Shown: positions 1-64,000 of the stretch, piece by piece
Numbering within the stretch: the first letter of the stretch is position 1
How the letters are laid out: each line of letters begins with the position of its first letter
Assembly: GCA_964505425.1 (NCBI GenBank)
Contig: CAZDHX010000006.1
Coordinates: 700-64,699, forward strand
Direction: 5' to 3'
Length of the DNA stretch: 64,000 nucleotides
Source: an uncultured Dehalococcoidales bacterium
Lineage (GTDB): Bacteria > Chloroflexota > Dehalococcoidia > Dehalococcoidales > BS750m-G39
Position numbers and translations under genes: made by a program
The notes under the pieces: model-generated
Told to the model about the DNA's origin: nothing
What the model saw: only the letters and a program-made list of their open reading frames with translations
Databases searched by the model: none

Positions 1-1039
1 TATCTTGATAACTGCCATGGTGGTAACCCAGTTCCCCGAGGCTTATCCTTTATGGCTGAGGACAGCCCTCGGGATTGCCGCCGTCCTGCTCTTTTTCGCC
101 GCGGTGGGTGTTCGTGAAGTTATCCTCAATTTTCTGGCTCTTAGTAGGGGTATGCCGGAGAAGAAGATTACCCTATTTGTCTTCGGCGGGGTGTCTCAGA
201 GAGCCGAGGAGGACACCCTCCCCGTTCTTGAGCTGCTGTTGGGGATGGCTGGGCTTCTATGCAACCTGATGATAACCGGTATACTTTACGGGGTTTACTC
301 TATACTGGTAAACACCGGCAGCTCTACGGTTAGCGGGCTAATCCTTTGGTCAGCCTATCTCTATTTTATACTGGCTTTGTTCCACTTTATCCCTGTCTTT
401 CCCCTGGACGGAGGCAGGCTTTTGCGGGTGCTGCTATGGAAGGTGACCGGTGATTATAACCTGGCGACGCGTATTACCAGCGAGGCGGGACTGGGGGTTG
501 GCTTACTCCTTATTGCCGGTGGCATTCTACTGCTGGTCTTGGCGCAGCAATGGTTTAATGGGTTGGTGCTGGTGTTTGTCGGCTGGGTGCTGCAAACCGC
601 CGCCATGCAGAGCCGCCGCCCCGTGGTATTGCGCCGGGTCCTTCGCGGGCTTAAGGCTAGGGATGTGGTGGCTCAGGATTGTCCCCTTGTCAGCCAGCGG
701 CTCAGCCTTGGTCGGCTGGTTCGGGATTACGTACTGGTCGGCGGGCAGCGTTACTTCATTGTCGTTCGTGGGGCTAGGCTGGTGGGGGTGGTGAGCGTGC
801 CTGATATAAAGAAGGTGCCCAAAAAGCGCCGGCGCTCAACCACTATTGGGGGAATTATGACCCCGGCTAGTGAGCTCAGGACGGCTCGGGCGGGGCAGCC
901 GGCAGCGCGCCTGCTTGAGCAAATGAATGAGTGGCAGATTGACTACATGCCGGTGCTGGAAGAGGATAGGGTGATTGGTATTGTGGTGCGGGATGGTCTG
1001 GCGCGTCTGGTAAAGACCCGGGCTGAGCTTGGCAGATAA
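1..1039 (+). CDS. M50-family (site-2 protease-like) membrane metalloprotease, C-terminal part with CBS-like pair; 5' end lies outside the window
   Basis: Frame is open from the window edge. Several hydrophobic segments and motif FHFIPVFPLDGGRLL typical of M50 peptidases. HExxH is not present, so the N-terminus is missing. The C-terminal ~130 aa look like tandem CBS domains. Confidence 0.6.
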   Translation, partial: ILITAMVVTQFPEAYPLWLRTALGIAAVLLFFAAVGVREVILNFLALSRGMPEKKITLFVFGGVSQRAEEDTLPVLELLLGMAGLLCNLMITGILYGVYSILVNTGSSTVSGLILWSAYLYFILALFHFIPVFPLDGGRLLRVLLWKVTGDYNLATRITSEAGLGVGLLLIAGGILLLVLAQQWFNGLVLVFVGWVLQTAAMQSRRPVVLRRVLRGLKARDVVAQDCPLVSQRLSLGRLVRDYVLVGGQRYFIVVRGARLVGVVSVPDIKKVPKKRRRSTTIGGIMTPASELRTARAGQPAARLLEQMNEWQIDYMPVLEEDRVIGIVVRDGLARLVKTRAELGR

Positions 1040-1047
1040 AGCGCTGC

Positions 1048-2460
1048 TTAAGGCATTTCGTCAATGAGCTTCCGATATCGGATTTCCGTGGAGTAAGTCC
1101 TCCATTCCGCTTTGAACCAGCGGAAGGGGCTTTCTGCTTCTGAGTGTATTTTTAACCTGAGGTCGCGGTGGTCATCGCTTAACCATGACACACGCTTAAT
1201 ATTGGTCAGCGGCGTACCGGTGACTATTTCAACCTCATAATGGTTGCGCCCAGTCCCCACCGGCAGTAGCCCACGGTCATAGATGCTCCAGTTCACCTCA
1301 ACCTGATTTCTCGGGGCGGCTCTGGTTTTCAGGTAAAGCTGGCAATCGTAAGAGCTATCACTCAACCAGTGCACCTCCTCAACGCTGGCTAGAAACGGGA
1401 AATGTCCCACCTGGCTTATCTGGTAGCTACTCCGCCTGCTGCCGGAAGGGCATTCCCCAACCACATCCTCCCACTCCTGCCAGCTGGTATAGGACTCGTT
1501 GAAGTGCTGCACGCTACCGCTGCTGGCGAGGGTTTCACCAATGACTTCCTCCCAGAGGTCTGTCCCCGGTAGCCAGCCAGCCTTGTGCTCAAAGCTGCCG
1601 CTTCTGGCAGGAACGGAGCATTCTATATACCCACCAAAGATATAGCTTAGGATTTGCTCGCTCATGAAATCGGCTACCTCCTCCTGGTTGGCAAAGTCAT
1701 TGTGAGAATGCTCTCCATAGTAGACTACGTCAGCGCCGAAGGAGTATTGAGCTGAGATTGGTATGATGTTGTCGTCCATATCCCTGGGCATGGCATCAAC
1801 CCCACCAACGTTAAACTGTTGGCTGAGCGGTGCCGACTCAGCCCCTATGAAAGTCAGCCAGTGGGTGGTGGCGGCTACCAGCCTGCCATCCTGGGAGCTA
1901 TCATAGGCGACTACCGACCCGGAGACCCCGCTCTCGGAAAGTAGCCCCAGGGTTCGATAATAATCCATTGCTGAGGTACCGCCAGCAAAATAATAATCTT
2001 GCAGGCTCTTAATCGGGCTATTGATGGTTACCACCAGTGCCACTCTATCGGCCAGATTGCCTATATCATGGGCTACGGCGTAGAGGGCTGCCTTGCCTCC
2101 CATACTGTGCCCGATTAAGATTAGATTCCTCTTGTTAGTCAGATACCTGTTGATGCTAAGAGCGATGTTGTTAGCCCAGGTCTCAATATCCACATCGTTG
2201 GGATAACATCTTAGTAATTCGTCAGCCTGAATCTTAACCCCAGGATTGGCTTGTTCATAGAGCAAGGTATATTCCGGTAGTTGCTCCGTGATAGAATCTG
2301 CCAGAAGCTGCATGGAACAGGCGTTGCCGCCAGCACCGTGAAGGAAAACGAAATTCAGTTCCTTGACCGGGGTTGGCTCTCCTGGCGATGACTGCACTGG
2401 ACTGCCGAAGCCCAGTTGGAGGCAAAGTCCAATGGTTATGAGCAATACTAACCGCTTCAT
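1048..2460 (-). CDS. secreted alpha/beta-hydrolase (lipase/esterase-like) with C-terminal domain of unknown function
   Basis: N-terminal signal-like MKRLVLLITIGLCLQLGFG. Nucleophile elbow GHSMGG and an earlier HGAGG oxyanion-like motif. Confidence 0.6.
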   Translation of the reverse strand: MKRLVLLITIGLCLQLGFGSPVQSSPGEPTPVKELNFVFLHGAGGNACSMQLLADSITEQLPEYTLLYEQANPGVKIQADELLRCYPNDVDIETWANNIALSINRYLTNKRNLILIGHSMGGKAALYAVAHDIGNLADRVALVVTINSPIKSLQDYYFAGGTSAMDYYRTLGLLSESGVSGSVVAYDSSQDGRLVAATTHWLTFIGAESAPLSQQFNVGGVDAMPRDMDDNIIPISAQYSFGADVVYYGEHSHNDFANQEEVADFMSEQILSYIFGGYIECSVPARSGSFEHKAGWLPGTDLWEEVIGETLASSGSVQHFNESYTSWQEWEDVVGECPSGSRRSSYQISQVGHFPFLASVEEVHWLSDSSYDCQLYLKTRAAPRNQVEVNWSIYDRGLLPVGTGRNHYEVEIVTGTPLTNIKRVSWLSDDHRDLRLKIHSEAESPFRWFKAEWRTYSTEIRYRKLIDEMP

Positions 2461-2473
2461 ATCTGAAAGCCTA

Positions 2474-2502
2474 TTGACAACATAGCACGAGCTTGAGACA
2501 AT
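2474..2502 (+). promoter_or_regulatory. sigma70-like promoter TTGACA-17-GACAAT (TGn extended -10)
   Basis: TTGACA at 2474..2479, 17-nt spacer, TG-A-GACAAT at 2494..2502, located in a divergent intergenic gap. Confidence 0.35.
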
Positions 2503-2530
2503 TGCAAGGAAACTTTAACGGAGGCAAACG

Positions 2531-2653
2531 ATGGGGCGAAAGCAAGAGAAAGCAGAGCAGAGAAGGCGGTACAAGGAAACGTTTAAGAAGGTTAAGCACG
2601 GTCATGGCGGGCGCCCGGTAAGGAAAAAGGAAGAGGCTGCCTTGGGCAAATAG
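2531..2653 (+). CDS. putative 40-aa highly basic small protein (below ORF-track threshold)
   Basis: ATG at 2531 preceded by GGAGG with a 6-nt spacer. Translation MGRKQEKAEQRRRYKETFKKVKHGHGGRPVRKKEEAALGK. Promoter-like site upstream. Confidence 0.3.
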   Translation: MGRKQEKAEQRRRYKETFKKVKHGHGGRPVRKKEEAALGK

Positions 2654-2715
2654 AGCATATTGTACCTTGTTGATGTGGTAGAATTGGGGGAGAGACGCTT
2701 GGTTGGGGGTTAAAA

Positions 2716-3027
2716 ATGGCTTTGCTTAAGATAAGCATTGTTCCGGTGGGTACTGCCGCCACTTCAATTAGCCAGTATATAGCTCGGGCGGTAGAGGTGC
2801 TGGAGGGGGAGAAGGACATAAAGTACGAGCTAACGGCAATGGGAACGATTATTGAGGGCGATTTGGACCGAGTCCTCACCTTAGCCCGCAGGATGCACGA
2901 GGCGGTCTTTGACGGGGAAACCAGAAGAGCGGTAACGGTAATTGAGATTGATGACCGCCGGGATAAGCCCTCCACCATCGGCGGCAAGGTAGAATCGGTG
3001 AGGAAAAAGCTGGGGCGTAAGGCTTAG
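2716..3027 (+). CDS. MTH1187/YkoF-like (UPF0045) thiamine-binding family protein
   Basis: 103 aa. The N-terminus MALLKISIVPVGT..SISQYIA and the overall ferredoxin-like pattern are typical of this family. Confidence 0.65.
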   Translation: MALLKISIVPVGTAATSISQYIARAVEVLEGEKDIKYELTAMGTIIEGDLDRVLTLARRMHEAVFDGETRRAVTVIEIDDRRDKPSTIGGKVESVRKKLGRKA

Positions 3028-3030
3028 GCG

Positions 3031-3855
3031 GTGACGATAGCTCATATCATTACCCTTCTGGCAACCGGCATTGCCGTTGGCTTTGCCAGTGGTCTTCTCG
3101 GTCTTGGCGGCGCTTTTATCATGACGCCGGTTCAGTACCTGATTTTCACCGCTATGGGCATCCCAGCCGATATGGCCATCAAGCTGGCATTCGGCACCAG
3201 CCTGCTGGTTGTTCTGCCCCTGTCTGCCAGCGGAGCCTGGAGGCACAGTACCAAGGGGGCGGTGTGGTGGAAAGCAGCCATTGTCATCGGCGGCTGCGGT
3301 CTGGTCTGCGCCTTTGGCGGGGCTACCCTGGCTACCCGCCTCCCCGGGACAGCATTAAAGATAGCCTTTGGCGCCGTAATTCTACTCGCCGCCATCAGGA
3401 TGCTCACCGCCAAGCCGCCAACAATCGGGGAGGAAGCCGAGGACAATCCCTGGATATGGGTGGGGTGGGCTATCCCTATAGGCTTCGTAAGCGGCATCCT
3501 CGGCATTGGCGGTGGTATATTGATAATTCCGGTAACGGTGCTGGCACTCAGGTTCAAGATGCATAATGCCGTAGCCACCTCCCTGGCAATAATGATGTTT
3601 ACCAGCACCGGTGGTGTTATCGGCTATATCGTGAATGGTCTGGGCACCCCCGACCTGCCAGCCTATTCTATAGGCTATGTTAATCTAGCGTCGTGGTTTC
3701 TGCTGGCAATTACCAGCGTGGGCATGGCGCAGGTTGGCGCTATAACCGCCCACAAGCTGCCCGCCAGACAGCTGGGCTATATCTTCGTTGCGGTGCTGTT
3801 CTACATGGGGCTAAAGATGCTCGGTGTCTTTGACTGGCTGGGCTGGCCGCTATGA
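3031..3855 (+). CDS. TauE/SafE (DUF81) family anion exporter membrane protein
   Basis: 274 aa, about 8 hydrophobic helices, repeated G-rich LGxGGG motifs in both halves. Confidence 0.7.
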   Translation: MTIAHIITLLATGIAVGFASGLLGLGGAFIMTPVQYLIFTAMGIPADMAIKLAFGTSLLVVLPLSASGAWRHSTKGAVWWKAAIVIGGCGLVCAFGGATLATRLPGTALKIAFGAVILLAAIRMLTAKPPTIGEEAEDNPWIWVGWAIPIGFVSGILGIGGGILIIPVTVLALRFKMHNAVATSLAIMMFTSTGGVIGYIVNGLGTPDLPAYSIGYVNLASWFLLAITSVGMAQVGAITAHKLPARQLGYIFVAVLFYMGLKMLGVFDWLGWPL

Positions 3856-3861
3856 GCCGCT

Positions 3862-4425
3862 CTACTTCCTGGCTGGTTTTATCGGCACGGTTAAGCCAGC
3901 GACCATAAGGTAGACCTCATCCGCCGCCTCTGCCAGTTTTTGATTAGCCCCAGCCAGCAGGTCGCGGTATAACCTCCCCAGCCGGCTCGGCGGCACCACC
4001 CCCAGCCCCACCTCGTTGGTGACGATAATAAAGTGAGCATCAAGTTGCCTGGTGCACTCAATCAGCTCTTCTATTTCCGCATTGAGCCTTTTCTCGATAA
4101 GGGGGGCATCAATCTGCTCACCCTGCTCGCTATACTGGCTGGAGATATTGTTTGCCAGCAGGGTGATGCAATCAACGATCACCACCTGAGCATCCCCGAT
4201 TTTCTGGAGGATATTTTTACCCACCTCGGTGGTGACCTCCAGGGTGCTCCAGGTGGGTGGTCTTTTACTTCGGTGTTTGTCGATGCGCTGGCGCATCTCC
4301 TCATCGCCGGCGACGGCGGTCGCCACGAAGAGCACCGCCCCACCAAGTTTGAGGGCAAGCTCCTGGGCAAAGTGGCTTTTGCCGCTACCGGCACCGCCAA
4401 TCAGCAGAGTGATTATTAACCTCAC
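3862..4425 (-). CDS. cobU: adenosylcobinamide kinase / adenosylcobinamide-phosphate guanylyltransferase
   Basis: 187 aa, N-terminal P-loop GGAGSGKS, size and position after cobT-cobS. The GTG start lies inside the repeat element. Confidence 0.8.
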   Translation of the reverse strand: MRLIITLLIGGAGSGKSHFAQELALKLGGAVLFVATAVAGDEEMRQRIDKHRSKRPPTWSTLEVTTEVGKNILQKIGDAQVVIVDCITLLANNISSQYSEQGEQIDAPLIEKRLNAEIEELIECTRQLDAHFIIVTNEVGLGVVPPSRLGRLYRDLLAGANQKLAEAADEVYLMVAGLTVPIKPARK

Positions 4426-4497
4426 CCCCTTTATCCCCCTCTCCTTGTCAAGGAGAGGGGGAAGAGGTTTTAGAAGAGGGGCTTCGCCCCTCTTAAA
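4421..4497 (-). repeat. intercistronic twin-hairpin element, copy 1 (between cobS stop and cobU start)
   Basis: Hairpin CCCCCTCTCCTT/AAGGAGAGGGGG at 4435..4461 and hairpin AAGAGGGGC/GCCCCTCTT at 4474..4494. Near-identical second copy at 40551..40627. Confidence 0.75.
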
Positions 4498-4512
4498 CTC
4501 CCCTCTAATATT

Positions 4513-5259
4513 TTAAGTGAGCCAGCCGATATGAGCCAGCAGGCAGACCAGGATAGGGACCAGGACCTCAGCTATCTCGTTTATTGCCCCGTAGTTATCA
4601 CCGGTTAGCCCGCCAAACCTGCCCTTGAGATAGAAGGCGATAGCCATTACTATAATCCAGACACCGAACATTATAATCAGCCCGGCAAATTGTGCCGGAA
4701 TCACGGCTATAGCTAGGGCGATGATTGTCGCCACCAGGAATACCAGCCGACTAGCCTCCTGCTTGAATACCTTCCCCAGCCCCGATGGTTTGGCGTAGGG
4801 GTGGGCAAAAACAGCGTAGACCATTGCCCAGCGGCTTAGCACCGGCATGAGCAGGAGGGTCGGCACCAGCCAGTCAGCGGGGACGCTATTTAGTGAGACA
4901 TACTTCATCAGCAGGAGCAAGCTGACGCCGATGATACCAAAGGCGCCAGCCCGGCTATCCTTCATCACCCGCCACCTCTGAGGTGCCGTTTTATGCCCCA
5001 CCATGCCGTCGCAGGTATCAACGAAGCCGTCAAGGTGCAGACCGCCGCTGATTATCGCCAGGGAGACGATGAGCAGTATATTGACCACCGCCTGAGGCAG
5101 AATTAGACCGAGCAGCCAGTTCAGGGCAAGCAGAATAAGCCCGATAATAGCCCCCACGGCGGGGAAGTAAGCAATTGAGCCTCCGATTTCCCGGGGGCCG
5201 ATCTTGCGCCCGGGGAGGGGTATAATGGTTAAAAATTTTAGCGCCGTCAAAAAGCCCAA
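4513..5259 (-). CDS. cobS: adenosylcobinamide-GDP ribazoletransferase (cobalamin synthase)
   Basis: 248 aa polytopic membrane protein. The N-terminus ..LTALKFLTIIPLPG and the DGFVDTCDG motif are typical of CobS. TTG start abuts the cobT stop. Confidence 0.85.
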   Translation of the reverse strand: MGFLTALKFLTIIPLPGRKIGPREIGGSIAYFPAVGAIIGLILLALNWLLGLILPQAVVNILLIVSLAIISGGLHLDGFVDTCDGMVGHKTAPQRWRVMKDSRAGAFGIIGVSLLLLMKYVSLNSVPADWLVPTLLLMPVLSRWAMVYAVFAHPYAKPSGLGKVFKQEASRLVFLVATIIALAIAVIPAQFAGLIIMFGVWIIVMAIAFYLKGRFGGLTGDNYGAINEIAEVLVPILVCLLAHIGWLT

Positions 5260-6321
5260 TTATTTCTCCTTTTCCGATACCCCGGCTTCGGCGAAGGTTG
5301 ACATCTCAGCCAGAGTCCTGGCGGCTGCCTCAGCCAGAAATATTCCCAGCGCGGCACCGGTGCCTTCGCCCAGGCGCATGTCCAGATTCAGTAGCGGCTT
5401 GAGTCCTAGATGGCGGAGCAGCACCTTATGCCCCGCTTCTACCGAGACGTGGGCGGCGATAAGAAAGTCCTTAAGTCTCGGTGCCAGCGCGGTAGCGATA
5501 AGGGCGGCTGCCCCGGAGATAAAGCCGTCTAAAACTACCGGTATACGGTAAGCCGCCGCCGCCAGCATTACCCCCACCAGCCCCCCAATCTCAAAGCCCC
5601 CAACCTTTGCCAGCACGTCTAGAGGCTGTTTGGGGTCGGGGTGGTTGACTGCCAGCGCCCGCTGGACTACCTCTATTTTATGGGCGAGCTGTTCATCGCT
5701 TAAGCCGGCGCCTCGCCCAGTAACCTCGCTCGCCGGTCTCCCCGTCATCACGGCGCAGATGGTACTGCTTGCCGTGGTGTTGCCGATGCCCATATCGCCG
5801 GTGCCAACGATATCAAGCCCCTTAGCCACCTCACTTCCCACCAGCTCAATGCCGGTCTCTATCGCCCTCACTGCCTGCTCCGGGGTCATCGCCGGGCGCG
5901 AGAGCATATCCTGGGTGCCGGGGGCAATCTTCCTGGATACAAGCTGGGGGTGGGGCTCAAGCTCGGCGGCTACCCCCATGTCAACGATGACCACCCTTGC
6001 CCCAACCTGGTGGGCCAGCACGTTTATCCCCGCCCCGCCCCGCAAAAAGTTGTAAATCATCTGGGCGGTAACCTCGGCGGGGTAGGCGCTTACCCCCTCA
6101 GCCACCACCCCATGGTCGCCAGCCATGGTGAAGATGACCTTGTGCCTGATTTGAGGTATAGTTTTGCCCTGAATGCCCGCCAGCTTGATAGACAGTTCCT
6201 CAAGCCTGCCCAGACTGCCCTGTGGCTTGGTCAGGGTGTCCTGCCGGGAGCGGGCGCTGTCCATTGCCTCCTTATCCAGGGGCTTTATCAGCTTGATGGT
6301 ATTGGACAAAAGCTCTGACAT
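5260..6321 (-). CDS. cobT: nicotinate-nucleotide--dimethylbenzimidazole phosphoribosyltransferase
   Basis: 353 aa with motifs GDMGIGNTT and LGEGTGA characteristic of CobT. Confidence 0.9.
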   Translation of the reverse strand: MSELLSNTIKLIKPLDKEAMDSARSRQDTLTKPQGSLGRLEELSIKLAGIQGKTIPQIRHKVIFTMAGDHGVVAEGVSAYPAEVTAQMIYNFLRGGAGINVLAHQVGARVVIVDMGVAAELEPHPQLVSRKIAPGTQDMLSRPAMTPEQAVRAIETGIELVGSEVAKGLDIVGTGDMGIGNTTASSTICAVMTGRPASEVTGRGAGLSDEQLAHKIEVVQRALAVNHPDPKQPLDVLAKVGGFEIGGLVGVMLAAAAYRIPVVLDGFISGAAALIATALAPRLKDFLIAAHVSVEAGHKVLLRHLGLKPLLNLDMRLGEGTGAALGIFLAEAAARTLAEMSTFAEAGVSEKEK

Positions 6322-6334
6322 CGCTATTCCCGCT

Positions 6335-6363
6335 ATTATATAATTTTTTGCCCTGGATTGTAA
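6335..6363 (-). promoter_or_regulatory. promoter TTACAA-17-TATAAT for cobTSU
   Basis: Minus strand: TTACAA (6363..6358), 17-nt spacer, TATAAT (6340..6335). Only 13 nt separate the -10 from the cobT ATG. Confidence 0.45.
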
Positions 6364-6425
6364 GTTGCTAAAGATGGCTGGCTTGATATTTTTGCTCAGA
6401 TTGGTTAGAGTAAACTACTTAAAAC

Positions 6426-7118
6426 ATGGAACAGACTTCGCTTTTAGTTGCCTTCGGTGCCGGCTTGCTCTCCTTCCTCTCCCCCTGCGTGCTGCCTCTG
6501 GTGCCGGTATATCTGGCTAGCGTCTGCGGCCCGGAGATACTTGAGCCGGGGGCGGACAGAAAACGCCTGCCCATACTTTTTCATTCGCTCAGCTTCGTCG
6601 CCGGTTTCACCCTGGTCTTTACCATTCTCGGCGCCAGCGTGGGGCTGGTCGGCTTTACCCTCAGCGCTAATACGGTGCTCACCCGGGCCATAGTCGGCGG
6701 TTTGCTCATAGCCTTCGGCATATTTCTATTAGCCGCCATCAAAATACCCTGGCTTAACTACGAGCGGCGGCTGGCGCCATCGGTGGGCGCCACCACCGGT
6801 TACCTGCGCTCCCTGCTCATCGGCGCTATCTTCTCCCTCGCCTGGACCCCTTGCGTCGGCCCCATACTGGGCGGCATCCTGACCCTCGCCTGGAGCTCGG
6901 AAACCGCCTGGCAGGGAGCCTATTTGCTGGCGGTATATTCCCTGGGGCTAGGCCTCCCCTTCCTCATTCTTGGCGCCGCCTTTGATTCTCTCCGCCCCCT
7001 CTTGAGGCGTATTCAGCGCTACGCTAAGTGGAGCTATATTATCAGCGGCTTACTGCTCATCGCCGTGGGCATAATCATCCTCACCGGCAATCTAAGCTGG
7101 CTTCAGGGCGCAATTTAG
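6426..7118 (+). CDS. ccdA: CcdA/DsbD-family thiol-disulfide electron transfer membrane protein
   Basis: 230 aa, six helices, conserved Cys in FLSPCVLPLVP and in the WTPCVGPILG motif. Confidence 0.8.
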   Translation: MEQTSLLVAFGAGLLSFLSPCVLPLVPVYLASVCGPEILEPGADRKRLPILFHSLSFVAGFTLVFTILGASVGLVGFTLSANTVLTRAIVGGLLIAFGIFLLAAIKIPWLNYERRLAPSVGATTGYLRSLLIGAIFSLAWTPCVGPILGGILTLAWSSETAWQGAYLLAVYSLGLGLPFLILGAAFDSLRPLLRRIQRYAKWSYIISGLLLIAVGIIILTGNLSWLQGAI

Positions 7119-7138
7119 GGTAGAATGGGAAAGAAGCC

Positions 7139-7642
7139 ATGAACAAGACGCTAACGGCAATGCTGACCATAGTAATCGGCCTGGGGATATTATTCGCCGG
7201 CTGTGGCGGGGGAACACCTAAAAGTCCACAGGTTGGCGAGCTGGCGCCTGACTTCCAGTTTCAGGTTGGTGAGCAGCCCATCTCCCTCAGCGACCTTCAG
7301 GGCGCTCCGGTGTTGCTCAACTTCTGGGCAACCTATTGTCCCCCCTGCCGTGAGGAAATGCCCTACCTGCAGCAAATCTATGATGAGTGGCAGGAAAAGG
7401 GGCTGTTCTTATTGGCAGTCAATATCGGCGAGAGTTCCTCAGATATAGAAAGTTTTATGCAGAGCCGGGGGCTTTCCCTTCCGGTGCTGCTTGACAGCAA
7501 CGGGGCACTTGCCGGGCAATATGGCGTCACCGGCATCCCTGCCACCTTCTTCATTGGTAAAGACGGCATAGTTCAGAAGGTGAAGGTCGGTGCCTTCCAG
7601 AGCGCGGCAGAGATAGAGAGTATCCTGAACCAGCTTGATTAA
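7139..7642 (+). CDS. TlpA/ResA-like thioredoxin-fold lipoprotein (thiol:disulfide oxidoreductase)
   Basis: Lipobox-like LFAGCGG and active site WATYCPPC. Confidence 0.8.
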   Translation: MNKTLTAMLTIVIGLGILFAGCGGGTPKSPQVGELAPDFQFQVGEQPISLSDLQGAPVLLNFWATYCPPCREEMPYLQQIYDEWQEKGLFLLAVNIGESSSDIESFMQSRGLSLPVLLDSNGALAGQYGVTGIPATFFIGKDGIVQKVKVGAFQSAAEIESILNQLD

Positions 7643-7896
7643 GGCAGGGTGCGCCTTAGCTCAAACACCACCGGGTTTTCCGGGTCGGGGCAGGCGACGG
7701 TGGCCTTGTCCGGGTCTTTCTCCCAGGGGAACGAGCCGCCGTACTGGAGCACACTGGCGAAAGGAAACAGGCAGTAAAATGCCCATGAGCACACCTTTGG
7801 CGGGGTCTTTTCCCCGATAACAAACTCATCGCCGACCTTGTGCCCGGCAGCGCAAGTCCCCTTTTGGGATATTACCCTGGCGGTAACATCAGACAT
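7639..7896 (-). CDS. TIGR04076-like small Cys-containing protein
   Basis: 85 aa. The pattern C..GH.VGDEF...C.WAF....P......GG.FPW........CPD..NPVVFEL.R matches my recollection of that family. Confidence 0.5.
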   Translation of the reverse strand: MSDVTARVISQKGTCAAGHKVGDEFVIGEKTPPKVCSWAFYCLFPFASVLQYGGSFPWEKDPDKATVACPDPENPVVFELRRTLP

Positions 7897-7967
7897 TATT
7901 TCCTCCTTGACACAACATCCTGCAAGGAGTATAAGGTAAGGAATATTTCAAAGTAAAGGAGTGCAGC

Positions 7968-8156
7968 ATGAGTAAGACGGGATGGGCGTGGGTCTGGTTC
8001 GGCTTTCTGCTGGCGCTTGATATTGCCATTCCCTGGTTCGTCCTCACCCATGTTGAGAAGATGAGCGGCGCCTTCCTCTTCTGGACGCTCTGGGTGGTGC
8101 TGGCTATTATCAGCGCCTTCGTCATCTTCCTCAGGTGGAAGGAGGCGAGGCGATGA
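7968..8156 (+). CDS. small two-helix membrane protein (DUF3311-like) coupled to the symporter
   Basis: 62 aa and hydrophobic. Its stop overlaps the symporter start as ATGA (8153..8156). Confidence 0.55.
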   Translation: MSKTGWAWVWFGFLLALDIAIPWFVLTHVEKMSGAFLFWTLWVVLAIISAFVIFLRWKEARR

Positions 8157-9655
8157 GTACTGCTTTCTGGGTATGGTTTGGCATTGCCGTCTATATCGCC
8201 GCCGGGCTAGCCATCGCCCTGGTGGCGAGGCGGGGGCTGGGAAGGGGGATGAGCGATTTTTTCCTGGCTAACCGCAAGGTCGGCGGCTTTGTTTCCGCCC
8301 TGACCTATAGCGCCACCACCTACAGCGCCTTTATGATGATTGGGCTGGCTGGTTTGACCTATCTCAGCGGGGTCGGTGCCCTGGGCTTTGAGCTGACTTA
8401 CCTCTGCGGGATGTTTATGATGGTCTTCTTCCTGCCCCGCTTCTGGCTGGTGGGCAGGAAATACGGTTATGTCTCGCCGATGGAGCTTTTGAGCGACCGC
8501 TACCAGAGCAAGTGGGTTGGGGCTACCGCCGCCATACTGGCGCTGGTCTTTCTAGTCCCTTACGGGGCAGTCCAGTTGATGGGCGTTGGCTACCTGATGA
8601 ACGGTATCAGCCAGGGGGCAATATCGGTGGTAGCCGGCATTATAATCGCCGTCCTCTGTGCCATTGCTTGGTCAAACATTGCCGGTATGCGCTCCGTTGC
8701 CTGGACTGATGCCTTCCAGGCGCTGGTCATGATTGTTACCTCGGCGGCGGTGCTGGGGGTGGTGGTGGCGGCGCTGGGTGGATTCGGCTCCTTTTTCAGC
8801 AGGCTGGAGTCAGCCTCGCCGGGGCTTTTGACCGTGCCTACGGCTAAGGGGTCGTGGAACATCAACATGTTTATCGGTCTTGCCCTCCCCTGGCTCTTCT
8901 TCTTAATATCAAACCCTCAGGTGAGCCAGCGGCTCTTTATTCCCAAATCGGTCACCGCCATGAAGCAGATGCTGGGCGGTTTTCTCATCTTTGGCTTCAT
9001 CTATACCATAATATCGGTATTATGGGGTTTTGGCGCTACCCTGCTGGTGCCGGGGCTGGAGAACGCCGACCTGGCGACGCCCACCCTCCTCGCCCTGCCC
9101 ATAATACCCATGGGCCTGGCTATAATCGTCATGATTGGCATCACGGCGGCAGCCATCTCCACCATTGATTCTATCCTGCTCACCCTGTCCTCGGTGTGGG
9201 CGCGCGATATCCACAAGGGGCTTATCAACCCCAGGGTCTCGGAGAGGAGAGAGCTGAGGGTTGGGCAGTGGGTCATCCCCATTATGGCTATAATTGCCTT
9301 CGTCTTTGCCTGGTGGGCGGCGGGGAAAACCGGTCTGTCCTTTATGATTGCCCCCCTCTCCTCGGCGGCTTCAGCCGGTCTGCTGATGGCGGTGCCGACT
9401 ATCTTCGGCGCCTTTTTCTGGAAGCGGGCGACGGCCGCCGGGGCTATCACAAGCTGCGTCGTTGGCGCCATCGTGGTCCTCCTCTTCCAGGTAACCGGCT
9501 GGAAGCCTCTGGGCTGGTGGCCGGGGACGTGGGGATTTATCGTCTGTGCTGTTCTCTTTGTTGGCGTCAGCCTGGCAACTAAACCGCCCAAGAAAAAGGC
9601 GGATGAGTTTATCGGTTATCTTAAGGAAAAGTTAGACAAGGGGAATTTTATATAA
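8153..9655 (+). CDS. sodium:solute symporter (SSS) family transporter
   Basis: About 500 aa with about 13 helices. GGAGG lies 7 nt upstream of the ATG at 8153. The longer ORF-track start at 8135 is unlikely. Confidence 0.8.
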   Translation: MSTAFWVWFGIAVYIAAGLAIALVARRGLGRGMSDFFLANRKVGGFVSALTYSATTYSAFMMIGLAGLTYLSGVGALGFELTYLCGMFMMVFFLPRFWLVGRKYGYVSPMELLSDRYQSKWVGATAAILALVFLVPYGAVQLMGVGYLMNGISQGAISVVAGIIIAVLCAIAWSNIAGMRSVAWTDAFQALVMIVTSAAVLGVVVAALGGFGSFFSRLESASPGLLTVPTAKGSWNINMFIGLALPWLFFLISNPQVSQRLFIPKSVTAMKQMLGGFLIFGFIYTIISVLWGFGATLLVPGLENADLATPTLLALPIIPMGLAIIVMIGITAAAISTIDSILLTLSSVWARDIHKGLINPRVSERRELRVGQWVIPIMAIIAFVFAWWAAGKTGLSFMIAPLSSAASAGLLMAVPTIFGAFFWKRATAAGAITSCVVGAIVVLLFQVTGWKPLGWWPGTWGFIVCAVLFVGVSLATKPPKKKADEFIGYLKEKLDKGNFI

Positions 9656-9680
9656 GATTGAGTTTGGTTGAGGTTTACCC

Positions 9681-11741
9681 TTGGAGCTAATCAAGACTGA
9701 CTGTATACTCTGTGTATGGGGCTGCGGCATAAACGCCTACGTTGAGGATGGCAGGCTGGTAAGGGTGGAGGGCATGGCGGAACATCCGATGAACCAGGGG
9801 GTGTTGTGCCCCAAGGGGAGGCATCTGGTGGACTATGTCTATTCCCCGGACAGGCTCAAATACCCCATGAAGAAGGCAAAGGGGGGCTGGGAGAGAATCT
9901 CCTGGGATGAGGCTCTGGATGAGATAGCTCAGAAACTGGGGCAGGTTAAGGATAAATATGGCGCTCACGCCCTGGCTATCTTTTGCGGCTCGGTGGGGGT
10001 GGAGAATAACGAGATATCTACCTTTGCCCGCCGCTTCGGCGGCGCCTACGGCACCCCCAACCTCGTCTCCATGGATAGTATCTGCTATGTTTGCCGCATT
10101 CTGGCTCACCGGCTGACCTTTGGCACCCTCCTCCTTGAGGAGCCGGAAAAGGCGGGGTGCGTTATCCTCTGGGGGCACGACCCCGATAACTCAAGGCTAC
10201 CTCTGGCGGCTAAGCTCTATAAGGCGCTGGACAGGGGGCTTGAGCTGATTGTTGTCAACCCCAAGCGCACCTCGCTGGCGAAGAGGGGGACTTATATCCC
10301 GATAAGACCGGGAACCGATTGCGCCCTGGCTCTGGGTATGCTGAATGTCATTATTGCTGAAGACCTCTATGATAGAGAATTCATCGCCAAAAATACAGTT
10401 GGCTTTGATAAGCTGGCGGAGCACGTTAAGCAGTACCCGCCGCCAAGGGTTGCGGAGATAACCGGCGTTCCCGCCGATGAGATAAAGAGGATTGCCCGAA
10501 TATTCGCCACCACCAAGCCAGCCTGCATCGTTCCCGGCACCTGCTCCCTGGACCAGTGTATAAATGGTCTCCAGACCCACCGCGCCCTGGCTATTCTGCA
10601 GATAGTTACCGGAAATATTGATGTCCCCGGGGGCTGGGCTGGTGTTCCCTTCGCCCGTTTGGGCAGCCTCAGCATCAAGGTTGACGAAGACCCCATCGGT
10701 GCCGCCGAGCACCCCTTGTTCCACAGCCTCTGGGGTCACCGCTCCCCCTATGGTCAGGCGCTGTACCTGCCGGACGCCATACTTGACGAGAAGCCATACC
10801 CCATTAAAGCCCTGATTATCAGCGGCGGGAATCCCGCCCTCACCCTGCCCGACTCCGACAAGGTTAAGAAAGCCCTGGGAAAGCCGGAGCTTCTGGTGGT
10901 AATGGACCTTTTCATGACCGAGACCGCCAAGCTGGCGGATATCGTCCTCCCCGCCTGCTCATTTATGGAACGGACTGGCGTCGGCTATGTTTACAGTATG
11001 ACCAGCGGGCTGCCATATATGCTGCTTCGTAAAAGGGTGATAGAGCCGCTGGGGGAAAGCCTGCCTGACTGGAAGTTCTGGTGTGAGCTGGGGAGGAGGA
11101 TGGGCTACGGCGACCTCTTCCCCTGGCAGACCGAGGAGGAGGTGGTGGAGCATTGGCTGAAGCCCATCGGACTGACCATCAAGCAGCTAAGTGAGGAAAA
11201 CCCCGAAGGCGTCTTCTTTGCCCAAAAGAAGTATGATATGGGGCAAAAGGGCGAGTTTCGGACACCGTCAAAGAAGATTGAGATTTACTCCCAGACCCTG
11301 GCTGAGCATGGCTATGACCCCCTGCCAAATCATGTTGAGCCCAGCCAGAGCCCGCTCACCCCCGAGCTGGCAAGTAAGTATCCTTTAATCCTGACCACCG
11401 GTGCCCGCATCCCGGCTTACACTCATAGCAAACTAAGGCATGTGCCGGCGCTCAGGCGGACTGCCCCGGAACCGCTGGCTGAGGTTCACCCCGATACTGC
11501 CAAAGAATACGGCATTGCTGACGGCGATATGGCGGCTATAGAAACCAAAGGGGGAGAGATAAAAATGAGGGTCAGGACAACCGAGGACCTATTACCTGGC
11601 ATTGTCAGCATCCCCCACGGCTGGGCGGAGGCTAATGCCAACCTGCTCACCGAGCTTGAGCCCCATGACCCCGTTACCGGCTACCCTGAGCTTAAAGCCC
11701 TCCTCTGCCGGATAAGAAAGCTGGGAGGTAGAAATGATTAA
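9681..11741 (+). CDS. molybdopterin (bis-MGD) oxidoreductase, DMSO-reductase superfamily, cytoplasmic
   Basis: 686 aa. N-terminal 4Fe-4S motif CILCVWGCGINAY...CPKG. No twin-arginine signal peptide. Confidence 0.8.
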   Translation: MELIKTDCILCVWGCGINAYVEDGRLVRVEGMAEHPMNQGVLCPKGRHLVDYVYSPDRLKYPMKKAKGGWERISWDEALDEIAQKLGQVKDKYGAHALAIFCGSVGVENNEISTFARRFGGAYGTPNLVSMDSICYVCRILAHRLTFGTLLLEEPEKAGCVILWGHDPDNSRLPLAAKLYKALDRGLELIVVNPKRTSLAKRGTYIPIRPGTDCALALGMLNVIIAEDLYDREFIAKNTVGFDKLAEHVKQYPPPRVAEITGVPADEIKRIARIFATTKPACIVPGTCSLDQCINGLQTHRALAILQIVTGNIDVPGGWAGVPFARLGSLSIKVDEDPIGAAEHPLFHSLWGHRSPYGQALYLPDAILDEKPYPIKALIISGGNPALTLPDSDKVKKALGKPELLVVMDLFMTETAKLADIVLPACSFMERTGVGYVYSMTSGLPYMLLRKRVIEPLGESLPDWKFWCELGRRMGYGDLFPWQTEEEVVEHWLKPIGLTIKQLSEENPEGVFFAQKKYDMGQKGEFRTPSKKIEIYSQTLAEHGYDPLPNHVEPSQSPLTPELASKYPLILTTGARIPAYTHSKLRHVPALRRTAPEPLAEVHPDTAKEYGIADGDMAAIETKGGEIKMRVRTTEDLLPGIVSIPHGWAEANANLLTELEPHDPVTGYPELKALLCRIRKLGGRND

Positions 11742-12261
11742 GGCATTTAACGGCAAGATGCCCAGGATAGCCGAATCAGCCCTGGTCAGCGAGGCGGCAT
11801 GTATTGTCGGCGATGTTGAAATCGGGGAGAATTCCAGCGTCTGGCCGGGGGCGGTAATTCGTGCTGACTTTGGCAAGATAACCATCGGCAGAAACACCGC
11901 CATAGAGGATAACAGCGTTATTCATGCCGGTTCACCCCGCCCTGAGATGGAGGATATGACCATCGGCGATGAGGTGCATATTGGCCATGGGGCGGTAGTC
12001 AACGGTCATAAGATTGGCAATAACGTTCTCATCGGCATGAACGCCACCATACTTCACGATGCTGAGATTGGCAACTCCTGTATCATCGGGGCTAGCTGCC
12101 TGGTCAGCGAGGGGATGAAGATTCCAGACAACTCATTCGTTGTTGGCGTTCCCGGGAAAGTAAAGGGGCGGGTTTCACCGGAGCAGTCGTTCTGGGTGGA
12201 GGATGCCTCTAAAAGCTACGCCAGAATAGTAAAGCTCTATAAGGAGCAAGGGGGGCTATAG
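11734..12261 (+). CDS. gamma-carbonic-anhydrase-like left-handed beta-helix (hexapeptide repeat) protein
   Basis: 175 aa. Hexapeptide repeats, SVWPGAVIRAD and IGHGAVVNG motifs. Overlaps the preceding gene by 8 nt. Confidence 0.8.
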   Translation: MIKAFNGKMPRIAESALVSEAACIVGDVEIGENSSVWPGAVIRADFGKITIGRNTAIEDNSVIHAGSPRPEMEDMTIGDEVHIGHGAVVNGHKIGNNVLIGMNATILHDAEIGNSCIIGASCLVSEGMKIPDNSFVVGVPGKVKGRVSPEQSFWVEDASKSYARIVKLYKEQGGL

Positions 12262-12274
12262 GGGGGTCATAATC

Positions 12275-14134
12275 ATGGTTGACCTACCGGGCGGAGTGAA
12301 GTGGGGTTATCTAATTCCTTGGGTCTTAATAGCCGTTATCTTATTCGGCTGCCCCGCACCGTCATCCCCGCCTGACACCACACCCCCGCCAGCAGTAATC
12401 GGTCTGGCTGTCGGTGATGCCTATGATGACAGAGTGGACTTGAGCTGGGAACCGAGCACCGCCGATGATTTTGACCATTATAATTTATACCGGAGCGATG
12501 CCGAAATACTAAGTGTCACCGCTCTGACACCCACCCAAACAGATATCAACAGCTATGAAGCAACCGGGCTGGAGGTGGGGACCACTTATTACTTTGCGGT
12601 AACGGCAGTGGATAACAGCGGCAACGAGAGTTTGCCGGCGACGATAAGTGCGACACCGGCGGCTGAAGAACCATTACCACCTCCAGATACCACCCCACCA
12701 GAGACGACGATAATCAGTGCTCCCAGTGAGGCTATAGGTTATGGTAATGTGAGTTTTGAGTGGGCGGGTAGTGATGATATTACGGTGAGCGCTGACCTGG
12801 TTTACTCATACATGCTGGAAGGGTATGATGTTGACTATTCTGCGTTCACTGCAGAGACTGGTAAGACCTATACTAGCTTACCTGACGGGCAATATGTCTT
12901 CTATGTCAAGGCGCAGGATGAGGCTGGCAATGTTGACCCAACCCCGGCGACCACCCCTTTTACCATAGCTACTGGACCTTCAGGCGGTCTGCTGATACTT
13001 CCTAACAGCGAGGTGAACCGCATCGCCGTCGGTGCTGATGGTAAGAGCATCTATGCCCTTGATGCGGTAAATTCACAGCTTTACAAGTCAGGCTACGGTG
13101 GTCGCGGCTGGGTGAACATATCCGCTGGCGTTAGCGGTGGCGCAACCTGGAATGAGCTGACAATAGCCCCGGATACCGCCGAGATAGTGGCGGTAGTAAC
13201 TAACTTCCGGACGGAGGTCTGTCTATCAATTAACGGCGGGGTTAGTTTTGCCGCAATGGGTTTGGCGGGCAATCTGGCTGCCGGCGAGCGCGTTCAGTGC
13301 CTTACCATTTCTCCGCCCTACGGGGCGTCGCTTAGGGAAATCGCCGTTGGTACCTCCACCGGTAACGGAGGGGGAAGAGTCTGGAGCAGTAACATTCCTT
13401 TCGGGGGCTGGGTGGACGAAAGTAGCGGTGTCCCCGGCTGGCTGCCCGGAGTGCCGCCAATATTGGGCACCGACGTTTTTGCCCTAGAATATTCGCCGTC
13501 ATTTGGCGCCGACAATATTAAGCTGGCTATCGTCTCAAGCGGTCCTGCCCCCGATACCGATGACACCTATCTCTATATCGGCAGAGGTAGCGGCGGCAAT
13601 ATGACCTGGAACGCTGACGTGGCGCCAGGTTATCCGGTAGAAATCTGTCAGGCAGGCGCCGATACCCCCGGTTCCCCCCTTATCTCCGCTGAGCTGACCT
13701 TGCCTTCAGACTATAGCGGCTCACACATGACATCGCGGCATGTCTACGCCTACTGGTCCGGTGGCGACATCTATCGGCTCGATGACACCATTTGCCACCA
13801 GCTCTACGTGGGTGGCGGCGCCATCTCAAGTATTGCCTATTACGGTACCAGCAGCCAGGGTAAGCTGCTGGCCGGCACCAGGATGGCTATCCCCGGTGAA
13901 CTGAAGACGCAGGTTTACTTTACCTCCAGTCCGCAGTCTGGGGCCCCCGTTTGGCAGCCCAGTCTCAAGCCGCCTACCGGACCGAATGAAGCTCAGGTTG
14001 CCTGGTCGCCCGATGGCACTGTAGCCTACTGCGGCACGAGCACTATCGGTGGTGCCAGCAATGACCAGAGCGCCTTCTCAGTGAGCACCAACGATGGCCT
14101 TAGCTGGGACCAGATAGGACTTATTGATACCTGA
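12275..14134 (+). CDS. secreted lipoprotein with FN3-like, Y_Y_Y-like and BNR/Asp-box beta-propeller-like regions
   Basis: Lipobox ILFGCPAP, Pro/Thr linkers PPDTTPP (twice), Asp-box-like SINGGVSF and STNDGLSWDQ. Confidence 0.5.
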   Translation: MVDLPGGVKWGYLIPWVLIAVILFGCPAPSSPPDTTPPPAVIGLAVGDAYDDRVDLSWEPSTADDFDHYNLYRSDAEILSVTALTPTQTDINSYEATGLEVGTTYYFAVTAVDNSGNESLPATISATPAAEEPLPPPDTTPPETTIISAPSEAIGYGNVSFEWAGSDDITVSADLVYSYMLEGYDVDYSAFTAETGKTYTSLPDGQYVFYVKAQDEAGNVDPTPATTPFTIATGPSGGLLILPNSEVNRIAVGADGKSIYALDAVNSQLYKSGYGGRGWVNISAGVSGGATWNELTIAPDTAEIVAVVTNFRTEVCLSINGGVSFAAMGLAGNLAAGERVQCLTISPPYGASLREIAVGTSTGNGGGRVWSSNIPFGGWVDESSGVPGWLPGVPPILGTDVFALEYSPSFGADNIKLAIVSSGPAPDTDDTYLYIGRGSGGNMTWNADVAPGYPVEICQAGADTPGSPLISAELTLPSDYSGSHMTSRHVYAYWSGGDIYRLDDTICHQLYVGGGAISSIAYYGTSSQGKLLAGTRMAIPGELKTQVYFTSSPQSGAPVWQPSLKPPTGPNEAQVAWSPDGTVAYCGTSTIGGASNDQSAFSVSTNDGLSWDQIGLIDT

Positions 14135-14167
14135 GTCGGGATACGTTTCTTGCCATAAGGAGGAAAG

Positions 14168-14464
14168 ATGGCTGAGTTAAATAAAACAATGGTGGGAAAA
14201 GAATTTTATCTTGACCAGATTGAAGATTGGGGGTATTGCTATTGTCAGAAATGTGGGAGGATAAGGTATAAATTCGATTTAGAAGCTACAGAGCAGGGAG
14301 TTAGGTGCCGCCAGTGTGGCAGTTATGACTTGGAAATGCCCGGCTGGGTCAATTGCCCTCACCAGAAAGCCTCGGCAGTTAAATGCCCACGTGCCGGCAA
14401 AGGAATCAAGAAACGGGAATATGGCTATGAATGCCAGGATAGGTGCAGTTTTCGCAGGCTCTAA
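14168..14464 (+). CDS. Cys-rich zinc-ribbon protein, function unknown
   Basis: 98 aa. CQKCG...CRQCG pairs plus further Cys. AAGGAGG SD upstream. Confidence 0.4.
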   Translation: MAELNKTMVGKEFYLDQIEDWGYCYCQKCGRIRYKFDLEATEQGVRCRQCGSYDLEMPGWVNCPHQKASAVKCPRAGKGIKKREYGYECQDRCSFRRL

Positions 14465-14502
14465 ATAATGTGGCAGAGAACCAGGTCAGCAGCCGATACT
14501 AG

Positions 14503-16923
14503 CTACTTAGTTTTTGCCTTCTCCTGTAAAGCCTTGAGAATGCTCTCACGGGTAACGGGTGAGTCCTTTATCCTGATCCCAACAGCATTATAGATGGCAT
14601 TGCCAATCGCCGGTGCGGTGGGAGATATCTGGGTTTCGCCCATACCCTTAGCGCCATACGGGCCGTCCTTGTGTATAGCTGAAACCAGCGAGATTTTGAG
14701 GTCATCCACCAGAGGCATATCTGATGCTGAAGCCATTTTATAGTCCCTGAAATTGGGGTTGAGCACCTTCCCCTTGTCCAGCATTATTTCTTCCCATAAG
14801 GCAGTGCCCACGCCCATAACGATACATCCCTCTATCTGTTGCTCGCACATCTTGGGATTTATGGGGTAACCTACGTCAGCAGCGGCGGCAATCTTGTCTA
14901 CTTTAACCTCGCCGGTCTCTATATTAACCAGGACCTCAATGGCCTGGGCTCCGTAACCATAGAAAGCGGTCAGCCTGCCCCCTTTCTTGGCTATATCGAG
15001 AGGAATCTGGGCGGTTTCAGGGTCTGAGGGAGCAACCGGTGTAATCCAGATACCCTTGCCTAATATCTCTGCTTGTTTCTCCAAGTAGTTGCCAAACTCG
15101 TTGGGCATGAGCGCTCTCTCCGCAGAGAAAAGCTCTCTTATCTCTATGGTTTTAGATGGCTTCGAACGTACGTATATCTTCCCGTCTTTAATATCCAGGT
15201 CCGCTGGCGGAGCCTGCAGTTTCTGAGCGGCAATCTCAAACAGTTGCCGCTTGGCGTCCTTAGCGGCTAAGCGTACCGCGTTGCCGACGTTAAATGTAGA
15301 ACGCTGGGAAGTAGAGCCTCGGGAAGCATACGGGATAAAGTTAGTATCTCCCCACGCCACCCTGACTTTATCTAAAGAAGTCCTGAATTCTTCGGCAGCA
15401 ATCTGAGCCATTGCTGTAATAGAACCTTGTCCTATTTCATCGGCGCTTTCGCGTACCTCAATCGTTCCATCCTCTAATACCTTGACAATAGCTAGAGCGG
15501 TAGTTGGTGCCATGCTATACTTGTTACCAAGAGCCACCCCCCTACCTCTCCTCCAGGGACCCTTTTCCTGCTTTGGTTTCTTATCCCACTCTATGAGGTC
15601 AGTTACCTTGTCCAGGCATTCCCTTAGTCCTATGCTGTGGACAACTTCTCCCACAGCATTTATCTCTCCTTCTTTCAATATGTTCTTTCGTCTGAGCTCA
15701 GCAGCGTCCATGCCCAGTTTCTCGGCAATCATATCCATTTGAGATTCAATCGCCCAAATCGCCTGTGGCGAGCCAAACCCACGAAAAGAGGTAACAAATG
15801 GCTCATTGGTGTACACTGCATAGGCGTCAGCCTTCAGGTTAGGTAATCGGTATCCGGCTACTACTCCATAGATGCAGTTTCTCGTTATGAGTGGACCTGA
15901 GGTGGAGTATGCCCCCATGCCAAGCAGGATGGTGATTTCCCGGGCAACTATAGTGCCGTCCTTCTTCACCCCATCCTTGAGTTTAATAACGCAGGGAATT
16001 CTATTACCTCCGGAGGTAAACATCTCTTCTCGCGTATAGAGCAGCCTTACCGGCCTTCTTGTCTTTTTGGCGAGTACTATAGCTATTGGCTCTGCATATA
16101 ATGTTACCTTGCCTCCAAAACCTCCACCCACGTAATGAGATGTAATCAGCCTTATCTTGGATGGTGGCAATCCAAATAAATTACACAAATACTGCTTAGC
16201 TAGAAAGATGCTTTGCCGACTAGCCCATATTGTTATACCCCCATCAGCTTCAGCCTGGGCAATGCACATCTGAGGCTCAAAGCAACCATGCTGTTGCATG
16301 GCAGTGATAAATTTGTTCTCAATAATTAAATCAGCTTCTTTAAATCCTTTCTCTACATCCCCGTGGCGGACCGGTCGGTGATTACAAACATTGGGTCTTT
16401 CCGGCACTAGTTTTGGACTGGGAAACTTCCCCATATCATACCGGGGAAGGTCCGGATGGACCACTGCCGGCGGAGACGTTTGCCATGCTTCCTCTATATC
16501 AAACACTCCCGGCATTTCCTCATATTTGACATCAATCAGTTCTAATGCTCTCTCGGCAACATCAAGGCTAATAGCCGCTACGGCGGCTACCGGGTCTCCA
16601 ACATAGCGGACGACATTTCGCGCCAGCACATGCTGGTCAAATACCGATGCTCCGTACCTTTTCTCAGGGACATCCTTGCCAGTTATTACCGCCACGACTC
16701 CCGGCAACTTCTCCGCTTTTGAGGTATCAATACCGATGATTTTGGCAGAGGGGTGGGGACTTCTCAAGACCTTAGCATGGAGCATTCCAGGTATCTTTAT
16801 GTCAGTGCAGTACTTTGCCTGGCCGGTTACCTTCTCCAGGGCATCTAGCCTGGTTACACTCTTGCCTATTATTGTATACTCTGGCATCTTTCCCTTTGGC
16901 TTTCCAGAATTTACGGGAACCAT
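14503..16923 (-). CDS. xanthine dehydrogenase/aldehyde oxidoreductase family molybdopterin-binding large subunit
   Basis: 806 aa with motifs GGGFGGK and FRGFGSPQ typical of the Mo-hydroxylase family. No CODH AYxCSFR signature. Confidence 0.85.
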   Translation of the reverse strand: MVPVNSGKPKGKMPEYTIIGKSVTRLDALEKVTGQAKYCTDIKIPGMLHAKVLRSPHPSAKIIGIDTSKAEKLPGVVAVITGKDVPEKRYGASVFDQHVLARNVVRYVGDPVAAVAAISLDVAERALELIDVKYEEMPGVFDIEEAWQTSPPAVVHPDLPRYDMGKFPSPKLVPERPNVCNHRPVRHGDVEKGFKEADLIIENKFITAMQQHGCFEPQMCIAQAEADGGITIWASRQSIFLAKQYLCNLFGLPPSKIRLITSHYVGGGFGGKVTLYAEPIAIVLAKKTRRPVRLLYTREEMFTSGGNRIPCVIKLKDGVKKDGTIVAREITILLGMGAYSTSGPLITRNCIYGVVAGYRLPNLKADAYAVYTNEPFVTSFRGFGSPQAIWAIESQMDMIAEKLGMDAAELRRKNILKEGEINAVGEVVHSIGLRECLDKVTDLIEWDKKPKQEKGPWRRGRGVALGNKYSMAPTTALAIVKVLEDGTIEVRESADEIGQGSITAMAQIAAEEFRTSLDKVRVAWGDTNFIPYASRGSTSQRSTFNVGNAVRLAAKDAKRQLFEIAAQKLQAPPADLDIKDGKIYVRSKPSKTIEIRELFSAERALMPNEFGNYLEKQAEILGKGIWITPVAPSDPETAQIPLDIAKKGGRLTAFYGYGAQAIEVLVNIETGEVKVDKIAAAADVGYPINPKMCEQQIEGCIVMGVGTALWEEIMLDKGKVLNPNFRDYKMASASDMPLVDDLKISLVSAIHKDGPYGAKGMGETQISPTAPAIGNAIYNAVGIRIKDSPVTRESILKALQEKAKTK

Positions 16924-16958
16924 TTAAAATGTCTCCTCTCAGCTACCGCGTAAACTTA

Positions 16959-17474
16959 TTATTCCTTTTTCCTGGGGACTACCGCCCAGGCTTCTATTTC
17001 AATACGCATGTCGGGCAGGTCTATCCCTACATCCCTGAGCAATGTTGCCGGTCTGGGATGTTCGAACAAATCAGGCTCAAACTCCTTGAAGAAGCGGTAC
17101 ATCTCATCGCGCATATCGAAAACGTCCTCTCTCCTCCTCAGAAAATAACGAAACATAACAATGTTCTTCAGAGAGGCACCCGTCATTTCTAGGTTATCTT
17201 TAATATCCAGCAATGCCTGGCGGGTCTGTTCTTTTATGCCACCCACCACCTTACCCTTTCCGGCTCGTTCCTCCTCAGGAGTTCGGCATGGCGCATCTTC
17301 AAAGGGGTCTCTTCCGGTTGAGCCTGAAAGGAAAATGATATCCACATCTCCCTTGGTTCTGAACCCTGTCGCCCAATTCATCTTTTCTTTGTGGTAGTGA
17401 GGCCACAGGGTGCCCCATTCGTATTCAACCTTTCCTTTTTCCTCTAGCTCTCTCGCCTTTGGGTTTGTAGCCAT
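16959..17474 (-). CDS. RidA/YjgF-like (Rid family) protein, extended form
   Basis: 171 aa with a central IFLSGSTG...KNIVM...IEIEAW pattern resembling the Rid fold. Sits between the FeS and Mo subunits. Confidence 0.5.
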   Translation of the reverse strand: MATNPKARELEEKGKVEYEWGTLWPHYHKEKMNWATGFRTKGDVDIIFLSGSTGRDPFEDAPCRTPEEERAGKGKVVGGIKEQTRQALLDIKDNLEMTGASLKNIVMFRYFLRRREDVFDMRDEMYRFFKEFEPDLFEHPRPATLLRDVGIDLPDMRIEIEAWAVVPRKKE

Positions 17475-17487
17475 TTAATCATCTCCA

Positions 17488-17964
17488 TCATCTGGTTTGT
17501 TTCATCTTATCTCGAGCTGCCATGATAGCTTCAACTATCTTGATATAGCCCGTGCAACGACACAGATTTCCACTCAGACCTGTGCGTATATCATCCTCGG
17601 TGGCATCTGGATTCTCCTCGAGTAATGTTTTGGCCATCAGTATCATCCCAGGAGTGCAATAGCCACACTGAAAGGCAAAGTGCTCAATGAAGGCTTCCTG
17701 CAGAGGGTGCAGCTTGTCATCATGGGCAAGACCTTCAATAGTGATAATCTCTTTCCCCTTGGCTTGGGGAGCTAGCATCAAGCAACTCTTCACCGCTTTG
17801 CCATCGATAATAACAACGCACGAACCACAGTCACCAGCATTACATGACACCTTCACTCCTATCAAGCCGAGTTCTTCGCGTAGTACCTCTGCCAGTGATT
17901 GCCATGGTTCTACAGATACTTCGTAGAGTTGACCATTAACCTTTAGCTCCAGCGCTTGCTTCAT
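17488..17964 (-). CDS. [2Fe-2S]-binding small subunit of Mo-hydroxylase
   Basis: Motifs C..GDCGSC and CGYCTPG, C.C. Start taken at the ATG at 17964 (MKQALELKVNG), which avoids overlap with the FAD subunit. Confidence 0.85.
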   Translation of the reverse strand: MKQALELKVNGQLYEVSVEPWQSLAEVLREELGLIGVKVSCNAGDCGSCVVIIDGKAVKSCLMLAPQAKGKEIITIEGLAHDDKLHPLQEAFIEHFAFQCGYCTPGMILMAKTLLEENPDATEDDIRTGLSGNLCRCTGYIKIVEAIMAARDKMKQTR

Positions 17965-18007
17965 ACCCTGCTTCCTTCTCTTATATCCATTTAATCCATG
18001 CTCATAG

Positions 18008-18886
18008 TTAGACAGAGAGTCCAGCCAAATCAGCAACTTGGTTGAGGGCGTCTCTGGTAAATACCTTCAGCATTTCCTTGCGATACTCAGCAGAGCCACG
18101 AATGTCATCTATTGGGCTTGCTTCACTTGATGCTACCTGGGCTGCTTCCCGGATTAACTCATTATTGAGAGCTTTTCCCTTTATTGTCGCTTCTGCTTTA
18201 TAAGCTCTAATTGGAGTGGGTGCTACCGAACCAAGTGCGATTTTTACATCGTTACAAGTCTTGCCACTTGAATCTAAGGTGATTACTACAGCTACTCCTA
18301 CTAAGGCTAGTTCTTGACCCCCCTTGATACTACATTTCAGGTATGCTCCATGTGTATTGGGTAGTAATTGGGCTATCTGGACTTCAGTCATTAGTTCATC
18401 AGGTTTACGCACCGTATCTGCGGGTCCGGTAAAGAAATCCGTAAGAGCAACCAGCCTCTCTCCAGCAGTGCTGACCAGCTTGACCCTTGCCGACAGTGCC
18501 ATAAGGATGGGTGCCATATCTGCGGCAGGTGAGGCATTGCATAAATTACCTCCGATAGTCGCTACATTACGAATCGGAATAGAGGCTAATTGGGCAGCTG
18601 CTTGCGGAATCATCTTATACTCGGTTTTTAGTACTGACGATGTCTCAATCTCACGGATAGTAGTCAGGGCACCAATGCAAAGCCCGGCTTTGTGGTCAGC
18701 ATTGATGGACTTATAACTATCCAGGTTACCTATATTAACAACATACTGGGGCTTAAGTGACTTCTCCCGCATCAGTGGCACAAGGTCAGTGCCACCAGCC
18801 AGCACTTTTACCTTCTCTCCATACTTAGTTAGTATAGAGAGCACTTCCTCCATGGATTTTGGTTCTAGATAAACGAATGGTCCCAT
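18008..18886 (-). CDS. FAD-binding medium subunit of Mo-hydroxylase (CoxM/XdhB-like)
   Basis: 292 aa with AGGTDL and IGGNL motifs of the FAD_binding_5 fold. Confidence 0.8.
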   Translation of the reverse strand: MGPFVYLEPKSMEEVLSILTKYGEKVKVLAGGTDLVPLMREKSLKPQYVVNIGNLDSYKSINADHKAGLCIGALTTIREIETSSVLKTEYKMIPQAAAQLASIPIRNVATIGGNLCNASPAADMAPILMALSARVKLVSTAGERLVALTDFFTGPADTVRKPDELMTEVQIAQLLPNTHGAYLKCSIKGGQELALVGVAVVITLDSSGKTCNDVKIALGSVAPTPIRAYKAEATIKGKALNNELIREAAQVASSEASPIDDIRGSAEYRKEMLKVFTRDALNQVADLAGLSV

Positions 18887-18971
18887 AATATCTCCAAATA
18901 TCAGCTATTTTTATCGACGCGTGACTTGGTAGCAATACCCTGTGGGGGTATCATAATTATTGATTGAGAGG

Positions 18972-19685
18972 CTAAGAGCTAGTTTTTGAGACACCTAGAT
19001 ATATATTCCTGACCTCGTCGTTCTTTTTCAGTTCCTCGGGTGTAGACTCATGTACTATGGTTCCTTTACTTATTATGTAGGCATAATCAGCCACAGATAA
19101 CGTCATGGAAAGGTGTTGCTCTACCAATAGAATGGAAAAGCCGCTCTGCTTAAGCTGACCTATGATTTTCCCAATCTCTTGGACCATTATCGGAGCTAAA
19201 CCCTCTGAAGGCTCATCCATCAAAAGCAAATCGGGATTGGTCATTAGCGCACGGGCAATGGTTAACATCTGCTGCTCCCCGCCGCTGAGGAGGGTACCGG
19301 TAATGTTCTCCCGTGCCTTTAGAACCGGGAAAGTGGCATATACTCTGTCTAAAGACCAAGCTTTGGATCCTTCAGTATGTCGTGCTGACATGGTAAGGTT
19401 TTCTTTTACAGTTAACGAGCGAAAAATGTGCCGTCCCTGGGGAATGTAACCAATACCCAGCTGAGCAATCTTAAATGGCTGTAGACCAGTGATGTTTTTT
19501 TTCTTAAAACGAATCGTGCCACTGCGAGGGGGAGTGAGACCAATGATTGAGCGAATAGTAGTTGTTTTACCCATTCCATTGCGACCAAGAAGGGCTACCA
19601 CTGAGCCCTGCTCAACTTTTAGCTTAATGCCTTGGAGAACATGACTTTCCCCGTAGTATGTGTGAACATTAGCTAGCTCAAGCAC
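18972..19685 (-). CDS. livF: branched-chain amino acid-type ABC transporter ATP-binding protein (LivF-like)
   Basis: Walker A GRNGMGKTT, signature LSGGEQQ, Walker B LLLMDEPS. Confidence 0.85.
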   Translation of the reverse strand: MLELANVHTYYGESHVLQGIKLKVEQGSVVALLGRNGMGKTTTIRSIIGLTPPRSGTIRFKKKNITGLQPFKIAQLGIGYIPQGRHIFRSLTVKENLTMSARHTEGSKAWSLDRVYATFPVLKARENITGTLLSGGEQQMLTIARALMTNPDLLLMDEPSEGLAPIMVQEIGKIIGQLKQSGFSILLVEQHLSMTLSVADYAYIISKGTIVHESTPEELKKNDEVRNIYLGVSKTSS

Positions 19686-20436
19686 TTCCTGCCTCCTCCT
19701 CTGTTCCCATATAGATTTCCTTAACCCTTGAATTAGCCTGGATTTCCTGAGGCGTCCCGTCAGCGATTATCTCTCCATAATGGAGTACCATGATACGCTT
19801 GGCCATACCGAAGACCAGGTCCATGTCATGAGCGACAAGAGCCACGGTAATATCAGGTCCCAGGTTACCAATCATAGTGACAATATCAGCACTTTCAGCA
19901 GCAGTTAACCCGGAACTGGGTTCGTCGAGCAATAATAGCTTTGGTTCCGAAGCTATACTAAGACTGATCTCCAACCTTCGCTGTTCACCGTAACTTAAGG
20001 ATTGCGCAAGCTCTTCCCTCTTATCCCACAAAGCCACTGATTCCAGTAATTCCTGAGCTTTATTATACATATGTTTATAGGCAGAAATTGGACGAAGTAG
20101 TTGATAACGGGGCGCTCCGGTGCCTTGAATAGCCAGCAGGATATTGTGAAGGACGGTAAGTTTGAAGAAAAGGCTGCTTAATTGGAAAGAGCGACCCTGT
20201 CCTAGAGAGGTGCGGTGGCGTGTCGGCGCATTGGTAATTTCCTGTCCGAAGAGATATATCCGGCCATCTGTAGCTTTTAATTGTCCATTGAGCAGGTTAA
20301 ACAGGGTGGTCTTTCCTGCCCCATTAGGACCAATAATGGCTAATCTCTCCCCAGTTTCAATGGCGAAAGAGACATTATTTAATGCCGTAACACCACCAAA
20401 GGTTTTTGTTAACCCCTCAACCCTCAGTGTTTCCAT
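19678..20436 (-). CDS. livG: branched-chain amino acid-type ABC transporter ATP-binding protein (LivG-like)
   Basis: Walker A GPNGAGKTT, signature LSYGEQR, Walker B LLLLDEPS. Confidence 0.85.
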   Translation of the reverse strand: METLRVEGLTKTFGGVTALNNVSFAIETGERLAIIGPNGAGKTTLFNLLNGQLKATDGRIYLFGQEITNAPTRHRTSLGQGRSFQLSSLFFKLTVLHNILLAIQGTGAPRYQLLRPISAYKHMYNKAQELLESVALWDKREELAQSLSYGEQRRLEISLSIASEPKLLLLDEPSSGLTAAESADIVTMIGNLGPDITVALVAHDMDLVFGMAKRIMVLHYGEIIADGTPQEIQANSRVKEIYMGTEEEAGSA

Positions 20437-21427
20437 AGCTGTACCTCTTTTTAAGTTTCTTCCAAAGGCTGTTCAAACGAGGGTATATCCCGCCGCGAAT
20501 AAACATGACACTGATAACAAAAATAATACCTAAAATTAGTGGCCAGCGCTCGGGGAAATATATACTGGCAATGTATTCTATGCCAATTACAACCGCAGCC
20601 CCAATAACCGGTCCAATAAGGGTTCCAGCCCCACCAAGAATTACACAAAGTACTGCATATGTAGAAGCGAGCATGCCGAGCTGATAGGGGGATATGAGCA
20701 TGTTCCAGTGTATAAAGAACACACCGCCTATCCCGGCGAAGAATCCGGCAATAATAAAGGCAACATATTTATATAGCCAGGTATTGTAACCCAGGGCACG
20801 CATCCGGGGTTCATTCTCACGGATGCCTTGCAGGACATGCCCAAAGGGAGAACGTACAATCAAACGTAACAGGAGAAAAGAGATAATAAAAGCCACAAAA
20901 ACCAAATAGTAAAGTGAAAGAGTAGAGTAGGTGAACCCGGGAATACCGAGGTTTAGAGCTGGTATCGTCAGGCCAAATGCGCCGCCAGTAAGGTGATACC
21001 ACTCCCAGGCAATACTAAAAAGTGCTTGTCCCAGAGCAAGTGTGACCATTAGAAAATAAAGTCCAGATACCCGGAGGGCAATAGCACCAAAGGCGGCGGC
21101 AAATACTGTTGCCATCAAAATGCTCCAGGGTGCGGTTTGTAAAAATGTAGTAGCACCGAAATGGTGCATTAAAATAGCAGTAGTATAACCTGCCACCCCA
21201 AAGAAGCAAGCATGACCCAAGGAAGAAAGCCCGGTATAGCCCCAGATAAGGTCCAAACTTATGGCAAAGATGGCAAAAACAAGGATCTTGGTCATCATGC
21301 TCTGTAGATACATAGGGAGGAGAAGGGGTATTATAAGAAGGATTATACCTACTAGAGTATAAGGGGCAAAACGAATCAATTGTCCCTGCCATGGCTGTCC
21401 AACAGATTTAAGTTCGGCTATTTTCAA
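20417..21427 (-). CDS. livM: Liv-type ABC transporter permease (LivM-like)
   Basis: 336 aa polytopic protein. Gene order H-M-G-F. Confidence 0.8.
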   Translation of the reverse strand: MKIAELKSVGQPWQGQLIRFAPYTLVGIILLIIPLLLPMYLQSMMTKILVFAIFAISLDLIWGYTGLSSLGHACFFGVAGYTTAILMHHFGATTFLQTAPWSILMATVFAAAFGAIALRVSGLYFLMVTLALGQALFSIAWEWYHLTGGAFGLTIPALNLGIPGFTYSTLSLYYLVFVAFIISFLLLRLIVRSPFGHVLQGIRENEPRMRALGYNTWLYKYVAFIIAGFFAGIGGVFFIHWNMLISPYQLGMLASTYAVLCVILGGAGTLIGPVIGAAVVIGIEYIASIYFPERWPLILGIIFVISVMFIRGGIYPRLNSLWKKLKKRYSYGNTEG

Positions 21428-22290
21428 CCTCCAGACTTTCGCGGCAGAATGCCGGAAGGTTTGATCATCAAGATAATTATCATAACTATATACATGAAAA
21501 ACATAGAAAGGTCTGGGAACAGTGCTCTACCAAAAGCATCTACTAGCCCTATCAGCATGGCCCCGATAAGAGCACCCTGTATCGAGCCCATACCGCCGAC
21601 AACGAGCACAATTAAGGCATAAAGCAGAATATCCCATGCCATCCCAATGCGCGGCCCCATCATCTGGGCTCCAATTACACCGGTAAACCCGGCCAAAACA
21701 GCGCCCAGGAAAAAGACAAGGTAATTAATCCGCCCCAGGTTTATGCCCAAAGCTGTTGTCGTGTCTTTATCATCCATTCCTGCCCGAACAATAGCGCCTA
21801 TCTTGGTCTTCTCCAGTAGCCACCACAAAGCGAAAATCAAGATTATCCCGACACCGATGGTGAATATGCGGTGAACAGGATACTCCCCGCCGGCAATAGG
21901 GAAGGTACCGGACAGAATATCTGGATGATAGGGCATGCGAGCCCTCCCCCCAAAAATCCATAGACTTATGTTCATCAGGATATAGATAAAGCCAATGGTG
22001 AGCAGTACTTGCTCATCTACTTGTCCATATAAACGGGATAGGAATCCCTGCTCAATAGCTAAGCCAATCAACCCAGCAATGAGGGTCCCTACTACTAAAG
22101 CCAACCAGTAGCTATAGCCCAGTTGCACTACCATCACCCAGCCAACAAAGCTGGCAACCATAAACAAGGCGCCGTGGGCTAGGTTGATAATACCCATGAG
22201 CCCAAGGGTTATTGATAAACCGATGGTTAAAAGGAACAGTATCATGCCAAAGGAGATACCATTCAGCAAACTTACCGTTACAAATTCCAA
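21424..22290 (-). CDS. livH: Liv-type ABC transporter permease (LivH-like)
   Basis: 288 aa polytopic protein, overlaps livM by 4 nt. Confidence 0.8.
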   Translation of the reverse strand: MEFVTVSLLNGISFGMILFLLTIGLSITLGLMGIINLAHGALFMVASFVGWVMVVQLGYSYWLALVVGTLIAGLIGLAIEQGFLSRLYGQVDEQVLLTIGFIYILMNISLWIFGGRARMPYHPDILSGTFPIAGGEYPVHRIFTIGVGIILIFALWWLLEKTKIGAIVRAGMDDKDTTTALGINLGRINYLVFFLGAVLAGFTGVIGAQMMGPRIGMAWDILLYALIVLVVGGMGSIQGALIGAMLIGLVDAFGRALFPDLSMFFMYIVMIIILMIKPSGILPRKSGG

Positions 22291-22329
22291 GACAACGCCT
22301 CTCTTTGCAAACTACCTAGGCTTCGTAAG

Positions 22330-22361
22330 GGCAAGCTGGGGCTTCCCAGCCCCAGCTTGCC
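22330..22361 (-). other. 13-bp GC-rich intercistronic hairpin after the binding-protein gene
   Basis: GGCAAGCTGGGGC-ttccca-GCCCCAGCTTGCC. No U-tract on either strand. Confidence 0.5.
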
Positions 22362-22396
22362 TACCACCTTACTCTGTCCTTTATTTTGTCCACAAA

Positions 22397-23638
22397 TTAT
22401 GGTTTGGTATAGTAACCGGGGTATGTAAGATTACTAAATTCCTTGATGACACGGAAGGTAAGAACATTCGTTTCACCAAACATGTCCATCTTGTCCACCT
22501 GAGTCACGAAAGCGCCGCAGATGGGGTATCCCTCGGGGTCAAAGGTCATTTTTCCCTTTAAAGTATCATATGTTGACCCTATTATCTCGTCGCGCACTGC
22601 CGTGTCATCGGTGTTGCCATTGAGAGCGTCTACTGCCTCCAGATATATATTAGTAGCAACATAAGCGCCAAAACCCGTGCAGGGATTCGGGTACCTTCCA
22701 TTCTCCTCTTTAAACGTGGACACGTAGTTGTGCATTGCTGTCGTGTCGTAACCGCTTGGGAATTCGGTTACCACATACATACCCATAGTCCAGTCGCCGA
22801 GCTCGGCTAAATCTGGCTCATAGAAGCTGTCGTTAAGCCCACACATTAGTGGTTGCTTGTCCCAGAGGCCGAATTCGTGGTACTGTTTTACTATCAGCGG
22901 CATCATGGGACCGGTGAACCATGAGAATGTCATATCAGCATCTTTCAAGGCGGCAAGATAGGGGCCGAAATCTACTGTGCCAAACGGCGCCCATTGTTGT
23001 TGAACTATTGTTCCTCCGGCATCGGTAAAGCCATGGACAAAACCGCCGGTAGTCTGGTATCCAGTTTCGTAGTCATGAGATAGAGTGGCCGCCGTCCTCA
23101 TGCCCAGTTCTTCATAAGCATACTTGCCCACGGCATAGTCTATCTGGGCGGCAGAGCCTGTGTTGCATATATCATAGCGTTGTGACGCCGGGATGCCGAT
23201 TTCCTCCTCGCTCATAGACCAGGGTAGGAACTCACCGCGCCACCCCTGTCCGATAGTAAGCACTCCCAGGCCATTACAGTAGTCTCTCATCCCTAGAAAC
23301 GGGCCAGAGCACGAAGGCTGGAGAATAACGTCTACGTTGTCAACCTCCACCAGTTTCTTGGCATGGTCCAGAGCCATAACCGCGTCAACTGAGCCGTCAT
23401 CCTCGTAGTAATATTCTATCGGTCTGCCAGCAACCTCATGGTTCCACTCATCAAGTGCAATCGCGACGCCAGCATTTGAGTCTGGTCCCCAAAATGCTAT
23501 ATCGCCGGTAAGAGAAACGAGTGCTCCTATTCTTACCGGCTCTTCTGTCGTTGCTTTTGGAGCGCAGCCACTGATAAATGGTACTACCGCTAGCGGGATG
23601 ATTATTAATACGCTAAATAGTATTAATAATTTCTTCAA
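22397..23638 (-). CDS. Liv/Amide-type ABC transporter periplasmic substrate-binding lipoprotein
   Basis: 413 aa. Lipobox ISGCAP and a type-I periplasmic binding-fold pattern (IGALVSLTGD). Confidence 0.8.
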   Translation of the reverse strand: MKKLLILFSVLIIIPLAVVPFISGCAPKATTEEPVRIGALVSLTGDIAFWGPDSNAGVAIALDEWNHEVAGRPIEYYYEDDGSVDAVMALDHAKKLVEVDNVDVILQPSCSGPFLGMRDYCNGLGVLTIGQGWRGEFLPWSMSEEEIGIPASQRYDICNTGSAAQIDYAVGKYAYEELGMRTAATLSHDYETGYQTTGGFVHGFTDAGGTIVQQQWAPFGTVDFGPYLAALKDADMTFSWFTGPMMPLIVKQYHEFGLWDKQPLMCGLNDSFYEPDLAELGDWTMGMYVVTEFPSGYDTTAMHNYVSTFKEENGRYPNPCTGFGAYVATNIYLEAVDALNGNTDDTAVRDEIIGSTYDTLKGKMTFDPEGYPICGAFVTQVDKMDMFGETNVLTFRVIKEFSNLTYPGYYTKP

Positions 23639-23780
23639 TTAAACACCTCCCTATACTTTCTGAATTTCCAGATTACAGACTGTTCAATGCTCTCTGAATT
23701 ACTCCATCTATCACCCCCAAATTTTCTTTAATATTATCTGTAACCAGAACTGAGGATGTTACCGGTGCCTCATGGCGTAA

Positions 23781-23809
23781 ACTATACACTCAGCTTAAGT
23801 TGTTGTCAA
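23781..23809 (-). promoter_or_regulatory. promoter copy A: TTGACA-17-TATAGT toward the liv/Mo-hydroxylase operon
   Basis: Minus strand: TTGACA (23809..23804), 17-nt spacer, TATAGT (23786..23781). Confidence 0.5.
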
Positions 23810-23815
23810 GCGACA

Positions 23816-23844
23816 ACTATACACGCAGATTGAGCTGTTGTCAA
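23816..23844 (-). promoter_or_regulatory. promoter copy B: TTGACA-17-TATAGT, tandem duplicate 35 bp upstream of copy A
   Basis: Minus strand: TTGACA (23844..23839), 17-nt spacer, TATAGT (23821..23816). 28/32 identity to copy A. Confidence 0.5.
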
Positions 23845-23899
23845 GCGTTGTGCTTCAGCGGAGTGAACGAGGAACCGAAGCAATAGCGGAGGCAAGGGC

Positions 23900-23929
23900 T
23901 TGACAACAGCTGAGGGGGGGTTGTATCAT
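23900..23929 (+). promoter_or_regulatory. promoter TTGACA-18-TATCAT toward the MFS gene
   Basis: Shares the 14-nt GCTTGACAACAGCT core with copy B, in inverted orientation. Confidence 0.45.
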
Positions 23930-24011
23930 TTTGTATTATTTTGCTATCATCGGTTTGCCCGAAAACGATTGAACCACTATTAGACTCTACAACTGGACCA
24001 CTATAAAATCT

Positions 24012-25244
24012 ATGAATGCCGAATACGGTGTGAGCGCTTCGCAGTCAAGACGACGATGGGTCATGCTCGGTATTGCTTTTATGTGCATGCTGACCTATGG
24101 GGCCACGCTGCAAGCGGTTGCCCCGGTCCTGAGCCTCATTATGGATAATTTCTCTCTATCGCATGCTCAGGGAGGGCTCCTAACCAGCCTTTATGCAGTA
24201 CCTGGATTAATTATCGCTATTCCGGCTGGCATGCTCGCCGACCGCTACGGGCAAAAGGTAATAGCTTTGGTCTCCTTCTCCCTGTCGATTGCTGGCACAG
24301 TAATCGTCGCTACAGGCACCTGTTTGTCCGTCTTAATCTTGGGCAGGATACTGACCGGAGCGGGGGCTATGACCCTCATGGTGCTGGGCCCCCAGTTGCT
24401 GGCTCAGTGGTTTAGGGGACGTGAAGTGGGGACAGCGATGGGGGTGTTTAATGCCGGATTCATGGTAGGTAGTATCCTCTCCCTTTACTTATTGGCAATG
24501 GCAGGTGAGAGCTGGGGCTGGCGAGCTACCATCTGGCTCAGTGCCGGTGTACCTCTCTTAGGGTTGGTATTATTCGCTTTATTCTTTGCTCCGGCGCCAG
24601 GGGGAGGTCAGAAAATATCAGGAGGAGGGGAAACAGGGCGACCTGAAAGCTTGCTTAAAGGCATTAAACTGGTTGGAGTACCAATCTGGATTGTTGGCGC
24701 TGCCTGGATGTTGTTTAATTGCTGCATGATTGCCCTCTTCGCCTTCACCCCAGACTTCTTGCAGACTACCGGGGTCAGTATTACCTCCTCTGGCTTTGTT
24801 ACTAGCGCCGTCATGTGGACTGGGCTGGTAGTGAGTCCCCTTGTCGGCTATATGATAGATAAGCTAGACCACAAGTTAGCTATTATTGCCATCAGCAGCA
24901 TAGTCTTGGCTGCTCTTGTGTTGTTAGTTCCCACGCTTACCGGCTGGATACTGGCGATAATGCTCATTATCGGCGTTGTACAGACCATGATGCCGGCGCC
25001 AATCTTTGCCTTGCCTCCTGATGTTACCAGTCCGAAGAGGCTGGGGCTTAGCTTTGGCATTCTTAGCTTCTTTCTTAGCCTGGGGATAGTAGTTGGTCCC
25101 GCCGTAGCCGGATTAGTTAGGGATGTTACTGGCTCTTACCTGGCAAGTTATGTTCTAATGGCGGTCTTCTCACTCTTGGTTGCTCTCTCTATGCTAATCC
25201 TGGGACGGACGCGAAGACGAGTAGTTGCCGCACGCTCAGATTAA
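24012..25244 (+). CDS. MFS transporter
   Basis: 410 aa, 12 predicted helices, loop motif MLADRYGQK (D-R-x-G-R/K-like). Confidence 0.8.
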   Translation: MNAEYGVSASQSRRRWVMLGIAFMCMLTYGATLQAVAPVLSLIMDNFSLSHAQGGLLTSLYAVPGLIIAIPAGMLADRYGQKVIALVSFSLSIAGTVIVATGTCLSVLILGRILTGAGAMTLMVLGPQLLAQWFRGREVGTAMGVFNAGFMVGSILSLYLLAMAGESWGWRATIWLSAGVPLLGLVLFALFFAPAPGGGQKISGGGETGRPESLLKGIKLVGVPIWIVGAAWMLFNCCMIALFAFTPDFLQTTGVSITSSGFVTSAVMWTGLVVSPLVGYMIDKLDHKLAIIAISSIVLAALVLLVPTLTGWILAIMLIIGVVQTMMPAPIFALPPDVTSPKRLGLSFGILSFFLSLGIVVGPAVAGLVRDVTGSYLASYVLMAVFSLLVALSMLILGRTRRRVVAARSD

Positions 25245-25304
25245 CGTCGTGGACCACCTGCCTCGTTGGTCTCTTTACGACAAGCTCACCTCAGTATAGA
25301 TAAA

Positions 25305-26519
25305 CTATCCGCTCCTCAGGTTCCGGATAATTTCTCCCCAACTAGGTCTTTTCCCGTACATCAGTAAATAAGTCCTGAGAAGCTTGGCTGCCAGCAACAG
25401 CCCTCCAGCGATGCATAAAACCAGCACCGCTATGCTTACTACTAGCTGCCATGCCGGGACACCGGTCATGCCCAGCCGCAACATCACCAGCACCGGCGCA
25501 GAGAAGGGGAAAATACTGAAAACCACCCAAATCGGACTGTTCGGGAATAGCATGATTAAAGAGTAGAACCAGATTGGGGCAATTGCGAAAATTCCAAATA
25601 TAGCCGCTAATCCCTGTGCTTCTCGAACAGTGCCACTGATGGCAGCGACGCCAGCCGAAAGCACGGCAAACAATAAGTAACCCAGGATGAAATAGGCTAC
25701 ACCCAGAATAAGAAAATTGGCCGGTATTTGTATCGTACTAATAAAGCCCCCGATAGACGAGGAGGCTAGATTTAGCAGGAGTGGAATTGAAATTACCCAG
25801 ACGACTATCTGAGCTAACCCGGCAGCACCAATACCCAAGACTTTGCTGATTATCAACTGCCGTGTGGAAACCGAGGATAACAAAATCTCCATAAGGCGAT
25901 TCTCTTTCTCCTCGCCAAGTCCTTGCAATACATAAGAGGAAGAGAAGGAGAGCGAGAGCGCTAGTAGAAGGCTAAAAATCCCCGGGATAATAAGATTGGT
26001 AAGTCCACCTTGCTCCGAGGCTACTTCACCGGTTTCAGTAAGCGCGGTAGTCACCAGGTTCAATGGTGTTTCAACCCTGGTAATAACGTTGGTGGGCACC
26101 TTGCCCGCCAACAGATTACTTGAAATGAAATTCTGTATGGCGGCGGTAGTGGCAGCAGGCGGCGTAACCTCTCTCTGTGTAATATAACGTTTAATTATTC
26201 CCGTCGAGACAAAATCCGGCGGAATGACGAAGTATTCGGTAATATTCTTATTTATCAAAGCCTGGGTGGCGGCTTCCGGAGTATCAAAACGAACGAAGGT
26301 CATGTTCCCTTGGGTGGTAAACTGCTCAAAACCTCCAACTTCATCGACGTAGCCGATTTTGGTCACTTCTGCCGGAGGCTTCACAATACCTGATGTGATA
26401 TGGAGAATTCCTATACCAAGTAGAGCAATCACCGGCAGTGAGAGAGCCAGGATAATAAACCCGGTCCTTTTTATCGTGTGCAGGAACTCATGTCTGAATA
26501 TCAAGAGCGTCTTACTCAT
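25305..26519 (-). CDS. ABC-2 type transporter permease (NatB-like)
   Basis: 404 aa. One N-terminal helix, a large extracytoplasmic loop, then 5 C-terminal helices. Overlaps the ATPase gene by 4 nt. Confidence 0.7.
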   Translation of the reverse strand: MSKTLLIFRHEFLHTIKRTGFIILALSLPVIALLGIGILHITSGIVKPPAEVTKIGYVDEVGGFEQFTTQGNMTFVRFDTPEAATQALINKNITEYFVIPPDFVSTGIIKRYITQREVTPPAATTAAIQNFISSNLLAGKVPTNVITRVETPLNLVTTALTETGEVASEQGGLTNLIIPGIFSLLLALSLSFSSSYVLQGLGEEKENRLMEILLSSVSTRQLIISKVLGIGAAGLAQIVVWVISIPLLLNLASSSIGGFISTIQIPANFLILGVAYFILGYLLFAVLSAGVAAISGTVREAQGLAAIFGIFAIAPIWFYSLIMLFPNSPIWVVFSIFPFSAPVLVMLRLGMTGVPAWQLVVSIAVLVLCIAGGLLLAAKLLRTYLLMYGKRPSWGEIIRNLRSG

Positions 26520-27409
26520 GATTTGTTCCCCGCCACCTCCAAGAATATCTCGTTCAAGGAAGGAGTGGCTACTTCAAAGCGGTTAATCTCTACATTATGG
26601 TTTACTAGATAAGCCAGGACCTCCTTGGGAGTCGTGTTGTCATCAAGGACCAGCTCAACATAGCCTTTATTAGCACGCTTTTCGGTAATTCCCGGTATTT
26701 GTCCTAACTCACCTTCATAATCCAGAATAACCGAGTTACTTCTATATCTTGACTTTATTTCCTTGAGATTCCCATAAAGTACAGCGCGTCCCTTGTCTAT
26801 CATCAATATGCGGTCGCAAAGTTCCTCTACCTGATTCATCTGGTGTGTGCTCAGGATTACGGCTTTACCCTGATTCCTCAGCTCAGCGACCATTCCTTTT
26901 AATAGCTCGGTGTTAACCGGGTCGAGTCCGGCGAAGGGTTCGTCCAGGATAACCAACTTTGGGTCATGAATAATGGTAACGATGAACTGGATAATCTGCC
27001 CCATGCCCTTGCTCAGTTCCTCAATCCTCTTCCTTTTGTGGGATAGCATGTCGGTTCGATTGAGCAGCTCGTTAGCCTTTTCTTCGGCTGAGTGCCGGTC
27101 CATACCCTTTAACGAGGCAAGGTAGATGATAGAGTCGAGGACCCTCAGCTTTTTGTACAGTCCTCTTTCCTCAGGCAAGTAGCCAAGCTTATTTTTAATA
27201 GCTTCGCCTAACTTCTCGCCGAAGATGGTCACTTCGCCTGAGTCAGGCTTGATGATGTCCATCATCATCCTGATGGTGGTGGTCTTGCCGGCACCATTAG
27301 GACCAATCAGACCGAATATCTCACCTTGAGCGACCGAGAAAGACAGGTCGTCGACGGCGAGCTTATCGGCGAAGGACTTGACTATGTGGCTGACTTCAGC
27401 GGCAAGCAT
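26516..27409 (-). CDS. ABC transporter ATP-binding protein (ABC-2/NatA-like)
   Basis: Walker A GPNGAGKTT, signature LSKGMGQ, Walker B LVILDEPF. Confidence 0.85.
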   Translation of the reverse strand: MLAAEVSHIVKSFADKLAVDDLSFSVAQGEIFGLIGPNGAGKTTTIRMMMDIIKPDSGEVTIFGEKLGEAIKNKLGYLPEERGLYKKLRVLDSIIYLASLKGMDRHSAEEKANELLNRTDMLSHKRKRIEELSKGMGQIIQFIVTIIHDPKLVILDEPFAGLDPVNTELLKGMVAELRNQGKAVILSTHQMNQVEELCDRILMIDKGRAVLYGNLKEIKSRYRSNSVILDYEGELGQIPGITEKRANKGYVELVLDDNTTPKEVLAYLVNHNVEINRFEVATPSLNEIFLEVAGNKS

Positions 27410-27491
27410 ATTGGTAGCTCTTTCTTAAGTTCGAACATGTTATTAGATGATAGCTCTGTCAATACCACAAAGCAAGTCACCATGACTCGAG

Positions 27492-28268
27492 TCACCTATC
27501 AATAGAGCTCCTTAAATTTCTTACCAATCTAGCCAGCGAAATAAAACCGTCTCTCTTCTCCATAAGCTGAATTATCCGACTGCCGACAATAATCCCGTCA
27601 GCTACCCGGGCCACCTGCCTTGCCTGCTCCGGGGTAGATATTCCGAAACCAACGCAGAGGGGCTGAGCGGCTGCCTTCCTCACCCTGGCGACAAACGCCT
27701 CTAGGTCCCCGGATAATCTCTGCCTAACCCCGGTAACCCCGGTTACTGAAACCATGTAGATAAACCCTCGCGACCTCTCAGCAACAAGCCTGATTCTCTC
27801 CTCAGTGCTGGTCGGAGCCAGGAGATAGATGAGGTCAAGCCCCTGCCTTCGGCTAATAGCCTCCAGTTCTGAGCCTTCCTCCGGGGGCAGGTCAGGAATG
27901 ATTAACCCGGAAATACCAGACTCAGCGCAGGCAGCGCAAAATGCTTTGAGACCATAGCTAAAGACGGGATTAAAATAGGTCATAAATACCAGTGGTATAT
28001 TGACCTTGCGGCTTAACTTGCTGGCTATCTCAAGGCAGAGCTGGGGGGTAACTCCATTCTGCAAGGCATGAAAGCTTGCCTTCTGTATGGTGACCCCATC
28101 AGCTAAGGGGTCAGAGAAGGGTATCCCCAGCTCCACAATATCACAGCCGCTATCGGCAAGGAGAGGGACTACCTCCAGGGTGGCTTCAACAGTGGGATAA
28201 CCGACGGTAACATAAGCAATAAGGGCTTTGTGACCCGGTAGGCTGAATACAGAAGCAATTCTGCTCAT
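27492..28268 (-). CDS. trpA: tryptophan synthase alpha chain
   Basis: 258 aa with motifs [13 protein letters not shown] and GFGIS. Confidence 0.9.
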
Positions 28269-29452
28269 GGCTTTACCCCCAGTGCTTGAGCTACTATGTC
28301 CATGTCCTTATCACCACGCCCGGAAAGGTTGACCACGATGATTTGCTCTTTCTCCAGCGAACCGGCCATCTTAGCCGCATAGAATATGGCGTGAGCCGGT
28401 TCCAGAGCGGGGGCAATGCCTTCGGTCTGGCACAGTAACTGAAAGCCCTCAAGGGCTTCCTCATCAGTTACCGCCACATAGGTGGCACGCCCGCTGCCCT
28501 TGAGGTAACTATGCTCAGGACCGACCCCGGGGTAATCAAGCCCGGCAGAGATGCTGTGCGTTTCCCTAATCTGACCATTGCTGCCTTGAAGAACATAGGA
28601 TTTTGTCCCGTGGAGCACCCCCACCCTCCCCACAGCCAGTGGGGCAGCATGTTCGCCGGTGTTAAGTCCCCTCCCTGCTGCCTCCACCCCGATAAGCTTA
28701 ACCTTCTTGTCATCTAAAAAGGGATAAAAAATGCCCATGGCATTGCTACCGCCGCCAACGCAGGCGATAATATAATCGGGCAGGCGACCTGATTTATCTA
28801 GAATCTGCTGCCTCGTCTCCTTGCCGATTACCGACTGAAAGTCGCGTACCATCACCGGATATGGATGGGGACCGACTACTGAACCAAGGAGGTAATAGGT
28901 TTCGCTGGGGTTGGTCACCCAGTCCCTTATCGCCTCATTAATAGCATCCTTCAGGGTGCGGCTGCCTGAGGAGACTGGCCTAACCTCAGCGCCCATCAGC
29001 CTCATCCGGAAGACATTGAGGGACTGGCGGCGCATATCCTCCTCCCCCATGTAGACGATACACTCCAGCTCCAGCATAGCACAGACGGCGGCGGCGGCTA
29101 CGCCGTGTTGCCCGGCTCCGGTCTCGGCGATTACCCTCCGCTTCCCCATTCTCCGAGCGAGAAGTCCCTGCCCTAGAGCATTATTAATCTTATGGGCTCC
29201 GGTGTGGGTCAGGTCTTCCCTCTTAAGGAAAATCCGGGCGCCACCGCAATTTTCGGTCAGCCTTTCGGCGAAGTAGAGTGGCGTTGGTCTCCCCGAATAA
29301 TCACGAGAAAGCGTTTCAAACTCAGCCCAGAAGGTTTTATCCGCCTTTGCCTCCTTGTAGGCTGTGGTCAGCTCATCCAGGACGGGCATGAGGGTCTCGG
29401 GGACAAACTGTCCCCCATAATCGCCAAAGTATCCCCTCTCATCAGGCAGCAT
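28265..29452 (-). CDS. trpB: tryptophan synthase beta chain
   Basis: 395 aa with motifs HTGAHKINN and GGGSNAMG. Confidence 0.95.
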
Positions 29453-30611
29453 CGTCCTTCTCCTGCTGTGACTTAATATAAGAGTTAAAATTGCGTTTCA
29501 TCTCGTCTATATGGTCGCCGCCAAATTTCTCAACCATTGCCTCGGCCAAGACCAGAGCCAGCATTGCCTCGGAGATAACCCCGCTTCTGGGAACGGCGCA
29601 GATGTCCGACCTCTCCACTTTGCTCGGCGCGGGGCGGTGGGTGGCGATATCTATCGTCTTTGCCGCCGCCCCAAGGGTTGAGAGCGGTTTATGGTAAACA
29701 CGGCAGACGATGTCCTCACCGTTGCTCATGCCGCCTTCTATCCCGCCCATGTTATTGGTCTGGCGCGCGAAACGATGACCTTTATATATAATTTTGTCCT
29801 GGAACTCGGAGCCAAACATAGCCGCGCCGGCGATGCCACCACCTATTTCCACCGCCTTCACCGAGGGGATGCTCATCAGGGCTTGGGTGAGCCTGCCGTC
29901 AAGCCGGCGGTCATAGTGCATAACACTCCCCAGCCCGACGGGCACGCCGGTGGCGATGACCTCGACCACCCCGCCGAGGGTATCCTTCCTGGCTCTAGCC
30001 TCAAGGATTAGCTGTTTCATTTTCCCGGATGTCTTGGGGTCGATACACCTTATATCGGGGTCGGTGGCAAAGACCCTGGCTACTTCTTCAAAGTCAGAGG
30101 GGTGATGGGTTAGTTTCACTGCTCCGATTTGCACGGTGTGGCTGGCGAGCCTGATACCAAATTCCAATAGCAGTTGTCTGACGACCGCCCCCGCCATAAC
30201 CCTCCCCACCGTCTCTCTGGCACTGGCTCTTTCCGAGATATTCCTGATATCGTCCTGGCCATATTTTAAGACACCGGCCAGGTCGGCGTGACCGGGACGG
30301 GGGGCGGTTACCTTAGCCGCTGGCTTTCTGGTCTCCTCAATCCTCATCTCATCCTGCCAGTTAGCAAAGTCCAGATTTCTGACGATAAGCGTAATCGGGC
30401 TACCCAGCGTCTTACCATAGCGGACGCCGGAGAGGATTTCAGCCTTGTCCTCCTCAATTTTCTCCCTGCCCCCGCGACCAAAATCGGAGTGCCGGCGTTT
30501 CAGGTCTTGATTAATATCCTCGACATTGGCTCTGACTCCGGCGGGCACCCCCTCAATAATGGCAATACAGGCCGGGCCGTGAGATTCACCGGCGGTCAAA
30601 ATGCGTAGCAT
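29442..30611 (-). CDS. aroC: chorismate synthase
   Basis: 389 aa. N-terminus [12 protein letters not shown] and the RPGHAD motif. Confidence 0.9.
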
Positions 30612-31914
30612 GTTTTTCTCCTTCCAAAGCCTGGGTCAGGGCAGACTCCATAACCCTTAGCGGGGCTTTGTGTCCGGTAAAGAGTTCAAACTGCGTCGCT
30701 GCCTGATAAAGAAACATCTTATAGCCGTAGACAACAGCACATCCCCTCTCTCTGGCTTCAGATAGTAATTTTGTCTCCTTCGGGTGGTAAACGATATCAA
30801 AGACGGTGAGCTTATTATGAAGGAGGTCTTGGGGTATAGGCGATTCGTTCGTTTTGGGCCACATTCCCACCGGGGTGGCGTTTATCAGGATATCCGCCGA
30901 GGAAATCTCGCCGAGCCTTTCTAAGCCCCCAAAATCCTCGGTGCCAAGCATCTCCGCCAGCTTCTTTGCCTTCTCCTCGGTGCGGTTCAGTATCACCAGC
31001 TCAGCCCCGCTCCTCCTTAAGCCCAGGGCGATAGCGGTGGCCGCTCCCCCGCCGCCGACAAGGACTGCCTTCTTGCCTTCGAGGGAAGTCGCCTCCTCCA
31101 GCGCCTTCAGTGCCCCCTGATAATCAGTGTTATAGCCGGTTAGGACACCCTCATCATTGACGATGGTATTGACGGCGCCGGTCTCTATGGCGACACGGTC
31201 AAACTTGTCGACATATTCCATAGCCCTGGCTTTATAGGGCATGGTAATGCTTGCCCCCCGAATTTTTAGTCCCCTTATGCCCTCTATCGCCCGCTTAAAG
31301 TCCTTGACCTGGAATGGGACGTACACATAGTCAATGCCCAGCGCCTGATAACCGGCATTATGAATTAATGGGGAAAGGGAGTGTTCCACCGGGTCGCCGA
31401 TAAGGCAACAGATTTTCTTTAGCGATTTTATAATGGCTTCAGCCACTTCTTCCGGTGTTTTGTTTTCGGTATCAACCACCAAAGCGGCGGCTTTCCGATA
31501 AAGCGCCTTTCGCTCTTTAAGCGTTATTTCAACATCTTCTCGCTGCGTCTTGCCCACCAGCAGCGGTCTCTGGCTGTCCTCCCCAATTCGCTCAAGTAGG
31601 GTATCAACGTCGGCTTTTAGCCAGACCAATATACTGTTTTTCTTGAGCCTCTGGATGTTTTTCTCTCTGGTTATTACCCCCCCGCCGCTGGCATTGATAA
31701 TGTTGTCCTGCTCAGCCACCTCACTGGTTACCTCCTCCTCTATATCCCGGAACTTTTCCCAGCCGTGTTTTTCCACAATCTCGGCGATGCTGAGCCCCGC
31801 CCTCCGGGCGATTAGCTCGTCCATCTCAACGAGCTCCCTGCCCAGCTTCCGGGCTAAAATTTTACCTACTGTTGTTTTCCCCGAGCCCCTCATGCCGATA
31901 AGGACGATGTTCAT
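30586..31914 (-). CDS. aroK/aroE: fused shikimate kinase (N-terminal) / shikimate 5-dehydrogenase (C-terminal)
   Basis: N-terminal P-loop GMRGSGKTT (AroK-like, ~170 aa), then IGDPVEHSLSPLIHN and GGGGAA Rossmann motifs (AroE-like). Confidence 0.8.
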   Translation of the reverse strand: MNIVLIGMRGSGKTTVGKILARKLGRELVEMDELIARRAGLSIAEIVEKHGWEKFRDIEEEVTSEVAEQDNIINASGGGVITREKNIQRLKKNSILVWLKADVDTLLERIGEDSQRPLLVGKTQREDVEITLKERKALYRKAAALVVDTENKTPEEVAEAIIKSLKKICCLIGDPVEHSLSPLIHNAGYQALGIDYVYVPFQVKDFKRAIEGIRGLKIRGASITMPYKARAMEYVDKFDRVAIETGAVNTIVNDEGVLTGYNTDYQGALKALEEATSLEGKKAVLVGGGGAATAIALGLRRSGAELVILNRTEEKAKKLAEMLGTEDFGGLERLGEISSADILINATPVGMWPKTNESPIPQDLLHNKLTVFDIVYHPKETKLLSEARERGCAVVYGYKMFLYQAATQFELFTGHKAPLRVMESALTQALEGEKHATHFDRR

Positions 31915-33200
31915 GATAGCTCCTCGATTTTTGCCCCCAGCTTTTTCAGGTCAGTGAAGAATTGGGGATAGGATTTACTGACCGCCTCAGCGCCGCTAAT
32001 AATAGAACCACCCTCGGCGAAGAGGGCGGCGATGGCAAAGCCCATCGCCAGGCGGTGGTCGGCGTGGACTTCAATTTCGGCTCCCTTTGGCTTACCGCCA
32101 TAGACTGTCATGGTATTCTCGGTAACATCGGTTCGTATTCCCATCTTGACCAACTCAGCAGCGACGTCACTGAGCCGGTCTGTCTCTTTAAACTTTAGAT
32201 GACCGATATTGTTTATCTTCGTTTTGCCATGAGCATAAGCAGCCACCACCGCTACCGTCGGGACAATATCAGGATAATCACCCATATCTACGGTGATGCC
32301 AGTAAGCTCCTTGTTACGAGAAATCCTCACCTGCTCTTCTTGGTGTTCAACGGAGCCCCCCATCTCGGAGAGGATGGTCAAGAGATGCCTATCGCCCTGC
32401 ACGGAATCAGCTTTTAGATTTTTTACCGTTACCGGCTTGCCGCCAATGGCGCCAGCGGCGAAAAAATAGGCGGCGGAGGAGTAATCCCCCTCTATTTGGT
32501 AGTCCCTGGCTTGATATTTTTGCCCGCCCTTAACTATAAATTCTTTATAGTCTTTATTTTCTGTCTCAACGCCGAAGGCTTGCATAACATCAATGGTTAT
32601 GTCTACGTATGGTCGGGAGTGAAGCCCGCCAGCAATCTTGATGCTAAGCCCCTCCTCGGTATAGGGGGCAATCATGAGCAGTGAGCTGATATGCTGCGAA
32701 CTCACCAGACCGGAGATTTCGACCTCGCCGCCGCTAAACCTCCCCCCTTGGATTTCAATTGGTGGGTAGCCGTTATTTTCCAGTGAGCGGGCGTGAACCC
32801 TCAGGCTTTCTAGCGCTGAGAGTAAATCACCTATCGGGCGCTGGCGAAGTCTACTATTGCCATCAAGGACAACCTTGGTCTGGCTTAGAGCTGCCATTGG
32901 GGCAACCATCCGGATGGTGCTCCCCGAGTTGCCAACAAAAATCCTTTGTCTATCAGGGGCGACCCTGATTTGACCGCCGGTGCCGATAATTTTTAGCCGG
33001 TCGCCCCTGAGTTCAATATCAGCTCCCAGGGAGCGGCAGGCATTGATGGTATAGAGGGTGTCATCTGACAGCAGCGGGTTTTCGATTATGCTCTCGCCCG
33101 CCGCCAGCGAAGCCACTATCACCGCCCGGTGGGTATAGCTCTTTGACGGCGGTGCCGAGACCTCTCCGCTCACTGAAGATGGCGTTATTCTTACTTTCAC
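31911..33200 (-). CDS. aroA: 3-phosphoshikimate 1-carboxyvinyltransferase (EPSP synthase)
   Basis: 429 aa with motifs PPSKSYTHR, LFVGNSGST and DHRLAM. Confidence 0.9.
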   Translation of the reverse strand: MKVRITPSSVSGEVSAPPSKSYTHRAVIVASLAAGESIIENPLLSDDTLYTINACRSLGADIELRGDRLKIIGTGGQIRVAPDRQRIFVGNSGSTIRMVAPMAALSQTKVVLDGNSRLRQRPIGDLLSALESLRVHARSLENNGYPPIEIQGGRFSGGEVEISGLVSSQHISSLLMIAPYTEEGLSIKIAGGLHSRPYVDITIDVMQAFGVETENKDYKEFIVKGGQKYQARDYQIEGDYSSAAYFFAAGAIGGKPVTVKNLKADSVQGDRHLLTILSEMGGSVEHQEEQVRISRNKELTGITVDMGDYPDIVPTVAVVAAYAHGKTKINNIGHLKFKETDRLSDVAAELVKMGIRTDVTENTMTVYGGKPKGAEIEVHADHRLAMGFAIAALFAEGGSIISGAEAVSKSYPQFFTDLKKLGAKIEELS

Positions 33201-33649
33201 TTGCCTTTCTTGCTCCTGATATGCTCAACCAAGGTTTTGAGCCCCAGAAGATAGCTTTGGGTTTTAAGGCCGGAAATCTGCTTGATAACCACGTCTGAAA
33301 TAACTGATATCTGGCGCCACTTCTCGCGGGCGTGGATGTCCGATAGGTGCACCTCAACCACCGGTAATCCGCAGTCAAGGAGGGCGTCATGTAGGGAGTA
33401 GCCGTAGTGGGCCAGGGCACCGGGGTTAATCAGGATACCGTCAGCGCCGCCTGCTTTCTCCTGGATAAAGTCGATAATACTGCCCTCGTGGTTAGACTGA
33501 AAGAAAGCCAGCTCGCAGCCCAGTGCTTTTCCTTTCTCAATGAGTGCTCTCTCTATTGATTCCAGGGTATCCGTGCCGTAGTGCTTGGCCTCTCTCCTGC
33601 CCAGCATATTCAGGTTGGGACCGTTAATCACCAGGATTCTCATCGGCAT
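33197..33649 (-). CDS. aroQ: type II 3-dehydroquinate dehydratase
   Basis: 150 aa with motifs INGPNLNMLGRRE and SNHEG. Confidence 0.9.
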   Translation of the reverse strand: MPMRILVINGPNLNMLGRREAKHYGTDTLESIERALIEKGKALGCELAFFQSNHEGSIIDFIQEKAGGADGILINPGALAHYGYSLHDALLDCGLPVVEVHLSDIHAREKWRQISVISDVVIKQISGLKTQSYLLGLKTLVEHIRSKKGK

Positions 33650-34809
33650 ATCTCCGTAAGAACTTTTCTGACCGAGCTCTCCGCCACCGGCTGGTCGACC
33701 ACCCCCTTACCAATGCCCTTCAATAATACCCAGCCCGTCTGACCGAGGGTTGTTTTCTTATCAAAACGGATGGCTTCAAGCAGTTCGTCTGGGTTTATTC
33801 CCTGACAACTAGTAGGCAAGCCGAACTTCAGCAGCAGGTTTTTGATTCTGGGGACATTGCCTGGGCTGAACATGCCGACCTGCTCACTTATCCTGGCGGC
33901 AGCCAGCATCCCGATAGCCACTGCCTCACCATGGCTCGGTCCATGGAGCTTGGCGGCAGCCTCAAGGGCATGACCGATGGTATGGCCGAAGTTAAGTATG
34001 GCTCGCTCGCCACTCCGCTCCGTCTCGTCCACCTCTACTATGCCGGCTTTCAAACGGCTACATCGCATAACGATATCCTTTAGTCCAGCAGTGCCGAGTT
34101 CCTTTTCTCCCTTCTGGTCAAGGGTGCGGAATAGCTCCTCGTCCATAGCCAGGGCGTACTTTATCACCTCAGCCATGCCGTTTCGTATCTCGGCTTGGGG
34201 TAAAGATTTCAAAAGGGCAACATCGCAGATAATCGCCCTCGGCTGGTAGAAGCTGCCGACCATGTTCTTCTTGCCGCCAAAATTGACCCCCACCTTGCCG
34301 CCGATGCTGCTGTCTACCTGGGCAAGAAGGGTGGTGGGCAGTTGAATATAATCAATCCCGCGAAGGTAGGTAGCGGCGATATAGCCGCTCGTGTCGCCAA
34401 CGACACCACCCCCGAGAGCACATATTATCCCTTTGCGGTCTACATTGTTCTTCAGCAGAAATTTGTACCCTCGTTCCATGGTGCTCATGGACTTGGCTTT
34501 TTCCCCCACCGGCAGGGTAAACGTGAGTGCTCTCTTTCCTGCTGACTTTAGTATTTGGAGCACATATTGTCCGTGGAGCCTTTTTACGTTGGTATCGGTT
34601 ATCAGGACGATGTTGGAATAGCCGCTGAAGTCAAAATACCGCTCAAGTTGCTTTATAATGCCGTCACCGACGATAATTGGACAGCGCTTAACCGCCTGTA
34701 TCTTGATAATATGGCTGTTATATTTTGTCGAGCTCTCTCTTCTCCCAGACATCGTCTTGCCACTCATCCCTCTCATGTTTAGACGTCGAGAAAAACGACC
34801 GAAGACCAT
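33640..34809 (-). CDS. aroB: 3-dehydroquinate synthase (true start probably an internal Met, e.g. near 34752)
   Basis: Motifs GGGVVGD and the HGEAVAIG metal site. The longest ORF overlaps the end of tyrA by ~90 nt, so the start is uncertain. Confidence 0.85.
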   Translation of the reverse strand: MVFGRFSRRLNMRGMSGKTMSGRRESSTKYNSHIIKIQAVKRCPIIVGDGIIKQLERYFDFSGYSNIVLITDTNVKRLHGQYVLQILKSAGKRALTFTLPVGEKAKSMSTMERGYKFLLKNNVDRKGIICALGGGVVGDTSGYIAATYLRGIDYIQLPTTLLAQVDSSIGGKVGVNFGGKKNMVGSFYQPRAIICDVALLKSLPQAEIRNGMAEVIKYALAMDEELFRTLDQKGEKELGTAGLKDIVMRCSRLKAGIVEVDETERSGERAILNFGHTIGHALEAAAKLHGPSHGEAVAIGMLAAARISEQVGMFSPGNVPRIKNLLLKFGLPTSCQGINPDELLEAIRFDKKTTLGQTGWVLLKGIGKGVVDQPVAESSVRKVLTEICR

Positions 34810-35923
34810 CAGCGTTTTCCTGCGAGATTAATTCTTCAACTGTGGTTAGTGTTGCCCAGAGTGAAGCCATAGCTTTCAGGATGTTGTCCCGATTAGTAAT
34901 ACAGATGTCAGTATACATCCCGGGGTCACCACTGGCAAGACGACTCATATCACGAAAACCGGTTGCTGCCAATTTCTTTGCCTCCGGCCACGAACTGTGC
35001 TTGGCGGCAGTGAATACCAGGCAAGCTGATATAAGGAAGGGAAGATGGCTGACCCAGGCAACATGCTGGTCATGCTCAGAGGCAGGTATAACCTTCTCTT
35101 CAGCGCCAATAATGTTGATAAGTTGCCTGGCGGCGGTGATGGCAGCGGTATTTGTCTTCCCGTTCGGTGTTATCGCAAATAGGCGCTGCCGGAACAGGTT
35201 TTCATCGGCGGATTCTGGTGAGGCGTTCGTTTTGCCGGCTAGAGGATGACCACCAACAAACAAGGCGTGCTGGGGGAGGATGCTATCTGCCCATTGGCAG
35301 ACCTGTTCTTTTGAGCCGCCGACATCAATAATTACGGCCCCACTTTTGACGTGTGGTGCAATTTGCGCTAGTACTTGCTTCATCGCTCTAACCGGTACGG
35401 CTATCACTACCAGCTCTGCCTGCCTGACACAATCAGCTGGATTGTCGGCTATTTGGTCAATAGCTCCCCTAGCTAAGACCCACTCGGTCTTAGCAGGGTT
35501 GGCATCAAAACCGGTGATTTCGCAATTGGCCCCGGCTTTCTTCAAAGCCAGACAGATAGAGGTTCCAATGAGCCCAAGCCCGATAACCGCAATTTTCTTA
35601 TCGTCGAACCAGCTCAACTTGTCAGCACCTCTATACATATCCTTCTGAATTTGGAGCGACTCATTTATAATGAGCTTGAATATGTTCTCAATGGAGTGAC
35701 GGCTGATAACGGAAGCCTGGGCTACTTGTGACATGACCTGTTTCTCCCTGGCCATATCTTCAACTGGTAAGTTGTGCCTGGCCTTGTGCCTGCCTATTTC
35801 TCGTACCAGTTTGAACCTTTGATCAAGAAGTTCGATAATCTGGTAATCACACTGGTCAATCTTGGCTCTCAGATGTTCGAGGTTAAAATCATTATCTTGG
35901 CAAGTCCCCATTGTTATCACCAT
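34718..35923 (-). CDS. tyrA: bifunctional chorismate mutase (AroQ class) / prephenate dehydrogenase
   Basis: N-terminal ~90 aa match CM_2 (LEHLRAKIDQCDYQIIELLDQRFKLVREIGRHK). This is followed by the Rossmann motif VIGLGLIG and a PDH core. Confidence 0.8.
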   Translation of the reverse strand: MVITMGTCQDNDFNLEHLRAKIDQCDYQIIELLDQRFKLVREIGRHKARHNLPVEDMAREKQVMSQVAQASVISRHSIENIFKLIINESLQIQKDMYRGADKLSWFDDKKIAVIGLGLIGTSICLALKKAGANCEITGFDANPAKTEWVLARGAIDQIADNPADCVRQAELVVIAVPVRAMKQVLAQIAPHVKSGAVIIDVGGSKEQVCQWADSILPQHALFVGGHPLAGKTNASPESADENLFRQRLFAITPNGKTNTAAITAARQLINIIGAEEKVIPASEHDQHVAWVSHLPFLISACLVFTAAKHSSWPEAKKLAATGFRDMSRLASGDPGMYTDICITNRDNILKAMASLWATLTTVEELISQENADGLRSFFSTSKHERDEWQDDVWEKRELDKI

Positions 35924-36791
35924 CTATCTTCCTGCCCACAGCTTTAGCAACTCTGGCTAGAACGGGCATGGATTTCTTGAGTTCACCAATCGAGATTGTC
36001 TGAGCAGCGTCGCTCTTTGACTCTTGTGGGTGGAGGTGAGCCTCGATGAGAAGACCATCAGTGCCACAGGCAATGGCTGCTTTGCTCATATCGATAACCA
36101 AACTAGCGTTGCCGGTTCCATGGCTGGGGTCAACTATTATGGGGAGATGGGTCTGTTGTCTCAGATAGGGCACGGCACTGAGGTCAAGGGTGAATCGTAA
36201 CTCGTCTACCCAACTTCTAATCCCCCGCTCACACAGAATAACTTTTTCGTTACCCCCAACCATAATATACTCAGCGGCTAGCAAGAACTCTCTGTAAGTT
36301 GCGCTCATGCCACGCTTCAGGACCACCGCTGTCCTACTCTTACCCACTTCGCGTAGAAGCGGAAAGTTTTGCATGCTCCTGGCACCAATCTGAAGAATAT
36401 CGGCAAAATTAGCCACTAGTTCCACATCCCTCGGGTCAAGGACCTCGGTAATGACCTTAAGTCCGGTTAGCTTGGAAGCACGTTTAAGGTATTCTAGCCC
36501 TTCCCTCCCCAACCCCTGGAAATCGTGGGGCGACGTCCTGGGCTTGTAGGCACCACCTCGTAGCGTACTGACCCCTATGTTCTTGAGCTTTTTGGCTATA
36601 GAGATTATCTGCTCTTCATTTTCCACTGAACATGGTCCGGCCATTATTACAATTCGATTACCACCTATCTTTACTCCATCGCCGATGTCAATAATGGTGG
36701 TATCCTGCTCAGTGTTACCACTGGCGCACTTATGCCGTCTGGCTACCGCCAGTACTGGGGGCTCCCTGTTTATAGTATTTTGATGACTCAT
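35892..36791 (-). CDS. aroF: 3-deoxy-7-phosphoheptulonate (DAHP) synthase, type I-beta, no ferredoxin-like regulatory domain
   Basis: 299 aa with motifs MAGPCSVE, RGGAYKPRTSP and IVDPSH. First gene behind the leader/attenuator. Confidence 0.85.
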   Translation of the reverse strand: MSHQNTINREPPVLAVARRHKCASGNTEQDTTIIDIGDGVKIGGNRIVIMAGPCSVENEEQIISIAKKLKNIGVSTLRGGAYKPRTSPHDFQGLGREGLEYLKRASKLTGLKVITEVLDPRDVELVANFADILQIGARSMQNFPLLREVGKSRTAVVLKRGMSATYREFLLAAEYIMVGGNEKVILCERGIRSWVDELRFTLDLSAVPYLRQQTHLPIIVDPSHGTGNASLVIDMSKAAIACGTDGLLIEAHLHPQESKSDAAQTISIGELKKSMPVLARVAKAVGRKIDGDNNGDLPR

Positions 36792-36850
36792 AGCTTTAAC
36801 TCCTCCAAATTACCCTTAATGGTTCTTTCTCGACTTTCGGTTTAATCCTG

Positions 36851-36886
36851 ATAAAATAAGAGAACCCTCCCACTTAGGAGGGTTCT
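36851..36886 (-). terminator. attenuator terminator: 10-bp hairpin AGAACCCTCC/GGAGGGTTCT followed by CTTATTTTAT
   Basis: Read on the minus strand, 36886..36861 forms the hairpin (loop TAAGTG). A U-rich tract follows at 36860..36851. Lies 60 nt upstream of the aroF ATG. Confidence 0.6.
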
Positions 36887-36972
36887 TGTTTGACTTGGAC
36901 TAATTTTGGCTTATTTCTAACTAGCTCTTGTCATACTTCACGCAAAGCCTCCCAAGTGGTTTCGGCACCACC
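36870..36972 (-). promoter_or_regulatory. alternative antiterminator / anti-antiterminator pairings of the aro leader
   Basis: CCACTTGGGAGG (36959..36948) pairs over 12 bp (one G-U) with CCTCCTAAGTGG (36881..36870), which overlaps the terminator 5' arm and loop. GGTGGT (36972..36967) can pair with ACCACT (36960..36955). Confidence 0.55.
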
Positions 36973-37026
36973 GGCAGTAAAATAATAGCTAAAAAACCAA
37001 TCTTGAGAGACAATGTAACTTAACAT
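36931..37026 (-). CDS. putative aromatic-codon-rich leader peptide (31 aa) of the aro operon
   Basis: ATG at 37026, TGA at 36933..36931. Translation MLSYIVSQDWFFSYYFTAGGAETTWEALREV, with the codon run TGG TTT TTT AGC TAT TAT TTT at 36999..36979. Confidence 0.6.
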   Translation of the reverse strand: MLSYIVSQDWFFSYYFTAGGAETTWEALREV

Positions 37027-37055
37027 CTTTATTCAGCTCATCTAAAGCGTAGGTA

Positions 37056-37084
37056 ACAATAGCACAAAACGTATCACCTGTCAA
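37056..37084 (-). promoter_or_regulatory. promoter TTGACA-17-TATTGT for the aro leader and operon
   Basis: Minus strand: TTGACA (37084..37079, overlapping the TGA stop of the upstream DAHP synthase gene), 17-nt spacer, TATTGT (37061..37056). Confidence 0.5.
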
Positions 37085-38085
37085 CTAGGTGAGTTCTTAA
37101 GGCTCTTTATCTCCTGCATTAGTTCGGCAAACTGTTCCGGGTAGAGGGACTGCATACCGTCGGAGAGGGCGTGCGGCGGGTCGTGGTGCACCTCCACCAG
37201 GAGACCATCAGCACCGACGGCGATGGCGCCCCTTGACAGAGAAATAACATAGTCCCGTTTTCCGGCGGCATGGCTGGGGTCAACTATAATCGGTAAATGG
37301 CTGACCTCCTTGATTGAGGGGATGGCGCTCAGGTCAAGGGTATTCCTGGTGTTGTCGGTGAAGGTGCGTATTCCTCGTTCGCACAGGATAACCTGGTTAT
37401 TCCCCTCAGAGCTGATATATTCCGCCGACATCAGTAATTCTTCAATGGTTGCCGCAAAACTGCGCTTGAGGAGGACTGGCTTTGAGGTATGCCCCGCCCG
37501 GCGGAGCAGGGAGTAATTTTGCATGTTCCTGGCGCCAATCTGAATGATATCGGTGTATTGTTCCACAAGTTCAATATTGGTATGGTCAGTGGCCTCGGTT
37601 ACGATTAGCAACCCGGTTTCTCTGCGGACCTTGTTCAGTATTTTCAGCCCTTCCTCACCCAGCCCCTGGAAGCTATAGGGTGAGGTTCTGGGCTTGAAGG
37701 CACCCCCCCGAAATACCTGTGCCCCGTATTTCTTCACCAGGCGGGCGATGGTGAGGGCTTGCTCCTCGCTCTCTACGGCGCAGGGACCAGCCATTACTAC
37801 CGGTTTGCCTTCGCCAATCTTGATATCACCAATGGCGATAACCGTAGGCTGGGGACGAGCCTCCCGGCTTACCAGTTTATAGGGTTTGGTTACACGGATG
37901 GCTTCTTTTACGCCATCCATGACAAGCAGCCGTGAATCGTCAATCGGACCGGTGTTGCCGATGATGCAGACCGCCGTGCGCAGGGCGCCGGGCATGGGCA
38001 CGCCACGGAAACCCATGCTCTCTATTGTACGGATGACTGCCTGCACCTGCTCTTCAGTAGCGTCATTTTTCATTACCACCAGCAT
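37081..38085 (-). CDS. aroF: DAHP synthase, type I-beta, with N-terminal ferredoxin-like (ACT-like) regulatory domain
   Basis: 334 aa. The N-terminal ~70 aa (MLVVMKNDATEEQVQAVIRTIESMGF...) resemble the Thermotoga-type FL domain. Core motifs MAGPCAVE, RGGAFKPRTSP and IVDPSH. Confidence 0.85.
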   Translation of the reverse strand: MLVVMKNDATEEQVQAVIRTIESMGFRGVPMPGALRTAVCIIGNTGPIDDSRLLVMDGVKEAIRVTKPYKLVSREARPQPTVIAIGDIKIGEGKPVVMAGPCAVESEEQALTIARLVKKYGAQVFRGGAFKPRTSPYSFQGLGEEGLKILNKVRRETGLLIVTEATDHTNIELVEQYTDIIQIGARNMQNYSLLRRAGHTSKPVLLKRSFAATIEELLMSAEYISSEGNNQVILCERGIRTFTDNTRNTLDLSAIPSIKEVSHLPIIVDPSHAAGKRDYVISLSRGAIAVGADGLLVEVHHDPPHALSDGMQSLYPEQFAELMQEIKSLKNSPS

Positions 38086-38105
38086 CTCGTTGTTCCTCCT
38101 TAGTG

Positions 38106-38738
38106 CTATCGTGCCGACCTGACGGCTTGGATAAAAGCCTTAATTTTGTCAACATCTTTGACCCCTTCACTCTCAACCCCGCTGGAAACATCAACCCCCC
38201 ACGGTTTCAAGCCGGCTACCACCTGCCCCACATTTTCCGGGTTGAGTCCGCCAGCAATAATAACCGGGAATTTTGCCATCGCCCCGCTGGCTACCTCCCA
38301 ACTGAATGTCTGACCGCTGCCTCCGTATTTGTTCTCCACCAGGGTATCAAGAAGATAGACCGGTGGTCTATCCAGCCGTTGCCCGTCCTCTAGATGAGCG
38401 AGAAGTTTTTCCTCGTCCCACTCAGGGGATATATGTATTGCCTTTATCAGTGGCTTCTCCATTTGCTGGCAGTACTCCCAGCCCTCGTCACCGCTGAGTT
38501 GCACCCAGTCCAGCCCGCAGAAGGCAGCCACGCTGTTTACCGTGGCGGCGGGCATGTTGACGAATACCCCTACCACCGGCACGTACTTTTTGACCGCCGC
38601 CGCTATCTCCTTTGCCTTCTCATAGGTAACCTGGCGGGGGCTGGGGGCGAAGACCACCCCGATAAGGTCAGCCCCGGCTTCTATTGCCGCCCGGGCATGA
38701 AAGACCTCAGTAATGCCACAAATCTTAATCTTGGTCAA
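38106..38738 (-). CDS. trpF: phosphoribosylanthranilate isomerase
   Basis: 210 aa. N-terminus MTKIKICGIT and the QLSGDE motif. Confidence 0.85.
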   Translation of the reverse strand: MTKIKICGITEVFHARAAIEAGADLIGVVFAPSPRQVTYEKAKEIAAAVKKYVPVVGVFVNMPAATVNSVAAFCGLDWVQLSGDEGWEYCQQMEKPLIKAIHISPEWDEEKLLAHLEDGQRLDRPPVYLLDTLVENKYGGSGQTFSWEVASGAMAKFPVIIAGGLNPENVGQVVAGLKPWGVDVSSGVESEGVKDVDKIKAFIQAVRSAR

Positions 38739-39505
38739 AGCAACTCCTTTATCTTGGCGGCAACGTCATCGGCAGTAACCAGCGCCTCACCGATTAATAC
38801 GGCGTTGACGCCTAATTCCCGAAGCCTTTGTATATCCCCTCGCCCCTTTATGCCGCTTTCACTGACCGCTATTCGACCTGGGGGGATAAGAGGGCGTAGC
38901 CTCTTGGTGACATTTATGTCTACCGCCATAGTATCAAGGTCACGATTATTAATACCGATTATTCTGGCATTACATACCAGAGCTTTTTCCAGCTCGTTTT
39001 CGTTGTGCACCTCAACCAGGCACTGCATTCCCAAATCGTGACTTAGGGATAGCAGTTCTTTAAGCCGGCTGGCATCCAGTATGGCGACTATCAAGAGTAA
39101 GGCGTCAGCTCCCCAGGCGCGCGATTCAAAAACCTGATAGGGCTTCAGGATAAAGTCCTTCCTCAGCAGGGAGATTTTGGGTAACTCGTGCCTGATGGCT
39201 TTAAGGTCTTCCCCGCTCCCCCCGAAATAGCGCGACTCAGTCAGAACTGATATTGCCGTCGCCCCGCATCGGGTGTAGCTTTCGGCTAGCCTGACGGCAT
39301 CGAGGTCAGCCCGTAATACCCCTCTGGAGGGTGATGCCCGCTTGACCTCGGCAATTAGGCGGAGGCTATCTCCGGCAAGAGCCGCCGCCATGTCCAGGGG
39401 CGGGGGTTTTTCTTCGACGGCTGCCTTGAGTTCAGCAAGAGGGACGATTTTCTGCCTCTGCTCCAGTTCCTCCAGCTTTTCGGCGACAATTTTATCTAAG
39501 AACAT
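38735..39505 (-). CDS. trpC: indole-3-glycerol phosphate synthase
   Basis: 256 aa with motifs IAEVKRASPS, INNRDL and SESGI. Confidence 0.9.
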   Translation of the reverse strand: MFLDKIVAEKLEELEQRQKIVPLAELKAAVEEKPPPLDMAAALAGDSLRLIAEVKRASPSRGVLRADLDAVRLAESYTRCGATAISVLTESRYFGGSGEDLKAIRHELPKISLLRKDFILKPYQVFESRAWGADALLLIVAILDASRLKELLSLSHDLGMQCLVEVHNENELEKALVCNARIIGINNRDLDTMAVDINVTKRLRPLIPPGRIAVSESGIKGRGDIQRLRELGVNAVLIGEALVTADDVAAKIKELL

Positions 39506-39510
39506 ACCTT

Positions 39511-40542
39511 TTACCCAAAACTCCGGCTCAGTTCGATTAACCTCTGTAGTTTTTCCGATGCCCGTCCGCTATCTATTGCTTCCTGGGCAATCTTTATCCC
39601 TTCCTTCAGGGCGGGAAGCCCGGCGGGGTTTTTAGTCCGTCCGCCAACCACAATACCAGCGGCGGCGTTCATCACCACCGCGTCCCTTCCCGGACCCTTT
39701 TCCCCCTCCAGCACCGAGCGCAGTATTGCCGCATTCTCTTGGGGTGTGCCGCCCGCAAGCGTCTCTACCCCGGCCGCTACCAGCCCAAAATCCTCGGGTG
39801 CCACGGGGTAATCCGTTATCTTACCGTCCTTTAACTCCCATACTTTAGACTCGCCGGCGACTGAGATTTCATCCATTCCGTCCAAGCCATGGACCACCAT
39901 AGAGTGCTTTGAACCGAGACGGCGGAGTACCTGTACTAACTTTTCGCCCAGTTCCTCGCTGGGCACACCCAGAACCTGAGAGTCGACTTGTGCCGGGTTG
40001 GTCAGTGGGCCAAGGACATTGAATATGGTGCGTATGCCAATCTCACGCCGGGGCACGGCGGCAAACTTCATTGATGGGTGAAATAGTGGGGCGAACATGA
40101 AGCCGATGCCTATTTTTTCCAGGCAGTCCTTCACCTGAGCAGCATCAAGGTCAATCTTCATTCCTAGTGCCTCCAGGACATCGGCACTGCCGCATTGACT
40201 GGTCATGGCGCGGTTATTGTGCTTGGCTACCCTTGTCCCGGCACCGGCAGCCACAAAAGCGGCGGTGGTGGATATGTTGAAGCTCTTGGAATTATCACCT
40301 CCCGTGCCGACGATATCAATCACCGGCTCAGTCGTCTCCACGCGGATTGCCTTAGCCCGCATCACGCTGGCTAAGCCGGCAATCTCATCAGCCGTCTCCC
40401 CCTTGATTCTGAGGGCGGTGACAAAGGCGCCAAACTGGGCGGGCGTTACCTGCCCCGTGGTCATCTCCTCCATAACCTCAGCGGCTTGCTCCATGGCAAG
40501 GGACTGCCCCGAGACCAGCAAGTCGATGGCTTCTTTAATCAT
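39511..40542 (-). CDS. trpD: anthranilate phosphoribosyltransferase
   Basis: 343 aa with motifs DIVGTGGD and KHNNRA. Confidence 0.9.
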   Translation of the reverse strand: MIKEAIDLLVSGQSLAMEQAAEVMEEMTTGQVTPAQFGAFVTALRIKGETADEIAGLASVMRAKAIRVETTEPVIDIVGTGGDNSKSFNISTTAAFVAAGAGTRVAKHNNRAMTSQCGSADVLEALGMKIDLDAAQVKDCLEKIGIGFMFAPLFHPSMKFAAVPRREIGIRTIFNVLGPLTNPAQVDSQVLGVPSEELGEKLVQVLRRLGSKHSMVVHGLDGMDEISVAGESKVWELKDGKITDYPVAPEDFGLVAAGVETLAGGTPQENAAILRSVLEGEKGPGRDAVVMNAAAGIVVGGRTKNPAGLPALKEGIKIAQEAIDSGRASEKLQRLIELSRSFG

Positions 40543-40550
40543 TTTTCTAC

Positions 40551-40627
40551 CTCACCCCCTTTATCCCCCTCTCCTTCAAAGGAGAGGGGGAGAGGTTTTA
40601 TGAAGAAGGGTTTCACCCTTCTTAAAC
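40551..40627 (-). repeat. intercistronic twin-hairpin element, copy 2 (between trpG stop and trpD start)
   Basis: Hairpin CCCCCTCTCCTT/AAGGAGAGGGGG at 40565..40590 and hairpin AAGAAGGGT/ACCCTTCTT at 40603..40623. The first ~55 nt are almost identical to copy 1. Confidence 0.75.
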
Positions 40628-41203
40628 ATCCTTACTACAATGTAATTGTAGAAAATTTTTTAAAATATCCTTCCCTATCTGAGTCATAAAGGATTCAGGG
40701 TGGAACTGCACCCCCTCCGCCGGGTATTGGCGATGGCGCACTCCCATAATGGTGTTATCCTCAGTCCAGGCAGTTATCTCCAGACAGTCGGGAAGCCCCT
40801 CGCGCATTACCACCAGCGAGTGATAGCGTATGGCGGGGAAGGGGTTAGAGAGACCGCAAAAAATACCGGAATTGTTATGGTAGATAAGGGATGACTTCCC
40901 GTGCATAATCTTGTCCGCTTGACTAACAGTGCCGCCATAGCTATAGCCAATGCACTGGTGCCCCAAACAAACACCGAGGATAGGCACTTTGGCTCCGAAA
41001 TAGCGGATGACATCGTTGGATATGCCAGCGTTCTGTGGCGTGGAGGGACCGGGTGAGATTACTATGCGCTCCGGGCTAACCCTTTCAATCTCCTCAAGGG
41101 TTATCCTGTCGTTACGGACTACCTTTACTTCTTCCCCCAGCTCGCTCAGGTACTGGAACAGGTTGTAGGTGAAGCTATCATAGTTATCTATCAGTAACAG
41201 CAT
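40622..41203 (-). CDS. trpG: anthranilate synthase component II (glutamine amidotransferase)
   Basis: 193 aa. N-terminus MLLLIDNYDSFTYNL, GVCLGHQ catalytic Cys, HPES. Confidence 0.9.
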   Translation of the reverse strand: MLLLIDNYDSFTYNLFQYLSELGEEVKVVRNDRITLEEIERVSPERIVISPGPSTPQNAGISNDVIRYFGAKVPILGVCLGHQCIGYSYGGTVSQADKIMHGKSSLIYHNNSGIFCGLSNPFPAIRYHSLVVMREGLPDCLEITAWTEDNTIMGVRHRQYPAEGVQFHPESFMTQIGKDILKNFLQLHCSKDV

Positions 41204-42647
41204 AGGTCATCTCCATAGTCTCGGCCTGCTCAATGGCGTCAAGCTGTGCCCGGGCTTTATTTAATGTTTCCTCATACTCGCGTGCCGGCACGCTGTCATA
41301 AACAATGCCGGCACCGGCCTGGACATGAGCTACACCATTTTTCAGGACGATGGTCCTTATGGTTATAGCGGTATCCATATTACCGGAGAAGCTGAAGTAG
41401 CCCACGCAGCCGGCGTATGGTCCTCTCTTGTCCGGCTCAAGCTCAGCGATAATCTCCATCGCCCTAATCTTGGGTGCCCCGGAGACAGTACCGGCGGGAA
41501 AACAGGCGCCTAGAGCATCAAAGGGGGTGAGGTCGGGGCGCAGCTTGCCTTCTACATTGGTGACCAGGTGCATGACATGGGAGTAGCGCTCCACCTCCAT
41601 AAGCTCGCTCACTTTTACCGTCCCCGCCGCACTCACCCGTCCAATATCGTTGCGCCCGAGGTCAACCAGCATTATATGCTCGGCTCGCTCCTTCTCGTCA
41701 CTGCGGAGCTCTTTCTCCAGTCGCTTATCCTCAAGTGGGGTCTTCCCCCGTGGCCGTGTCCCTGCCAGAGGACGGGTGGTCACCGTGCCGTTTACCGCCT
41801 TCACCAAAATCTCGGGGGATGAGCCGATAATCTGAAAATCCTTCAAATCAAGGAAGAACATATAGGGCGATGGGTTGATGTCCCGCAGTGCCTGATAGAT
41901 ATTCAGGGGGTAGGCGTTGGTGCGCCGGCTCAGGCGCTGGGAAAGCACAATCTGGATGGCTTCGCCAGCGATGATATATTGCCTTGCCTTCTCCACATTG
42001 GCTTCAAATTCTTCTCTGGTGAAGTTGGAAGAGATTTGGGCAGGTTCCAATGGGGTATCCGATGTCGTTATGGGCTGGCGGTGCTCAAGGGGTTGCTTCA
42101 GTCTATGCACCAGCTCTTCTATCTTTCTAACCGCTGCCTGGTAGGCGCTGTCTATGTCACTATCGGGGCGAGCAAGACTCAAAATTTTAATCTTGTGGGT
42201 AACATGGTCGAAGATGAGAAGGCGGTCAACGAACATGAACACTGACTCAGGCAAAGTCAAAGGGTCAGAGCTTGGTGAAGGGAGTTTTTCGGAGCGCCGT
42301 ATCATTTCGTAGCCAAAGTAGCCGACGGCACCACCACAAAAATCGGGTAGTCCGCTTACCGGTACCAGCTTGTGTTTGTCCAACTCCTCAGCAACGAGGT
42401 GAAGGGGGTCAGCCTTATCTCCCTCATTGGTGCCCACCACCCGATAGGGCTCGGTGCCGATGAAGCTGTAGCGTGCCGCCCTTTCACCGCCTTCAACGCT
42501 CTCCAGAAGGAAGGAGTAATCGCCATGTTTAATCTTCAAGAAGGCGGAAAGCGGCGTCTCCGAACCGGCCGCAATCTCGCGGTAGATCGGGACCAGATTT
42601 CCCTGGCTTTTTAGCTTCTTAAATTCTTCCAGTGTGGGTTGATACAT
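41184..42647 (-). CDS. trpE: anthranilate synthase component I
   Basis: LLESVEGGE and GAGIV motifs. The ATG at 42647 (MYQPTLEEF) is preferred over the TTG at 42668 used in the ORF track. Confidence 0.9.
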   Translation of the reverse strand: MYQPTLEEFKKLKSQGNLVPIYREIAAGSETPLSAFLKIKHGDYSFLLESVEGGERAARYSFIGTEPYRVVGTNEGDKADPLHLVAEELDKHKLVPVSGLPDFCGGAVGYFGYEMIRRSEKLPSPSSDPLTLPESVFMFVDRLLIFDHVTHKIKILSLARPDSDIDSAYQAAVRKIEELVHRLKQPLEHRQPITTSDTPLEPAQISSNFTREEFEANVEKARQYIIAGEAIQIVLSQRLSRRTNAYPLNIYQALRDINPSPYMFFLDLKDFQIIGSSPEILVKAVNGTVTTRPLAGTRPRGKTPLEDKRLEKELRSDEKERAEHIMLVDLGRNDIGRVSAAGTVKVSELMEVERYSHVMHLVTNVEGKLRPDLTPFDALGACFPAGTVSGAPKIRAMEIIAELEPDKRGPYAGCVGYFSFSGNMDTAITIRTIVLKNGVAHVQAGAGIVYDSVPAREYEETLNKARAQLDAIEQAETMEMTYAVTDR

Positions 42648-42676
42648 ATTAAGTTTTATCTCCCCCAAAATATAGG

Positions 42677-42975
42677 GTAAAAAAATTAACCTCTCGCCTA
42701 TAGGGGCGAGAGGTTAAATCCTTCGCGGTGCCACCCTAATTAGTTGTCAATTGACAACTATCTCATTCAGGTACAGCCATTCATAAGTGAAGGGCGATAC
42801 CCTGGGCTCTGATAACGGTGCCCTTTCCGACGAAACCTACTTATCCTTTCGGTTTGCAGCTCCCGAGTCCATTCAACCCCTGCGCTGGCACCGGCTTCCA
42901 CCTACCCCGGCTCTCTGCGCCTCGCTGGAGGCATACTAGTCTCGTTCTCAGCCTTTATTCTATATTCAGTTTGGA
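42677..42975 (-). promoter_or_regulatory. T-box riboswitch leader, Trp-specific (specifier UGG)
   Basis: Minus strand: AGAGAG, specifier loop GAA-UGG-A (UGG at 42871..42869), F-box CCGTTA (42818..42813), T-box AATTAGGGTGGCACCGCG (42741..42724), then a terminator. Confidence 0.85.
42678..42717 (-). terminator. T-box terminator hairpin TTAACCTCTCGCC/GGCGAGAGGTTAA followed by U7
   Basis: 13-bp stem (42717..42705 / 42698..42686) followed on the minus strand by TTTTTTT. Confidence 0.8.
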
Positions 42976-42981
42976 GTAATA

Positions 42982-43010
42982 AGTATATAGAATAAACAAT
43001 CTTTTGTCAA
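42982..43010 (-). promoter_or_regulatory. promoter TTGACA-17-TATACT for the trp T-box leader
   Basis: Minus strand: TTGACA (43010..43005), 17-nt spacer, TATACT (42987..42982). Confidence 0.6.
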
Positions 43011-43084
43011 GTAGTCGTTTGCAAAAAAATCTGTCATGCAATAAAGAGGCTTATCTGGAGAAGGAACTACAGAGCTGGTAGAGA

Positions 43085-43161
43085 TGGTGGGCGGTAGAGG
43101 ACTTGAACCTCTGACCCCCTGCGTGTAAAGCAGGTGCTCTAACCAACTGAGCTAACCGCCC
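43085..43161 (-). tRNA. tRNA-Val (anticodon UAC), CCA encoded
   Basis: Cloverleaf folded by hand. Acceptor GGGCGGT/ACCGCCC, anticodon loop TTTACAC, T-loop TTCAAGT. Confidence 0.9.
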
Positions 43162-43163
43162 CA

Positions 43164-43240
43164 TGGTGCGCTTGGCGGGTCTCGAACCCACAACCTCAGC
43201 CTCCGCAGGGCTGCGCTCTATCCTGTTGAGCTACAAGCGC
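43164..43240 (-). tRNA. tRNA-Arg (anticodon GCG), CCA encoded
   Basis: Acceptor GCGCTTG/CAAGCGC, anticodon stem CAGCC/GGCTG, loop CTGCGGA, T-loop TTCGAGA. Confidence 0.8.
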
Positions 43241-43257
43241 TCAAAAGCCTAAAAATG

Positions 43258-43340
43258 TGCCGAGGGGGAGATTTGAACTCCCACATCCTTACGGACACTA
43301 CGTCCTGAACGTAGCGCGTCTGCCATTCCGCCACCTCGGC
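43258..43340 (-). tRNA. tRNA-Leu (anticodon CAG), class II long variable arm, CCA not encoded
   Basis: Acceptor GCCGAGG/CCTCGGC, anticodon loop TTCAGGA, 15-nt variable arm, T-loop TTCAAAT. Confidence 0.85.
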
Positions 43341-43354
43341 GTCAAGACAAGAGG

Positions 43355-43384
43355 ATTATAACCAGTTAACTAATTGGGCGTCAA
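43355..43384 (-). promoter_or_regulatory. promoter TTGACG-18-TATAAT for the tRNA Leu-Arg-Val cluster
   Basis: Minus strand: TTGACG (43384..43379), 18-nt spacer, TATAAT (43360..43355), 15 nt upstream of tRNA-Leu. Confidence 0.5.
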
Positions 43385-43465
43385 GGGAAGCAAAACGCAG
43401 GCTAAAAATGGAAAGCGGGAAGAAAGAGACAAGCCCAAAATAGGGGGGATGAGGTTAACCCTATA

Positions 43466-43870
43466 CTATCGCTTGGTGTATTGAGGCGCCTTGCGCGCTC
43501 GCCTGAGACCAGCCTTCTTTCTCTCTTTGACCCGTGAGTCCCTGGTCAGCAGCTTATGCTGGCGCAGTACCGGCCTGAGGCTCTCGTCAGCCGCTACCAG
43601 GGCTCGGGCAATACCGTGAGAGATGGCGCCACCCTGCCCTGATATGCCACCCCCCTCTACCTTAACCACGGCATTGTACTTGCCCATGTTTTCCGTAACC
43701 AAAAGCGGCTTCAGTATTATTCGGCGGTGCTCAGGGTAAGGGAATAGCTTTTCGTAGGGGGTGCCATTGACAATAATCTCACCCGCCCCCGGTATCAATT
43801 TTACCCGGGCTACCGCCTCCTTGCGCCGGCCGGTGCCATAATAATATTTTTTCTTCTCGGTTTGAACCAC
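43466..43870 (-). CDS. rpsI: 30S ribosomal protein S9
   Basis: 134 aa. C-terminus ..KKAGLRRARKAPQYTKR. Follows rplM. Confidence 0.95.
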   Translation of the reverse strand: MVQTEKKKYYYGTGRRKEAVARVKLIPGAGEIIVNGTPYEKLFPYPEHRRIILKPLLVTENMGKYNAVVKVEGGGISGQGGAISHGIARALVAADESLRPVLRQHKLLTRDSRVKERKKAGLRRARKAPQYTKR

Positions 43871-44308
43871 CTAGTTCTCGGCCCCCTTTGTCCTGGCCTT
43901 GGGCTGAGCCGGTTGAGGATGAGCCTCACCGACATAGACCCTGAGCCGTTTCATCATGCCGTCCCGGAGGCGATTTTTGGGCAACATCCCCTTGACGGCG
44001 TATTCAATCACCCGGGTGGGGTCAGTCTGTGATAATTTCTCCAGGCTGATGCTCTTAAGTCCCCCGGGATATCCGGAATGTCTATAGTATAGCTTCTGCT
44101 TGGTTTTATTGCCAGTAACCTTGACCTTTTCGGCGTTGGTGATGACAACAAAATCGCCGCTGTCCAGATGGCGGGTGAATATCGGCTTGTGCTTGCCCAT
44201 GAGCAAGCCCGCCGCCTCGGTGGCGACCTTGCCCAGAATCTTGCCCGAGGCATCAATGGTATGCCATTGGCGCTTAATCTCGGAGGCTTTAGTGCTATAG
44301 GTCTTCAT
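43871..44308 (-). CDS. rplM: 50S ribosomal protein L13
   Basis: 145 aa. N-terminus [20 protein letters not shown]. Confidence 0.95.
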
Positions 44309-45072
44309 GCTTTACTCCCCAGGTGATTGGGGTAATTTATCCGGGTAAGATATAGTCCGCAGGCGGGGGCAGTTGGTCCTGCCATCCCCGGCTTTTTCGC
44401 CTCAATTATACTATTAAATTCATCGGCGTTCATCTTGCCAAGGGCAACCCTGATGAGACAGCCAACCGTGTTGCGCACCTGATGAGGCAGGAAGGAATTA
44501 GCCACCATATTGAAGGTAACCGCTTCCCCTCCTCTTTCAAAACTGGCTTTGAAGACGTGCTTCACCGTGTTCCTTATCTCCACCCCGTTAGAGCTGGCAA
44601 ATGAGGTAAGGTCGTGCTCACCAATGAGAGCCTGGGCTGCCCGATTGGCGGCTTCAATATCCATAGGGCTGGCAACTAAGTGAGAAGAGCCCTCTCTGAT
44701 TGGCGAGCGGATGGGGCTATTTAATATGTAGTAGCTATATTCCCGGCTGGTGGCATCACGCCTGACATTAAACGAGTCATCCACTTTATAGGCTGCCTTT
44801 ACGGCAATATCCCGCGGCAAATAGTAGTTCAGCCCGTTTACGAATGTTCGGGTGGGGAGGGAGGAATCTGTTCTGAAGCTTGCCACCTGCCCCCTGGCGT
44901 GGACTCCAGCATCGGTACGGCTGGCGGCCATCACCCGGCACCTCTCCCCAGTAAGCTTCTTTATGGCTTTTTCCAGTTCCCGCTGAATGGAGGACAAGCC
45001 AGTCTGCCACTGGAAGCCGTGGTAGTTTGTGCCATCATATTCTATAATCAATACAATCTTTTTAGTCTTCAT
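44305..45072 (-). CDS. truA: tRNA pseudouridine(38-40) synthase
   Basis: 255 aa. [12 protein letters not shown] and the SRTDAGVHA catalytic Asp motif. Confidence 0.9.
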
Positions 45073-45419
45073 ACCAGCTCAATTTTAATCATCGGCGCCC
45101 CATCGCCCGGTCTTGGGCCTAACTTGATGATGCGAGTATATCCCCCCTGGCGCTCAGCATACCTGGGAGCAAGCTCGGCGAACACCTTCTCCGTTACCTT
45201 CTCATCCAGGATAAAGGAGAGTGCCTTGCGGCGGGAGGGGAGCCCCCCCTTCTTACCCAGGGTAATCATCTGCTCCGCCAGACTGCGTATTTCCTTAGCC
45301 TTGGCTTCGCTGGTGGTAATCTTCTCGTAGTTTAGCAGGTCGGTCACCAGGTTGCGGTAAAGCGCCTTGCGGTGAGCCGAAGACCGCCCCAGTTTTCTCC
45401 CCGCTACCTTGTGTCTCAT
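45069..45419 (-). CDS. rplQ: 50S ribosomal protein L17
   Basis: 116 aa. N-terminus [20 protein letters not shown]. Confidence 0.95.
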
Positions 45420-46384
45420 ATCGCTGGCTCCTCCACCTCGCCCTCTTCCTCAGCGACGGGGGTAAGGGATAAGTCCAGCGCCTCCAGACGCTCCATTACC
45501 TCTCGCATGGACTTCTGCCCGAAGTTATGCAGTGAGAGCAGCTCCCTCTCCCCCTTGCTTATGAGCTCGCCCACGGTGTTGATGCTACCCCGTCTCAGGC
45601 AATTCATGGTACGCACCGAAAGCTCCAGTTGGTCCACCGGCATATTATATTTTTCATCGGGGATGGAGGCGCGAACAAGCTGTTTTTCTGCCTCAATGCG
45701 GGAAACGCGGGCATAATCAATAAATGGAGCCAGCTGCTCGGTCAGAATGCGGGCGCTCTGGCTGATGGCTTCTTCCGGTGAGATGGTGCCATCGGTCCAT
45801 ACCTCCAGCTCCAGCCGCTCATGGCTTGTCTCCCGACTGACGTGGGTTGGCTCAACGGTAAAATTGACCTTGCGTATCGGGGCAAAGAGGGCATCTATCG
45901 GAATCGCCCCTATCGGCAGGTTATCACTGGGCTCAGCCTCACGATAGCCTTCGCCCAGTTCAACATCAAACTCAATATAGAGCTTGGCTTCGGGTGAATC
46001 TAAGGTAGCCAGATAAAGCTCAGGGTTGGCAATTTCAAAGTCGGTTGACGGCTCAATGTCAGCCGCCGTAACTCGCCCCTCCCCCTCCACCTTCAGTATC
46101 AACTTACCCGGTTGACCGGAAAGGGGCTTTAAGCGCAGCGCCTTAACATTGAGCAGAAACTCGGTGACGTCTTCCTTGACATAGGGGATGGTGGAGAATT
46201 CATGCTGAATTCCCTCAATGGTAACCCGGGTCACTGCTGCCCCGGGAAGGTAGCCAAGGAGAGCTCGCCGCAGGGCGTTGCCCAGGGTAACGCCAAAGCC
46301 CTTTTCCAGGGGCTCAGCCCTGAAGCGTCCAAAGTTATCTTCACCTTCAATACACTCAATCTTAGCTAAGGCTAGATTGGACAA
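45416..46384 (-). CDS. rpoA: DNA-directed RNA polymerase alpha subunit
   Basis: 322 aa. GNALRR motif, C-terminal helix-hairpin-helix [11 protein letters not shown]. Position after rpsD. Confidence 0.95.
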
Positions 46385-46401
46385 GGTGCCACCTCCTCAA
46401 C

Positions 46402-47028
46402 TTATCGCGAGTAGTACTCAACGATGCTCTGCAACTCAAATTTAGCCTCAATGTCAGACGGGGTGGGCAGAGATATAACCTGACCAACACCCTTCTCTAT
46501 GTCCAGGCTCAGCCAGTCGGGAATAACCTTACCCTCAATACCTTGAACCATTTGCTCATAATAGCCGGTCTTGGTGCTGGTTTCCTTCCAGCCGATGGTG
46601 TCGCCCTCCTTGACCAGATAGGAGGGAATATCCACTTTGTGCCCGTTAACCATAATATGCCCGTGAAGAACGAGCTGGCGACCCTGCGAGCGGGAGTCGG
46701 CAAAGCCCAGGCGATAGACTATATTGTCCAGCCGTCTTTCCAGCAGCACCAGTAGATTTTCCCCGGTGATGCCTGCCTGCTTCTCCGCCGCTCCAAAAAA
46801 TCGCCGGAACTGTTTTTCCAGGATTCCATAGCTGTAGCGGGCTTTCTGCTTCTCCCGGAGTTGCACTCCGCGGTCGGAAAGCCGCCGACGCCGGCTGGGC
46901 TGCCGCCCCGGTGGCTTCCCCCGCCGCTCCATGGCGCACTTGGGACCGAAACACCGGCTACCCTTGAGCATTAATTTATCGCCACTGCGCCGGCATAGCC
47001 GACAAACCGCTGCCGTGTATCTTGCCAT
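46402..47028 (-). CDS. rpsD: 30S ribosomal protein S4 (zinc-ribbon type)
   Basis: Start at ATG 47028 ([14 protein letters not shown]). The ORF-track extension to 47067 would overlap rpsK. Confidence 0.95.
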
Positions 47029-47032
47029 CTGC

Positions 47033-47425
47033 CTACACCCGCCTCCTTTTACGTGGACGACAACCATCGTGGGGGATGGGGGTCACATCCCTGATGCTGG
47101 TAATAGCCAGCCCTGAAGCTTGGAGGGAGCGGATAGCTGCCTCCCGTCCACCCCCCGCCCCTTTGACATAGACCTCCACCTGGCGCAGCCCATGCTCCAT
47201 CCCTTTTCTGGCGGCATCGCGGGCGGCCAGTTGAGCAGCATAGGGAGTGCCCTTGCGCGAACCCTTAAACCCGGCAGTACCCGAGCTTCCCCAGGCAATA
47301 ACATTACCCTGGGGGTCGGTTAGGGTCACGATGATATTATTAAAGGTAGCCTGGATGTAAGCCTTCCCCGCCGGGATAGACTTGCGTTCCCGCTTTCTTT
47401 TCCTGATTTTCTTCTTTTCTGGCAC
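47033..47425 (-). CDS. rpsK: 30S ribosomal protein S11
   Basis: 130 aa with motifs ATFNNIIVT and C-terminal [13 protein letters not shown]. Confidence 0.95.
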
Positions 47426-47444
47426 TTATCCTCCTAAAATGGTG

Positions 47445-47588
47445 TCAAAATTCCCTGAATATTTTGCTAAAGGCTGCGCCTAACCCGGCAAGGATGATGC
47501 CAGCGAGCAGGAGTGCGTCCATGGGGAAATAGGTGAAGTTTATGGCCAGAAGGACTATGCCAATCATAAAGAGTACCGCACCTACCAT
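47445..47588 (-). CDS. putative 47-aa hydrophobic membrane peptide between rpsM and rpsK
   Basis: AGGAGG (47600..47595), a 6-nt spacer, then ATG at 47588. Translation MVGAVLFMIGIVLLAINFTYFPMDALLLAGIILAGLGAAFSKIFREF. Fills the only large gap in the operon. Confidence 0.55.
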   Translation of the reverse strand: MVGAVLFMIGIVLLAINFTYFPMDALLLAGIILAGLGAAFSKIFREF

Positions 47589-47623
47589 TTTTAACCTCCT
47601 TGTGAGTTTTTTAGCCTATAGAC

Positions 47624-48013
47624 TTACTTTTTAGCTACGCCTCGCCTTTGCCCTCTACCGGCAACTGTCTTGCGGGGACCACGCTTGGTACGAGCATTTG
47701 TCCTTGTCCTCTGTCCCCTGACCGGCAGACCACGCCGGTGTCTTGAGCCCCGGTAGCTGCCAATCTCAATCAGGCGCTTGACATTAAGGTCAATCTCCTT
47801 CCTCAGCTCACCCTCAACGTTATGCTCCCGGTCGATAATCTCCCGCAGGCGATTGACCTCTTCTTCCGCCAGTTTGCTGACCACCGTTGATGGGTCAACA
47901 CCAGCCTCAGCCAGAATCTTCCGGCTTAAGGTAGAGCCAATGCCGTGGATATACTGCAGTGAGATGAAGATCTGCTTATTTTTGGGTATATCTACCCCGG
48001 CGATACGCGCCAT
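47624..48013 (-). CDS. rpsM: 30S ribosomal protein S13
   Basis: 129 aa. N-terminus [14 protein letters not shown]. Confidence 0.95.
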
Positions 48014-48024
48014 CTATATCCTCC

Positions 48025-48138
48025 TTATCCCTGCCTCTGCTTATGCTTCGGGTTGGAACAGATGACCCTGACCACCCCGCGCCGCTTTATTATCTTACAC
48101 TTTTCACATCTAACCTTAACTGAAGCCTTTACTTTCAT
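48025..48138 (-). CDS. rpmJ: 50S ribosomal protein L36
   Basis: Hand translation [37 protein letters not shown] (37 aa, below the ORF-track threshold). Confidence 0.9.
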
Positions 48139-48152
48139 AACCTTCTCCCCTA

Positions 48153-48371
48153 TTACTTAAACCGGTAGGTAATCCTCCCCCGGGTCAGGTCATAAGGAGA
48201 AAGCTCGACCAGAACCCGGTCACCGGACAGTATTCTAATATAGTGCAACCTTATTTTACCTGAAATGTGAGCCAGCACCTTGTGCCCGTCAGCCAGCTCA
48301 ACACGGAACATGCCGTTGGGCAACGGCTCAACGACCGTCCCCTCAACCTCAATAGCCTCCTTCTTAGGCAT
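48153..48371 (-). CDS. infA: translation initiation factor IF-1
   Basis: Start at ATG 48371 ([13 protein letters not shown]..), 72 aa. The upstream ORF-track extension overlaps map. Confidence 0.95.
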
Positions 48372-49128
48372 AGGTTCCTTCCCTTGCCGTAAGCACCTCG
48401 GCTTCACCATCAGTAATGGCGATGGTGTGTTCAAAGTGGGCGGATAGGCTGCCATCGGCGGTGAGCACCGTCCAGTGGTCATCGCCAACCCGGACTTGCC
48501 AGTCACCCACATTTACCATCGGCTCGAGGGCAAGGGTCATGCCTTTCTCCAGCACCGGTCCCGTTCCCGCCGGCCCGAAGTTTGGTATCTGCGGCTCCTC
48601 GTGCATCTCCCGCCCGATGCCGTGACCGGAATACTCGCGCACTAAGGAGTATCCCCTTGCTTCGGCATAGCCTTGTATGGCAGCCGAAACATCTCCCAAT
48701 CTTGCCCCGGCACGGGCAGCAGCGATGCCGGCGGCTAGCGCACCTTTGGTAGCCTTAATCAGCTCTTGAGCCTGGGGGGAGATTTCCCCCAAGCCGATGG
48801 TGACCGCGCTGTCGCCCTGAAAGCCCATAAATAACACTCCCATGTCTAATGATACTATATCACCATTCCTTAAAACGCGCTCGCCGGGAATGCCGTGCAC
48901 CACCTCGTCGTTTATGGACACGCAGAGGTTAGCCGGGAAGCCACGGTATCCCTTGAAGGAAGGTTTGGCTCCCAGCCTTTCCACCTCTCTTGCCGCGATA
49001 GCGTCCAGTTCTTTGGTTTTCATTCCCTCTCTTGTCTGCTCCATCAGAGTCTCCAGAACGGCGGCTACAATCCTGCCTGCCTGGCGCATTATATCAATCT
49101 CTCGCTCCGATTTAATAATTATGCCCAT
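48364..49128 (-). CDS. map: type I methionine aminopeptidase
   Basis: 254 aa. VVHGIPG, D..D metal ligands, GHGIG, and E...E. Confidence 0.9.
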
Positions 49129-49788
49129 CTATCCCGCGATGGATGCTCCTTTAACGGCGGCGCTTATTCTCCCGGCCACCTCAGCCACCTCTCCCTGCCC
49201 GTCCACCTCCAGAAGCTTACCAGCCCGCCGGTAGTAATCGATTAGTGGGGCGGTCTCGGCAAAGTAGACCTCGAGCCGCTTTTTGATGGCCTCCTCCCTG
49301 TCATCGGGGCGCTGATAAAGCTCGCCGCCGCACTTATCACACCTGCCCCGGACCTTGGGCGGGGAGCTGGTAGCATGGCATGGGCTCTGGCACTGGCGGC
49401 AAATCCAGCGCCCACCAAGCCGATTTATCAGCTCCTCTTCCGAGACCTTAATGTATATTACCTTGTCCACCTTTTCGCTCTGCTGGGCTAATGCCTTATC
49501 CAGTGCCTCAGCCTGCTCCAGGTTGCGGGGGAAACCGTCAAGGATTACCCCCCCTTTGCCCTCCGGGGCAGAGAGTCGCTCCAGGACCATGGCTATGGTG
49601 AGCTGGTTAGGGACTAGCTCACCCCTTTCCATATAAGACTTAGCCTTTAAGCCCAATTCAGTCCCCTTTTCCAGTGCCTGCCGGAACAGGTCGCCGGTGG
49701 CGATATGAGCCAGATTTAGCTCCCCAGCCACCTTGGCCGCCTGCGTTCCCTTACCGGCGCCGGGGGCACCCAGAAAGATAATATACAC
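49129..49788 (-). CDS. adk: adenylate kinase with Cys4 zinc lid
   Basis: P-loop GAPGAGKGT and lid CRQC...CDKC. Confidence 0.9.
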   Translation of the reverse strand: MYIIFLGAPGAGKGTQAAKVAGELNLAHIATGDLFRQALEKGTELGLKAKSYMERGELVPNQLTIAMVLERLSAPEGKGGVILDGFPRNLEQAEALDKALAQQSEKVDKVIYIKVSEEELINRLGGRWICRQCQSPCHATSSPPKVRGRCDKCGGELYQRPDDREEAIKKRLEVYFAETAPLIDYYRRAGKLLEVDGQGEVAEVAGRISAAVKGASIAG

Positions 49789-49796
49789 CTTTTTTC

Positions 49797-51119
49797 CTAT
49801 TTGATGAAACCCTCATAGCGGCGCATTACCAGTTGCGCCTCCATCTGTTTCATGGTATCCAGAACAACACCGACCACAATGAGCATGCCCATGCTGGACA
49901 ATTGTATCATCTGGACATTGCTAACCTCTCGGGCAAGGAAGGGCATTACCGCCACTACTGCCAGGAACAAAGCTCCCGCCCAGGTAATACGTTTTATCAC
50001 CCCATCTAAGTACTCCTTGGTATGGGCTCCGGGTCTGATACCGGGGATAAACCCTCCCTGCCGCTGCAGGGTATTGGGCAAATCTTGCTGCTCAAAGATA
50101 ATCATGGTATAAAAGAAGGCAAAGCCGACCGTTAGCAGAAAGTAAAGACCCCAGTAGAATAAGCCCAGGGGCAGTGCCGCATTAGGGTCGAACAGACTCA
50201 TAATATGATTAGCCAGATTAGGGTCGGCTCCGGTGGGAGCAGCGAAGTAGCTGGCAACGACGCCGGGGAAGACAACGATTGACATGGCGAAGATGAGGGG
50301 TATCATGCCGGCGGTGTTTACCCGCAGCGGGATATGGGTTGAGCCTGACTGCCGGTACATACGACCGCCACGGAAGATGCTGCGAGAATACTGGACGGGG
50401 ACACGGCGGTGTGCCTCAGTAAAATAGACAATAAATACGGTGGTAGCCAGGGCAATAATAACGTAAACAAGGGTACCAACCCACTGCCCCTGTCCTGCCG
50501 CCAGGAAGACCTGTCCTGCGGTCTGCCAGTAGCCAGCGACGATACCGCCAAAGATTATTATTGATATGCCGTTACCGATTCCATACTCGGTGATACGCTC
50601 ACCCAGCCATACCAGAAACATGGTGCCGGCGATTAGGGACATAACCATGGTGAACATGGGCAGTGCTGCCGCCGCGCCGATGACCCCTTCGCGCTGGAGG
50701 TAGATGAGCTGTCCATAGCCCTGAAGACCAGCCAAGGGGACAGTCAGCCAGTGGGTAATGCGGTTAATCTGGTTCCTGCCTGACTCCCCTTCCTGAGAGA
50801 GGGCTCTTAGCTGGGGGATGACCGGCACCAGTAGCTGCATAACAATTGACGCCGTTATATAGGGATAGACCCCCATTGCCGCTATGCTGAACTGCCTCAT
50901 GGCACCGCCACTAAACATGTCAAGCATGCCGAGCAGGGCGTTGCGCTCAAACAGGTCATGCAGGGCGGCTAGGTCTACCCCGGGGAGGGGTATGTGAGCG
51001 ATGAAGCGGAAGGCTATCAGGATGGCAAAGGTAATGAGAATCCGCCGCCTTAAATCGGGCAGACTGAAGGCGTCAATCATTGCCTGCAGCAGACGCGGTC
51101 TAGCCTGTCTCGGTCTCAC
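49797..51119 (-). CDS. secY: preprotein translocase subunit SecY
   Basis: 440 aa with 10 helices. GTG start at 51119 preceded by GGAG. An alternative ATG lies at 51080. Confidence 0.9.
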   Translation of the reverse strand: MRPRQARPRLLQAMIDAFSLPDLRRRILITFAILIAFRFIAHIPLPGVDLAALHDLFERNALLGMLDMFSGGAMRQFSIAAMGVYPYITASIVMQLLVPVIPQLRALSQEGESGRNQINRITHWLTVPLAGLQGYGQLIYLQREGVIGAAAALPMFTMVMSLIAGTMFLVWLGERITEYGIGNGISIIIFGGIVAGYWQTAGQVFLAAGQGQWVGTLVYVIIALATTVFIVYFTEAHRRVPVQYSRSIFRGGRMYRQSGSTHIPLRVNTAGMIPLIFAMSIVVFPGVVASYFAAPTGADPNLANHIMSLFDPNAALPLGLFYWGLYFLLTVGFAFFYTMIIFEQQDLPNTLQRQGGFIPGIRPGAHTKEYLDGVIKRITWAGALFLAVVAVMPFLAREVSNVQMIQLSSMGMLIVVGVVLDTMKQMEAQLVMRRYEGFIK

Positions 51120-51561
51120 GCTTTATCTCCTCCGCTTTGCCTCCGGCGGCCTCTATCTTGGCTTTAGCTGCCGCCGAGAACTTGTTTGCCTTTATCGTCA
51201 GGGGGTGAGCCATATCACCCGCCGCCAGAATCTTAATCGGGCGCTTTGGAGATTTCACTATCCCCGAAGCAACCAGTTTCTCCGGCGTTACCTTGCTTCC
51301 CGGCTCAAAGACGCCGAGCTGGCCAATATTGACCGTGCTATATTGTGTCTTGAAGATATTGGTAAAGCCCCGCTTCTCCGGCAGGCGCTTGATTAGGGGC
51401 ATCTGTCCGCCTTCAAAGCCAGGGCGCACCTTATTGCCGGAGCGGGACTTTTGCCCTTTGCAACCACGCCCGGAATAGGTGCCATGACCGCTACCATCCC
51501 CCCGCCCCACCCGCTTCCTTTTCTTTTTAGCGCCCGGGGCTGGGGAGAGCTTTTCTAACAT
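51100..51561 (-). CDS. rplO: 50S ribosomal protein L15
   Basis: 153 aa with motif RVGRGDGSGHGTYSGRG. Confidence 0.95.
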   Translation of the reverse strand: MLEKLSPAPGAKKKRKRVGRGDGSGHGTYSGRGCKGQKSRSGNKVRPGFEGGQMPLIKRLPEKRGFTNIFKTQYSTVNIGQLGVFEPGSKVTPEKLVASGIVKSPKRPIKILAAGDMAHPLTIKANKFSAAAKAKIEAAGGKAEEIKRETETG

Positions 51562-51746
51562 CAGCCTGTCTCCTCCACCTTAACTAGATGCCTCACCCGG
51601 TTAATCATGCCCCGGATGGGGAGGGAATCATCATGGGTAACACTCTGGTTCAGCCGATTAAGCCCCAGAGCCTTCAGCGTCTTCTTCTGAGCCTTGGCAT
51701 AACCAATGCCGCTCTTGACCCAGGTGATACGCAGCTTAGCCACCAC
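51561..51746 (-). CDS. rpmD: 50S ribosomal protein L30
   Basis: 61 aa. [10 protein letters not shown]......K.LKALGL pattern. Confidence 0.9.
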
Positions 51747-52263
51747 TTGCTTCCTCCTTGGCCTCAGTAAGGTCTAGCTTGCGGCGGGCTACTGCCTCCG
51801 CTGGCTCCTTGAGCTGGCTAAAGGCGATAATGGTCGCCTTAGCCGTATTAATCCGATTCGGACTGCCCAGCGATTTGGTCAGAATGTCCTTGATGCCGGC
51901 AGCCTCAACCACGGCTCTAATACTGCCACCGGCAATAATACCGGTGCCCGGTGCCGCCGGCTTTAACAGAACGTTGGCTGCACTGAACCGGACCTTTATC
52001 TCGTGAGGGATGGTCGTCTGGATTAAGGGGACCTTAATCAGGCTCTTTTTGGCGGTGGCTGAAGCCTTACTGATAGCCTCGGGGACGCTGTTAGCCTTAC
52101 CCACGCCGATGCCAACATGTCCATTGCCATCGCCGGTTACCACCAGGGCGCTGAAGCTGAGGCGTTTGCCCCCTTTCACCACCTTGGTCACCCGGTTGAT
52201 ATAGATCAGCTTGTCGTTCAGAGCCAGTTCCGTGGGGTCTATTTTGCTTATCTGCACTTTCAC
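51736..52263 (-). CDS. rpsE: 30S ribosomal protein S5
   Basis: 175 aa with motifs [30 protein letters not shown]. Confidence 0.95.
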
Positions 52264-52275
52264 CTGCTCTATCCC

Positions 52276-52635
52276 CTAAAACTCTAGTCCCGCCTGTCGG
52301 GCTGCCTCGGCGAGGGCTTTAACCCTGCCATGGTATTTGTAGCCACCGCGGTCAAAGACTACCTGCTTAATCCCTTTGTCTATTGCCCGCTTGGCTACCA
52401 GTGAACCAACCAGCTCCGCGCGGGCTGTCTTTGCCTTGCCCTCGGCTTCAATCTCAGCGTCAAGGGTTGAAGCCGAGGTCAGGGTCTGGCTCTTGGCATC
52501 ATCAATCACCTGAGCGTAAATATGGTTCAGGCTGCGAAAGACGCAGAGCCGGGGTTTCAATTCCGTGCCCCTTACCTTCGCCCTGACCCGCTGGTGTCTC
52601 CTTTTGCGTGCTAGCCTTGGTTCAACGGTTGCCAT
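52276..52635 (-). CDS. rplR: 50S ribosomal protein L18
   Basis: 119 aa. [18 protein letters not shown] and C-terminus ..ARQAGLEF. Confidence 0.95.
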
Positions 52636-53189
52636 TATTCCTTCTTGCCTATCGCCTTGCCTGCCTTGCCCGGCTTGAGACGGACTGGCTCGCCAAGGTA
52701 TCTGATTCCCTTGCCCTTATAGGTATCGGGGGGACGAATCGCCCGAATTTCGGCGGCCATCTCACCCACTACCTCCTTATCAATGCCTGAGACCTTGATA
52801 CGGGTCCCCCCCTCTACATCAAGGGAGACGCCGGGTAGTGGTGATACCTCCACCGGCTGGGAGAAGCCAATGCGGAGTACCAGCTTATCGCCGGTCTTTT
52901 CCGCCCGATAGCCCACTCCCACAATCTCAAGGCTCTTGTCAAAGCCTTTGGTTACCCCCTCCACCATGTTAGCCAAAAGAGTTCGCGTTAGCCCGTGTAG
53001 TGAGCGGTGCGTCTTGCCGTTACTGGGTCGTGATACTATCAGGTTATTATTATCCAGGGTAATAGCCATATCCGGGTTGAGGCGGCGATGAAGCTCCCCC
53101 TTAGGACCGGTTACCGTGACTAGGTCCTTTTCAATGTTCACCTTTACCCCCTCTGGTACCGGTATTGGCATCTGTCCTATTCTAGACAT
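52635..53189 (-). CDS. rplF: 50S ribosomal protein L6
   Basis: 184 aa. N-terminus [15 protein letters not shown]. Confidence 0.95.
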
Positions 53190-53207
53190 ATATCACCCCT
53201 GAACTCT

Positions 53208-53606
53208 TTACCATACATAGCATAGAAGTTCACCGCCAGTCCTCTGACGCCAGGCCTGCTGCCCGGTCATTACCCCCTTAGCTGTGGAAAGGATAGCCAC
53301 CCCCACGCCACCATAGACCCGGGGAATTTCCTTCTGCCCCACATATACCCTCAGCCCCGGCTTACTAACCCGTTCCAGGCCGGAGATGATTGGCTGCTTT
53401 TTCTCATCATATTTGAGGTGGAGCTTAACTGCCCGGTGCGGCTTGCCCCGGAGTACCTCGTAATCAGCGATGAACCCCTCCTCTTTGAGGATTTTGGTAA
53501 TCGCCAGCTTCGTCCTTGATAGTGGTACCAGCACAAAGTCATGCCTCGCGGTAACGGCATTGCGTATTCTGGTCAACATATCGGCTATTGGGTCAGAGAC
53601 GCTCAT
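53208..53606 (-). CDS. rpsH: 30S ribosomal protein S8
   Basis: ATG at 53606 ([17 protein letters not shown]) with GAGG upstream. The GTG at 53612 is also possible. Confidence 0.95.
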
Positions 53607-53613
53607 ATCCACC

Positions 53614-53799
53614 TCACCAGCTTGCCTTCCTTACTCCGGGAATTTGCCCGGCTAAGGCTAACTTGCGGAAGCAAATCCGGCACAAGCCGAACTTGCGAAT
53701 ATAGGCTCTGGGCCGACCGCAGAGGTAGCAGCGGTTACGCTGCTGCACCCGGTATTTGGGCGGTCGCTTTGCTCTTAAGACTTGCGATAGTTTAGCCAT
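53614..53799 (-). CDS. rpsZ: 30S ribosomal protein S14, type Z (zinc-binding, 61 aa)
   Basis: Start at ATG 53799 (MAKLSQVL..). CYLCGRP...CRIC zinc motif. C-terminus ..RKASW. Confidence 0.9.
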
Positions 53800-53809
53800 A
53801 ACTGTCCTC

Positions 53810-54352
53810 TTACTCCCGGGCAAAGGGCACGCCTAATAGCTCCAGGAGTTGCCTGCCTTCCTCGTCGGTCTTAGCTGAGGTCATAATTGATACCTCCAGC
53901 CCCCGCGCCTTGTCTATCTTATCATAATCTATCTCGGGAAAGATGGTCTGCTCCTTGAAGCCGATGGTGTAATTACCCCGCCCGTCAAAGGAGTTGCGGG
54001 AAACCCCGTGAAACTCACGCATCCGGGGCAGGGTAACATTAACCAGCCGCTCAAAGAACTGGTACATTCGCTCTCCCCGCAGGGTCACCTTCAGTCCGAT
54101 AGGCATCCCCTCCCTCAGCCTGAAGGCGGCGATGGACTTCTTGGAGTGGGTGGTAACCGGGTGTTGCCCCGAGATGGCGGCTAAATCTCCCTCGGCGGCT
54201 TCCATAGCCTTGGCGTTCTGGATTGCCTCACCCAGCCCGATATTGAGGGCAATCTTTTCCAGGCGCGGCACCTGCATTACATTCTTGTAACTGAAGCTCT
54301 CCATCATCCGGGGGACAACCTCTTTTTTATATTTTTCCTTGAGCTGTGTCAT
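53810..54352 (-). CDS. rplE: 50S ribosomal protein L5
   Basis: 180 aa. Conserved spc-operon position between rplX and the S14 gene. Confidence 0.95.
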
Positions 54353-54664
54353 CTAGTCAATCACCTCGCCGCAGGAGCGACAAACGCGGACCTTTTTACC
54401 GTCAGCCAGGAAGCGGAAGCCGACCCGAGCCGGGTGGTTGCACTTATTGCACAGGAGCATAACATTGGAGACATTGATTGGCGCCTCACGCTCAATTATG
54501 CCTGCCTGCCTCACCGCTCCCGTCGCCCGGCTATGCCTCTTGATAAAGTTGATGCCTTCCACCAGCACCCGCTTATCTTTGGGGTAGGCAAAGCGCACCT
54601 TGCCACTTTTCCCCCTGTCCTTGCCGGCGATAATCAGCACGGTATCGTTCTTTCTGATTTTCAT
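54353..54664 (-). CDS. rplX: 50S ribosomal protein L24
   Basis: 103 aa. KIRKNDTVLIIAGKDRGKSGKV KOW motif. Confidence 0.95.
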   Translation of the reverse strand: MKIRKNDTVLIIAGKDRGKSGKVRFAYPKDKRVLVEGINFIKRHSRATGAVRQAGIIEREAPINVSNVMLLCNKCNHPARVGFRFLADGKKVRVCRSCGEVID

Positions 54665-54669
54665 CTTGG

Positions 54670-55038
54670 TTACACCACCTCAGGTGCCAGAGACAGAATC
54701 TTGGTAAAATTCCTCTCTCTCAGTTCCCTGGCTACTGGCCCAAATATTCTTGTCCCTTTAGGGTTATTCTTATCGGTTAGAATCACGGCGGCATTCTCGT
54801 CAAACCTGATATAAGAGCCGTCGGGGCGCCGCTGCTGCTTAGCACAGCGAATAATGACCGCCCTGACCACCTCCCCCTTCTTTACCAGTCCGCGGGGGGT
54901 CGCCTTTTTCACCGATGCTACGATAACGTCGCCGATGTGGGCATATTTCCGGCCACTGCCACCTAGGACGTTAATACACATAAGCTCTTTGGCACCGGTA
55001 TTATCGGCGGCTTTAACTCTGCTGTAGGCTTGAATCAT
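54670..55038 (-). CDS. rplN: 50S ribosomal protein L14
   Basis: 122 aa. N-terminus [18 protein letters not shown]. Confidence 0.95.
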
Positions 55039-55044
55039 GTCGCT

Positions 55045-55494
55045 TTAGCCCTCGGTCTCCTTCTTCTCCTTAGTCTCTTTCTTAGTTTCTTTCTTAGTTT
55101 CTTCCTTGGTTTCTTCCTTGGTCTCTTCCTCAGGTTCAGCCTCAGCCTTAACCTCGGTTATCTCTTCCTTTTCCTTGGCTTTTTTCTCCAGTTGGACCTT
55201 GGCTAGATCCTCCTGGCTTATTTCCTCAGGCGTAATCTCCACCGCCTCTCCCTTGGTTATTATCTCAGCTACCCGCCAGCGCTTATCCTGGGAGCGGGGG
55301 CGCATTTCTACAATTCTTACCTTGTCCCCTATCTGGCACTTATTTTCCTCGTCATGGGCTTTATACTTGACCACCCTCCTGATGGTCTTCTTATATAGCG
55401 GGTGGCGTTTGGGGGTCTCCACCGCCACCACCACTGTCTTATCCATCTTATCGCTTACCACCAGGCCAAGCCTGGTTTTTTGCTTTGTTTCCAT
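55045..55494 (-). CDS. rpsQ: 30S ribosomal protein S17 with ~67-aa Lys/Glu/Thr-rich C-terminal extension
   Basis: The core ([15 protein letters not shown]...KRWRVAEII) ends near aa 82. The tail ends in ..[27 protein letters not shown]. Confidence 0.9.
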
Positions 55495-55499
55495 AGATA

Positions 55500-55697
55500 C
55501 TACCTTTTAGTCAGCTCTCTTTCCCTTATTATTGTCTTGAGCTGAGCAATCCTCTTTCTAACCCTGGGGAGCTCACGATGGTTTACCAGTTGCTTGGTTG
55601 CCAGGCGAAAGCGAAGGTTAAACAGCTCTTGGTGAGCCTCCTCCAGTTGCTTCTTGAGCTCTTCAGTGTTAAGCGCTCTAATCTCTTCAACCTTCAC
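55500..55697 (-). CDS. rpmC: 50S ribosomal protein L29
   Basis: 65 aa. [14 protein letters not shown] motif. Confidence 0.9.
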
Positions 55698-56149
55698 TTA
55701 GCTAACCCCCCGGTAGCTTCCTTAGCGCCAACGGCGGCACCGGTTTCCCGAGCGACAAATCTACTGTTTATTGGCAGCTTATGCGCCGCCAGGCGCATTG
55801 CCTCTTTGGCTGTTGCCTCACTAACCCCGCCCATTTCAAACATGATTCTCCCCGGCTTGACCACCGCCACCCAGTGGTCTGGGGCGCCCTTACCGCCGCC
55901 TTGGCGTGTTTCCGCCGGCTTCTTGGTTGCCGGCTTATCGGGGAAGATGCGGACCCAGACATTGCCACCACGGCGGATGTGGTGGGTGATGGCGCGCCGA
56001 GCGGCTTCAATCTGCTGGCTGGTAATCCATGCCGGCTCCAGCGCCTGCAGACCAAAGTCGCCAAATTCGACCTCGCTCCCGGAGGTAGCTATACCCTTAC
56101 GCCGCCCCCGGTGACTCTTGCGATATTTTACCCGCTTCGGCTGTAGCAT
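55694..56149 (-). CDS. rplP: 50S ribosomal protein L16
   Basis: 151 aa. N-terminus [16 protein letters not shown]. About 15-aa Ala/Gly-rich C-terminal tail. Confidence 0.95.
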
Positions 56150-56162
56150 TCTCTTCCTCTAA

Positions 56163-56831
56163 CTATGGCTCAACCGGAGTCTCCTCAGCCTCCAGCTTAC
56201 CTGGCTTGGTCAGGATATCACCCCGGTAAATCCAGACCTTCACCCCGATTCTGCCCAGGGTGGTATGCGCTTCGGCGAAGCCATAATCAATATCAGCCCG
56301 CAGGGTATGCAGTGGCACCTGCCCCTGATGCATAACCTCGCGGCGAGCTATCTCGGCACCACCAAGTCTGCCGGCACAGCTTAGTCTTATCCCCTTAGCC
56401 CCGGCCTGCGTGGTGCGGAATATTGATTGTTTCATTGCCCTGCGGAAGGCAACGCGATGCTCCATCTGGTCAGCGATTGCCCTGGCTACCAGATAGGCAT
56501 CAAGTTCCGGCTGCTGGACCTCAAGGATATTAAGTTGAATCCTCTTATCAATAAGGCCCTCAAGCTTGAGCCTCAGCTCGTCAACTCGCTGCCCTCCCCG
56601 CCCGATGACCACTCCGGGTCGGGCGGTGTGAATGGTTACCGTTACCTTATTTGCCTGGCGCTCAATCTCCACATCAGAGATAGCCGCTTCAGGACCTATG
56701 GAGTCAATAGCCTGGCGAATCTTTAGGTCTTCGTGTAAAAATTCGGAATAGCTCTTCTCGGCATACCACCGGGACTGCCAGTCGCGTATGAATCCGAGTC
56801 TAAAGCCTAAAGGATGAACCTTGTGTCCCAA
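56163..56831 (-). CDS. rpsC: 30S ribosomal protein S3
   Basis: 222 aa. N-terminus MGHKVHPLGFRLG. Confidence 0.95.
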   Translation of the reverse strand: MGHKVHPLGFRLGFIRDWQSRWYAEKSYSEFLHEDLKIRQAIDSIGPEAAISDVEIERQANKVTVTIHTARPGVVIGRGGQRVDELRLKLEGLIDKRIQLNILEVQQPELDAYLVARAIADQMEHRVAFRRAMKQSIFRTTQAGAKGIRLSCAGRLGGAEIARREVMHQGQVPLHTLRADIDYGFAEAHTTLGRIGVKVWIYRGDILTKPGKLEAEETPVEP

Positions 56832-57170
56832 TTACTCTTCCTCCTCAGCAACGATAACTGTTATATGGCTGGAACGCCTGAGGACGGGGTTTACCCGCCC
56901 CCGCGTCCCGGGCCGATACCGCTTAAGGGTTCTTCCCTCATCAGCAAAGATTTTGACAATTTTCAGCTCGGAGGGGGTGAGCTGAAAATTGTTCTCGGCG
57001 TTAGCCGCCGCTGCCTTCACCACCTTAGCCACCACCTTAGCCGTGGGGGTAGGGGTAAACTTAAGTAAGGTGAGCGCCTCGTCTATCTTCTTTCCCCGCA
57101 CCAAGTCTATCACCGGCCGCACCTTGCGCGGCGATATGCCGGTCTCTTTAGTTACTGCCTTCACTTCCAT
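56832..57170 (-). CDS. rplV: 50S ribosomal protein L22
   Basis: 112 aa. ISPRKVRPVIDLVRGK motif. Confidence 0.95.
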   Translation of the reverse strand: MEVKAVTKETGISPRKVRPVIDLVRGKKIDEALTLLKFTPTPTAKVVAKVVKAAAANAENNFQLTPSELKIVKIFADEGRTLKRYRPGTRGRVNPVLRRSSHITVIVAEEEE

Positions 57171-57185
57171 TTCCGCCTTACTTCC

Positions 57186-57476
57186 TTAGGTAGTAGTAGT
57201 GGTAGTAGTTTTCTCACTCTTGGTCATGTGTCCCCTGAAGGTCCGCGTTGCGGCGAACTCGCCCAGCTTGTGCCCGACCATATTTTCGGTGATATAGATT
57301 GGCACATGCCTCCGGCCATCATGGACGCCGATGGTGAACCCCACCATCTCGGGCACGATGGTAGACCAGCGCGACCAGGTCTTGATTACCGTCTTCTCAC
57401 CGGAGCGGCTCATTCTCTCAACCTTCTTTAGTAGTTTGGCGTCAACGGCTGGACCCTTCTTAATTGAGCGTGACAT
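57186..57476 (-). CDS. rpsS: 30S ribosomal protein S19 with poly-Thr C-terminus
   Basis: N-terminus MSRSIKKGP, motif [16 protein letters not shown]. Ends [11 protein letters not shown]. Confidence 0.95.
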
Positions 57477-58303
57477 TACTTCCCTCTCCGTTTGACAATC
57501 AACTTATCTGAAGCCTTGGGCTTGCGCGTCTTATAGCCCATGGCTGGCTTACCCCAGGGCGTCTTCGGTCCGGGCAAGCCTATCGGGGCTCTACCTTCCC
57601 CACCACCGTGGGGATGGTCACGCGGGGTCATCGCTGTGCCCCTCACCGTGGGGCGCACCCCCAAGTGCCGCTTTCTACCTGCCTTGCCCAGGCTGATACT
57701 GCGATGGTCAACATTCCCTATCTGCCCGATAGTAGCCAGACAATCGCCGCGGATACGCCGCAACTCGCCGGAGGGTAACCTGACCAGGGCATATTTGCCC
57801 TCCTTGGCCATTAGCTGGGCGGCGGTTCCAGCGCTTCGCGCCAGTTGCCCGCCTCCCCCTGCCTCCAGCTCGATATTGTGTATCAGCGTCCCGGTTGGGA
57901 TTAGCTTTAAGGGCAGGGCATTGCCCGGTTTAACTTCGGCGTCAGTGCCTGATTTTATGGCATCGCCAACCTTAAGCTCGGAGGGGGCGAGAATGTATCT
58001 CTTCTCCCCATCGGCATAGTTAATCAGGGCGATGCGGGCAGAGCGGTTGGGGTCGTATTCAATTGAGACCACCTTGCCCGGGATACCAGGCTTATCACGC
58101 TTAAAGTCCAGTATGCGTAGCCGGCGTTTTGACCCGCCACCGCGGTGACGGACGGTTACCTTCCCCTGAGCGTTGCGCCCCGCCTTCTTCTTCAAGGGTC
58201 GGACTAGTGATTTCTCCGGCTTGGTTTTGGTTATTTCCTCAAAGGTGGCGCCGGTCATGCCCCGTCTACCCGGGGAGGTGGGGCGATATCCCTTTAATGG
58301 CAT
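57476..58303 (-). CDS. rplB: 50S ribosomal protein L2
   Basis: 275 aa with motifs [16 protein letters not shown] and [13 protein letters not shown]. Confidence 0.95.
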
Positions 58304-58588
58304 TTAGACCCCCTCCACAATTTCTATTTTGTCCCCCGGCTTAAGGGTAACGACCGCCTTCTTCCACGCTGGGCTTATGACCACTCTCCCCCGCGTCCTC
58401 CGCCCCTTGCCCGGCACTGTTATCACATTAACCTGTGTTACCGTGACATTAAAAGCCTTTTGCACTGCCTGTTTAACCTGCTCTTTATTGGCCTCTCCAG
58501 CGACCTCAAAGGCATACTTGCCCTGAGCCTGGAGGGCGGCGTTCTTCTCCGTTACCAGGGGGCGGCGCAATACCTCATACAGATGCAT
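58304..58588 (-). CDS. rplW: 50S ribosomal protein L23
   Basis: Start at ATG 58588 (MHLYEVLRRPLVTEK), 94 aa. The longer ORF-track version overlaps rplD. Confidence 0.9.
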   Translation of the reverse strand: MHLYEVLRRPLVTEKNAALQAQGKYAFEVAGEANKEQVKQAVQKAFNVTVTQVNVITVPGKGRRTRGRVVISPAWKKAVVTLKPGDKIEIVEGV

Positions 58589-59213
58589 TTTTTTCTCCCC
58601 ATAGTTCCTCTGCCTTGCGCACCCCCGCCTCGGTAATAAGCAACCTCTTGCAGGAGAGGACGTCAGCCACATTGAGTATATTGGCGGGCAGGGTCTTAAC
58701 CCCTGCCATATTACGAGCCGACTTAACTACGTTTCCCTCCGGCTTACCGGTAACGATAAGGGCTGAGGAATCCACCCCCAGCGCCGCCAGAATCGTCGCC
58801 ATCTCTTTGGTCTTGGGCTGCTTAAGCTCCAGCTTTTCCAGAACCATTAGCTCCTTATCCCTTGTCTTAGCTGATAGGGCGCACCTCAGTGCCAGTTGCC
58901 TCATCTTCTTCAGCGTTTCCTGTCGGTAGTTTCTTGGCTTGGGACCGAAGATGACGCCGCCACCCCGGCGCGTTGGCGACTTCTTGCTGCCAGCCCGGGC
59001 CAGCCCGGTATGCTTCTGCCGGAATAGCTTTCTACTGCTGCCGGCGACCTCACCGCGAGTTTTGGTGCTGGCTGTTCCCTGGCGGGCGTTTGCCTTTTGT
59101 GCTACCACCGCCTGATGCACCACTGCCTCATTAAAGGGCACGGCAAAGACGTGGTCGCTTACCTCAATTTGTTTAACCACCTCGCCGCTAAGGCTATAGA
59201 CCGGGACTTGCAC
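58575..59213 (-). CDS. rplD: 50S ribosomal protein L4
   Basis: 212 aa. Conserved position between rplC and rplW. RQGTASTKTRGEV motif. Confidence 0.95.
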   Translation of the reverse strand: MQVPVYSLSGEVVKQIEVSDHVFAVPFNEAVVHQAVVAQKANARQGTASTKTRGEVAGSSRKLFRQKHTGLARAGSKKSPTRRGGGVIFGPKPRNYRQETLKKMRQLALRCALSAKTRDKELMVLEKLELKQPKTKEMATILAALGVDSSALIVTGKPEGNVVKSARNMAGVKTLPANILNVADVLSCKRLLITEAGVRKAEELWGEKNASV

Positions 59214-59214
59214 C

Positions 59215-59802
59215 TTATTTCCTCCCCACCGCTTTTCTTATCAGCAGGAGTCCATTCCTTGCCCCGGGAACAGCTCCCTTGACCAGCAACAGGTTACGCT
59301 CCGGGTCAGCCTTACGTACCTCCAGGTTACGAGCCGTCACCCGGCTATTGCCCATATGCCCTGCCATCCGCATCCCCTTGAGCACCCTGCCCGGGGAGGT
59401 AGTGGCGCCGATAGAACCGGGGGCGCGGTGGCGGTCGGACTGCCCGTGGGTCTTCGGCCCGCCGGCAAAATGGTGACGTTTCACCACCCCGGCAAAGCCC
59501 TTCCCCTTTGACACCCCGCTGATATCAACCAGGTCGCCTTCTTTAAAAAGGCTAACATCAATCTTATCTCCTACTTTAATCGCTTCAGGGTCAGCCACCC
59601 TGAATTCTCGTAGGTATTTAGACTGCCCCTTCTTGGCTTCACCGAAGCCGAGTCGGGCAGCGTTATATCCTTCCTTAGCTTTGGTCTTAACCTGAGTTAT
59701 AATGCATGGGCCAGCCTCAATGGCGGTAACTGACTCAACCCCGCCATCTTCCCTGAATATCCGCTCCATGCCCACCTTTTTGCCAATAATTCCTTGAACC
59801 AT
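59215..59802 (-). CDS. rplC: 50S ribosomal protein L3
   Basis: 195 aa. N-terminus MVQGIIGKKVGM and motif KGKGFAGVVKRH. Confidence 0.95.
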   Translation of the reverse strand: MVQGIIGKKVGMERIFREDGGVESVTAIEAGPCIITQVKTKAKEGYNAARLGFGEAKKGQSKYLREFRVADPEAIKVGDKIDVSLFKEGDLVDISGVSKGKGFAGVVKRHHFAGGPKTHGQSDRHRAPGSIGATTSPGRVLKGMRMAGHMGNSRVTARNLEVRKADPERNLLLVKGAVPGARNGLLLIRKAVGRK

Positions 59803-59813
59803 ATCCTTAGACC

Positions 59814-60122
59814 TTATAGCTTGATGTCTATCTCAACCCCCGCCGGTAGATTCAAGCTGCCCAGGGCGTCTATCGTCTTGGACGTGGTCTCAACGATATC
59901 AATCAGACGCTTATGGGTCCTAATCTCAAACTGCTCCTGCGAGTCCTTGTCAATGAACGGGGAGCGGATAACGCTGAACCTCTTGATGCGCGTTGGCAAG
60001 GGCACCGGTCCAACAACCACCGCCCCAGTCCGCTCCACGGCAGCGACAATCTGCTCCGCAGACTGGTCAAGAATCTTGTGGTCGTAACCCTTTAGCTTAA
60101 TCCGAATTTTCTGCTTCGGCAT
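59814..60122 (-). CDS. rpsJ: 30S ribosomal protein S10
   Basis: 102 aa. [17 protein letters not shown] motif. Confidence 0.95.
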
Positions 60123-60132
60123 ATAAAAACCT

Positions 60133-62211
60133 CTATCTAACCGTGGTCTTACCCATTATTTCGTCTGCCAGCTCGGCAGATACCTCCTGATAACGATAAA
60201 ATTCCAGGGTATGAGTTGCCCTACCCTGGGTTAGTGACCTGAGACTGGTGGTGTAGCCGAAGGTCCTGGCTAAGGGTACCAGCACGCGAATAACCACCAT
60301 TTCGTGGCGGGTGTCGATAGACTCAACATGTCCCCGCCTTGAATTCAGGTCACCCATTATATCACCAAGAAACTGCTCTGGTGCAACTATTTCCAGCCTC
60401 ATAATCGGCTCAAGAAGGATGGGCTTAGCCTTCGTCACGCCGTCCCGTAGCGCCATCGAAGCCGCCATCTTGAAGGCCATCTCCGAGGAGTCAACCTCGT
60501 GGTAGCTGCCGTCATAGATGGTCGCCCTGATGTCAACTACGGGATAGCCAGCCATTACGCCGGTCTCCATGGCTTCTTTAATGCCCATCTCCGCTGCCGG
60601 GATATATTCCTTGGGGATAGTCGCCCCTTTAATGCGGTCAACAAATTCAAAGCCGCTGCCCCGCTCCATAGGCTCAAGCCGGAGCCAGACGTGGCCGTAC
60701 TGCCCCCGCCCCCCGCTCTGCCGGATGAACCTCCCCTCCGCTGTCACCGGGGTGGTAATGGTCTCCTTATAGGCCACCTTGGGCCTCCCCACCTTTGCCC
60801 CGACGCCGAATTCAGTGAACAGTCTGTCTATCAGATACTCCAGGTGAAGCTCGCCCATCCCCGAGATAATTGTCTGCCCCGCCTCCTGGTCGTAGTTTAC
60901 CTTGAAGGTGGGGTCTTCCTCGGTCAGGCGCTTCAGGGCTATCCCAAGTCTGTCCTGGTCAGCCCTGCTTGTGGGTTCAACGGCGACTGAGAGCACCGGC
61001 TCCGGGAAGCGGATTGCTTCCAGAAGCACCGGCTGGGAATAATGGCACAGGGTATCGCCGGTGAAGGTATCCTTGAGACCTAGAGTAGCCACTATATCCC
61101 CGGTCTCAGCCTCAGTTATCTCCTCGCGGTGGTTGGCGTGCATCCGCAGTAACCTTCCAATTCTCTCCCTCTTGCCCCGGGTGGTGTTAAGTACCTGCGC
61201 TCCTACCTTCACCTTGCCGGAATAAACCCTGAAATAGACCAGCCTGCCGACAAAGGGGTCGGGGACCGCCTTGAAGGCGAGGGCGGAGAAGGGGGCGTCG
61301 TCTTTCGGTGGGCGGGTGACTTCGCCGCCGGCTCTGGTATCAATAGCCCTTACTGGCGGCATATCCGCCGGCGAGGGAAGATAAGCTACGATGGCATCAA
61401 GTAGCGGCTGGATACCCTTGTTCTTCAGGGCACTGCCGCAGAGAATGGGTACCCCCTTTGCCGCCCGGGTTACCCTGATTATCGCCCCTTTTAGCTCAGC
61501 GGGGGTAACTGGACTCCCCGTGAGGTAGGCTTCCATAATCTGGTCATCAGTCTCCGACAGCCTCTCAATAAGCATATGGCGAAACTGCTCGCAGCGCTCC
61601 TTTTCTGATTCAGGAATGGGCGTTTCAACCGGTGGCGAGTCAGCTTTATTGTCAAACTGCCATGCCTTGTTCTCCACAAGGTCAATAATGCCGGCAAACG
61701 TCTCTTCGCTGCCCAGGGGTAGTTGCACGGGCAGGAGATTGGCGTGTAGCCGGTCTTTAACCATAGACAGGGTGCGCTCAAAGTTGGCGCCAACCCGGTC
61801 CATCTTATTGATGAAGCAGATTCTAGATACGTTGTATCTATCCGCCTGCCGCCATACCGTCTCCGACTGGGCTTCAACCCCAGCCACGGCGTCAAAGACC
61901 ACCACCCCGCCATCCAGCACGCGGAGGCTCCGCTCCACCTCGGCGGTAAAATCAACATGCCCCGGGGTGTCAATGATATTGATGCGGTGCTCCTGCCAGT
62001 AGCAGGTAGTAGCGGCGGCGGTGATGGTAATGCCGCGCCTCTTCTCCTCGTCCATCCAGTCCATCACTGCCGTGCCCTCGTCCACCTCGCCAATCTTATA
62101 GGTCCTGCCGGTATAATAGAGGACCCTTTCGGTAGTGGTGGTCTTACCGGCATCAATATGGGCGATAATGGCAATATTACGCACATGTTCTAATGGGAAA
62201 CTTCTGGGCAC
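60133..62211 (-). CDS. fusA: elongation factor G
   Basis: GTG start at 62211 preceded by GGAGG, 692 aa. G1 motif [21 protein letters not shown]. The ORF-track N-terminal extension overlaps rpsG. Confidence 0.95.
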
Positions 62212-62221
62212 AGTCCCCTCC

Positions 62222-62692
62222 TCACCATCGGTAGTGGGCGAAGGCTCTATTTGCCTCCGCCATCTTGTGAGTGTCCTCACGCTTCTTTATCGTTGTCCCT
62301 TGCCCCTGGAAGGCATCACTAAGTTCCGCCGCCAGCTTTTCCGCCATGGATTTGCCTGCCCTGGAGCGGGCTGAATTTACCAGCCAGCGCAGGGCCAGGG
62401 ACCGCCCCCGCTCCGGTCTAACCTCTACTGGCACCTGATAGGTGGCGCCCCCAACGCGGCGTGGCTTGACCTCAAGCTGAGGGGTAGCATTCCTTAACGC
62501 CTGCTCCAAAAAGATGGCTGGCTCTTTTGCCCCTTGCTTCTCAATAATGCCCATGGCACCATAGACTATTCTCTCCGCCAAGCTCTTCTTGCCCCGGGTC
62601 ATTATCTTGTTAATCAAGCCGGCGACGATTTCACTGTCGTATTTGGCATCAGTAGGAATCTGTCTTGTTGTTGCGCGCGCTCGTCTTGGCAT
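62222..62692 (-). CDS. rpsG: 30S ribosomal protein S7
   Basis: 156 aa. N-terminus MPRRARAT and C-terminus ..[10 protein letters not shown]. Confidence 0.95.
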
Positions 62693-62702
62693 TTTTTATC
62701 TC

Positions 62703-63239
62703 TTATGTTTCAGCTTTTTCGGTAGTTTCAGCCTCTGGGGCTGCCTCAGCCGCCGGTGCCGCCTCAGCTGCTGGAGCTGCTTCGGCTTCTGGAGCTGCTC
62801 CACCTACGGGAGCAGCCACCATCGGTTGACCACCCTTTTTGCTTCCGTATTTACTTCGCCCCTGGCGGCGGTTGACCACCCCGGTGGTATCCAGCGCGCC
62901 GCGGACGATATGGTAGCGGACGCCAGGCAGGTCCTTCACCCTTCCGCCCCTGATTAAGACCACCGAGTGTTCCTGAAGCTCATGCCCCTCGCCGGGGATA
63001 TAAGCGGTTACCTCAATGCCACTGGTCAGCCTCACCCTGGCTATCTTGCGCAGTGCCGAATTCGGCTTCTTGGGGGTGGTAGTCTTAACTTGGACACAGA
63101 CCCCCCTCTTCTGCGGGGAGCTTCTCCCCGGCACAAGCCTGTTCTTGAGCGCATTGTAGCTAAGGTGCAGTGCTGGTGCTTTGGTCTTCTTGAGCACCCC
63201 CTTGCGCCCTTTCCGTATAAGCTGATTAACCGTAGGCAA
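62703..63239 (-). CDS. rpsL: 30S ribosomal protein S12 with internal insertion and ~43-aa Ala/Glu/Pro-rich C-terminal extension
   Basis: TTG start with AGGAGG 5 nt upstream. [23 protein letters not shown]. The core ends near ..RSKYGSKK and is followed by ..[31 protein letters not shown]. Confidence 0.95.
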
Positions 63240-63341
63240 CTCTTCCTCCTTGCCCCCTACAATTTTAAATGGATGAGCTTTGGCTCATCCATTTAAGGCT
63301 GATAACCACCAGCCAAACTACTGACTGAGCGTTAGGCTGTA

Positions 63342-63370
63342 ATATTAGCACACTAATAGCTAGATGTCAA
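63342..63370 (-). promoter_or_regulatory. promoter TTGACA-17-TAATAT for the rpsL ribosomal super-operon
   Basis: Minus strand: TTGACA (63370..63365), 17-nt spacer, TAATAT (63347..63342). Confidence 0.55.
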
Positions 63371-63390
63371 CAAATCTGGTCTAAAAATGC

Positions 63391-63419
63391 TTGACAAAGC
63401 GCTGAAAGTAGGCTATACT
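63391..63419 (+). promoter_or_regulatory. promoter TTGACA-17-TATACT for the 23S rRNA gene
   Basis: TTGACA at 63391..63396, 17-nt spacer, TATACT at 63414..63419. Divergent from the rpsL promoter, with the -35 boxes 20 bp apart. Confidence 0.6.
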
Positions 63420-63478
63420 CTACCTGCATGAAGCATTTGGAGACATGAATCGGGTAACTTGGTGACGTATGCCAGGCA

Positions 63479-63511
63479 GCGGCTTGGTGACTTTCACCAA
63501 GCCGCCTTTTT
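63479..63511 (+). terminator. terminator-like (boxB-like?) hairpin followed by T5 in the 23S leader
   Basis: GCGGCTTGGTGA-ctt-TCACCAAGCCGC (12 bp) followed by CTTTTTGTG. Confidence 0.4.
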
Positions 63512-63521
63512 GTGTCCTGTA

Positions 63522-63532
63522 CTTTAACAATT
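63522..63532 (+). promoter_or_regulatory. boxA-like antitermination element
   Basis: CTTTAACAATT matches the rrn boxA core (GCTCTTTAACAA) and lies 33 nt upstream of the mature 23S 5' end. Confidence 0.55.
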
Positions 63533-63564
63533 GAATACTGAGGACTAATATCAAATCTGAAGCA

Positions 63565-64000
63565 GGTCAAGCGGAATAAGGCACACGGTGGATGCCTTGG
63601 CATCAAGGGCCGAAGAAGGGCGTGGCAAGGCTGCGATAAGCCTCGGCGAGCTGTCGAGCAAGCCTAGCCGGGGATTCCCGAATGGGGCAACCCGTCCTTC
63701 CTAAAGAAGGACACCCCCAGCTGAACACATAGGCTGGGGGAGGTAAGCGGGGGAAGTGAAACATCTCAGTACCCCGAGGAAAGGATAATTATTCCCTGAG
63801 TAGTGGCGAACGAAAGGGGACATAGCCTAAACCCTATAGGCTCAGTGGCTCTGGGGCCTATGCTTATAGGGGGTTGTAAGGCAGGCATGACCCAGCCCGG
63901 AATGGGTCAAAGGAGTTACAAACCCAACCCTAGTTGAAGGTCTCTGGAAAGGGCAACCATAGAGGGTGAGAGTCCCGTAAGTGAAAGGGGTAGGCTCCTC
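63565..64000 (+). rRNA. rrl: 23S ribosomal RNA, 5' part (continues beyond the window)
   Basis: GGTCAAGCGGAATAAGGCACACGGTGGATGCCTTGGC... matches the universally conserved 23S 5' domain (GGTTAAGCG..ACGGTGGATGCCTTGGC). Confidence 0.9.

What the first reader, a model, noticed from the sequence alone, without database searches (positions are those of the whole stretch)
36851..37084. Leader-peptide transcription attenuator with a mixed Trp/Phe/Tyr codon run upstream of the shikimate (aro) operon
The 289-nt gap between the two DAHP synthase genes contains a full attenuator on the minus strand. (i) A TTGACA-17-TATTGT promoter at 37084..37056. (ii) A 31-codon ORF (37026..36931) encoding MLSYIVSQDWFFSYYFTAGGAETTWEALREV. 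Eight of its 31 residues are aromatic, and TGG TTT TTT AGC TAT TAT TTT at 36999..36979 puts six aromatic codons within seven consecutive codons. (iii) A segment inside the ORF, CCACTTGGGAGG (36959..36948), pairs over 12 bp (one G-U) with CCTCCTAAGTGG (36881..36870). (iv) That second segment overlaps the 5' arm and loop of a 10-bp GC hairpin, AGAACCCTCC/GGAGGGTTCT, which is followed by CTTATTTTAT, so the two structures are mutually exclusive. (v) GGTGGT (36972..36967) can pair with ACCACT (36960..36955) as a weak anti-antiterminator, about 7-19 nt downstream of the last Phe codon and therefore partly under a stalled ribosome. This is the classical trpL/pheL logic. Here, though, a single leader senses all three aromatic amino acids and sits in front of a 9-gene operon: aroF, CM-tyrA, aroB, aroQ, aroA, aroK/E, aroC, trpB, trpA. 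As far as I know, ribosome-mediated attenuation has been described mainly in Proteobacteria and a few other phyla, not in Chloroflexota-like genomes. The weak point is that the leader ATG lacks a strong SD.
Basis: partly seen in the sequence, partly recalled or inferred. Interest (0 to 1): 0.8.

Follow-up and report, generated by a model that had tools for sequence, protein, structure and literature searches.

The report
Aromatic leader-peptide attenuator before aro operon
A short upstream reading frame packed with Trp, Phe and Tyr codons, followed by an RNA switch and a terminator, very probably turns the shikimate/tryptophan operon of this Dehalococcoidia bacterium on when charged aromatic tRNAs run low; the mechanism is textbook, but this family is absent from Rfam, I found no paper on it, and it recurs before many different operons.

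Summary
The interpretation, a ribosome-mediated transcription attenuator, is strongly supported by comparative evidence. The 31-codon ORF, its aromatic run, the antiterminator and the terminator recur upstream of orthologous DAHP synthase genes down to 62% protein identity.

A pattern covering only region 2 and the terminator core found at least 120 metagenomic loci. Of 116 testable loci, 57% carry an upstream small ORF with at least 5 aromatic residues in 8, against 1.6% after shuffling. The conserved TGGGAGG block is read in all three frames, so it is conserved as RNA and the run as codons. Helices 2:3 and 3:4 show compensatory changes.

RNAalifold finds this helix on its own. The stop codon always lies just past region 2, and the run always lies before it.

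The same scaffold carries Leu/Ile codons before ilvE and Phe-rich codons before pheS.

The kind is known: trpL, pheL, Corynebacterium aroR before aroF, and the Acholeplasma uORFC-13-1 motif. Similar aromatic leaders precede DAHP synthase in many phyla. I class it as a new member of a known kind, with moderate interest.

The parts
37056..37084 (-). Promoter of the leader transcript: -35 TTGACA (37084..37079), 17-nt spacer, extended -10 TGcTATTGT (37064..37056). The inferred transcription start is near 37049, giving a 5' UTR of about 23 nt.
   Evidence: scores it 10 of 12 with TG. A TTGACA, 17-18 nt, TGnTAnnnT promoter sits 5-28 nt upstream of the leader AUG in nearly all window-type family members. 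The start site is inferred, not shown.
36931..37026 (-). Leader ORF of 31 codons plus TGA, encoding MLSYIVSQDWFFSYYFTAGGAETTWEALREV. It has no strong SD (-1.9 kcal/mol, against -9.3 for aroF').
   Evidence: The AUG is invariant in 26 of 26 aligned leaders. Independent gene callers called a 31-aa ORF at the same place in L082 and L086.
37002..37011 (-). Region 1, GUCUCUCAAG (codons 6-9). It pairs with region 2 as the anti-antiterminator and lies directly 5' of the aromatic run.
   Evidence: It is part of the MFE fold. RNAalifold predicts the helix independently. 95.4% of cells are paired, against 58-70% when slid. Fourfold-degenerate third positions are restricted to C or U.
36979..36999 (-). 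Regulatory codon run: TGG TTT TTT AGC TAT TAT TTT (W F F S Y Y F).
   Evidence: Runs are conserved as aromatic codons with free synonymous variation and are enriched 57% against 1.6% over shuffles.
36955..36972 (-). Small hairpin GGUGGU-GCCGAA-ACCACU between the run and region 2. Its 3' arm overlaps the 5' end of region 2.
   Evidence: Alignment-free folding finds an equivalent hairpin ending at (C)UUGGGAGG in about 21 of 26 members, with different arm sequences. Its role is inferred: a pause site, or a lock that a stalled ribosome melts.
36947..36959 (-). Region 2, CCACUUGGGAGGC. Positions 36956..36947 pair with region 1, or positions 36959..36948 pair with region 3.
   Evidence: TGGGAGG is read in all three frames across the family. 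Free positions 5' of it covary with the terminator loop.
36870..36881 (-). Region 3, CCUCCUAAGUGG: the upper 5' arm, the loop and the first two bases of the 3' arm of the terminator. It pairs with region 2 as the antiterminator (12 bp, -18.5 kcal/mol).
   Evidence: One search gives the energy. Compensatory G-C to A-U and U-A to C-G changes occur at loop positions that the terminator does not constrain.
36851..36886 (-). Intrinsic terminator: 11-bp stem AGAACCCUCCU/GGGAGGGUUCU (36886..36861, -19.0 kcal/mol) followed by CUUAUUUUAU (36860..36851).
   Evidence: 98.2% of cells are paired, and 5 pairs have compensatory changes.
27492..36791 (-). Regulated operon: aroF' (299 aa, lacks the N-terminal domain), CM-tyrA, aroB, aroQ, aroA, aroK-aroE, aroC, trpB, trpA. 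The SD GGAGGA is at 36806..36801.
   Evidence: NCBIfam hits above the cut-offs. The genes overlap or abut. The leader stays with aroF' in relatives whose upstream gene differs.

Best explanation
This is a ribosome-mediated (leader-peptide) transcription attenuator.

Transcription starts at the TTGACA/TGcTATTGT promoter, or reads through from the upstream T-box-controlled trpEGDCF-aroG unit. A ribosome then translates the 31-codon leader.

When charged tRNA-Trp, tRNA-Phe and tRNA-Tyr are plentiful, the ribosome runs through region 2 to the UGA, which lies 15 nt past it, and occludes region 2. Without translation, region 1 pairs with region 2. In either case region 3 is left free to pair with region 4. 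The terminator forms and transcription stops near 36852, before aroF'.

When a charged aromatic tRNA is scarce, the ribosome stalls on W10-F16. There it covers or sterically blocks region 1 and opens the small hairpin. Region 2 stays free, 20 or more nt ahead of the ribosome. Region 2 then pairs with region 3 as soon as region 3 is transcribed. The terminator cannot form, and RNA polymerase reads into aroF'-tyrA-aroBQA-aroKE-aroC-trpBA.

Shown here: the sequence elements, their conservation, the covariation, the geometry and the gene association. Inferred: translation of the leader, stalling, the kinetic choice between helices, and which of the three amino acids actually matter.
For: 1. All elements are present.

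2. The leader ORF and the run are conserved upstream of orthologous aroF' at 96, 80, 78 and 77% identity, and upstream of stand-alone DAHP synthases at 67 and 62% identity in GC-rich genomes.

3. In L083 and L087 the frame after the run differs from the window's while the CTTGGGAGG nucleotides are kept. Across 66 leaders TGGGAGG falls in frames 0/1/2 in 22/16/28 cases. Both synonymous codons are used: TTT 101 and TTC 55; TAT 138 and TAC 63.

4. Among 116 loci retrieved with a pattern covering only region 2 and the terminator core, 57% have an ORF with at least 5 aromatic residues in 8, against 1.6% in shuffles and 0.9% on the reverse complement.

5. Antiterminator covariation at positions the pattern left free, in 69 leaders: U-A 45, C-G 17, U-G 4, with 3 mismatches; and G-C 60, A-U 5, G-U 3, with 1 mismatch. 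On alignment A2 the 2:3 helix is 92.6% paired, with 0 of 500 shuffles reaching the observed score.

6. The terminator is 98.2% paired, with 5 compensatory pairs.

7. The 1:2 helix is 95.4% paired and RNAalifold predicts it unaided. Ala and Ser third positions in region 1 are never A or G, against backgrounds of 30% and 48%.

8. Geometry: the stop codon ends 5-37 nt past TGGGAGG (median 12). The last aromatic codon ends 13-31 nt before it (median 20).

9. Folding: the free RNA gives 1:2 plus the terminator. A nascent RNA ending at 36872..36868 with a ribosome mask gives 2:3.

10. Natural codon swap: the same scaffold carries NLLSLIIIL before ilvE and FYFGFTF before pheS, and W/F/Y, F/W or F/Y runs before DAHP synthase in 29 loci.

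11. The leader follows aroF', not the upstream gene.
Against: - There is no experimental evidence for a transcript 3' end, for leader translation or for a response to amino acids.
- The leader has no recognisable SD, so translation initiation is assumed from the invariant AUG.
- At equilibrium the terminator is always favoured, even with the ribosome mask (-49.9 against -41.4 kcal/mol). The switch must therefore be kinetic. From my own knowledge that is also true of trpL, but it was not shown here.
- The 1:2 helix shows only one-sided changes, because my search pattern fixed region 2.
- The sequences are phylogenetically related and came through a pattern that fixes much of helices 2-4. Some counts are therefore inflated by shared ancestry.
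- The U tract is interrupted (CUUAUUUUAU).
Confidence: 0.86

Rival explanations
1. The hairpin is simply the terminator of the upstream trpEGDCF-aroG transcription unit, with a long 3' UTR. The operon downstream has its own unregulated promoter, and the small ORF is a chance product of a T-rich spacer.
For: The terminator lies about 195 nt downstream of the aroG stop codon and would also stop read-through from upstream. A T-rich spacer favours TTT and TAT codons.
Against: The whole element stays with aroF' in relatives where the upstream gene is trpF (L087) or an unrelated 147-aa ORF (L083). It also occurs before stand-alone DAHP synthases. A conserved promoter sits upstream of the leader, not downstream of the terminator. 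Shuffles that preserve composition give aromatic runs in only 1.6% of cases, against 57% observed. The antiterminator covaries.
Confidence: 0.03
2. The RNA is a ligand- or tRNA-binding switch, such as a divergent T-box or a riboswitch for an aromatic compound, or the target of an RNA-binding protein such as TRAP. The ORF is not translated.
For: The same genome uses a T-box for trpE. The leader lacks an SD. Regions 2-4 are highly conserved in sequence.
Against: No T-box or riboswitch match appears in the gap even at E up to 10. Rfam claims none of the 14 other Dehalococcoidia-type family loci tested. The longest chain of (G/U)AG triplets has 2 members, no more than in shuffles. What is conserved is an invariant AUG plus an in-frame aromatic run with synonymous variation, and the frame is not kept after the run. 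That pattern is what decoding predicts, not ligand binding. The codon run changes with the pathway.
Confidence: 0.04
3. The leader acts through its nascent peptide, as TnaC or SecM do. The conserved N-terminal M-L-x-Y-I-A-S-Q-D and the aromatic stretch would arrest the ribosome in response to a free amino acid or another signal, rather than to tRNA charging. The arrested ribosome then drives the same RNA switch.
For: The N-terminal residues are well conserved in the window-type subfamily. Long runs of aromatic residues are slow to translate. The RNA switch downstream would work the same way.
Against: Pairing of region 1 with region 2 accounts for the N-terminal conservation. Third positions are limited to pairing-competent bases, and amino-acid replacements keep the pair. 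Other subfamilies have unrelated N-termini (MHNQ..., MLDQ..., MLTNTAW...) with the same logic. The run changes to Leu/Ile before ilvE, which fits codon sensing.
Confidence: 0.05

Closest known systems
Escherichia coli trpL and pheL (Rfam Trp_leader RF00513, Phe_leader RF01859), the classical leader-peptide attenuators
   Same: Both have a short ORF with a cluster of cognate codons, then four segments forming 1:2, 2:3 and 3:4 helices and an intrinsic terminator. A stalled ribosome favours 2:3. A terminating ribosome, or the absence of translation, favours 3:4. The energies are similar in pattern, with a weak 1:2 and a terminator at least as stable as the antiterminator (trpL values are from my own knowledge).
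   Different: There is no sequence homology. Phe_leader scores 25.8 bits against a cut-off of 55, and only the terminator aligns. The run mixes W, F and Y. The regulatory codons lie just 3' of region 1 rather than inside it. There is an extra small hairpin before region 2. There is no SD and the 5' UTR is short. The element controls the common shikimate pathway plus tyrA and trpBA, not a single terminal branch.
Corynebacterium glutamicum aroR leader upstream of aroF (Neshat et al. 2014, as described in PMC11802643 and PMC4046766)
   Same: Both are leader-peptide attenuators in front of a DAHP synthase gene, with mixed aromatic codons (Phe-Tyr-Phe).
   Different: The phylum differs (Actinobacteria). 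The run has three codons, against six aromatic codons in seven here. There is no Trp codon. Only Phe limitation was reported to matter (PMC11802643). I could not compare the sequences, as none was on hand.
uORFC-13-1 motif upstream of aroF in Acholeplasma (PMC8632094)
   Same: Both are a candidate uORF with Phe codons directly followed by an intrinsic terminator, found exclusively upstream of the 3-deoxy-7-phosphoheptulonate synthase gene.
   Different: It is restricted to Acholeplasma and environmental sequences, has 24 representatives and is based on a U run coding for at least one Phe.
T-box leader (RF00230), present in the same cluster at 42958..42699
   Same: Both sense the tRNA charging state and decide between a terminator and an antiterminator upstream of aromatic amino acid genes.
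   Different: A T-box binds uncharged tRNA directly and needs no translation. The gap studied here has no T-box features.

Membership tests
Leader-peptide (ribosome-mediated) transcription attenuators, as a mechanistic class | A short ORF with a start codon and an in-frame cluster of codons for the end-product amino acids of the regulated pathway | tested here: met
   The 31-codon ORF has W F F S Y Y F. The AUG is invariant in 26 of 26 leaders. The run is enriched 57% against 1.6% over shuffles. Run type tracks the downstream gene.
Leader-peptide (ribosome-mediated) transcription attenuators, as a mechanistic class | An intrinsic terminator between the leader ORF and the first structural gene | tested here: met
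   An 11-bp GC-rich stem plus a U-rich tail at 36886..36851. The stem covaries, with 5 compensatory pairs and 98.2% of cells paired.
Leader-peptide (ribosome-mediated) transcription attenuators, as a mechanistic class | An antiterminator helix that shares bases with the terminator and is mutually exclusive with it | tested here: met
   The 12-bp 2:3 helix uses the upper 5' arm and the loop of the terminator. Compensatory changes occur at loop positions.
Leader-peptide (ribosome-mediated) transcription attenuators, as a mechanistic class | An anti-antiterminator (1:2) whose 5' segment lies where a ribosome stalled on the regulatory codons blocks it | tested here: met
   Region 1 at 37011..37002 ends 3 nt before the run. 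The helix is 95.4% paired and RNAalifold predicts it. A ribosome mask at W10-Y14 removes 1:2. That a ribosome blocks it is inferred from the footprint size.
Leader-peptide (ribosome-mediated) transcription attenuators, as a mechanistic class | The stop codon is placed so that a non-stalled ribosome occludes region 2 | tested here: met
   The stop codon ends 5-37 nt past TGGGAGG (median 12) in 66 leaders, and never before it.
Leader-peptide (ribosome-mediated) transcription attenuators, as a mechanistic class | Read-through depends on leader translation and on the supply of charged cognate tRNA | not testable with these tools
   This needs reporter fusions, Term-seq or in vitro transcription-translation.
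Rfam Phe_leader (RF01859) | A score at or above the gathering threshold of 55 bits over the whole model | tested here: not met
   25.8 bits, E = 0.16, and only the terminator aligns. The proteobacterial control L155 scores 137.8 bits.
T-box leader (RF00230) | A match to the covariance model, covering stem I, the specifier loop and the T-box sequence | tested here: not met
   No T-box hit in 36000..38000 at E up to 10. The true T-box of the window scores 110 bits.
TRAP-regulated leaders | Nine to eleven (G/U)AG triplets separated by 2-3 nt | tested here: not met
   The longest chain has 2 triplets, against a shuffle mean of 1.6 and maximum of 4.
aroR (Corynebacterium) and uORFC-13-1 (Acholeplasma) leaders before aroF | Sequence or structure homology to those motifs | not tested
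The resemblance is functional only (PMC11802643, PMC8632094).

The most novel reading that the evidence does not exclude
Dehalococcoidia may carry a modular attenuator cassette. It would consist of one promoter, an SD-less AUG, region 1, a small hairpin, UUGGGAGG and a CCUCCYARGYRGGAGG terminator. The cassette would have been duplicated in front of at least ten kinds of operon and retargeted by exchanging only the codon run. The operons include DAHP synthases, pheS, ilvE, ABC and TRAP binding proteins, CoA-transferases, MBL hydrolases and AMP-ligases. If so, leader peptides form a lineage-wide amino-acid-starvation regulon that reaches transport and possibly catabolic genes, in genomes that encode few transcription factors.
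Probability: 0.45. Interest if true: 0.6.

Novelty: new member of a known kind. Interest (0 to 1): 0.48.

Why it matters
- It extends classical ribosome-mediated attenuation to Chloroflexota (class Dehalococcoidia). I found no report of it there; only T-boxes had been described in that class.
- It defines a sequence family that is absent from Rfam 15. The family could be added to Rfam as a model and used to annotate MAGs.
- The same scaffold appears with aromatic, Phe-rich and Leu/Ile runs before matching genes. That is a natural codon-swap experiment. It also offers a way to guess the substrates of the uncharacterised transporters, CoA-transferases, MBL hydrolases and AMP-ligases that follow such leaders in uncultured organisms.
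- In this cluster a Trp T-box and a W/F/Y leader attenuator act in series. The DAHP synthase without the N-terminal domain is the one under attenuation, which suggests a split between allosteric and transcriptional control.
- F/Y/W leaders precede DAHP synthase in about half of 78 loci from other phyla. This suggests the regulatory theme is much more common than the two published cases imply.

Tried and rejected
- **Rfam, permissive scan of the gap.** Only a sub-threshold Phe_leader hit on the terminator, so I rejected T-box and riboswitch readings.
- **GTDB scan with aroF'.** It found no close relative (best 57% identity). It was not useful for orthologous leaders, but it later showed aromatic leaders in other phyla.
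- **P0006 contig.** No DNA was available.
- **P0008 locus L088.** It has only a 62-nt gap and no leader.
- **Exact cluster look-ups.** They returned no organism names, so taxonomy came from SecY homologs.
- **Lopatovskaya et al. 2010.** This survey of attenuation across bacteria could not be read. I cannot exclude that it lists Chloroflexi cases.
- **First fold script.** It had region 1 off by one base and gave a wrong 1:2 energy. I corrected this.
- **First window pattern search.** A gap limit one base too short gave no match. I corrected this, which finds only this copy in the window.
- **Equilibrium folding with a ribosome mask.** It never prefers the antiterminator for the full-length RNA. 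Only nascent-length folds do, so thermodynamics alone does not demonstrate the switch.
- **Shuffle control for 1:2.** It is uninformative because the search pattern fixed region 2.
- **TRAP-type triplet array.** Rejected.
- **Covariance model.** I did not build one. The alignment-based tests seemed sufficient.
Full report
**1. The observation**

- Promoter: TTGACA (37084..37079), 17-nt spacer, TATTGT (37061..37056), preceded by TG at 37064..37063.
- Leader ORF: 31 codons, 37026..36931, encoding MLSYIVSQDWFFSYYFTAGGAETTWEALREV.
- Aromatic run: TGG TTT TTT AGC TAT TAT TTT at 36999..36979.
- Antiterminator: CCACTTGGGAGG (36959..36948) is complementary over 12 bp, one of them G-U, to CCTCCTAAGTGG (36881..36870).
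- Terminator: 36886..36861, followed by CTTATTTTAT.

Upstream lie trpE, trpG, trpD, trpC, trpF and a full-length DAHP synthase of 334 aa. Downstream lie a 299-aa DAHP synthase that lacks the N-terminal domain, then CM-tyrA, aroB, aroQ, aroA, aroK-aroE, aroC, trpB and trpA.

**2. Known RNA families do not explain the gap**

A permissive Rfam scan of 36000..38000 gives no T-box or riboswitch. It gives only a sub-threshold Phe_leader hit (25.8 bits against a cut-off of 55) that aligns just the terminator. The window does hold a true T-box at 42958..42699, upstream of trpE, with a UGG specifier. A TRAP-type triplet array is absent.

**3. Organism**

All named SecY homologs at 83-86% identity come from Dehalococcoidia or Dehalococcoidales MAGs. 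Named DAHP synthase homologs at 63-65% identity are also Dehalococcoidia. The GTDB representatives I could scan hold no close relative of aroF' (best 57%).

**4. Conservation in orthologous positions**

I fetched contigs encoding aroF' relatives.

| Locus | aroF' identity | Leader peptide |
|---|---|---|
| L082 | 96% | same peptide with one substitution |
| L084-L086 | 77% | MLSYIASQDWFFSYYFAAGGVETTWEALRKV |
| L083 | 80% | MLNYIASQDLFYSYYYWWFRWCENHLGGFV |
| L087 | 78% | MFSYSASQDLFYSYYYWWAVKRLGGFVVS |
| L089 | 67% (stand-alone gene, GC-rich genome) | ...HSYYFYFWFSTLL... |
| L091 | 62% (stand-alone gene, GC-rich genome) | ...VQVWFSFWFSPPF... |

- In L083 and L087 the aromatic run is kept, but the frame downstream differs from the window's while the nucleotides CTTGGGAGG are retained.
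- L089 and L091 also have a C(C/T)TGGGAGGG segment and a matching terminator.
- The leader stays with aroF' whatever lies upstream: aroG in L084, trpF in L087 and an unrelated ORF in L083.

**5. A family, found through the RNA alone**

I scanned metagenome contigs with TGGGAGG N{40,70} CCTCCYARGYRGGAGG. This pattern says nothing about the ORF.

- Of 116 loci with enough upstream sequence, 57% have a small ORF with at least 5 aromatic residues in 8. The figure is 1.6% after dinucleotide shuffling of the upstream 170 nt and 0.9% on its reverse complement.
- In 66 non-proteobacterial aromatic leaders, TGGGAGG is read in frames 0/1/2 in 22/16/28 cases. Both synonymous codons are used freely: TTT 101 and TTC 55; TAT 138 and TAC 63.
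- So the run is selected as codons and region 2 as RNA.
- Three hits (L155, L196, L201) are the proteobacterial pheL-pheA leader. L155 scores 137.8 bits for Phe_leader, while none of 14 other family loci is claimed by Rfam.

**6. The three helices**

*Antiterminator (2:3).* The pattern left free the bases 5' of TGGGAGG and the Y/R choices in the terminator loop.
- In 69 leaders these covary: U-A 45, C-G 17, U-G 4 with 3 mismatches; and G-C 60, A-U 5, G-U 3 with 1 mismatch.
- On a MAFFT alignment of 26 window-type leaders (A2), 2:3 is 92.6% paired, against 52-60% when slid. It has a G-C/A-U swap without mismatches, and 0 of 500 shuffles reach the observed score.

*Terminator (3:4).* It is 98.2% paired, with five compensatory pairs.

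GUCUCUCAAG (37011..37002) pairs with CUUGGGAGGC (36956..36947).
- This helix is in the MFE fold, is 95.4% paired across A2, and RNAalifold predicts it unaided.
- Its variation is one-sided, because the pattern fixed region 2.
- Region 1 is nevertheless constrained as RNA. The Ala and Ser third positions are never A or G (0 of 21 and 0 of 18), against backgrounds of 30% and 48%. Amino-acid replacements keep the pair.

A stem ending right at (C)UUGGGAGG occurs in about 21 of 26 members, with different arm sequences.

**7. Geometry and energetics**

- In the window-type leaders, region 1 occupies ORF nt 14-27 and the run starts at about nt 28.
- Across the family the last aromatic codon ends 13-31 nt before TGGGAGG (median 20). 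The stop codon ends 5-37 nt after it (median 12), and never before it.
- A stalled ribosome therefore leaves region 2 free, and a terminating ribosome covers it.
- Energies for the window: 1:2 is -11.4, 2:3 is -18.5 and 3:4 is -19.0 kcal/mol.
- The free transcript folds into 1:2 plus the terminator (-59.0 kcal/mol).
- With a ribosome mask on F12, the nascent RNA ending at 36872..36868 folds into 2:3.
- At full length the terminator always wins. The choice must be kinetic, as in the classical systems. This step is inferred.

**8. Leader type tracks the gene**

| Run type | Downstream gene (loci) |
|---|---|
| W/F/Y, F/W or F/Y | DAHP synthase (29) |
| Tyr-dominated | CoA-transferase III, MBL-fold hydrolase |
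| FVFT(E/K/R)RT | AMP-binding enzyme of about 640 aa (9) |
| N-L-L-S-L-I-I-I-L (L124) | class IV aminotransferase (ilvE type) |
| F-Y-F-G-F-T-F (L176, truncated by the contig end) | pheS |

L124 has the same start, region 1, hairpin, region 2 and terminator as the aromatic leaders. That amounts to a natural codon-swap experiment.

**9. Promoter and initiation**

Nearly all window-type members have TTGACA, 17-18 nt, TGnTAnnnT placed 5-28 nt upstream of an invariant AUG. None has a strong SD: the energy is 0 to -5.5 kcal/mol, against -9.3 and -12.0 for aroF' and aroG. The weak SD is therefore a conserved trait. How these leaders are initiated is open.

**10. Comparison with what is known**

The logic is that of trpL and pheL. 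Precedents for a leader before a DAHP synthase gene exist:
- aroR (Phe-Tyr-Phe) in Corynebacterium glutamicum, where only Phe limitation mattered (PMC11802643, PMC4046766);
- the uORFC-13-1 motif in Acholeplasma (PMC8632094).

T-boxes on trpE are known in Dehalococcoides (PMC2494555). I found no paper on leader-peptide attenuation in Chloroflexi, but one relevant survey could not be read.

In addition, 42 of 78 GTDB loci encoding this class of DAHP synthase carry an upstream F/Y/W-run ORF. The controls are 13 of 78 on the reverse complement and 5 of 77 in stretches downstream of the gene. Of the 42, 30 have a terminator-like hairpin within 160 nt. The lineages include Geomonas, Thermodesulfovibrio, Ignavibacteria, Clostridia, Deferribacteres and Planctomycetota.

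**11. Verdict**

The mechanism is textbook, so I class it as a new member of a known kind. What is worth keeping:
- a large family absent from Rfam, in a phylum for which I found no published report of this mechanism;
- the reuse of one scaffold before many operons;
- the serial arrangement of a T-box and a leader attenuator in one aro/trp cluster.

Noticed in passing
window 42699..42958 (-): A T-box leader (110 bits) with a UGG (Trp) specifier lies upstream of trpE-trpG-trpD-trpC-trpF-aroG. Two different sensors of tRNA charging, a T-box and a leader peptide, therefore act in series in one aro/trp cluster. T-boxes on trpE are already reported for Dehalococcoides (PMC2494555).
   Followed up: partly
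window 37081..38085 (-) and 35892..36791 (-): There are two adjacent DAHP synthases. The 334-aa one has the N-terminal domain (PF18152 in the L084 ortholog) and belongs to the T-box unit. The 299-aa one lacks that domain (its NCBIfam match starts at profile position 62) and is the one behind the attenuator. This may be a split between allosteric and transcriptional control.
   Followed up: no
window 37074..37092 (-): A 6-bp hairpin, TCACCTAGTTGACAGGTGA, followed by TACGTTTTGT overlaps the aroG stop codon and the -35 box of the leader promoter. It is also present in L084-L086. It could be a weak terminator for the upstream unit, or it could be incidental.
   Followed up: no
L002-L081 (GTDB loci encoding DAHP synthase), about 50-400 nt upstream of the gene: 42 of 78 loci from other phyla carry a small ORF with a dense F/Y/W run, and 30 of those have a terminator-like hairpin after it. 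Examples are FYFWYGFYF in Geomonas, YYFWFGFYFK in Thermodesulfovibrio, FYFYFYFYF in Ignavibacteria and YNYYYYFTNVK in Clostridia. Their sequences are unrelated to the Dehalococcoidia scaffold.
   Followed up: partly
L122, L128, L132, L137, L152, L193, L198 and others (leader just upstream of the pattern match): A leader class with the motif F-V-F-T-(E/K/R)-R-T uses the same region 2 and terminator. It precedes AMP-binding enzymes of about 640 aa in 9 loci. Leaders with FFFFFFF runs precede the same kind of gene. It is unclear which amino acid is sensed and what the enzyme does.
   Followed up: no
L093, L103, L106, L111, L115, L120, L146, L162 and others: Tyr-dominated leaders such as YYYTYFT and YYYAYYF precede CoA-transferase family III genes and MBL-fold hydrolase genes. 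These are not obvious amino acid biosynthesis genes, so they may act in aromatic compound metabolism.
   Followed up: no
L089, L091, L101, L127, L168, L170, L187, L204 (GC-rich subfamily): In leaders starting MHNQ... or MLDQ..., the segment that pairs with region 2 includes the leader's own AUG (AUGCAUAACCAGG...). The 1:2 helix would therefore also hide the leader start codon.
   Followed up: no
L091 about 1990..2250: Three or more tandem copies of a unit of about 66 nt (CTCTCCCTTGAGGGAGAGGACTAAGGAAATGCTGGCACTTTCGCCCGTCCTTATCAACTCTCCT) lie upstream of the leader promoter.
   Followed up: no
L148 3140..3396 and L199 6725..6981: T-box leaders occur on the same contigs as leader-peptide attenuators that precede ABC transporter binding proteins. 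The two systems therefore coexist widely in these organisms.
   Followed up: no
window 43085..43340 (-), 43466..63239 (-), 63565..64000 (+): A tRNA-Val, tRNA-Arg, tRNA-Leu cluster is followed by what look like ribosomal-protein operons. SecY and RpoA are named by cluster members; S12, S7, EF-G and L2 are assigned by position and size only. The 5' end of a 23S rRNA gene follows with no 16S gene next to it in the window.
   Followed up: no
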